Below are positions 1-32,785 of a DNA stretch of 32,785 nt, in pieces. Both the position numbers and the translations under genes were made by a program. The notes beneath the pieces were generated by a model. It was not told the origin of the DNA. It ran no database searches and worked only from the letters and a program-made list of their open reading frames with translations. Position 1 is the stretch's first letter; each line of letters begins with the position of its first letter. The DNA is from Dimargaris cristalligena. Lineage: Eukaryota. The stretch is taken from contig ML002416.1 of the NCBI GenBank assembly GCA_003614675.1, positions 1-32,785 of the forward strand, written 5' to 3'.

Positions 1-500
1 TGAACTGTGCCGACGTGAAGATTGATGGTAAGGCAGGCGGCAAGCTTTCGGGGCCCAAGATTGTAATTGCCAACTACCCCGGGGGTGTCACTATCGGCGA
101 GTTTCTTAGCGGTACTAACGACGGCAGCGAGTACTACCCCGGTGGCAGTGGTAGCGGTAGTAAGACCTCTACGATTGGCGATTCTGAAGAAACGGAGCCA
201 GCTTCGGTCAAGAAAACCACCACTAAATCCAGTAAGGGTACCAAAAACCCTGCCATTCCAGCCGACGACGAGGATACCTCCTAGACTACTACCGAAAAGC
301 CGACCACAACCAAACCCTCTACAACAAGCGGCGAGTCTGCTGGTCCGGCCTGTAAATCCGCTGGAAAATCGCCCGATATCATCGTGAAGCTTCAAGGCCA
401 GGAAATTGTCACCTCTTGTATTAAGGGGATGGTGCGCAATAACATTAACGGTGTGGGTGCCTTCTGTGACATTCCCAAGAAGGGGGCCCAGGCGGCCTAG
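1..500 (+). pseudogene. 3' part of AA11-like LPMO paralogue 1 (5' end outside window), with an in-frame TAG at 282-284 before the C-terminal Cys module
   Basis: Frame 3 reads NCADVKIDGKAGGKLSGPKIVIANYPGGVTIGEF, nearly identical to the intact copy at 4331-5356. After TAG 282-284 the same frame continues TTTEKPTTTKP...PACKSAGKSPDIIVKLQGQEIVTSCIKGMVRNNINGVGAFCDIPKKGAQAA* (stop 498-500), homologous to the intact copy's tail. It could still make a truncated catalytic-domain-only protein. Confidence 0.75.
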
Positions 501-1234
501 TCTCCACCAGCTTGCTATTTTTCTTGCCGCTGCTTATCTATCCCTTGGTTTTGATTGATGGGGCTAATGCGGTACTCATTATTTTTGTCTTTTTCATGGA
601 ATTTATCTAAGTCTTGGTTAAATCGATACAGGGCTGGTCCCTTTTGCGATAACCAGGTATATCGTGCTGAATTGCTACACGGTCTTGGAGTATGTCAAGG
701 AGCTGGCTTCCCCGATATTGCCCATTACAACACACGTCTTTCCGAGCTACTGCCTTTTTTGTATTCACATCTATTAAGATAATTAGTTCTTTATTTATAA
801 ACGCATTTCTGGCATTCGGCATGATTGAGCCTATCTAGCCAACCAAAGACATACAACAGAAGCTGTGCTTCTTCACTTCCCTTATTAAAACTGGTCTATA
901 AGTCCTGTAGCGGAAATTTGTAAACTAGTAATAAATATTTTATTTTGGGCCATGTAGTTTATCAGGGGCAGTGGAGGCCAATACGTGGCTGATGGACCAT
1001 CTATTATTACGTTGTGGAAGGTTACCTGAAATAAAACAGTATATGATGTAATACGGATAGCTAGTATACTTTTATACTAATTTGTTGAAAATTATATCCT
1101 GATGAGTTTTTTCTCATCCTATTTCCTCTAATCATGCTGGTTTATTTAGTTAACCTGAGTCACTCATTCTAACCACCTATCATTCACCCTACCGATTATA
1201 CTGTGTAATATAACTAACCACCTAGAGGCACTCG

Positions 1235-2306
1235 CCATCTTCTAGCTGCTTTCTTCTCTTACTCCCAGTTGTACTGCACCATCTTTATACTTCAATATAA
1301 TTACACTAGTAGAAAATTTACCATGTTGCCAGGGAGGGGTACATTAGTTATATTAAGGGATGATCATAATTTACAAGGCATTGGGTTATACTACTGTACA
1401 AACCCTTCTATAGTGCTTAATTTGAAGAAGGGATACATAATATGCACAAATTATGTAGCTATGTAAAAATATATTATTAGGTCTCCAATAGTTTTATATT
1501 CTAATTAATCATGTCTCAGTACTCCCTTGTATTCAAATATTTAGCAATGGGGATACTGAAATATTAGACCATTTAATCCTCCTTAATCCAGACACCTTAA
1601 TATCTATCCCTATTAGGCCTTATAGTACCATATTAACCTTCCCATAGTCACCCCTAGTACTATGGGATCATCCTATATCATATAACCCTCCCCTTTTGGA
1701 CTCCACCTCTTTGCACTAATTACTCAAGTGCTAATCCAAAGACTCGTCCAGTTACCACTGGAGTCTTCCAGATACTAGCAGCTATCCAGTTGGCCTATTT
1801 GCCTATACCTTAGACTTAGCAGTAGTCTTCCCTTGGGACCTCCTTCTGGAGTTGTCCCAGTGTATATATAACTGGGGCCCATTGGGACTGGTTAGATTCC
1901 TTAGCTTATTCTTATCCCTAGTTTACCCCCAATAAACTCTATATATACTCACTCCCCCTATATTAATTATTAAGTGTGCTGACTATATGTGCCTCACATA
2001 TCCCTGCCACTGAGCCTTTATTAGTTAGTACTGTACCTGATACTAGTAGCCTGCTTGGCTAAGTCTAAGCCCTAACTACTGTTAGAAGCCTATCCTCAGG
2101 ACTCTTGATAGACTAAGAGTGGTTAACCCAGATGAAAGGAGTCTACACCTTGTGAAGCCTTTAATCATTATTGACATGTATGTTGTGAGGTTACCATATA
2201 TACCAGTTTAAGGCCTATCTCTAAGTATACAACATTAGATACATGTTGTGAATATTGAAGGTAATAGAGTTTACTTTCTCAATAGGATAAGAGTAATTCA
2301 AAATTG
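1235..2306. other. CpG-depleted, TpA-rich stretch; probable decayed repeat or transposon relic
   Basis: By eye only one CG dinucleotide (1745-1746) between the CGs at 1233 and 2307, while flanks and genes are rich in CG. No long ORF. The element family was not recognised. Confidence 0.5.
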
Positions 2307-2840
2307 CGATATGTTGAGGGGTGTTCTGTATTAATTTCCCAAGAGAACTGTATAAGTGTAGTTTTGGCAGTTAATTAAATACCTACTTTGATGAAATAAA
2401 ATTTTGACTAAAATGGGCGACCTCCTAACCACCGTACTATCAAAGAACTTCCCTTACCACATAGCCTACATGTCCATTACGGCAAATGTAATTGATAAAG
2501 ACGTATTTCATTGCCAATAGTCAATTTAACTTATTCACAGTTCGAATATGCTAGGGTATAGGGTAGAAATTGGGGTACAAACAGTTAAACGGGAAAATTG
2601 TATAACCCAGCTGGGCTTGTGATACTATGGTACAAAACTTCTGTCAACAAGGGGGGTAGACCTGGTTTCCCAGAAACTTGTGTATAGGGATGCGAATTAT
2701 AAAAGGTAAGCATTTGATATCCAAATGGGAGTGCAGGGGCAAATATATGGGTGTAGAATAAAGTGTGACATAGGAAAGTAAAAAGTTAATGCCATATCAT
2801 CGAGGACAATGATTAGGCTGTCGATGCCAAGATTATATAT

Positions 2841-2976
2841 GGGAGAGGTTCGACCAGGCTATATAACAAAAAATCCGCTGGATGGGGCGAATACTACTGG
2901 TTAAGTATGAATATCCCGCCCATCTTCCCGTACACATATCATTTAAAACCATATACGGCTGGGTCGAATTTCACCC
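2841..2976. mobile_element. 136-bp MITE-like element, copy A
   Basis: Imperfect terminal inverted repeats of ~25-30 bp (GGGAGAGGTTCGACCAGGCTATAT ... ATACGGCTGGGTCGAATTTCACCC), flanked by ATAT on both sides. Aligns without gaps to 17254-17389 and 17590-17725. Confidence 0.75.
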
Positions 2977-4330
2977 ATATATAGGCGACCTCACAGTTTA
3001 TAAAAAGCGGCTGGAAGGTTAAGTAACTGGCCTACCTCAGCGCCGGCAAAACTCCGTGGCCAGGTTGACTCAAATTATAATGGACATCCATGTATCCAGC
3101 TGCTGTACATTTGCAAGGATAAATTTCATTCCGAATTTATGTCTTCTCCATAACTCGCACTTGAGGGTCGCTACTCACGCATATCAATTCGTTCGCTCCA
3201 AGGGCATTGCACCTACTCCGCATTCTCCCTTTTCTTCCCCCCGCACCCCATTGTTTCTTTGGCTATTGAAAATCGGGACCTCAGGTTGGCGGCAAAAAGA
3301 GAACCCGGACCAGCATTTCCCCATATCATTGGATATCGGTGGTAAGTTTACACTAAAGGGAAATAGCGGGGACAGTGGTTAAATGTGCTTTTTCTTTTTA
3401 AAAAAATAAAAGGTCAAGGGGGGAGGGGGAGCGTTGGCTGAGAGGAATGAACGGGCAGTCGGTACACCATTGAATAGCAGTGAGCCGCTGGGTGGTATGG
3501 GATAGGTTAAATGTTTACCATCCAAACCCTCTAACACCTCTCCCCCTTGTTGTAGACAATGGTGGTTGTCTATCCCAAGAGCCCAGACTTCTGTAGCACC
3601 CGTATGAGCAAGGGTATGGGCGAATAGGATACACGAATTTTGGAAAATGGGCAAGTTCGGCTAGCCGGACGGTTCGCTAGAGTTCGGGGATATGTGAGGA
3701 TATGGCCCTATCTTCGACCCTGCCCACTTCAACTCTTGGCATTCCGCACCCATACTACGATGGAAGTAGGTGTGGTGTTCAAATAAGTTTATTCGTATAA
3801 ATAGAGGCGGATACGATATTCCCGACTCGGCTTGTAGCTGTTATTTATTATAATTACATTGATACTTGTCGACAGCCGTTTTTTAAAAAACCAGCTAGTA
3901 GCCATTAACCAATTTTACTACCATTCGGTATTTCTGCCATTGCAGTCTATCCTTTACCTACCCCTATTTCCGCACCCTACTACGTTTTCCTTCGGTAAAT
4001 TAATTCAGCGTGCTGGTCGCGTAAATTATTGGCCGCATTCATTTCTCTAATACTGATATTATATAGTATACGTTTACACACACTCCCTCTCTTAAGTAAT
4101 CTAATTTCCCCATTTGAAAATATTGGTATATTCTGCAAGGCCGGCTGGCTATAATACAACTGTGTTCACCCACCCCTATCAGTTATTGTCTTCGGTTTTC
4201 GACGAGCTATTAACCTTTAGGAACTTTCGGCGATGTGATTTTTTTTCACTCAGTTTTATAGCTACTCTGCTCATTGCTTCACTTACCGCGTGACCCACCA
4301 TATTTTTTACTTATCAAACCAATTATCAAA

Positions 4331-5356
4331 ATGATCGGTTCGACTGTCTTTATCGTCGGTGCTTTGGTCACCAGTGTGGCTGGCCATATATTCCTGGAGA
4401 CCCCTTGTGTTCGCGGGTCAACCGTCGCGGGCTGCGGATATCAAAAACCCGACCCGGACTATCTTTCCTCGCCGATTGGTTCGGGGGGAACAGAAAAATA
4501 CCCTCTGTGCCATTACATGGAACCCTACGCCGAACCTGTGGCCACCTATAAGGCGGGCGGTTCTGCCGAAGTTAAATTCTCATCGCTTGGTGCCACCCAC
4601 AATGGGGGGCACTGCCAATTCTCCCTGTCCTACGACAATGGCGTGACGTTCATCGCCATCCACACCATTATGAATGAATGTCCCACTCTAGGTGGCACAT
4701 TAAGTATTCCCATTCCCTCCGACGCTCCCGCCGCCGAGATGGCTATTTTCGCTTGGACCTGGGTCAACAAAACGGGCAATCGCGAGTTCTACATGAACTG
4801 CGCCGATGTGAAGATTGATGGTAAGGTAGGTGGCACGCTTTCGGGGCCCGAGATTGTTATTGCTAACTTCCCCCACGGGGTTACCATTGGGGAATTTACC
4901 AGCGGTGGCGATGATGGTAGCCAATATTACCCGGGTGGTAGTAGTAGCGGCGGTACAGTCACGGTCAGTGGTTCCGACGAGAAGGTAGTGGTCGCACCTG
5001 AGGCGACCCCTGTCGCCACACCCACTGAATATATCGGCACCCCTGTTGCTACACCCACCGAAGAAATCATCACCCCCGTCGCCGCACCCGTCGAAGAAAG
5101 CGCCAGCCCGGTGGCCGAACAAGTAATCACCATCCCTGTACCGGTCGAAGACACTACAGCTAATACAACCATTACAACGAGCAATGACCAAACTTCCCTT
5201 CCCGGCTGTAAATCCAAGGGACAATCAGGGGAGATTGTCGTCAAAGTATTCGGCAAAGATGTGGTTACCATGTGTGGCCCGGGATTGATTTGTAACGACC
5301 AGGGTTCGGGGCCCTATTGTGGCTATGCCTATAATGCCGCCGCCGTGGCGGCCTGA
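4331..5356 (+). CDS. Secreted AA11-like (chitin-type) lytic polysaccharide monooxygenase with Pro/Thr/Glu linker and C-terminal 4-Cys module, 341 aa
   Basis: ATG at 4331 in CAAAATG context (the track's TTG start at 4274 is upstream). Signal peptide MIGSTVFIVGALVTSVAG is followed by His (4385-4387), the His-brace His1. Motifs ATHNGGHCQFSLSYD and AWTWVNKTGNREFYMNCADV are characteristic of AA11. No introns. Confidence 0.85.
   Translation: MIGSTVFIVGALVTSVAGHIFLETPCVRGSTVAGCGYQKPDPDYLSSPIGSGGTEKYPLCHYMEPYAEPVATYKAGGSAEVKFSSLGATHNGGHCQFSLSYDNGVTFIAIHTIMNECPTLGGTLSIPIPSDAPAAEMAIFAWTWVNKTGNREFYMNCADVKIDGKVGGTLSGPEIVIANFPHGVTIGEFTSGGDDGSQYYPGGSSSGGTVTVSGSDEKVVVAPEATPVATPTEYIGTPVATPTEEIITPVAAPVEESASPVAEQVITIPVPVEDTTANTTITTSNDQTSLPGCKSKGQSGEIVVKVFGKDVVTMCGPGLICNDQGSGPYCGYAYNAAAVAA
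5006..5116 (+). repeat. 33-bp (11-aa) tandem repeat in the LPMO linker, about 3.3 units
   Basis: TPVATPTEYIG / TPVATPTEEII / TPVAAPVEESA / SPVA, with units starting at 5006, 5039, 5072 and 5105. Confidence 0.8.
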
Positions 5357-7950
5357 TTTACCACCCACCTGTCCCTACTACTATCATTTTCACTGTCATG
5401 CCAGTTTGCCTTGGATATCCCCCAACTGTAACATAATTGCTTTATAAATATTTATCCCGAAAATAACCAGCGTAATGATCTTTACCAACTATTTAGTATC
5501 TAACCCTCCATTAGACTGGAATCCTACCAAGTGTCTTATCCGGAAATGCTATTTAATTAGCCATGTTGGCCCAGTAGCACCCCCGTCATATTTTGCCCAT
5601 TACTCGCCACCTACTTCGCTTTTTTTATAGCTATGTAAATGTTAGGCAACTATGCAAATAAATACTTATTATTCTAATGACATTTGTGGACCTATCTTAC
5701 CCCTGCCAATCCCCAGCAATTATGTCGTTGGGCATGTTACTAGTGGAATTCTTTTTGGGGGGATTGTCATAAATGCGCTTTACTGTGCTATACTACTACT
5801 ATACTATGAGCTTCGTTTTAGGGGGAACAAACGTATCAATTGCAATTTGGCCCATCTAACTGAACTATAAGCACCTACTCCCTTTAACACTAGTGACTAA
5901 TAAAACGAATTGCGCATTTAACCTGCACTCAGTGCCTGTGACGGTTGGAATGGTCGCTGTGATGTTCTAGTTTACTATGTTGGGCCTAACCAAAAGGAAT
6001 GGCATTCTTAATAGCAATACATTATCCGTCGAATTCTCAGCCATGTACTAGGTCCAATATATTTAATTCTAAGTAAAGTGAAGGGTAACAATTAAGAATG
6101 AATTGTAATTTGTGTATGAAAAATTGACAAAGCTTTCGTTAAAATAGCCTCGCAGCCTTTAAATGGCGGCCTGGATAGCTGAATTTACGTTGGCTATACA
6201 AGAGGACAACACTTCCTATGCCTAACTAGTAGTTCATTATGTAAGTGAGCTCTGGTGTTGTATGAAAATGGCAATGCATCTTGGTCGACTTTTGCATAAC
6301 TTTTGGTCATTGAATTAGTATGAGTTTTATCAGGTTATGAGAGGACTCGGGTCTGCCATTAATAAAGATCGAGCCTTGCGCTCTAAGCGCATACCCACCA
6401 AAGTGAGTCTCCAGTTTTCAATACCAGGTAGTTAACCAAACTCTATTATAAAGCTATTACCCAACCCTGCATAGTAACCCGGTGCAGTAATTGAACTCCA
6501 CTAATTATGCCGGAGGCGTCGATGACTATACTGTTTAACTAATAAACATTACCTATGGTATTCTATCCCCGACGGCCACTATACAGACAAGTACACATTG
6601 AGTGCTTCCGGATAGGCATAATCAGCCTGCAAGACCCTGTCGACAGATATACGTTCACAATAGACGAGATGCTGGTTAAATGGGGGGCATTGATGCGAAT
6701 GATTTAATTTCTAGGGCGTGAGAGCCAACGACGACGCTGATTTTTAGAGTGAGGCGAGTGGCTCTATCCAAAAAAAGAAATTGGTATTACGGTCCATCGT
6801 CGGATTCGGAGGACATGGAAATTGTCTGTGTTTAACACCAACACATTTCTATTTGTGACTGTCCTGGTATTTAGCCGACGACTTCCCGACATATGGAAAT
6901 GCATCAATGCTTCGCCATTAGGCCTGACTACCTTGTCTTCAACTCTACTCCATTATTCGCTGCTCCATTCTATGGCTTATCACTAGGGGCTTGATTACCA
7001 CCTCTCCTCCTTCCATCTACTGCGCTCTATTATTTAGTTGGTCATTCCTTTTTTGTCATTACGCCTTTCAATAAATGAAGAATCCACTCATTTTTTAGCA
7101 CAGGGGGGGGGGGTCGGGATTGCTTTTACCAAATGCCCATTAATTATGTATCTATGGCTTTTTGCTACCCCTCTCTCCCTCTCATCCCCCGGTTGCTATC
7201 CAATGAATCGAAACTCTCAACCAAGTAATAGTCCGTGTAGCAATGAGTGAGGGTCGGGGCCAAATGGAACCCACTTCACTATTCGCAGGAGGGCAGGGAT
7301 AAGAGACCACGGGCACAATATATACCCCTCCCTCGAGGGCCAACTAACTGCCCTGGCAGTAATGGATAACAATGCTCCGCATGGAACAACATGGCCTTTG
7401 AACAGATCCCGGATTTGCACCCGTCGGCCAATTCAGTTACCACTACCAGCATGCCATAATAACCAAAGGACCAAGACGAGGGTGACTTGGCTGGGCGGGG
7501 GAAGGATTGCCGCCACGATCAGGCACATGGCCCCTCCCCTAATTTTTTTGTACTCTACCCTTGGGATGTTGGACATGCCGCTGGGACATCCACTATTATA
7601 AATTTCATATAAATAGGGACCGCCTGGTCGACTATTTACTAATCATCACACTAGCCCCGATTTCCTCGATTCCACCCATGTTCTATACTATTTCGTCTAT
7701 TTTATTGTGCCGGTCACAATTATAGTATCAACTGTGTTTAATTCCCCCCAATCTTCGCCTATACACAACTATCAAGGCACCCTTCAGCTTTCATATCTAT
7801 CATTCGACCGGTCCTCCGTCAGATAGTTTATTTTGGAAAAGCCTTCATTCTCGCTATCTCCGCTTCCTAGTACTCCTTGAACCGCTTGTTCAGCCAGATC
7901 GCTAGTGTTCTCTCATTGGTCCACCCATTCCCCCCCATTCAACTTCCAAA

Positions 7951-8718
7951 ATGATCGGTTCGACTGCCCTTATCTTCAATGCTTTGATCGTCAGTGTGGC
8001 TGGTCACGCATAAATAGAGTCACCTTGTGTACGCGGGTCGCCCGTTCCTGGTTGCAACCCTCCTGAAATCCGGTATGATATCGGGTCCCCCATTGGTGAA
8101 AAAGGGGAGCAGAGGTTTCCCTTGTGCCATTCCGATAAAGCCTATGCCGAACCAGTGGTCACCTATAAGACAGGCGGCACTGCTGATATTAAATTCTCCT
8201 CGGTTGGTGTCCACCACGAGGGTGGCCACTGTCAATTCTCCCTGTCCTACGACAATGGCGCCAAATTCTTCGACATCCACACCACCTTGGGTGATTGTAA
8301 AATGGCAGGCAAGTCGGTTAGTATTCCCATCCCCTCTGACGCTCCCGCCGCCAAGAAGGCCGTTTTGGCCTGGTCGTGGGTTAATAAAGTGGGCGTACGT
8401 GGGTTTTACATGAATTGTGCCGACGTGACGATTACGAATACGAGTGCAAGCAAGACCACCGAATTTTATTCGCGGCCCCGTATGGTTATTGCCAACTTCC
8501 CCGGTGGTGTCACAATCGGCGAGTTCCCGAACGATACTAACGACGGCAGAGAATATTACCCCAGTGATAGCCGTAGCGGTAGCGGCGATTCGGAAAAACC
8601 CAAGGATCCTGTCATTCCGCTGCCGACCTCGACAAGCGAAGAGGGCAGTGACAGTACCCCTAAGAAGAAGAACAATAAGTCCAATTCCAAGGATGACGAT
8701 GACGAGGATGAAGAATAG
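7951..8718 (+). pseudogene. AA11-like LPMO paralogue 3, nonsense codon two codons after His1
   Basis: ATG 7951 MIGSTALIFNALIVSVAG-H-A-TAA(8011-8013)-IESPCVRGS..., then open in the same frame to TAG 8716-8718 (GVHHEGGHCQFSLSYDNG; AWSWVNKVGVRGFYMNCADV). GNREFY has become GVRGFY and there is no intact C-terminal Cys module. Confidence 0.85.
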
Positions 8719-9837
8719 GTCGGCGGAACTTATCGCCCGGGATCATGGGGTATTCGTTGGCCGAGTAACCGGGCTCTTTTGTACAGACTATTTGGACTGG
8801 ACCTCATCGGCATTTTCATCGAAGTTGTGGTACGCGGCATCACCAACACCAATGTAGACCGGGAAAGGCTTCGGTGGTTGAATTTGTATAGCCATGCCTA
8901 AGAAGGCCGAGTTCTCGATTTTTTCAACCATTCTCTTCATGGCAAGTGCGGTCTAACCCTGTGGCGCCCCTTCAAAGTTATGTATAGGACTGGCTTAGTT
9001 TACCTAAAATAGACTACGGAACATTGTTTATCTGGGACGCACCACTCTGGATTTGGGTATATCTCTAAATACACCAATAAAATAGGTGACCAATGACACA
9101 TTGCCTTTCATTCGGATTTTAGCATGTACTGGGCGGCATTTAGGACTGCACTCGTGATTATATCACCTTTTTGGGGTTGTGGTGAGTTCGGGTTATGGAG
9201 AGGAATCATTAGCACTTATGCTACACATTTTCATTATATATCAGGGAAAGGCATGCCGATGGCTATCGAAAACAAGCCAAACGACTCAACTGGCCTAAAT
9301 ACCACACCATGATTCCTTTGGGAATGTGTCAGCTAGACTATAATGATATGGCACTATATCCCAATAACTCGGCGTGCTAAGGCCCCAGTGAATATAAAAC
9401 CCTGCCGGTCCGTAAGGGCATGAGGAAACTTCCTTATCTAGTAGGCCAAGGGCCGATTCGATGAAGTTTTCGGTGATACCCCCAGGTATAGTATACTTAG
9501 GAATACGGGGAGATCCCATGTCGAATGGGGATGGGAAGAGGGCTATGTAATTGTCTTGGAGGCCCTTTTTACACCAACCACCCTTCCCAAGTGCCAGAGC
9601 AGCCTCAACCCAGGTTAGATCCTACGGTTAAACAGCACCCCGGACTCTGCTGAATCTCTCCAGTGTATAGGAATGTCCAACGGCCTCCCCCCTATTGCTG
9701 ATCAACCCCAGCTCATTCGTCTGCCAGTCCAAGGTACTTGAGCTATACTGTAAATCGGACGATCCGACTCTCCAATTCCTCTTGTATTTTCTTTTCTTTA
9801 CGTCTCGCTTTTTGAATTCCCTTCGAGCGGCTTCTTA

Positions 9838-9862
9838 CTCTCTCTCTCTCTCTCTCTCTCTC
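9838..9862 (+). repeat. (CT)12 microsatellite in the pyrimidine-rich region upstream of the uL23m gene
   Basis: CTCTCT... run ending about 60 bp before ATG 9922. Confidence 0.9.
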
Positions 9863-9921
9863 GCTCTTTCAACTATCCCGCCTTTATATTAGATATATAT
9901 TTAAATATTTACCTTGCCACC

Positions 9922-10404
9922 ATGTCGTCCGCTGTTACCCGGACCCCCTTTGGCAAGAAGGTGGTGTACTTTCCGACCCATGTCTTCCGCATGGTGCGCA
10001 TGGATAAGCTAGAGCCCAATCAAGCGGCCTTCCACGTCCCCGTCAATGTCAACAAGCTGGACATCCGCGATTACCTCACCAACCTCTACAATGTCACCGT
10101 TATGGACGTCCGTACCGTGATCCAAGCCGGCCGTAAACGGTACAATCCGCAGTTGCGTTCCTTTGAACGGGAGGCCCGGATCAAGAAGGCCATCGTCACG
10201 TTCGACACCACGGTGCAGTACCCGCCCAAACCTAACCCCGAGGACTTTAGCGCCCACCTGCGGGACTTGTCGGAGAAATTCACGAAATTAAAGCTCGAGG
10301 GCTGGCGTCCACGGTTCCCCGAACGCAACAAGCTGTTCGGTGTGACGGACGAGAAGGCTGAGGCGGAAAAGAAGGTCGAGGCGGAGAAGAGCAACAAGGC
10401 TTAG
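9922..10404 (+). CDS. MRP20: Mitochondrial large-subunit ribosomal protein uL23m (Mrp20/L41 family), 160 aa
   Basis: FGKKVVYFP...QAAFHVPVNVNKLDIRDYLTNLYNVTVMDVRTVI...KKAIVT matches the fungal Mrp20/uL23 pattern. GCCACCATG start context and GC3-rich codons. Confidence 0.9.
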   Translation: MSSAVTRTPFGKKVVYFPTHVFRMVRMDKLEPNQAAFHVPVNVNKLDIRDYLTNLYNVTVMDVRTVIQAGRKRYNPQLRSFEREARIKKAIVTFDTTVQYPPKPNPEDFSAHLRDLSEKFTKLKLEGWRPRFPERNKLFGVTDEKAEAEKKVEAEKSNKA

Positions 10405-10992
10405 GCAATACCTATTACTTCTCTTTCCTAGGCATTGTCCCCGCATATAATTGTTGGCCCTGCGTGGTATAAGATTAAACAAACATAAATTAAAATTATA
10501 GTTACAACTTAAGGGTGCAGCACGCCTCGCCAATCGTCTTTTTTACGGTACTAATTAATATAAAATACTTAAAAGAATAATGATTTCGGCAGTACCATGA
10601 TATTAGCAGGGTTGGCAACTGACTTCATATGGCAGCTCAGTAAACCTAAACTGTTGAACCGCGGTGAGAGATTTCAACTGGAACATCGCCAAATACAGAG
10701 AACCCCGGATTTAGACATTGCAGCCATGCAAGAATCGCTAATAGATGATTATGAGTAGCGAAAATATGGGTAGGTTGGTTCAATATATATGGTTGAGTAA
10801 TTATAGTGAAAACTAAGGCATTTATTGAATCGAGTACCGAGACTATTAGGTTCCCGCATCAAAAACGAACCGGAAACCGACAAAGCGAGGAAAGGGAAGG
10901 ATGTGTAGCATGACGCCATGGGAGGGGTGAAATGAACCGGATCCCAGAGGGTGGCGTAGAGGCAGTGGCACACGGTTCAGAGGAGCGATGAT

Positions 10993-11469
10993 CTAACCGG
11001 ACTTGAACAATAATACGGCCAGATTGCCGATATAAAAATAGATAAAATGCCGGGTTTCTAAGCGTGGTTTAAAAGAGAGATATTAGGGATAGTGGCGTAT
11101 AGAGTCAGGTAAGGGTTAGTGTAGGACTTGGTGATTGGAAACACCCGAAGGTTAATAAGGTGGTCAGTCGAGTAATTGGAATGGTGTGCCTAAAATAATA
11201 TAATTTAGTTGGCGTTAGCAAGATAATCCAAAAGACATGCTTTCTCGTAACTTACCGTGGGTCACATAGGAGCCGAAACTCTTGCCGACGATACAGTGCC
11301 AGGTGGGCTGGAATTTTTTGTCAAATTCGCGCTTAATCTGGGCGGCAATATCCTTTTCCATGGTGAACTGTTCAACGGCACGGTTAGTGATTTCCAGGGC
11401 ATCGGACTGCATCTCTTGGGACATATCCACGCTCTTGACGGTGACGGTGCGATCGGTTGAGCTACCCAT
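10993..11469 (-). CDS. DYN2: Dynein light chain LC8, two coding exons (11469-11256, 11057-10993), 92 aa
   Basis: Exon 1 [20 protein letters not shown]...[34 protein letters not shown], exon 2 [21 protein letters not shown]. Spliced length 279 nt. Classic LC8 signature WHCIVGxxFGSYVTHET. Confidence 0.95.
11058..11255 (-). other. 198-bp spliceosomal intron in the dynein light chain gene
   Basis: GTAAGT donor, CTAAT branch site (+strand ATTAG near 11082-11086) and TAG acceptor. Its removal restores the conserved HETxHFIYF. Confidence 0.92.
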
Positions 11470-13686
11470 ACTAGCTGTATATCTATAAATGAGGAAGGTC
11501 AAATAATAATAGGCGGAAAATCGAGTTGAAAGGGGCGGATTTAGTTCATGGGACAAGGGGTCGGGGGTAATCGTATCGCGAAAAGAAGCCGAGATTAGAA
11601 GTAGACAGGGGCCAGGTAGTACAACGGACCTTCCCCATGGAGGCATGCACCTTATCGGGGCCGGAACTAAGGAGACGACGAGGGGCGAGTAGTAGACTTA
11701 CCGAAAAGGATGAACGGAGGCGAAATGAAAGATAAGGCGAAGGTTGAGGGAAGAATGGGAAGAAACAGAAGCAACGGAGTTGGGATGGAATAGAAATAAA
11801 ATAAAAGGGGATGAGGGGGGGAACCAAGGCGCGGGGAAATAGACTAAGCAAGCGTAAACAAAGGGAAAGAAGGATTGAGTACAAGGCCTTGGAAGAAATT
11901 CCCACTAAACGGGGAAAAAAGTCCCAAACCAAACTCCGCATCTCACTTCCAAGTGGAAAGGAAGGAGAGAGGAGAGAGGCTTCTTGCTATCCACCTGTAT
12001 AGGAAGGGGGAAAGGAGGAATCCACCAGATGGGGCAGCCTTGACCAATAGAATAGATTAGAGGGTTAATGCTGTACAGGCTGGGTGAATAGGCGACTATG
12101 GAACAGAACAAAGCGGTGCGGAAAAGGGATTCTGTTGCCTTAACTACTGCTACAAAATTAAACATACCAACTAAACAAGTGAACTATCACCGACTAACTG
12201 ACGACATCTGGGCTTGGAAGCTTCCGTCACCCTGGCTGCGGCCAAATCCCTAAACCGACCCAAACAAGTGGCCACCCACCCGTCAGTTCACAGATTCCTG
12301 CATGGACAGCACATGTTATTTTTCCAAAAATGAATATTGGAACACCAAGGCGCTATAGGATCACGAATAACCGTGCTGCTCTGCCACTCGTCAACAATAA
12401 ATGGTTCGTTTAAATCCACCTAGCCGGGCGAAGTTACCCCATTGGAATACCACGGACCAACAGAGGCACTGCGGTTCTTCCTGCTTAATTCGCATTCCGT
12501 GGAACCCCAAGTTCGTGTATACTCCAACCATGAAGGGGTCACTCGGCAGGCCTTTTACTTTACTTCCGGCCCCTTGCTGTGTCGTCGGCCATTCCCCATT
12601 TGGCTCCCCCTTCTGCGCTACCGGATGGCCGGTCAATTTATTTATATGCTGTATTTTATTCGAATATACCTCTCAGTCCACCCATGTCCCCATCCCTACC
12701 CATTCCATCCGTCATGCGGAACCATGCATCGTGGTGGTACACATTCCCAGCCGCCTGCTAAACCTTCCTTGACATTCAAATCACACGGGTATTAATTTAA
12801 CCAAGTCCATGCGAAATACCCCGGTATTGTTTACCAGTCGTTCTCTAAACCCTTAGTGTGATTTGCTGTTCAATCCAAGCAACACGAACAATATTGAAAT
12901 AACTTAATTGATGAACATCGCCCCATCTTCAAGTATGCATAGTTTAGCCCATGATTCATTGTGGTCAGCACTGGCAGTTTTATGGCCACTTATTTTTCCA
13001 TGATAGGGGCCGGCTTCATGCGGATAGGTTGGTATTGCTTCCGTACGACAAACCCATGTACGTAGGCTTGGAAACGTTAAACTAGGTCTCGGAAGGAACC
13101 CGAACGAAATACATCACGACGGAACAGCAGCATATTTCTTGCTAGGCATCAGATCCCACGGCCGAGCCGATGCATTCTCCAATATACAGCTGGATTGAAC
13201 TTGCCCCAAGCAGTTGGCGACAGAAAGTCGTAAGTTCGCGGGTTTGACCCTCCCTTAATGACAAACTAGTACAGTTCCCCAACATCAATACTTATGGTTC
13301 TTCAGGGCGGGCTTAACGAAATAGTTAAATCGACTAATTTGACTGAATGGCTATTATTGGCAATTTTTCGTGAACATACTGAAAGATTCGGGGCGAGGGT
13401 AAAGAAAGACGTTGAATTCAAAAATGACAAGGTATATGCAAGTACGGCGACTGTAATAAGTGTATAAAAAGTATATTTTCATCTAACGATTCGAGTGGTA
13501 TGACAGGGGGGAGGCAATCAAACGAGTAACCCATATTCCCAACTGAAATCCAAGGGAAACGGACCTATCCGTCAAATCAGCACACTGCGGTATTACAGGG
13601 TGAAAAAAAGTGGGGAGATGATTAAGCAAGCGGCAAACAATCCGGGGATAGAGTTAGCAGTTACAAAAGCAAAAGCGGGGTATTCC

Positions 13687-14820
13687 TCACAACGCCTCAA
13701 TTGGTGTCTCTGTCTGGACGGGCTGGCGGGCGGGTGAGCCGGGTGGGGGTGAGGATGCTGGTGAGGTTGGGTTGGAAGTGTACTTGAGAAGCACGGTCAC
13801 CACTTGGTCAACCACAGGCACTCCAGCCGTGGTGATTTTGAGCAGATTACCCGCCCGCTCCACGACCGGCACGTCAGGTTTGGCCACCTCGGCCTTGATG
13901 AGGGCGTAGCGGTCAGCCGCATGGTCAATGGCGGTCCGAACCGGCCCTTGGACTGGTTGGGGGAGGCGCTCGACCTGGGAGCTTAAGATGGTCGACACCC
14001 GCTCCACTTCGGCCAAGGCCCGTTCACTTAGGCTGTGAAGGTTGTTGTGGCTGGCCAAGTAATCAGTGGTGGTGGTCCGGGTCTTTGAAACATAGTCTTG
14101 GAGACGAGCATTGAATTGCTCCAGGTTTTGCTGGGAGGCCTGCAGAACGGACGACACCAGCTCGAGCGGGGGCTGGGCGGTCAGGCGAGTCGACAGCCGG
14201 CGGCGCACTTTGCGGCCGATGGCTAAAGCGTCGGTGGTGGGGATGGTTTCCGCGGGGGTTTCCTCGCCGTTCTTCTCGGGCAGCCAAGTGTCCAACGCCG
14301 TATCGACTTTGGAAACCACCTGGGCCATGCGGTCCTGGGCCTGGGCGGAGGCACAGGTGAAGGGCCGGGTCACGTTGCGGCTCACGCTATCGTAGTACAC
14401 CTGGTAAGTCTGTTTACCGCATTCCAGCACCTCATCGGTCGGCTTCGTCAGAATGGGGAAGCGCGATTCCAGCAGATCGAGGGATTGGCAACCAAATGAG
14501 TCGAGCGTACCCAGGGGCCCCTGCAGGCGCTCCACATAGGGTTCAGACAGGTCCTGGGCCCGATGGAGCAGGGTGGCGGTGTAGCCCACCAAGGGGTTGG
14601 TTAGGCGAGCGTACCGAGCAGTGGGGTCAGTCGCGGTGGCGTAGACGTGGGTGACGGTATCGTGCACCAGAGGCAGGTGAAAGAGGCGGGTCACAAAGTT
14701 GGAGGGGCTAATAGTATCAGAAGAAGTGGTGGCGGGGTCAGTTGGCTGAGGGGACGAAGAGGCGGGGGTCACGTCGGGCACGGCAGCCGGCGTCTCAGAA
14801 TCCGAGTGAGTAGACGACAT
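13687..14820 (-). CDS. Perilipin-family lipid-droplet protein (Pln1/Pet10/Cap20-like), 377 aa
   Basis: N-terminal FVTRLFHLPLVHDTV and LDSFGCQSLDLLESRFPILTKPTDEV resemble the PAT/perilipin domain, followed by amphipathic helical segments. GC-rich coding bias and no introns. Confidence 0.75.
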   Translation of the reverse strand: MSSTHSDSETPAAVPDVTPASSSPQPTDPATTSSDTISPSNFVTRLFHLPLVHDTVTHVYATATDPTARYARLTNPLVGYTATLLHRAQDLSEPYVERLQGPLGTLDSFGCQSLDLLESRFPILTKPTDEVLECGKQTYQVYYDSVSRNVTRPFTCASAQAQDRMAQVVSKVDTALDTWLPEKNGEETPAETIPTTDALAIGRKVRRRLSTRLTAQPPLELVSSVLQASQQNLEQFNARLQDYVSKTRTTTTDYLASHNNLHSLSERALAEVERVSTILSSQVERLPQPVQGPVRTAIDHAADRYALIKAEVAKPDVPVVERAGNLLKITTAGVPVVDQVVTVLLKYTSNPTSPASSPPPGSPARQPVQTETPIEAL

Positions 14821-15229
14821 AATGCAATATGTGTGGAGGGCAAGTGAAAGAGACGGAGGAAAGAAGGGGAAAAGTCGCCAAGGGGGATGTAGAGTTCAAA
14901 GGATGGAGGGAGAGAGAGAGAAAGGGAGTAGTGATATATATCCCTGAGATCGAATCGATGACACGAGAAAAGGATAAACGGGAGAGTGTGGTGGATTCAC
15001 TCTGCTACAATGGCTAAGTGATATGCGTGGGTCAGGAGCCGAATAGGTCTTGACAGGAGCTGCAAGCGGATAGGCGTGGGGAATTAGTGATGAAGATTAC
15101 ACCAGTGATGAAGGAAGGGGAGGAGAGACACAATGTGGGGAATGGATGATAAGGGGTGGTAGAACGAAATCAGGGGAATAGGAGGGTCCGGGAGAAAGGC
15201 AGCTTGGGAGGGAGGGAGGGCCCGGCGCC

Positions 15230-15250
15230 TATATATATATATATATATAT
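15230..15250. repeat. (TA)10 microsatellite
   Basis: TATATATATATATATATATAT run about 410 bp upstream of the perilipin ATG. Confidence 0.9.
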
Positions 15251-17253
15251 TCCATTCCAAGTGACCAAGTATATACAGATGGATAGATTGATATAACCAT
15301 GCTTGAATGCGCATACACGGTGGTCTGATACTGGGAGGGGTAAGCCGTCCTCATTACATGCGCATACAATGGCGGGTAGGCCCGGATAGTCAGGAGCCAA
15401 ACCGACGACGCTCCCCCTTTAATCCGATGAAAAGGACCGGTGAGCCCCACGACAATCCCCCCAGAGCCCATGGTGGAAGGTCTTTTCCTACATCTGGCTG
15501 TGTTACTTAAAACGAGGTGGTGCTGATGGGTGACGGTGCACTGTGATTGGCGGCTATTCCCAGTCTTAATCACTCCCCTTTGGCATGTGAAAGCCAAGGA
15601 TCAGTCTAGAATAAAATCGGAACCGAGGGGGATGAACCTTAAAGTATGCCAAACTTCGACCGGCCTGTACGGGTTCGCGTGATGGCCATTGAACTTAAAG
15701 GCATTGTCTGTTACGATTGAGGATATTAGGAATGTCGCCATGGAAAGAAAATATGGATGGCGAGGCCAGTGTTAAAAGAAGTGGGGGGTCGAACCTCTAA
15801 GAGTTGAAAGGGTGTGGAGGGATTGTGAGATCACAATTATACAGATGTGAGGAGGCGGAGAAGAAAATCCCAAAGACGGGAATTGGTAGAATGGTATAGG
15901 AAAGGCATGACCATCGAGGCCTAAGAGCCGGAAACAACTTGGGTCAAAGGCCCAAACAAGTATAAAGGTAGCCCCTATCCCGGGATTGTGGTACATGTAT
16001 CCTATATGGTCGGATACTCGCGTTGAAATAAGTCGGAGCCAGGGTTTCATTTAGATAAAAATGGTGCAGCATTGTCATTGGCATATTTTGAAATACCAGT
16101 TACTTACATGAAAAGGGTTCATGGCACAAAATAGGAGAGCCAATAGACATCCAAACAAGCACTGCCTTATTACTCGCTGGAAAATTGGTTTAATCGACCC
16201 GAAAAAGGGCACTATGCATGCGGAAGCTAAATTGATATTCCCATGGTAGCATATCTCCAGTCAGTAAATTTTACCTCCGTGAAAAGCAATTGAAATTGAT
16301 ATTTTCACATGTCCATTGCCATTTCACTCGACTGGTATGATAAATTCGACTATCCCCACTTCATTATTTCAATTCCAATTGTACTGGCAGAGCTTGGTTG
16401 TCAGCTGTAAGGTTTGAATATCCACAAGCCTAAGTAACTCTGAATCTGAACCTGGAGTTCCAGTGGGTTGTCAGTTACTCCAGAAAGTAAACTTGTCCAA
16501 TACTACTGATAATATTTGGGGTTTTGGTTGAATGCCCTAATTGTGTGGTAAAATCCACCCATATGTACCAAACTATGGATATCACGTGATCTTAAAAATA
16601 CCAACAACATCCCCATATTTGCCCGTTGCTTACCTAAAGCCCACAGGAGTATCCAACTTTCACAGTAGTGTGATGCCAGAAAGGGCAGAGAACTGTGGCA
16701 GCTACTCAATTGAGTACCAGTATAGTTGAAGGATTAAATCTTAACTATATTATAATATCGGGAGGGTTTAGGTAAATATACTGAACAAACCAAAGTGGGT
16801 ATTCTATCCACTGCCTCACTAGGTCAATGGGAAACCTGCGACTAAAAACACTTTTGTCAGTGGAGTAAGTTCAGAAATTAACCGAAAGGAATTAAAATAT
16901 AATTCGACACAATGTAGTGTAGAATAGTATACATCATTACAGCCAGGAACCTAACCTTAGACATTGACAACCCCAACCTATTAATGCATATTAGTTGATG
17001 GTAATCCCTAGTCTAGGAAAGCCCCTCCTATCTAACGAGGCTGGGTGATAATATTTCTATAGAATACCACTAAGGCAATTTTGGCCCACTTTCTTACAGC
17101 TAGTAAGCCAAATACCCAGAATTGGCGGGGAACATGATTATTCATACTTCAACATATAACTATGTAAACTTAGACCCATTTAGATGAATTATAGGCCATA
17201 TTTTGTTAAATTTTCATCAAAATCGCCATCACAAATATCTATTCACACCATAT

Positions 17254-17389
17254 GGGAGAAGTTCTTCCAAGCTGTATAACGAAAAATCCATTAGATTTGG
17301 CCAATATTACTAGTTAAAAATACATTTCCCATATATTTTCCCATACACGTATAATGTAAACCCTTATATAGCTGGGCCGAATTTCACCC
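17254..17389. mobile_element. 136-bp MITE-like element, copy B
   Basis: GGGAGAAGTTC...GGGCCGAATTTCACCC flanked by ATAT. Gap-free alignment to copy A, about 33 mismatches in 136 by hand count. Confidence 0.75.
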
Positions 17390-17589
17390 ATATGCTTTAT
17401 GTTAAACTCTTACTCAATTATTATCAATATAGTACCGACTGGTATGTCATAATTGGCTATCAGCGATAGATGTGAAATTCAGCCCATGAGTAATCCAACC
17501 TACATATACCTAGTCCCATTAATGAGGTTCGGAAATTCCACCACCGAAGGATCCCCTTCCTTCACCCATTCCCGCCACTTAATTCATAT

Positions 17590-17725
17590 GGGAAAGGTTC
17601 AACCTGGCTGTATAACAATAAATCCGTTGGATGAGGCAAAAGCCACTGGTTAATAATGGATCTCTCATATATTTGCCCGTACACATATCATCCAAAACCT
17701 TATACAGCTGCACTGAATTCCACCC
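17590..17725. mobile_element. 136-bp MITE-like element, copy C
   Basis: GGGAAAGGTTCAACC...GAATTCCACCC flanked by ATAT. Gap-free alignment to copy A, about 31 mismatches in 136 by hand count. Confidence 0.75.
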
Positions 17726-19269
17726 ATATATTCATTATCCCACCTTCATTATTATCACCCATTGCGTCCTACTGTCTAGAAGCATCCTCCAACATGTTCT
17801 GTGCTGTTCGAAATGCTTATCCTCAGTCTGCTCAGCTATATAAAGCCGAGCCCATTCCTATACGTATTCTTTAGTTATTTAGAGACTATAATACCCCCTT
17901 TTATTAGCTAACCCGACCAATGGGTGTCGGCTCTATTTGTTATCTATAAAGCGCCCCTCGCAACATAGGCATGTGTGTTTTTTCCTGTTATTTGTTCTAG
18001 GTATAGGCATTCAATTCATTATTAGTATTATTGCCCACAACTCCTACAATTTTTTCCATCATCATGTATGAGTTCTAGTGCCCTCGATTTCATATTCTGC
18101 ATTCTTAGGCCTAATGCGTCGAAGTAGGAGGAGTCCAGAACTGCCTTAGCTTGGTATTGCTCATGAAGTGTGTTATTTGTTTGGGAGTTGTTCTATTAAT
18201 AATCAATCAATTTCCCAGTAATATACATAGTTTTCTAATTCATTTATAAAATAACTACATTCTCTCGATCACTTATCCGCAATCTTCGTACAAATTATAA
18301 ACGGTAAATTCGGAATTCACTACCATTGGCCACTAAAACTTACTCAACTCGGTCTTCGTAACCCCCTCCCACCCCCTTAACCAAGTCCCATGATATCGTT
18401 ACTATATAAGTATACTTCTCATTGCCTATAGGGATTTAGTCGCCTTTAGATTGGCGATAATTCTCGGATTCAGCGCTCCCGCTTAATTAAGTGTTTGATG
18501 GGGATAGTGCATGGTCTATTGGGGGAAATAGTTCTCAACCAAAAGTGGCTTGTTTATCTCTGGCATGGGATAAGGCTATAGGCGAATGGCTTCGCAGCAG
18601 CCCCTGCAAGGAAAAGAGAATAGACGAGTAATTAGACCCCCTAATTGATCATCATTCAATAAGCTGTCGCCGTATCATTTCGACCTAGTGAACCTCGTAG
18701 CATCTCATACATGTGGTGATGGCTGACCCCCTTCAACCGGTATCGTGCATTGAGTCATAACCAAAGCAATGTGGTGCCTTGTGCCGCCGATTCAATGCTG
18801 TATTCGATGGCCCCTTAAGGTACGGGATATACCCCATATTCACAAATAATGCAGGGGCGCGTGATTGGTTTTATCTACCTAGAATACAGTAAGGAAGTAA
18901 TGTGGCGAGTTACCCTAGTGCATGCGACTATGTAATACCTGTTTTTAACAGGTTATACTGACTTAGTCGAAAATGGTCAGCCGAAAGCAGCCTTAGACAG
19001 GGACCCAACGGTTCCATTACCAATCAACCCTCTCGGATTTCAGAGAAATTTGTCCCCCTGAAAACCAGCAAGGTGGGTTCGCATTTACAGAAAGATATAA
19101 GAAGCTCCTAACTGGGCTGCCGTCGAAACCACCTTCAAGTTTTCATCATATCTTCACTGCATTCAGAGTTGGTATAGCCTAAACAAGATTCCATTTACAT
19201 TAAGATTGACATTATTACAATTAATTAACTCTATTATTTGACCTGCTTACCAAGTCCCAGTTACCCACG

Positions 19270-20040
19270 ATGATCGGAGCCGCCCTGAACACCCCTTCCA
19301 CAGCCCTGCGTTCGTCAGTGGTCCCGGCAAATGATCAGACCACAATCAATTTACCTCTTAGCAAACCCCGCGTCCCTGGTCTAGGTTATGCCGCATGGGG
19401 ATGCGACCTCTTCTTACCCGATCTGAAGCTGTTCCGTCGCGATGACTTCGATCAAATCGGCCAGCTAGCTACTGGTATTATCCTGAGTCGATACTGCCGC
19501 CAGCCTGCAGTTGCTTTTTCCTCCTGGCGAGACCCAATTGGGTCAAGTGATATTATTGGCCAGCCTCAAAAAAATCTGCGATTGATTCTTGTGGAGGTAA
19601 GCCCCGATACCCCTGTATCCGCCGCCATTCTGCAAAACCACGCGCTCAGTAGGTTCCTGGATTTGTCTGACCCGGTGGCCGGGGTTATCCTCCACACCAG
19701 TGCAGGTGGTCCCCCTGTGGCACATCCCATGCCTGAACCCGACAACAACTACTATCAGTCCAAGGAGGTCAAGGCGGTCGCACATATCGTTGATCTATTG
19801 ACCAGTAGTACCGCCCACATAGTTGTCAGTTGCACACTAAATCAGGGGCACATCCAGATCACAGTAACCCATAGTCGGGTCCAGTACCGCGACTCAGCCG
19901 TGGCCGAGTTCACTGATCAGTTTGTAACCATCTTTGCGGCCATTGTCCAGGCCTTAAAGTGTGATCAGCCCATCCTTATACGTAATATCCCATGGGTAAG
20001 TGGCCGGGAACTGGATCGCCTCATGGACTTCTCCCTCATG
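19270..20040 (+). other. NRPS N-terminal partial (C-terminal lobe) condensation-like domain
   Basis: IILSRYCRQPAVAF (~19477) parallels LLLSRYTDQPDVIFG in the intact C domain (~30247). No HHxxxDG. Boundaries approximate. Confidence 0.55.
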
Positions 20041-23000
20041 AACAAACCGATCCAGGGAATCGGTCCCCCTATCCATAAACTATTCCGTGATTGCACCCTA
20101 CGATATGCCGACCATATTGCCTTGGTCCACGGCCCTGACGAATGGACCTACGCTCAGCTCGACTCTGCTAGTTCCGAACTGGCCCGGGCCCTAGTAGATC
20201 AGTACGGGGCTCGTCCCGAAGTACGGTTTGCATTACTTATCCCCAAGTCAATCGCTTACACCATGGCGATTCTAGCGGTGCTTAAGTCCGGTGCCGCTTA
20301 CATACCCCTCGACCCCGACTATCCCCCCGATCGAATCCAGTTTGTTCTAGAGGATAGCAACGCGTCCCTGCTAATTGCCGCCGAATCAGTCCTCAGGAAT
20401 GTGTCGGGCCAGCTCAAGATATCCGCAATAACTGTGGATCCATTTGTCCGGCAGCAAGCAACTGCGGAGCTATCGGACTTCCAGCCGTTCCCTTCATCCC
20501 CTGGTGATCTGGCCTACGTTATTTATACCTCGGGAACGGCTGGCCGTCCCAAAGGTGTCTTGGTTGAGCACCGGGGAGTATCAAATTTTTCCATCGATCC
20601 GTACTTGCGCGAAGAGTACGGTCCAGGACATCGGGTTTACCAGGCCGCATCTGTCGCTTTTGATGGCATTCTCGTGAATACGTTTCGCACCCTATGTGCC
20701 GGCGGTACGCTTATTATACCCACCGAAAACCTACTCGAAGACCTGCAAACTATTCATACAGGCTTATTCTTGTCCTCATTTTTATCTCGACTGGACCCGG
20801 CAAGTTTTCCTAATATGCAAGCGATCGCGGTCGGCGGAGAGCCCCTGCTACCCGAACAGCAGGCCCAGTGGGCACCTCACTGTATTTTAGCCAATCATTA
20901 CGGTCCAACGGAAGCGACAGTTTACAGTAATTTGGCAGTGATAGGGCCGGATGACGATATCACGATTGGTAGGCCGATCCGTAATGTCTTTAATTTGGTG
21001 GTCGACGAGGAACTTCGACTAGTGCCGGTAGGGGTTCCTGGTGAACTGCTCATCGGTGGAGTAGGCGTCGCACGGGGCTATCAGAACCTACCCGAGCTGA
21101 CCGCCACAAAATTTATACCAAACCCACTGGGGAAAGGCCGGGTATACCGCACCGGGGATTACGTCCGATGGCTCCCAAATGGATCACTTGAATTTCTCGG
21201 TCGCATCGATAATCAAATCAAACTACGTGGATATCGAATTGAAATCGAAGAGATTGAGTATGTCGCGAGCCAATACCCAGGGGTTAAACAAAGCGTGGCG
21301 GTTGTGGTTCAGGATGCTTTGGTTCTCTACGCTAGTCCTGCAACCCTTGATCCATCTGGTTTGTTGAACTATTTAAGTGACCACCTATCCAAGCCAATGG
21401 TACCCGAGTTAGTGGTGCCTGTGTTGGACTTTAAGACCACCGGAGTAGGAAAACTCGATCGCCGGTCTCTACCCTCTGTCGATCATTTGTTATCAAAGCA
21501 CACGTCGACTTCCGGGTCTAGGCCAATTACCAATGGTATATTGTCAAAAGCCGAGGAGAGCCTCCGGCGGATCTGGGGCCAGGTTTTACAGCAAGACCCT
21601 GGTCAGTTTGATGCCACAGACCACTTCTTCAGAGTTGGCGGGGACTCAATTTCGGCTATTCTCTTGGTATCCAAGTGTCGACAATCGGGTTATCAACTGA
21701 CTGTGCCTCTGATATACCAGTATCCCGAGCTACGCCGGATGGCCCAGCAGGTACAGCAACCTACCTCCATGGACGGTAATACCGGCGTCCAATTTAATCT
21801 GTCTGATACCGAGTCTCAAGAAATTTCAGAGGAGCTAGTGCGGCGAGGTATTTTACCATCCGATGTTGAGGTGCTACTCCCCTGTATTGGGGTACAGGGT
21901 GGCCTATTGACTGGTCTGGGAGTGGACCCTTCTGCTTATACGGTCCAAATATCCATAAAAATTGGCGGACCCCTTGATTTCTCCAGATTGATTCAGGCCT
22001 GGAATGCCGTTGCCAAACAACATACTCCACTTCGCACTATGTTTGTGGAGTCATCCACCAAGCGGTCGCAGGGCTTCGTCCAGGCCGTGGTTCGCTCACT
22101 CTCGAATGTTTGGACCCTTGGGAATAAGCCTCTGGCCTGTCTTGATAGCTTTTTGGCCAACAATTTACGGCGTGGTTTCGTTCTAAAAGAGCTCATGGTC
22201 CGGAATTTTGTGTTTCCTACCGCTGATAGTCAGCTGTATGATGTTATTATTTCCGCCCACCACTCGCTCCTAGACGGCTGGTCGATGCCCCTTCTTCTCC
22301 AGGCTTGGATGGCTGCCTACCACCACCCTCAGTTACTGGTTCCATCGCCATTAACTAGCTTCCCGGCGGTTGTGGATTACGTGAACCAGATGGACACCGC
22401 CAAAGCAAGCAATTTTTGGGCCACCTACCTTCGAGATGCCCATTCCACACCCGCACCCATGCTCTTCCCGGGGCTCAGCGGAGCTTCGGGGTCGGCGATC
22501 TACTATGCCAGTATTGGTATCCCCAAGGCCCACATGCTGCAGTTTTCTCAAAGCCGCGGTATCACTCTGGCCACCTTATTTCGGGTTGCCTATGCCCTGG
22601 TTCTGGGCCGCTTGCTCGACCAGGATGATGTCGTATTCGGGGTGACCCTATCTGGTCGAAACCTAGATTTATTAGGTATGGATCAGGTAATAGGCCCCTG
22701 TATCAACACACTGCCCTTCCGGGTATATTTAGATCAGTCACCTATCCACTCTTGGTTACAGTCGCTTCATCATGCCCAGACGAGCATGCTCCAATTTGAG
22801 CACTCGTCCTTATCTGATATTACACGGTGGGCTTCAGCCGGTCAACGCGGACCGCTCTTCCATACACTTTTGGGCTTTGAGAATTACGCCAGCTACGTAG
22901 CTGAACCCTCTCACCATTTGATCCTGTCCGAACTCCGGGTTCACGAGTCGACGGAGTATCCACTAACCGCGGATTTCATAGTCCAGTCCACCGCTGTCCA

Positions 23001-26000
23001 GGCCAAGATACTCTATAGCACATCGGCCTACTCGGAGGAAGCTATCCGGCACTTAGTCAGAATGATCGAAACCGCTGTTGGGCAGATTTTATCGGCCCAG
23101 TCCGGGACCACTGTAGACCAATTGGTGCTCACAAGGTCACCATTGGCCCGCCCCATTACACATGGGCAAGAGTCAATTAGCACTGTATCTACTTCGCCTT
23201 TTCCATCGCTGGCCGAAACCTGGGATAGTATATTATCGGACTATCCCGACCATTTAGCCTACATTTCGAAAGAACTTAGTCTATCATTTAGTCAAGTTGG
23301 CCAATTGGCGGACGTCCTTGCCTTTCGATCTGGCCAAGTTCTCAAATCTTCCTACCCGTCAATCGTGGCCCTTGTGGATAGCGTAGAACATTTATTGATA
23401 TGCTTAGTAAGCGCATTCAAGATGGGGGCCCGCCTCACACTTTTGGCTCCCCCATTCACTCTTGACCAATTGCTGACATATACCAAATTGTCCGCGAGCC
23501 AGGCTGTATGGCTACCATCTACTAAAGTGGAAGAAATCCGCCCGTTCCTGAATGATGTTGTGAAACTAATTCCTTTACCAGACGCCGTTGAAGCGCACAT
23601 CGACAAAACCCGTGCGTCTCGCCGATTCAAGCCCTCCGCCGTTTCGAAGAACTTTGCCCTATCTTTTATGTCACAAAGGAATTCGAATAGTCCGGCACTG
23701 TCGACTATCCATGATTCGTGTATCCAGCTCACCCTCGCGTCAACCCAGTCATATATTTCAAAAAACGACCGTGTGATTATTGACCGTTCTCTGGCCCTCG
23801 ATTCCAGCCCAGCTGCCTGGCTGATCCTCTCGTGTCTGTTGTCACACAAAGTAATTCTTGCCCCGGACTCGCCCCTTGGCGTGGATATCAAGTCACCGAC
23901 GTGCCATGTCATGGCGGCTAATACTCGCTTAGATGGCTTGGATGGCTGTAATAGGCTGATTCTTTACGATCTAGACCAGGCTCATTGGTACGACTCCATC
24001 AACTTTGCGGAATCCACTGATACCTGTATCTCATTCATTGGAACTGTATTCCAGGGCCACCAACAGGTCACAAAGGAGCAGTTGATATCCCGATGTTTAC
24101 CCACCATCGATACAACTCCCCTCTTCTATTCACTAGGTGTGCTTGATTGCCATGACCGTCTCTGTCCCCCGGGGGTCGTTGGTCGCCTAGCGTTCTTTGA
24201 AATTTCGTCGTCCAAGTATTCAGCCCCTACGAAGCACCCGGTTCTTGGTTATCGAGATAACAACAACGGGATACGTATGCTTGGTCCTATCACTCAGAGG
24301 GAGGTTGTCGAGGGCCAACAAATACACTTCGGTATACTGACTCAGGCCCTAGCAGGGGCAGGTGCCCTTTTCCCGCGATGTCTAATTCTACCCGACAACC
24401 GATTAGTTGCTCTGGTGGCCAATACCACCGAAGGGGAGCTGATTCAACTAAAGACCTCCATGGTGTCTCCTGACATCCCGTCTGCTCTAGTACCGTCGGC
24501 CATTATTTCGACCCACGCCTTCCCCCACGTAGCCAACCTAGCTGACCGCCTTCTGTCGCATTTTGCCCAAGCATATCTTGCCACTCTTCCCTTTTACAAT
24601 GATCATTCAATGTCTAAACTCGAATGGTGGCTCACTACAGTGGTCAACGAACTGCATATCTCGTTAAAGCCATCCGCCGATTACTCCACCAGTCCCTTAC
24701 TTCGGTCCTCATCGGAGGCTACATTGGCCCAACTTGAATTGTTAAGGCATCGTATCTACTCGAAATTTAACGCTAGTCTTACCATGGGTGACTTGGTTAA
24801 ACACCCCGAACTCCGAAAACTGACTTCCATTCTATCTGAAAGAATTGATCAAAGTCTAGTTGAGCACTCTGGCGAAGTTAGCACTAACGGGGCCGCTTTT
24901 TATGCCCCAAATTCTCTGCCTTTATACCTTCGGACTATTCCAGTTACTGACCGTCAGCAGCAAATATGGTCCCTTGGCCGAATGGGTACGAATTCGGCGG
25001 GTTTCTATCACCAATGCCTGATAACCTCAGAAGCCCCAATCCAGCTCAAAAGCATTCAACAAGCTATCGACCAATTAGCATCCGCATTCGAGTCCCTTCG
25101 ATTCCGGTTTAACTCTGCGCAAGGCACCCTAACTTGCCACGTATTACCCCATGTGCAAATTGGAATCACTGAGCACTGGCTCCCCAATTCTCAGTCACTT
25201 GTGGTCGATGACCTATTATCGGGTGAGGTCAAACTCGACCTTGATCGCGGGGTCCTCAGCCAAGTGGATCTGTATCACTCTTCCATAACCATTAAGGGTG
25301 GAATAGCATCGGCCCTATGTCTTCAAGTACATGATATTGCCGTGGATAGTTCCCTATTCGACCGGATTGTAAAGTATATTGTTACTGGACTTCATGGAAT
25401 ACCCCAGAATAACTCCAGTCAACGGGTGACAAGGCCGAACTCCTGTCATCGTGACGCTAACGACACTGACTCCAGTTACTGGAGAAGCCTTCTCCGCGAT
25501 CCACCAACCGAGCTTCATTTGCCCTTCGATCATCCCCGGCCCCTTCTTCCAAGTTTCCAACATGCCACCGTTGGCCTTAAGCTAGGATCTGGGTTAATGG
25601 CATCCCTGTTTAATTGTAAATCAGCTAATCCGTTGGCCCAAGGTGACATTTGGTTGGCCCTCTTCGCCTCGTTTCTCAGGCGGCTAACGGGCCAGGATGA
25701 TATTATCATCGATTATAGCAGCGTGGAAGACCGATCCGATGATCAAATAGTCGGAGCCGCCGAGCAGTCGGATACCCATACACCGATCCGTTGTTCAGGA
25801 AATTGGCCAGCGCACATCTCTCAACTGGCCGAGCATCTTAGTCTTCAGCGTCGTCAGTCCATGAGATATCCGACCCCATCGGTTAATTTATATTCCACAC
25901 TCGGAGATCACCTTGGTCTCATCCGACTATTGGGCTTAGCTCGAGTTCGGGTCTCCATTTTCTCCGACTTTTATGAGAAACTTGACTACAATGTCACCCG

Positions 26001-29000
26001 GGTTATATATCCCAGCACGGCACAGTCGCTATTTACTTACGACCTGGAATTGGTTATCCGAGGAATAGCCTCCGCTCGATATTGTGATCTTCGCTTCAAT
26101 TCAGATGTGTTGGAGAGTTCAACCGCCGAACGCTTGATACGTAACTTCCTCCACTATGCCCAAGGTTGCTTCTACCAGGATCAGCCATGGACCAGAACTT
26201 CAATAGTTTCCCCTGACGAATATCGCACCTTGATTGATAATTTTGCATTCGGGGGCTTACTGACCACCGAATGTCCCATGACGCCTCCTGCCGATGTTCT
26301 ACGCCATTTCTTCAGAATTGCTACATTGTATCCCGATCGCGCTGCTACTGAGATATTAGGCAAATCTTGCACCTATATTGAACTCGTTGATCGTATCAGC
26401 TCAGTGGCCGCCGGACTGCGCGCGGCCCAAATCCAGCCGGGAGACAAAATTGCTGTCATCGTTGCTAATCATCCAGACACCGTGGTTGGGATGTTAGCAA
26501 CATGGGTCGTAGGAGCTGTATATGTACCTGTGGATTGTACGCTGCCAGTCAAACGGCAGACTTATATAATTGATGTTGCTGGCTGTAGGATGGTGGTGAA
26601 CACTTCAAACACACCTACCCAGTTGACCAATGTAGTGGCTCTTTCTGAGTTATTCGGGCACGATAATACTACCAACAATGAGCCTAATTGTCATCCAAAC
26701 CGCCCTGATGACTTGGCCTACATTATTTTTACATCAGGGTCAACAGGTTTGCCCAAGGGGGTTATGGTTTTGCGCAGCAACCTCGATTACATAATATTTA
26801 ACCCCGTTTTCCAAGACCTTCGAGTGGTGGGTCAGCGTGTCATGATGGGGTCCTCCCCTGGGTTCGATGCCTTCATCATCAATTCCCTCGTTACACTATG
26901 TGGTGGGTCGACGTTGGTGTTTTACCATGACAATTTGGCTGATACTCTACGCCAGGTGGACCAAACCTGGTTGGTGCCGTCGGTTATTAATCGGCTCAAC
27001 CCTTCCAACTACCCCAATCTGAAGAAACTGTGTCTGGTGGGCGAGCCTCTCAGCCGCGAGCTAGTTGACAAGTGGTCGGCGGTTCCCGGTATCTATAATG
27101 GCTATGGACCCACCGAGACTACCATCATTAGCCATTTTACCCGAGTCCCACCCACTGGGCCAATCACCATTGGCCCTCCAGTTCCCAATTACGAGTGTTA
27201 CATTCTGGATAGTCAATTGCAGCTGGTACCTATCGGGGCTATCGGCGAAATCTGCATCGGCGGAGTTGGTGTCAGCCTTGGCTACATTAACCGGCCTGAC
27301 CTCAATCCCATCAAATTCATTGACAACCCCTTCACAGGTCGGGGTCGACTGTATCGTTCCGGCGATTTGGGCCGCTGGCTACCTGATGGACGGGTTGAGT
27401 GTGTGGGGCGCATGGACAGCCAGATCAAACTCCGGGGATTCAGGATTGAGCTGAACGAGATTCGTAGTGTTCTGCTGCGCCAACCCGGGGTCCGAGACTG
27501 TACCGTTTTCGTCCACGACCAATTCTTGGTCAGCTACGTGTTCCCTGAATCCGCTGCTAATAATGAAGTTTTGCATAACGCTGTAGCCAATCATTTGCCA
27601 CTTTATATGGTACCCAGCTACTTCATGGGGCTGCCAACGGTGCCCCTCACTATCAACGGCAAATGTGACACCAAATTCCTTCTAGACCATTTCACCGAGT
27701 ATCTGACGACCCAACGGAGGCAGGATCCAACAGACTCCTCATTAACCCTGTCAAGCCGGCCACTGGGAGCCCTAACGCAGGCGCTGGTAGATGTACTTGG
27801 ACTGGCTCCTGAAGAGATTAATCTGCAATTATCCTTCGTCAAACTTGGTGGGGACTCTATTTCAGCTATTCAAGTATCATCAAAGTGTCGCCAACTCGGA
27901 TACACCCTACCCACCTCTATGATTTTGCGATCGAAGACCTTGTCTGATGTTGTTGGTAATATGAAAGTCATCGATCCCACCACAGCTCGAAAGGACCCCC
28001 ACAAAACAATATCATATCACACCACATTCCCACTCACCCCAATTCAGCAGTGGTTCTTTGACCACCCCTGGCGTAACCCCCATCATTTCAATCAATCGTT
28101 TGCCCTTGAATTGACTCGACCGTTATCTGTAACTCAGATTACGTCCGCCCTTCTTAGCCTGATCAACCACCACAATTTATTGCGCTGTCAGTTCACCGAG
28201 GACGGGTCTAATTCACCCAGCCGGTGGTCTCAACGTATATTGCCGCCGCTTGCGACTTTACCCATTCCCGTGCTGGAAGCCATTGTTCCTCTGTCTGGCT
28301 GCCCTATTCAGTTTAAATTGATCCAGTCTTCGCTTGACATTTCGCAGGGTCACCACTTGGCTGCGGGTCTCATTACTGTTTTGGATAATAATGTCAGCTC
28401 ATCCACCGATTCGGTTTCGCACCCCCCGGTTCCATTCCAAACAACTCCTAGGCAGGTGTTATTCTTAACGATCCACCACCTGGTAGTAGATTTGGTATCG
28501 TGGTCAATTCTATTAGAGGATCTGGCACAACTTCTAGATGGTCAAAATCCAGCACCACAGTATCTCTCGTTTGCAACTTGGGCAGCAGAATTATCTGGTT
28601 GGGCCAAACAATCTATCCCTGGGACCGAACAGCCATTGACTTCAATGCCATTGTCATCATATTTGCCACTCGCCAGTCCCGATAACCTGGTATTCAATAT
28701 TCAGGGCAATTCAAAGTGCCTGTCGGTCACCTTGGACAGTATCATTTCAGATGAACTGCTTGGGGTCGATACCCACCTTATCCAGCCTCTGGAACTAATG
28801 CTCGCCGGCCTGTTCCAGGCCCTATACTCCTTGACCCAAGCGCCAACTATAACCATTTTCAATGAATCTCATGGCCGTCATTCGTGGGATACCAACCTGG
28901 ACCCCAGTCGTACGGTGGGCTGGTTTACTACTCTCCTACCATGCCAAACACAGGCCAGCGCGGGTACAACGCCCTTGGATTTCCTTAAATCGGCCAAACA

Positions 29001-32000
29001 GGCCCACCGCTCGGCGAGTGGTACCCACGGGCTTCACCAGAGTCTTCAAAAATGGCTAAACTGCACTGATGTTGTACCCTCCTCTCACCAATCCTACTCA
29101 CCAATCGACGTTGCATTCAACTACCTTGGGCATACGGTGGATCACGGTACATTGACCCAACAAGGCCGTGCCCCCTGGTTACCTTGTCATGAACTGATGT
29201 CTGATATGGCTGTCTGCGATGCGAATGAGCTCCGTACACAGCTAATCGAGATTATTGGTTTACCAACCTCGGATGGTCTAGTATTCACAGTTCGTTATTG
29301 TCCACAGGTCATAGCGACAGGTAATATTGAAGTCCTTTTGAACCGCTTCCACAGCTCACTAGTTAGTCTGGTACACTATGTTAACCAATCCCCCAGTCCC
29401 TCTCTTTGGACCCCGATGGACTTCCCTGATTTACAGACCACTTTGCCGGAACTGGTCAAACTCGAAGCCGAGCTTATCACCGTTGGCCTTTCCGGGAACG
29501 ATGTCGAAGACATCTACCCCATGCTGCCCATGCAGCAGGGCATGTGGACAGCCACGGCCAAGGACCCCTCCGAATACCTGGTTCAGCTGGCCTTCACTGT
29601 AACTGGCATTTCGAACCTCGACCAACTACAGGTGGCCACCCGGGCAGTTGTTGGCGACTACACCATTTTGCGCACAATGTTTATTACTTCATGGAGCAAT
29701 TCCCATTGTCAAGGTGTCCAAGTAGTGATCCGAGAACCACGGTTCGGTTGGCATGTCATTAACGAGTGGTCTGATGTGGATTCCATTAGTGAACCCGACT
29801 TTATGCTGTCCAACAAAAGACGTGGTTTCGGGCCCGGCGAACCCCTTCTCCGAGCCCATGTTAAGCAGCTGTCAGTAAATACATTCAGGTATTTATTGAC
29901 CATCCACCATGCACTAATTGACGGGTGGTCCATTGGTATTCTAGTAGGTCGGCTTCGGGCCCACCTTCAAAATGATACTGAAATCCTGCTTGTCCGCCCC
30001 CCTGCATTCCGCAATTATGTAGCACATATGCATATCTCCGACAAACAAAGTGCAAAATCGTTCTGGTCGGAGTACCTGCGAGGTGTCGAGCAGCCCACTA
30101 AAATAGAGCTTCCCAAGCCCACTTGTAAGCCAGATTCCCCCAGGGCCGAATTGAAAATGACTCTTTTCGAGGATGCTGATACTATCACTCAACTCGCTCA
30201 CCATATGGGGATCACTCCCTATGTTCTTATCAAGGCCGCCTGGGCCCTGCTTTTGAGTCGCTACACTGACCAGCCCGATGTCATTTTCGGCAACACTGTG
30301 TCTGGTAGAGCGCTACCCCTTGCTGATATCGAGTCCCACCTGGGATGCCTTATCAATACGGTTCCGTTTCGGGTTCGAGCTGACGAGACTATGACTGTGG
30401 CTGAGTGGGTCACTGCTATTCATAATAGTTCCCAACAGGTTGTTTCATTTGAACACCACCATATATCTGAGATCAACACATGGGTGGAAGGGGAAAATCG
30501 GCCAAGTGACTTGTTCAATACGCTAGTTGTGTACGAAAGCTACCCTAATACGGGCACGGATTGTCTTGATCACCCAGTCACTTTTACAGATACCGGGTTT
30601 CTCGAATCCAGTGACTATCCGCTAACACTAGTTGTCCAGATGGAGTGTGGCGAACTCAGTGCTTGCTTGAGCTGGAACTCTTTTCAATTTGGTCCAGTCT
30701 ATATCGACACCCTGTCCAAACATTTGTGCACCCTATTCAATGGGCTGGTCTTCGCTCTAGCCAACGCAGATGGGCAAATCCGCATACAAGATCTGGAAAT
30801 GCTTTCTCCTGAGGAGCATGAGGTAATGGTGAAGCAATTCGCATGTCCTCGTCGGACCATAGATCGCGATGCCTGTGTACCTGCGTTGTTTACTCGTTCT
30901 GTTCAGATCAGACCGAACGTTACTGCCGTGGAGTACGAAGACACCAAGTGGACTTATGCCCACTTGTACCATCAGTCACTTAGTCTCGCCCAGCAACTGC
31001 TAGACCGAGGGGTCCAGCGCGAAACTCCCATTGGCCTGCTCATTGACCGGGTACCCAGCACAATTGCAGCCTTTATGGGCTTGCAGTTGTCGGGGGCAGC
31101 TTTGATTCCCCTGGACCCCACTTTCCCTATCGAGCGCATCCAGTATATCACAGAAGACTGCGGCATTGGTCTCGTTCTTACCAATATGGCGGACCAGTCC
31201 AAACTCAATGCTATTCGCTCCACCCTCACCCAAGTCGAAATCCAACTAATCGGCCCTTGGCTTTTGCCCCTCCAACTACCCCAAGACCAGCTGCCTATCC
31301 TCCCTAATATTAGGCCCACCGACCTTTCCCATATAGTGTATACGTCTGGAACCACGGGGCGACCCAAGGGCGTTCAAATCGAACATCGCCTGATGGGCAA
31401 CTTTGTCCAGCAGTTGGAGTCAACGTATGGCATTTCCGCTGGCCTGCGCTTAATGCAGAATATGGCATTGACCTTTGACGCTGCCCTACTCGAGATATTT
31501 ACCGGCCTATGCAAGGGGGCCACCCTTGTTCTTCGGACCGATCTGTTGGATACACTGCCCAAAGTGGATGCTATATTCGCCACCCCTACTGTACTGGCCT
31601 CCCTTGACCCGGCCAAATATCCTAATCTACAAACGATCATTTCCGGTGGAGAGGCCCTTCCTCGTGAAGTAGCCAAACGCTGGGCCCGTCATTGTCGACT
31701 GTTCAATATATACGGGCCCACGGAAGTTCTGGTCTCACACACTGTCGAGTACAGCCTTGGCGATATTTTGACTATAGGTCGACCAGTTCCTAATACCCAG
31801 GGCTATATCCTCGATCGCTATTTGCGCCCCGTTCCAACTGGGGTTCGTGGTGAAATCTACGTTGGTGGCGCGCAGGTCGCACGGGGTTACGTCAACTTGC
31901 CCGACCTCAATACGGCGAGATTAATTCCTAATCCTTTTAGCGGATCAGACAATATGTATCGGACAGGAGACTCGGCCCGCTGGCTACCCAATGGTACCGT

Positions 32001-32785
32001 TGAATACTTTTCTCGTCATGACGACCAGGTAAAAATTCGCGGGCATCGTATTGAACCCCAGGAAATCGAATCTGTATTACTCAGTCATCCCGATGTACAG
32101 AGTGCCGCCGTAGTTATAGATAGTCAAAAGATTTACGCATTTGTGTGCCCTTGTTCAGTTTCCATTGGATCGGTTAAGTCACATATTGGTCGAATTCTAC
32201 CAGCGTATATGAACCCCACCACAATATTTAACCTGGATGTGTTACCCCGCAACACTAACGGCAAGACCGACAAACGTGTCCTAACCACACGTATTGCCGA
32301 GTTAACCTCAATGACTGCCGGTCGCACCATTACTGCCCCGCAGAATTCAGCCCAGGCCCTGGTTGTGGATGCCCTCAGCCAAACCTTGGGTATTCCCAGT
32401 ATCGAGATTGGTATTTACGACTCCTTTTTCCAACTCGGTGGTGACTCGATTTCGGCCATTCGCTTGTCCTCCCTCTGTCGAGACTGCGGTTTATATATTT
32501 CCATCGCCCAGGTGTTCAAGTGTAGTAATATCATCGAGCTAGCAGAGTGTGTCTCAGATTATTCCATACCTGACGGTCCGTTAGAATCCCATAGTACCAC
32601 TATTTATGAACCCTATAGCTTATTGGGCGAAATGAGCTCATCTTCCCCTGGTGTGGACTCACTCCTTCAAGAGGCCGCTTCCCAGCTCAAATTGGGCTTG
32701 GATGAAATCTCCGATATTCTACCGGTTTCGGGGCTCCAACTGGGCTTCCTCGTCAGTACCCTGAAAGACCCAAGCTCGTATATGG
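19270..32785 (+). CDS. Multimodular non-ribosomal peptide synthetase, 3'-truncated by the window (>4,500 aa, no intron needed)
   Basis: In-frame TAA at 19222, first ATG at 19270. All motifs fall in frame 1: YTSGTAGRPKG (~20524), GGDS (Ser 21646), HHSLLDG (22258), FTSGSTGLPKG (~26728), GGDS (Ser 27856), HHLVVD (28474), HHALIDG (29905), YTSGTTGRPKG (~31339), GGDS (Ser 32446). The track lists no frame-1 ORF here, consistent with no stop codon. Confidence 0.95.
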   Translation, partial: MIGAALNTPSTALRSSVVPANDQTTINLPLSKPRVPGLGYAAWGCDLFLPDLKLFRRDDFDQIGQLATGIILSRYCRQPAVAFSSWRDPIGSSDIIGQPQKNLRLILVEVSPDTPVSAAILQNHALSRFLDLSDPVAGVILHTSAGGPPVAHPMPEPDNNYYQSKEVKAVAHIVDLLTSSTAHIVVSCTLNQGHIQITVTHSRVQYRDSAVAEFTDQFVTIFAAIVQALKCDQPILIRNIPWVSGRELDRLMDFSLMNKPIQGIGPPIHKLFRDCTLRYADHIALVHGPDEWTYAQLDSASSELARALVDQYGARPEVRFALLIPKSIAYTMAILAVLKSGAAYIPLDPDYPPDRIQFVLEDSNASLLIAAESVLRNVSGQLKISAITVDPFVRQQATAELSDFQPFPSSPGDLAYVIYTSGTAGRPKGVLVEHRGVSNFSIDPYLREEYGPGHRVYQAASVAFDGILVNTFRTLCAGGTLIIPTENLLEDLQTIHTGLFLSSFLSRLDPASFPNMQAIAVGGEPLLPEQQAQWAPHCILANHYGPTEATVYSNLAVIGPDDDITIGRPIRNVFNLVVDEELRLVPVGVPGELLIGGVGVARGYQNLPELTATKFIPNPLGKGRVYRTGDYVRWLPNGSLEFLGRIDNQIKLRGYRIEIEEIEYVASQYPGVKQSVAVVVQDALVLYASPATLDPSGLLNYLSDHLSKPMVPELVVPVLDFKTTGVGKLDRRSLPSVDHLLSKHTSTSGSRPITNGILSKAEESLRRIWGQVLQQDPGQFDATDHFFRVGGDSISAILLVSKCRQSGYQLTVPLIYQYPELRRMAQQVQQPTSMDGNTGVQFNLSDTESQEISEELVRRGILPSDVEVLLPCIGVQGGLLTGLGVDPSAYTVQISIKIGGPLDFSRLIQAWNAVAKQHTPLRTMFVESSTKRSQGFVQAVVRSLSNVWTLGNKPLACLDSFLANNLRRGFVLKELMVRNFVFPTADSQLYDVIISAHHSLLDGWSMPLLLQAWMAAYHHPQLLVPSPLTSFPAVVDYVNQMDTAKASNFWATYLRDAHSTPAPMLFPGLSGASGSAIYYASIGIPKAHMLQFSQSRGITLATLFRVAYALVLGRLLDQDDVVFGVTLSGRNLDLLGMDQVIGPCINTLPFRVYLDQSPIHSWLQSLHHAQTSMLQFEHSSLSDITRWASAGQRGPLFHTLLGFENYASYVAEPSHHLILSELRVHESTEYPLTADFIVQSTAVQAKILYSTSAYSEEAIRHLVRMIETAVGQILSAQSGTTVDQLVLTRSPLARPITHGQESISTVSTSPFPSLAETWDSILSDYPDHLAYISKELSLSFSQVGQLADVLAFRSGQVLKSSYPSIVALVDSVEHLLICLVSAFKMGARLTLLAPPFTLDQLLTYTKLSASQAVWLPSTKVEEIRPFLNDVVKLIPLPDAVEAHIDKTRASRRFKPSAVSKNFALSFMSQRNSNSPALSTIHDSCIQLTLASTQSYISKNDRVIIDRSLALDSSPAAWLILSCLLSHKVILAPDSPLGVDIKSPTCHVMAANTRLDGLDGCNRLILYDLDQAHWYDSINFAESTDTCISFIGTVFQGHQQVTKEQLISRCLPTIDTTPLFYSLGVLDCHDRLCPPGVVGRLAFFEISSSKYSAPTKHPVLGYRDNNNGIRMLGPITQREVVEGQQIHFGILTQALAGAGALFPRCLILPDNRLVALVANTTEGELIQLKTSMVSPDIPSALVPSAIISTHAFPHVANLADRLLSHFAQAYLATLPFYNDHSMSKLEWWLTTVVNELHISLKPSADYSTSPLLRSSSEATLAQLELLRHRIYSKFNASLTMGDLVKHPELRKLTSILSERIDQSLVEHSGEVSTNGAAFYAPNSLPLYLRTIPVTDRQQQIWSLGRMGTNSAGFYHQCLITSEAPIQLKSIQQAIDQLASAFESLRFRFNSAQGTLTCHVLPHVQIGITEHWLPNSQSLVVDDLLSGEVKLDLDRGVLSQVDLYHSSITIKGGIASALCLQVHDIAVDSSLFDRIVKYIVTGLHGIPQNNSSQRVTRPNSCHRDANDTDSSYWRSLLRDPPTELHLPFDHPRPLLPSFQHATVGLKLGSGLMASLFNCKSANPLAQGDIWLALFASFLRRLTGQDDIIIDYSSVEDRSDDQIVGAAEQSDTHTPIRCSGNWPAHISQLAEHLSLQRRQSMRYPTPSVNLYSTLGDHLGLIRLLGLARVRVSIFSDFYEKLDYNVTRVIYPSTAQSLFTYDLELVIRGIASARYCDLRFNSDVLESSTAERLIRNFLHYAQGCFYQDQPWTRTSIVSPDEYRTLIDNFAFGGLLTTECPMTPPADVLRHFFRIATLYPDRAATEILGKSCTYIELVDRISSVAAGLRAAQIQPGDKIAVIVANHPDTVVGMLATWVVGAVYVPVDCTLPVKRQTYIIDVAGCRMVVNTSNTPTQLTNVVALSELFGHDNTTNNEPNCHPNRPDDLAYIIFTSGSTGLPKGVMVLRSNLDYIIFNPVFQDLRVVGQRVMMGSSPGFDAFIINSLVTLCGGSTLVFYHDNLADTLRQVDQTWLVPSVINRLNPSNYPNLKKLCLVGEPLSRELVDKWSAVPGIYNGYGPTETTIISHFTRVPPTGPITIGPPVPNYECYILDSQLQLVPIGAIGEICIGGVGVSLGYINRPDLNPIKFIDNPFTGRGRLYRSGDLGRWLPDGRVECVGRMDSQIKLRGFRIELNEIRSVLLRQPGVRDCTVFVHDQFLVSYVFPESAANNEVLHNAVANHLPLYMVPSYFMGLPTVPLTINGKCDTKFLLDHFTEYLTTQRRQDPTDSSLTLSSRPLGALTQALVDVLGLAPEEINLQLSFVKLGGDSISAIQVSSKCRQLGYTLPTSMILRSKTLSDVVGNMKVIDPTTARKDPHKTISYHTTFPLTPIQQWFFDHPWRNPHHFNQSFALELTRPLSVTQITSALLSLINHHNLLRCQFTEDGSNSPSRWSQRILPPLATLPIPVLEAIVPLSGCPIQFKLIQSSLDISQGHHLAAGLITVLDNNVSSSTDSVSHPPVPFQTTPRQVLFLTIHHLVVDLVSWSILLEDLAQLLDGQNPAPQYLSFATWAAELSGWAKQSIPGTEQPLTSMPLSSYLPLASPDNLVFNIQGNSKCLSVTLDSIISDELLGVDTHLIQPLELMLAGLFQALYSLTQAPTITIFNESHGRHSWDTNLDPSRTVGWFTTLLPCQTQASAGTTPLDFLKSAKQAHRSASGTHGLHQSLQKWLNCTDVVPSSHQSYSPIDVAFNYLGHTVDHGTLTQQGRAPWLPCHELMSDMAVCDANELRTQLIEIIGLPTSDGLVFTVRYCPQVIATGNIEVLLNRFHSSLVSLVHYVNQSPSPSLWTPMDFPDLQTTLPELVKLEAELITVGLSGNDVEDIYPMLPMQQGMWTATAKDPSEYLVQLAFTVTGISNLDQLQVATRAVVGDYTILRTMFITSWSNSHCQGVQVVIREPRFGWHVINEWSDVDSISEPDFMLSNKRRGFGPGEPLLRAHVKQLSVNTFRYLLTIHHALIDGWSIGILVGRLRAHLQNDTEILLVRPPAFRNYVAHMHISDKQSAKSFWSEYLRGVEQPTKIELPKPTCKPDSPRAELKMTLFEDADTITQLAHHMGITPYVLIKAAWALLLSRYTDQPDVIFGNTVSGRALPLADIESHLGCLINTVPFRVRADETMTVAEWVTAIHNSSQQVVSFEHHHISEINTWVEGENRPSDLFNTLVVYESYPNTGTDCLDHPVTFTDTGFLESSDYPLTLVVQMECGELSACLSWNSFQFGPVYIDTLSKHLCTLFNGLVFALANADGQIRIQDLEMLSPEEHEVMVKQFACPRRTIDRDACVPALFTRSVQIRPNVTAVEYEDTKWTYAHLYHQSLSLAQQLLDRGVQRETPIGLLIDRVPSTIAAFMGLQLSGAALIPLDPTFPIERIQYITEDCGIGLVLTNMADQSKLNAIRSTLTQVEIQLIGPWLLPLQLPQDQLPILPNIRPTDLSHIVYTSGTTGRPKGVQIEHRLMGNFVQQLESTYGISAGLRLMQNMALTFDAALLEIFTGLCKGATLVLRTDLLDTLPKVDAIFATPTVLASLDPAKYPNLQTIISGGEALPREVAKRWARHCRLFNIYGPTEVLVSHTVEYSLGDILTIGRPVPNTQGYILDRYLRPVPTGVRGEIYVGGAQVARGYVNLPDLNTARLIPNPFSGSDNMYRTGDSARWLPNGTVEYFSRHDDQVKIRGHRIEPQEIESVLLSHPDVQSAAVVIDSQKIYAFVCPCSVSIGSVKSHIGRILPAYMNPTTIFNLDVLPRNTNGKTDKRVLTTRIAELTSMTAGRTITAPQNSAQALVVDALSQTLGIPSIEIGIYDSFFQLGGDSISAIRLSSLCRDCGLYISIAQVFKCSNIIELAECVSDYSIPDGPLESHSTTIYEPYSLLGEMSSSSPGVDSLLQEAASQLKLGLDEISDILPVSGLQLGFLVSTLKDPSSYM
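20060..23110 (+). other. NRPS module 1: A1 (~20060-21480), T1 (~21550-21760), C1 (~21860-23110), all motifs intact
   Basis: WTYAQL, LKSGAAYIPLDP, YTSGTAGRPKG, NHYGPTE, GELLIGGVGVARGY, YRTGD, GRIDNQIKLRGYRIE, GKLDR; FFRVGGDSI; HHSLLDGWS. Boundaries approximate. Confidence 0.9.
23200..26200 (+). other. Degenerate NRPS block: A-like (~23200-24560), T-like (~24600-24850), C-like (~24930-26200)
   Basis: Eroded motifs in correct order and spacing: LSFSQV, FKMGARLTLLAP, FALSFMSQRNSNSP (P-loop lost), CPPGVVGRL, GPITQREVVEGQQIHFG, no A10 Lys. The T-like segment lacks GGxS. The C-like segment has PVTDRQQQIW, HDIAVDS and YWRSLL..LPFDHPRP. Confidence 0.8.
26290..30780 (+). other. NRPS module 3: A3 (~26290-27680), T3 (~27760-27960), epimerisation domain (~28030-29380), C (~29500-30780)
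   Basis: A motifs intact (FTSGSTGLPKG, NGYGPTE, YRSGD, NGK); FVKLGGDSISAI; E motifs PLTPIQQWFF, HHLVVDLVSWSILLEDL, ESHGR, RTVGWFT, FNYLG; C with EDIYPMLPMQQGM and HHALIDGWS. Confidence 0.9.
30860..32785 (+). other. NRPS module 4: A4 (~30860-32290), T4 (~32340-32560), start of the next C domain (~32700 to end)
   Basis: WTYAHL, YTSGTTGRPKG, NIYGPTE, YRTGD, QVKIRGHRIE, NGK; FFQLGGDSISAI; DILPVSGLQLGFL at the window end. Confidence 0.9.

Follow-up and report, generated by a model that had tools for sequence, protein, structure and literature searches.

The window, a stretch of 32,785 nucleotides that makes up one whole contig, comes from the mycoparasitic fungus Dimargaris cristalligena. Its forward strand carries an NRPS gene at 19270..32784, in one uninterrupted frame of 4505 codons whose 3' end is open. 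Domains were assigned by running Pfam on the 4505-aa product cut into ten pieces, and they follow the order halfC-A1-T1-C1-[dA-dT-dC]-A3-T3-E-C-A4-T4-C, where the brackets enclose the degenerate block considered here (Table 1). Past T3, the Pfam scores are 100 bits for E, 180 for C, 239 for A4 and 43 for T4. The N-terminal halfC has no Pfam match in its 260 aa; hhalign, applied to the N-termini of the family, aligns it with active C domains at 97.4% probability (E 9.3e-12) over C columns 202-438 of 441. With its E domains and its lack of terminal T-C repeats, this architecture is not that of a siderophore synthetase. In the 19 kb upstream of the NRPS there are only genes of housekeeping type (ribosomal L23, dynein light chain, perilipin-like), none of them for a tailoring enzyme, and no P450 was found among the ten upstream frames scanned.

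Table 1. Domains of the NRPS from its N-terminus to T3, with the evidence for each
Feature	Position (nt)	Strand	Evidence
halfC: N-terminal 260 aa, C-terminal lobe remnant of a condensation domain before A1	19270..20049	+	hhalign
A1: active adenylation domain	20050..21546	+	Pfam AMP-binding 223 bits; P-loop TSGTAGRPKG at aa 420
T1: carrier domain	21547..21759	+	Pfam PP-binding 47.7 bits; GGDSIS nt 21637-21654
C1: intact condensation domain immediately 5' of the dead block	21847..23166	+	Pfam Condensation 141 bits; HHSLLDG nt 22258-22278
dA core: degenerate adenylation N-terminal subdomain	23167..24249	+	hhalign, neighbour clusters, P-loop remnant; A5/A6 regions with deletions
dAsub: degenerate adenylation C-terminal subdomain	24250..24639	+	hhalign; AlphaFold/Foldseek; A10 Lys replaced by Ala
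dT: carrier-like helical domain	24640..24909	+	Thr1818 at the phosphopantetheine Ser position; hhalign, HMMER, AlphaFold model
dC: condensation fold	24910..26274	+	Pfam, hhalign, VIA-align; HDIAVDS instead of HHxxxDG
A3: next active adenylation domain	26275..27759	+	Pfam AMP-binding 228 bits + AMP-binding_C; TSGSTGLPKG at aa 2488
T3: carrier, presumed acceptor for C1	27772..27984	+	Pfam PP-binding 43.7 bits; GGDSIS nt 27847-27864

The block covers aa 1300-2335 (nt 23167-26274), about 1036 residues that can be aligned over their full length with A, T and C domains. An earlier note had described a catalytically dead A-T-C block at 23200-26200, which is the right location with slightly too narrow a span; the motifs it quoted, FMSQRNSNSP, SEATL and HDIAVDS, all lie exactly at the positions given. 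Motif mapping and MAFFT alignment, for which the references were the active A, T and C domains found elsewhere in the gene, likewise bear out that the block is an A-T-C unit one module long from which all three sets of catalytic residues are gone, and that its removal leaves a normal domain order. Adenylation motifs are named A3 (the P-loop), A5 (YGPTE), A7 (YRTGD) and A10 (with its Lys). In dA, the P-loop remnant FMSQRNSNSP (aa 1466-1475, nt 23665-23694) stands opposite YTSGTAGRPKG, the A5 site is a 6-residue deletion and the A7 site reads YRD next to a 7-residue deletion; in dAsub, the A10 site reads NLADR (nt 24535-24549) for GKLDR. The dT segment has SEATL at aa 1815-1819, with SEAT opposite GGDS and Thr1818 at nt 24721-24723, and dC has HDIAVDS (aa 2021-2027, nt 25330-25350). 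dC runs into A3 through a normal C-A linker, VSPDEYRTLIDNFA (nt 26206-26247). The block is not spliced out in the deposited gene model, where aa 1-2405 form a single exon.

Profile searches locate the origin of the block. The sole Pfam match in aa 1290-1800 is AMP-binding (PF00501; profile 7-123), at 13.0 bits against a cut-off of 29.9 (E 0.044); aa 1760-1900 give no PP-binding (PF00550) match at E<=10; and aa 1888-2148 match Condensation (PF00668; profile 3-275) at 66.1 bits against a cut-off of 30.6. The earlier note had counted low-scoring hits to all three families in this order as support: the adenylation hit is indeed weak and below threshold, the condensation hit is above its cut-off, and the carrier hit did not appear. 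No other Pfam family accounts for the block. In profile-profile comparison of the block family with the active domains of the same family (hhalign), the dA core aligns with A at 97.7% probability (E 1.5e-12), columns 14-343 being colinear with 14-342; dAsub aligns with A columns 383-497 at 95.4% (E 1.8e-8) and dC with C at 98.6% (E 1.1e-15). For dT the probability is just 61.9% (E 7.6e-5, 31 columns), with the register correct, and HMMER places the family consensus 'eat' of dT opposite the GDS of LgrA GGDS, colinear with the LgrA PCP. Finally, AMP-binding occurs in 30/30 neighbour clusters of dA in a language-model atlas (score 0.97). The block is derived from A, T and C domains, its resemblance to them being more than chance, and the adenylation, carrier and condensation catalytic residues have all gone from it.

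Structure prediction suggests that the folds outlived the chemistry. An AlphaFold model of aa 1661-2340 (dAsub-dT-dC) reached pLDDT 75.4 and pTM 0.73 from an input alignment of 12 rows, two of them canonical sequences from the same gene, which may bias the model toward canonical folds. Most 10-residue blocks of dAsub have pLDDT 72-92, the first two being lower. In the dT model, helices span residues 123-137, 159-173, 179-184 and 188-205, covered by blocks of pLDDT 81-92; Thr1818 (model residue 158) comes immediately before helix 159-173, and the blocks over this and the later helices have pLDDT 84-91. Foldseek aligns the model with LgrA Asub-PCP-C (E 2.6e-25, about 700 aligned columns), and dAsub matches the Asub of LgrA and of DhbF, with about 700 columns aligned to their Asub-PCP-C. 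By VIA-align, dC matches solved C domains with Z 29.3-28 and rmsd 3.0-3.8 Å over 381-409 residues, and the teicoplanin X-domain (4tx2/4tx3) with Z 27.1 and rmsd 3.9-4.1 Å over 403-406 residues. The Asub, PCP and C folds of the block are thus predicted to be kept.

Other genes carry the block as well. A phmmer search with aa 1290-1890 against 1.84 billion representatives (E<=0.001) matched 17 proteins, 12 of them from Dimargaritales, and hmmscan places the dead block in about 18 proteins, always between C1 and the following active A where the protein includes both. Paralogues and other genera hold it at the same position, as the earlier note had proposed to check, and the species concerned are four: D. 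cristalligena, D. verticillata, Dispira parvispora and Tieghemiomyces parasiticus. The retention of a near-full-length fold, which that note had stressed, is true of this gene but not of all the family: 3/11 clusters (P0091, P0099/P0109 and P0104) have no dA core, and in P0092 it is partially deleted. dAsub-dT-dC is present wherever the region is covered, with the deposited models of P0004, P0105 and P0090 lacking pieces of dT or dC; the gaps in dC amount to 68 aa in P0004, 83 aa including the HD motif in P0105, and most of the domain in P0090. Should these gaps reflect genuine deletions instead of falsely predicted introns, the block would sometimes do without an intact dC fold.

Loss of the catalytic motifs extends across the family: in the 18 proteins scanned, neither [TS]SG[ST][TA]GxPKG nor GG[DHN]S[IL] occurs within the block. 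The carrier position of dT is T, S, P or R, and it is Ser in P0092, P0093, P0104 and possibly P0095, so that dT may be loaded in some members. In the C3 motif of dC, the first His is present in 12/12 covering sequences, whereas every one of the 12 has the second replaced, by D, E, Q or P. It could be argued that dC still catalyses condensation with a non-canonical active site, joining T1 or dT to T3, C1 having some other role: dC is the natural neighbour of T3, and its first His, its C2-motif Arg and its general fold are preserved. We consider this very improbable, however, since the replacement of the second His is not itself conserved, the motif Asp is variable as well, C1 retains a perfect motif, and the second His contributes to catalysis in C-type domains that have been studied (PMC10510592).

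A different function would be docking, the dead block having acquired a new non-catalytic job as a platform for a trans-acting tailoring enzyme or synthetase subunit, or as an oligomerisation element. There is a model for this in the X-domain, which is catalytically inactive and recruits oxygenases (PMC10510592), and whose match to dC, at Z 27.1, comes to about 2 Z units or less below those of the top catalytic C domains. What survives in every member covering the region is dAsub-dT-dC, not the dA core, and dAsub and the linker bear family-specific conserved patches (CPPG, (F/Y)PH(L/V), AxAYL and WL). Most block residues shared across the family are, however, those conserved in canonical domains too, and the upstream genes described above offer no partner. 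Moreover, the block lies inside the protein, with C before it and A after it, whereas the X-domain belongs to the last NRPS module, before TE. Docking appears unlikely on these grounds.

The rate at which the block changes bears on whether it is maintained at all. Between genera, identity is 29-34% for dAsub and 22-27% for dC, against 46-48% for active A1. IQ-TREE partition rates, taken from gap-free columns only (266 columns for dC) and hence favouring conserved sites, are 1.53 for the dA core, 1.20 for dAsub, 1.29 for dT and 1.29 for dC, compared with 0.66 for A1, 0.56 for T1, 0.89 for C1 and 0.87 for A3; the block evolves about 1.4-2.7x faster than the active domains, a rate that counts as intermediate. 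The gamma alpha lies at 2.2-2.5 for the block, against 1.0-1.4 for active domains. A neutral remnant awaiting deletion, open only because downstream modules need the reading frame, would fit this pattern, faster and more even across sites (rates 1.2-1.5 vs 0.56-0.89, alpha about 2.3 vs about 1.1), with its dA core lost or eroded in several copies and pieces of dC absent from the P0004, P0105 and P0090 models. Yet the block stays recognisable across genera at the identities given, with HMM domain E-values of about 1e-11 to 1e-48 for members from other genera, it occupies the same position in every member and it is confidently predicted to fold canonically. Against the paralogue P0003 it is 54.2% identical (562/1036) with a single 1-residue indel. 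Loss of the dA core also proves that in-frame deletion is possible, and dAsub-dT-dC stayed nonetheless. Neutral persistence therefore has little to recommend it, and the block looks like a selected non-catalytic spacer rather than a decaying leftover. It would be under relaxed but real purifying selection, an argument drawn from protein rates and indels only.

On balance, we lean slightly towards an ancient fossil module, held in frame as a non-catalytic structural element and bypassed along the path T1 -> C1 -> T3. By the time the Dimargaritales genera diverged, an ordinary A-T-C unit would already have lost its capacity for adenylation, carrier function and condensation. dC would have been retained as the C-type partner of A3 in the usual C-A platform, and the same logic of a C-type partner would explain the half C domain retained before A1; dAsub-dT would serve as a tether keeping C1 close to the dC-A3 platform. 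A1 would load T1 and A3 would load T3, while the intact C1 would join the donor on T1 to the acceptor on T3. One difficulty is that T3 should dock on its neighbour dC, and the scheme presupposes that it can reach the acceptor site of C1. If the block is bypassed, the peptide should be one residue shorter than the count of A-like domains suggests.

C1 is the pivot of this scheme. It is active-looking, judging by an HHxxxDG motif in 15/15 family members covering that site, and for this reason the reach of C1 across the block to T3, that is built-in skipping, seems the most economical of the three mechanisms put forward earlier (skipping, separate assembly lines or a structural spacer). C1 domains also form a group of their own, with 35-77% mutual identity and 27-33% identity to the remaining C domains in those proteins, which would allow for a special acceptor. 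The gene might then encode two separate lines, A1-T1-(E)-C1 delivering to a free or side-chain nucleophile in the manner of VibH, whose acceptor is a small-molecule amine (PMC10510592), and A3 starting its own chain, with the block as physical link. The fusion and its order are, however, kept in four species; A3 comes after a C-type domain and the usual C-A linker, as in an elongation module; and hmmscan places an E domain between T1 and C1 in most family members, as expected for the donor to a normal elongation C. Two independent lines are accordingly quite improbable.

A bolder reading, which we regard as possible but doubtful, is that the Dimargaritales NRPS clade carries a selected, triply dead A-T-C 'pseudo-module' of about 1000 residues, kept as architecture, that either hard-wires a long-range condensation by C1 on T3 across it or acts as a docking platform. 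Were it true, it would add a hitherto undescribed class of non-catalytic NRPS element, and would show that a whole module's length of protein can lie between a C domain and its acceptor module.

Known systems offer partial precedents. For Dimargaritales NRPSs, antiSMASH gave almost no known-cluster matches, according to PMC9866270. A degenerate A domain without several core motifs occurs in the ferrichrome synthetases of fungi (S. pombe Sib1 module 2, O. olearius Fso1 A3) and resembles the present case in being kept in frame within a fungal NRPS; the adjoining T and C are functional there and are charged by another A (PMC2644324). In the Dimargaris block the carrier Ser and the catalytic second His have gone too, and the whole module is dead. 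Natural module skipping is described in the myxochromide S synthetase, where CP4 is inactive, with GGNPS for GGHSL, and cannot take the phosphopantetheine arm, so that a whole in-frame module of about 1000 residues is bypassed (PMC6180311). dT in this gene similarly has no carrier Ser at the site. The myxochromide case is bacterial, has been seen in particular pathway types (S-type, D-subtype I) and involves mutation of the carrier core only (PMC6180311); the block in four fungal species has A, T and C all degenerate, and its skipping is inferred. The glycopeptide X-domain (Tcp12; PDB 4TX2, 4TX3) shares with dC a C fold without condensation catalytic residues, and dC matches it no better than it matches catalytic C domains. 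dC lies between a dead carrier and active A3 with no P450 or partner gene in the upstream frames, whereas the X-domain, catalytically inactive, has a non-catalytic role in the recruitment of P450s (PMC10510592). Other silent NRPS parts, the inactive E domain of LgrA and the pseudo-Asub of StsA, are non-catalytic and retained as well, but these are single domains or subdomains (PMC10510592); in the Dimargaris block, three consecutive domains spanning about 1036 residues are silent together.

The window, which is an entire 32,785-base contig of the zygomycete mycoparasite Dimargaris cristalligena, ends in a single NRPS frame of 4505 codons, whose product is 100% identical to that deposited, as partial, for BJ085DRAFT_40295 (P0002). 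Pfam searches on ten overlapping pieces, combined with HMMs made from domains of the gene itself, gave the order: a 260-residue N-terminal region, A1, T1, C1, the block, A3, T3, E, C, A4, T4 and the start of a further C domain. The block consists of a dead adenylation domain (dA, comprising a core and the subdomain dAsub), a dead carrier (dT) and a dead condensation domain (dC). DNA contigs from four sequencing runs of two studies cover positions 22500-27000, and two of the four span them in one piece with no differences and no gaps; as the assembly may have been built from these runs, this agreement serves as a consistency check only.

The deposited model P0002 excises three in-frame, stop-free GT...AG segments, which are very likely false introns. 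The model of P0003, a D. cristalligena paralogue, is likewise without T3, and its fifth A domain (aa 4854-5262), with an alignment gap at the A6-A7 region and two separate HMM hits, points either to a further false intron or to damage in a second A domain. Ten frames scanned over positions 1-19000 were of housekeeping type only; they included no tailoring enzyme, transporter or PPTase, so that no gene cluster is visible upstream.

Coordinates of features in the window (nucleotides)
Feature	Position	Strand	Remark
AA9-like match	4262-5356		very weak; upstream frame
Ribosomal protein L23	9754-10404	+	upstream frame
Dynein light chain	11215-11697	-	upstream frame
Perilipin-like protein	13687-14895	-	upstream frame
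NRPS open frame	19270 to window end	+	single frame
Half C domain	19270-20049	+	260 residues before A1
Block (dA-dT-dC)	about 23167-26274		about aa 1300-2335
dA P-loop remnant	23665-23694		FMSQRNSNSP
dT carrier position	24721-24723		Thr1818
dC active-site remnant	25330-25350		HDIAVDS
P0002 'intron' 1	26485-26622		138 nt; conserved part of A3, aa 2406-2451
P0002 'intron' 2	27787-28047		261 nt; T3 carrier including GGDSIS
P0002 'intron' 3	28393-28704		312 nt; HHxxxD stretch of E domain

The dead A-T-C block, picked out in an earlier note from the sequence alone, is confirmed. All three motifs quoted there lie at the positions it gave, and over its full length the block aligns colinearly with the active A, T and C domains of the gene. 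Remnants of motifs A1, A2, A8 and A9 are visible in dA, and the key adenylation residues are lost as claimed: the P-loop is destroyed, A5, A6 and A7 carry deletions, and the A10 lysine has become alanine (NLADR). The dT segment reads SEAT where GGDS is expected, while dC, with its altered HHxxxDG, ends in the usual C-A linker (VSPDEYRTLIDNFA), followed by A3. In Pfam, the block gave a sub-threshold hit to AMP-binding (13 bits, E 0.044), a hit to Condensation that is significant but partial (66 bits, profile positions 3-275) and none to PP-binding. A different functional domain hidden there, also raised in the note, was ruled out, nothing else scoring at E<=10 in Pfam; a DUF1372 match (16.9 bits, below the cut-off of 25) was regarded as noise. 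When profiles of the block family were compared with those of the active domains in the same proteins, the dA core matched A (probability 97.7%, E 1.5e-12), dAsub matched A (95.4%, E 1.8e-8), dC matched C (98.6%, E 1.1e-15) and dT matched T (61.9%, E 7.6e-5, over 31 columns). Language-model neighbours of dA belonged to AMP-binding clusters in 30 of 30 cases.

All three domains of the block are inactivated: it is an ancient A-T-C module whose place is conserved in four species. A first, word-indexed search, limited to proteins of similar length, found it in P0003 (54% identity, 100% of the query) and in a second D. cristalligena paralogue, P0004 (52%, 78% of the query). An exhaustive phmmer search of 1.84 billion cluster representatives with aa 1290-1890 returned only 17 proteins at E<=0.001, twelve of them from the Dimargaritales D. 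cristalligena, Dimargaris verticillata, Dispira parvispora and Tieghemiomyces parasiticus. One of these twelve, P0102, was excluded because the match is to an ordinary active A domain. We also set aside P0096, P0098, P0100, P0101 and P0103, bacterial proteins among them, in which only short parts of dA matched, as would be expected of ordinary A domains; P0100 and P0103 additionally gave weak dC-profile matches. With cluster mates included, 18 family proteins from the four species were scanned, and paralogues and related genomes do keep the block. The order (half C)-A-T-(E)-C1-[dA-dT-dC]-A-T-... recurs wherever both flanks are present, which places the inactivation before the split of the genera.

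All 18 proteins lack P-loop and GGxS(I/L) motifs within the block. Thr occupies the carrier position in six (the window gene, P0003, P0004, P0105, P0090 and P0094); P0092, P0093 and P0104 have Ser there, P0091 has Pro, P0097 has Arg, and P0095 is ambiguous. A Ser or Thr capping helix 2 is common at this site, and in P0093 and P0104 the next residue is Pro. In dC, the first His is retained in 12 of 12 sequences and the second replaced in all 12, by D (3), E (1), Q (6) or P (2). With so variable a second position, it seems very improbable that dC is an active condensation catalyst with a non-canonical site. Immediately before the block, C1 shows an HHxxxDG motif in all 15 members covering the site. 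T1 and C1 are separated by an E domain in most members (P0004, P0105, P0089, P0090, P0091, P0093, P0095, P0107, P0108 and P0109) but not in the window gene (aa 830-860), P0003 and P0104. C1 of the window gene and P0003 is about 55% identical to that of the E-bearing D. cristalligena paralogues, and A1 about 75%, a sequence pattern suggesting that C1 was retuned after loss of the E domain.

Compared with P0003, the active domains of the window gene are 76% (A1), 76% (T1), 78% (C1), 74% (A3) and 84% (A4) identical, and those of the block 54.5% (dA), 45% (dT) and 56% (dC); the block as a whole shares 562 of 1036 residues with P0003, and its only indel is one residue long. Between genera, identity is 46-48% for A1 and 42-43% for A3, and 23% for the dA core, 29-34% for dAsub and 22-27% for dC. 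An IQ-TREE partition analysis of six proteins, on gap-free columns only and hence favouring conserved sites, gave relative rates of 0.66 (A1), 0.56 (T1), 0.89 (C1) and 0.87 (A3) for active domains, and of 1.53 (dA core), 1.20 (dAsub), 1.29 (dT) and 1.29 (dC) for the block, with gamma shapes of 1.0-1.4 and 2.2-2.5, respectively. The block therefore changes about 1.4-2.7 times faster, and more evenly across sites. Judged from these protein rates, constraint on it appears relaxed, not absent. Neutral decay, to be set beside both the raised rates and the residual constraint, we consider improbable.

Retention is uneven along the block. The near-full-length fold described in the note holds for the window gene but not for the whole family. 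dAsub-dT-dC is present wherever the region is covered; the dA core is absent in 3 of the 11 clusters covering the C1-dA junction (P0091, P0099/P0109 and P0104), P0092 has lost part of it, and in Tieghemiomyces it is heavily eroded. The break in P0104 is clean, running from where C1 ends to where dAsub begins with its A8-like stretch, and so resembles a real domain deletion; the gap in P0091 could be a false intron. Gene models in the family are uneven in quality: deposited models are missing 68 aa of dC in P0004, 83 aa in P0105 and most of dC in P0090, gaps that may be either deletions or false introns, since the window gene's own model holds three evidently false in-frame introns. The P-loop remnant of P0095 from Dispira parvispora (FTTATGTPIYV, at about aa 1925-1945) is less decayed than the Dimargaris FMSQRNSNSPA, and Tieghemiomyces copies have the entire stretch deleted; the family is thus found at different stages of erosion.

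AlphaFold applied to the block in full length (1051 aa) with a 4-row alignment gave a model of pLDDT 33.8, which was discarded. A second model, of aa 1661-2340 (dAsub-dT-dC), reached pLDDT 75.4 and pTM 0.73 from a 12-row alignment, in which ten block sequences drawn from the four species were joined by two canonical Asub-T-C stretches taken from the window gene; these two may have biased it toward canonical folds. Foldseek aligned about 700 columns of this model to the Asub-PCP-C of LgrA (E 2.6e-25) and DhbF (E 5.7e-24), and aligned it also to PCP-C didomains. Thr1818 (model residue 158) immediately precedes helix 159-173, at the place of the carrier Ser in real PCPs. The Asub, PCP and C folds of the block are thus predicted to persist. 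For the C fold, VIA-align gave Z 29.3-28 (rmsd 3.0-3.8 A, 381-409 residues), and the catalytically inactive X-domain of teicoplanin synthetase scored Z 27.1; a docking platform of the X-domain kind, which this match would favour, is a rather unlikely role for the block.

A second C-type remnant stands before A1. The 260 residues there, with no Pfam match, correspond to the C-terminal lobe of a C domain (hhalign against the family's C domains, 97.4%, E 9.3e-12, columns 202-438 of 441), and such a lobe opens all ten family proteins aligned. Together with dC, this means that A1 and A3 are each preceded by a non-catalytic C-type piece and a normal linker. The C-A platform is familiar from solved NRPS modules (for a review, PMC10510592). 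In the reading we favour, A3 would have dC as its structural partner in such a platform, which would be why dC is kept, dAsub-dT would be kept as a tether, and the line would bypass the block, with condensation of the T1 donor and the T3 acceptor carried out by intact C1. Bypass over such a distance is physically plausible by analogy with myxochromide S, in which a whole module is naturally skipped because its carrier is dead (PMC6180311). To the idea of two separate assembly lines, divided at the block, we give little credence.

If the block is indeed a bypassed scaffold, standard tools would over-predict product length by one residue in the large, uncharacterised NRPS expansion of these mycoparasites. 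C-type domains would be shown to be retained for the sake of a neighbouring A domain, to which the half C before A1 also points, and NRPS engineers would have a natural example of an insert tolerated after a C domain, ahead of its acceptor module.

The available portions of the Dimargaritales genome papers describe 27 NRPS genes with modular synteny in D. cristalligena (PMC6784888), an expansion of 21 NRPS and 7 NRPS-like genes (PMC7466969) and 25-89 NRPS per species with almost no known-cluster matches (PMC9866270); those portions make no mention of a dead module. The literature searched held no description of an A-T-C unit dead in all three chemistries and conserved across species, although such architectures may already appear in Supplementary Fig. 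7 and Table 6 of Ahrendt et al. 2018, and nothing relevant to the block family was found on degenerate adenylation domains or inactive modules. Ferrichrome synthetases combine degenerate A domains with T and C that work (PMC2644324), whereas here A, T and C are all dead. Single silent domains are represented by the X-domain, by LgrA with its inactive E and by StsA with its pseudo-Asub (PMC10510592), in contrast to a complete A-T-C unit. What goes beyond the silent single domains and occasional module skipping known in NRPSs, within the literature searched, is a complete, triply dead A-T-C unit at the same place in four species of one order.
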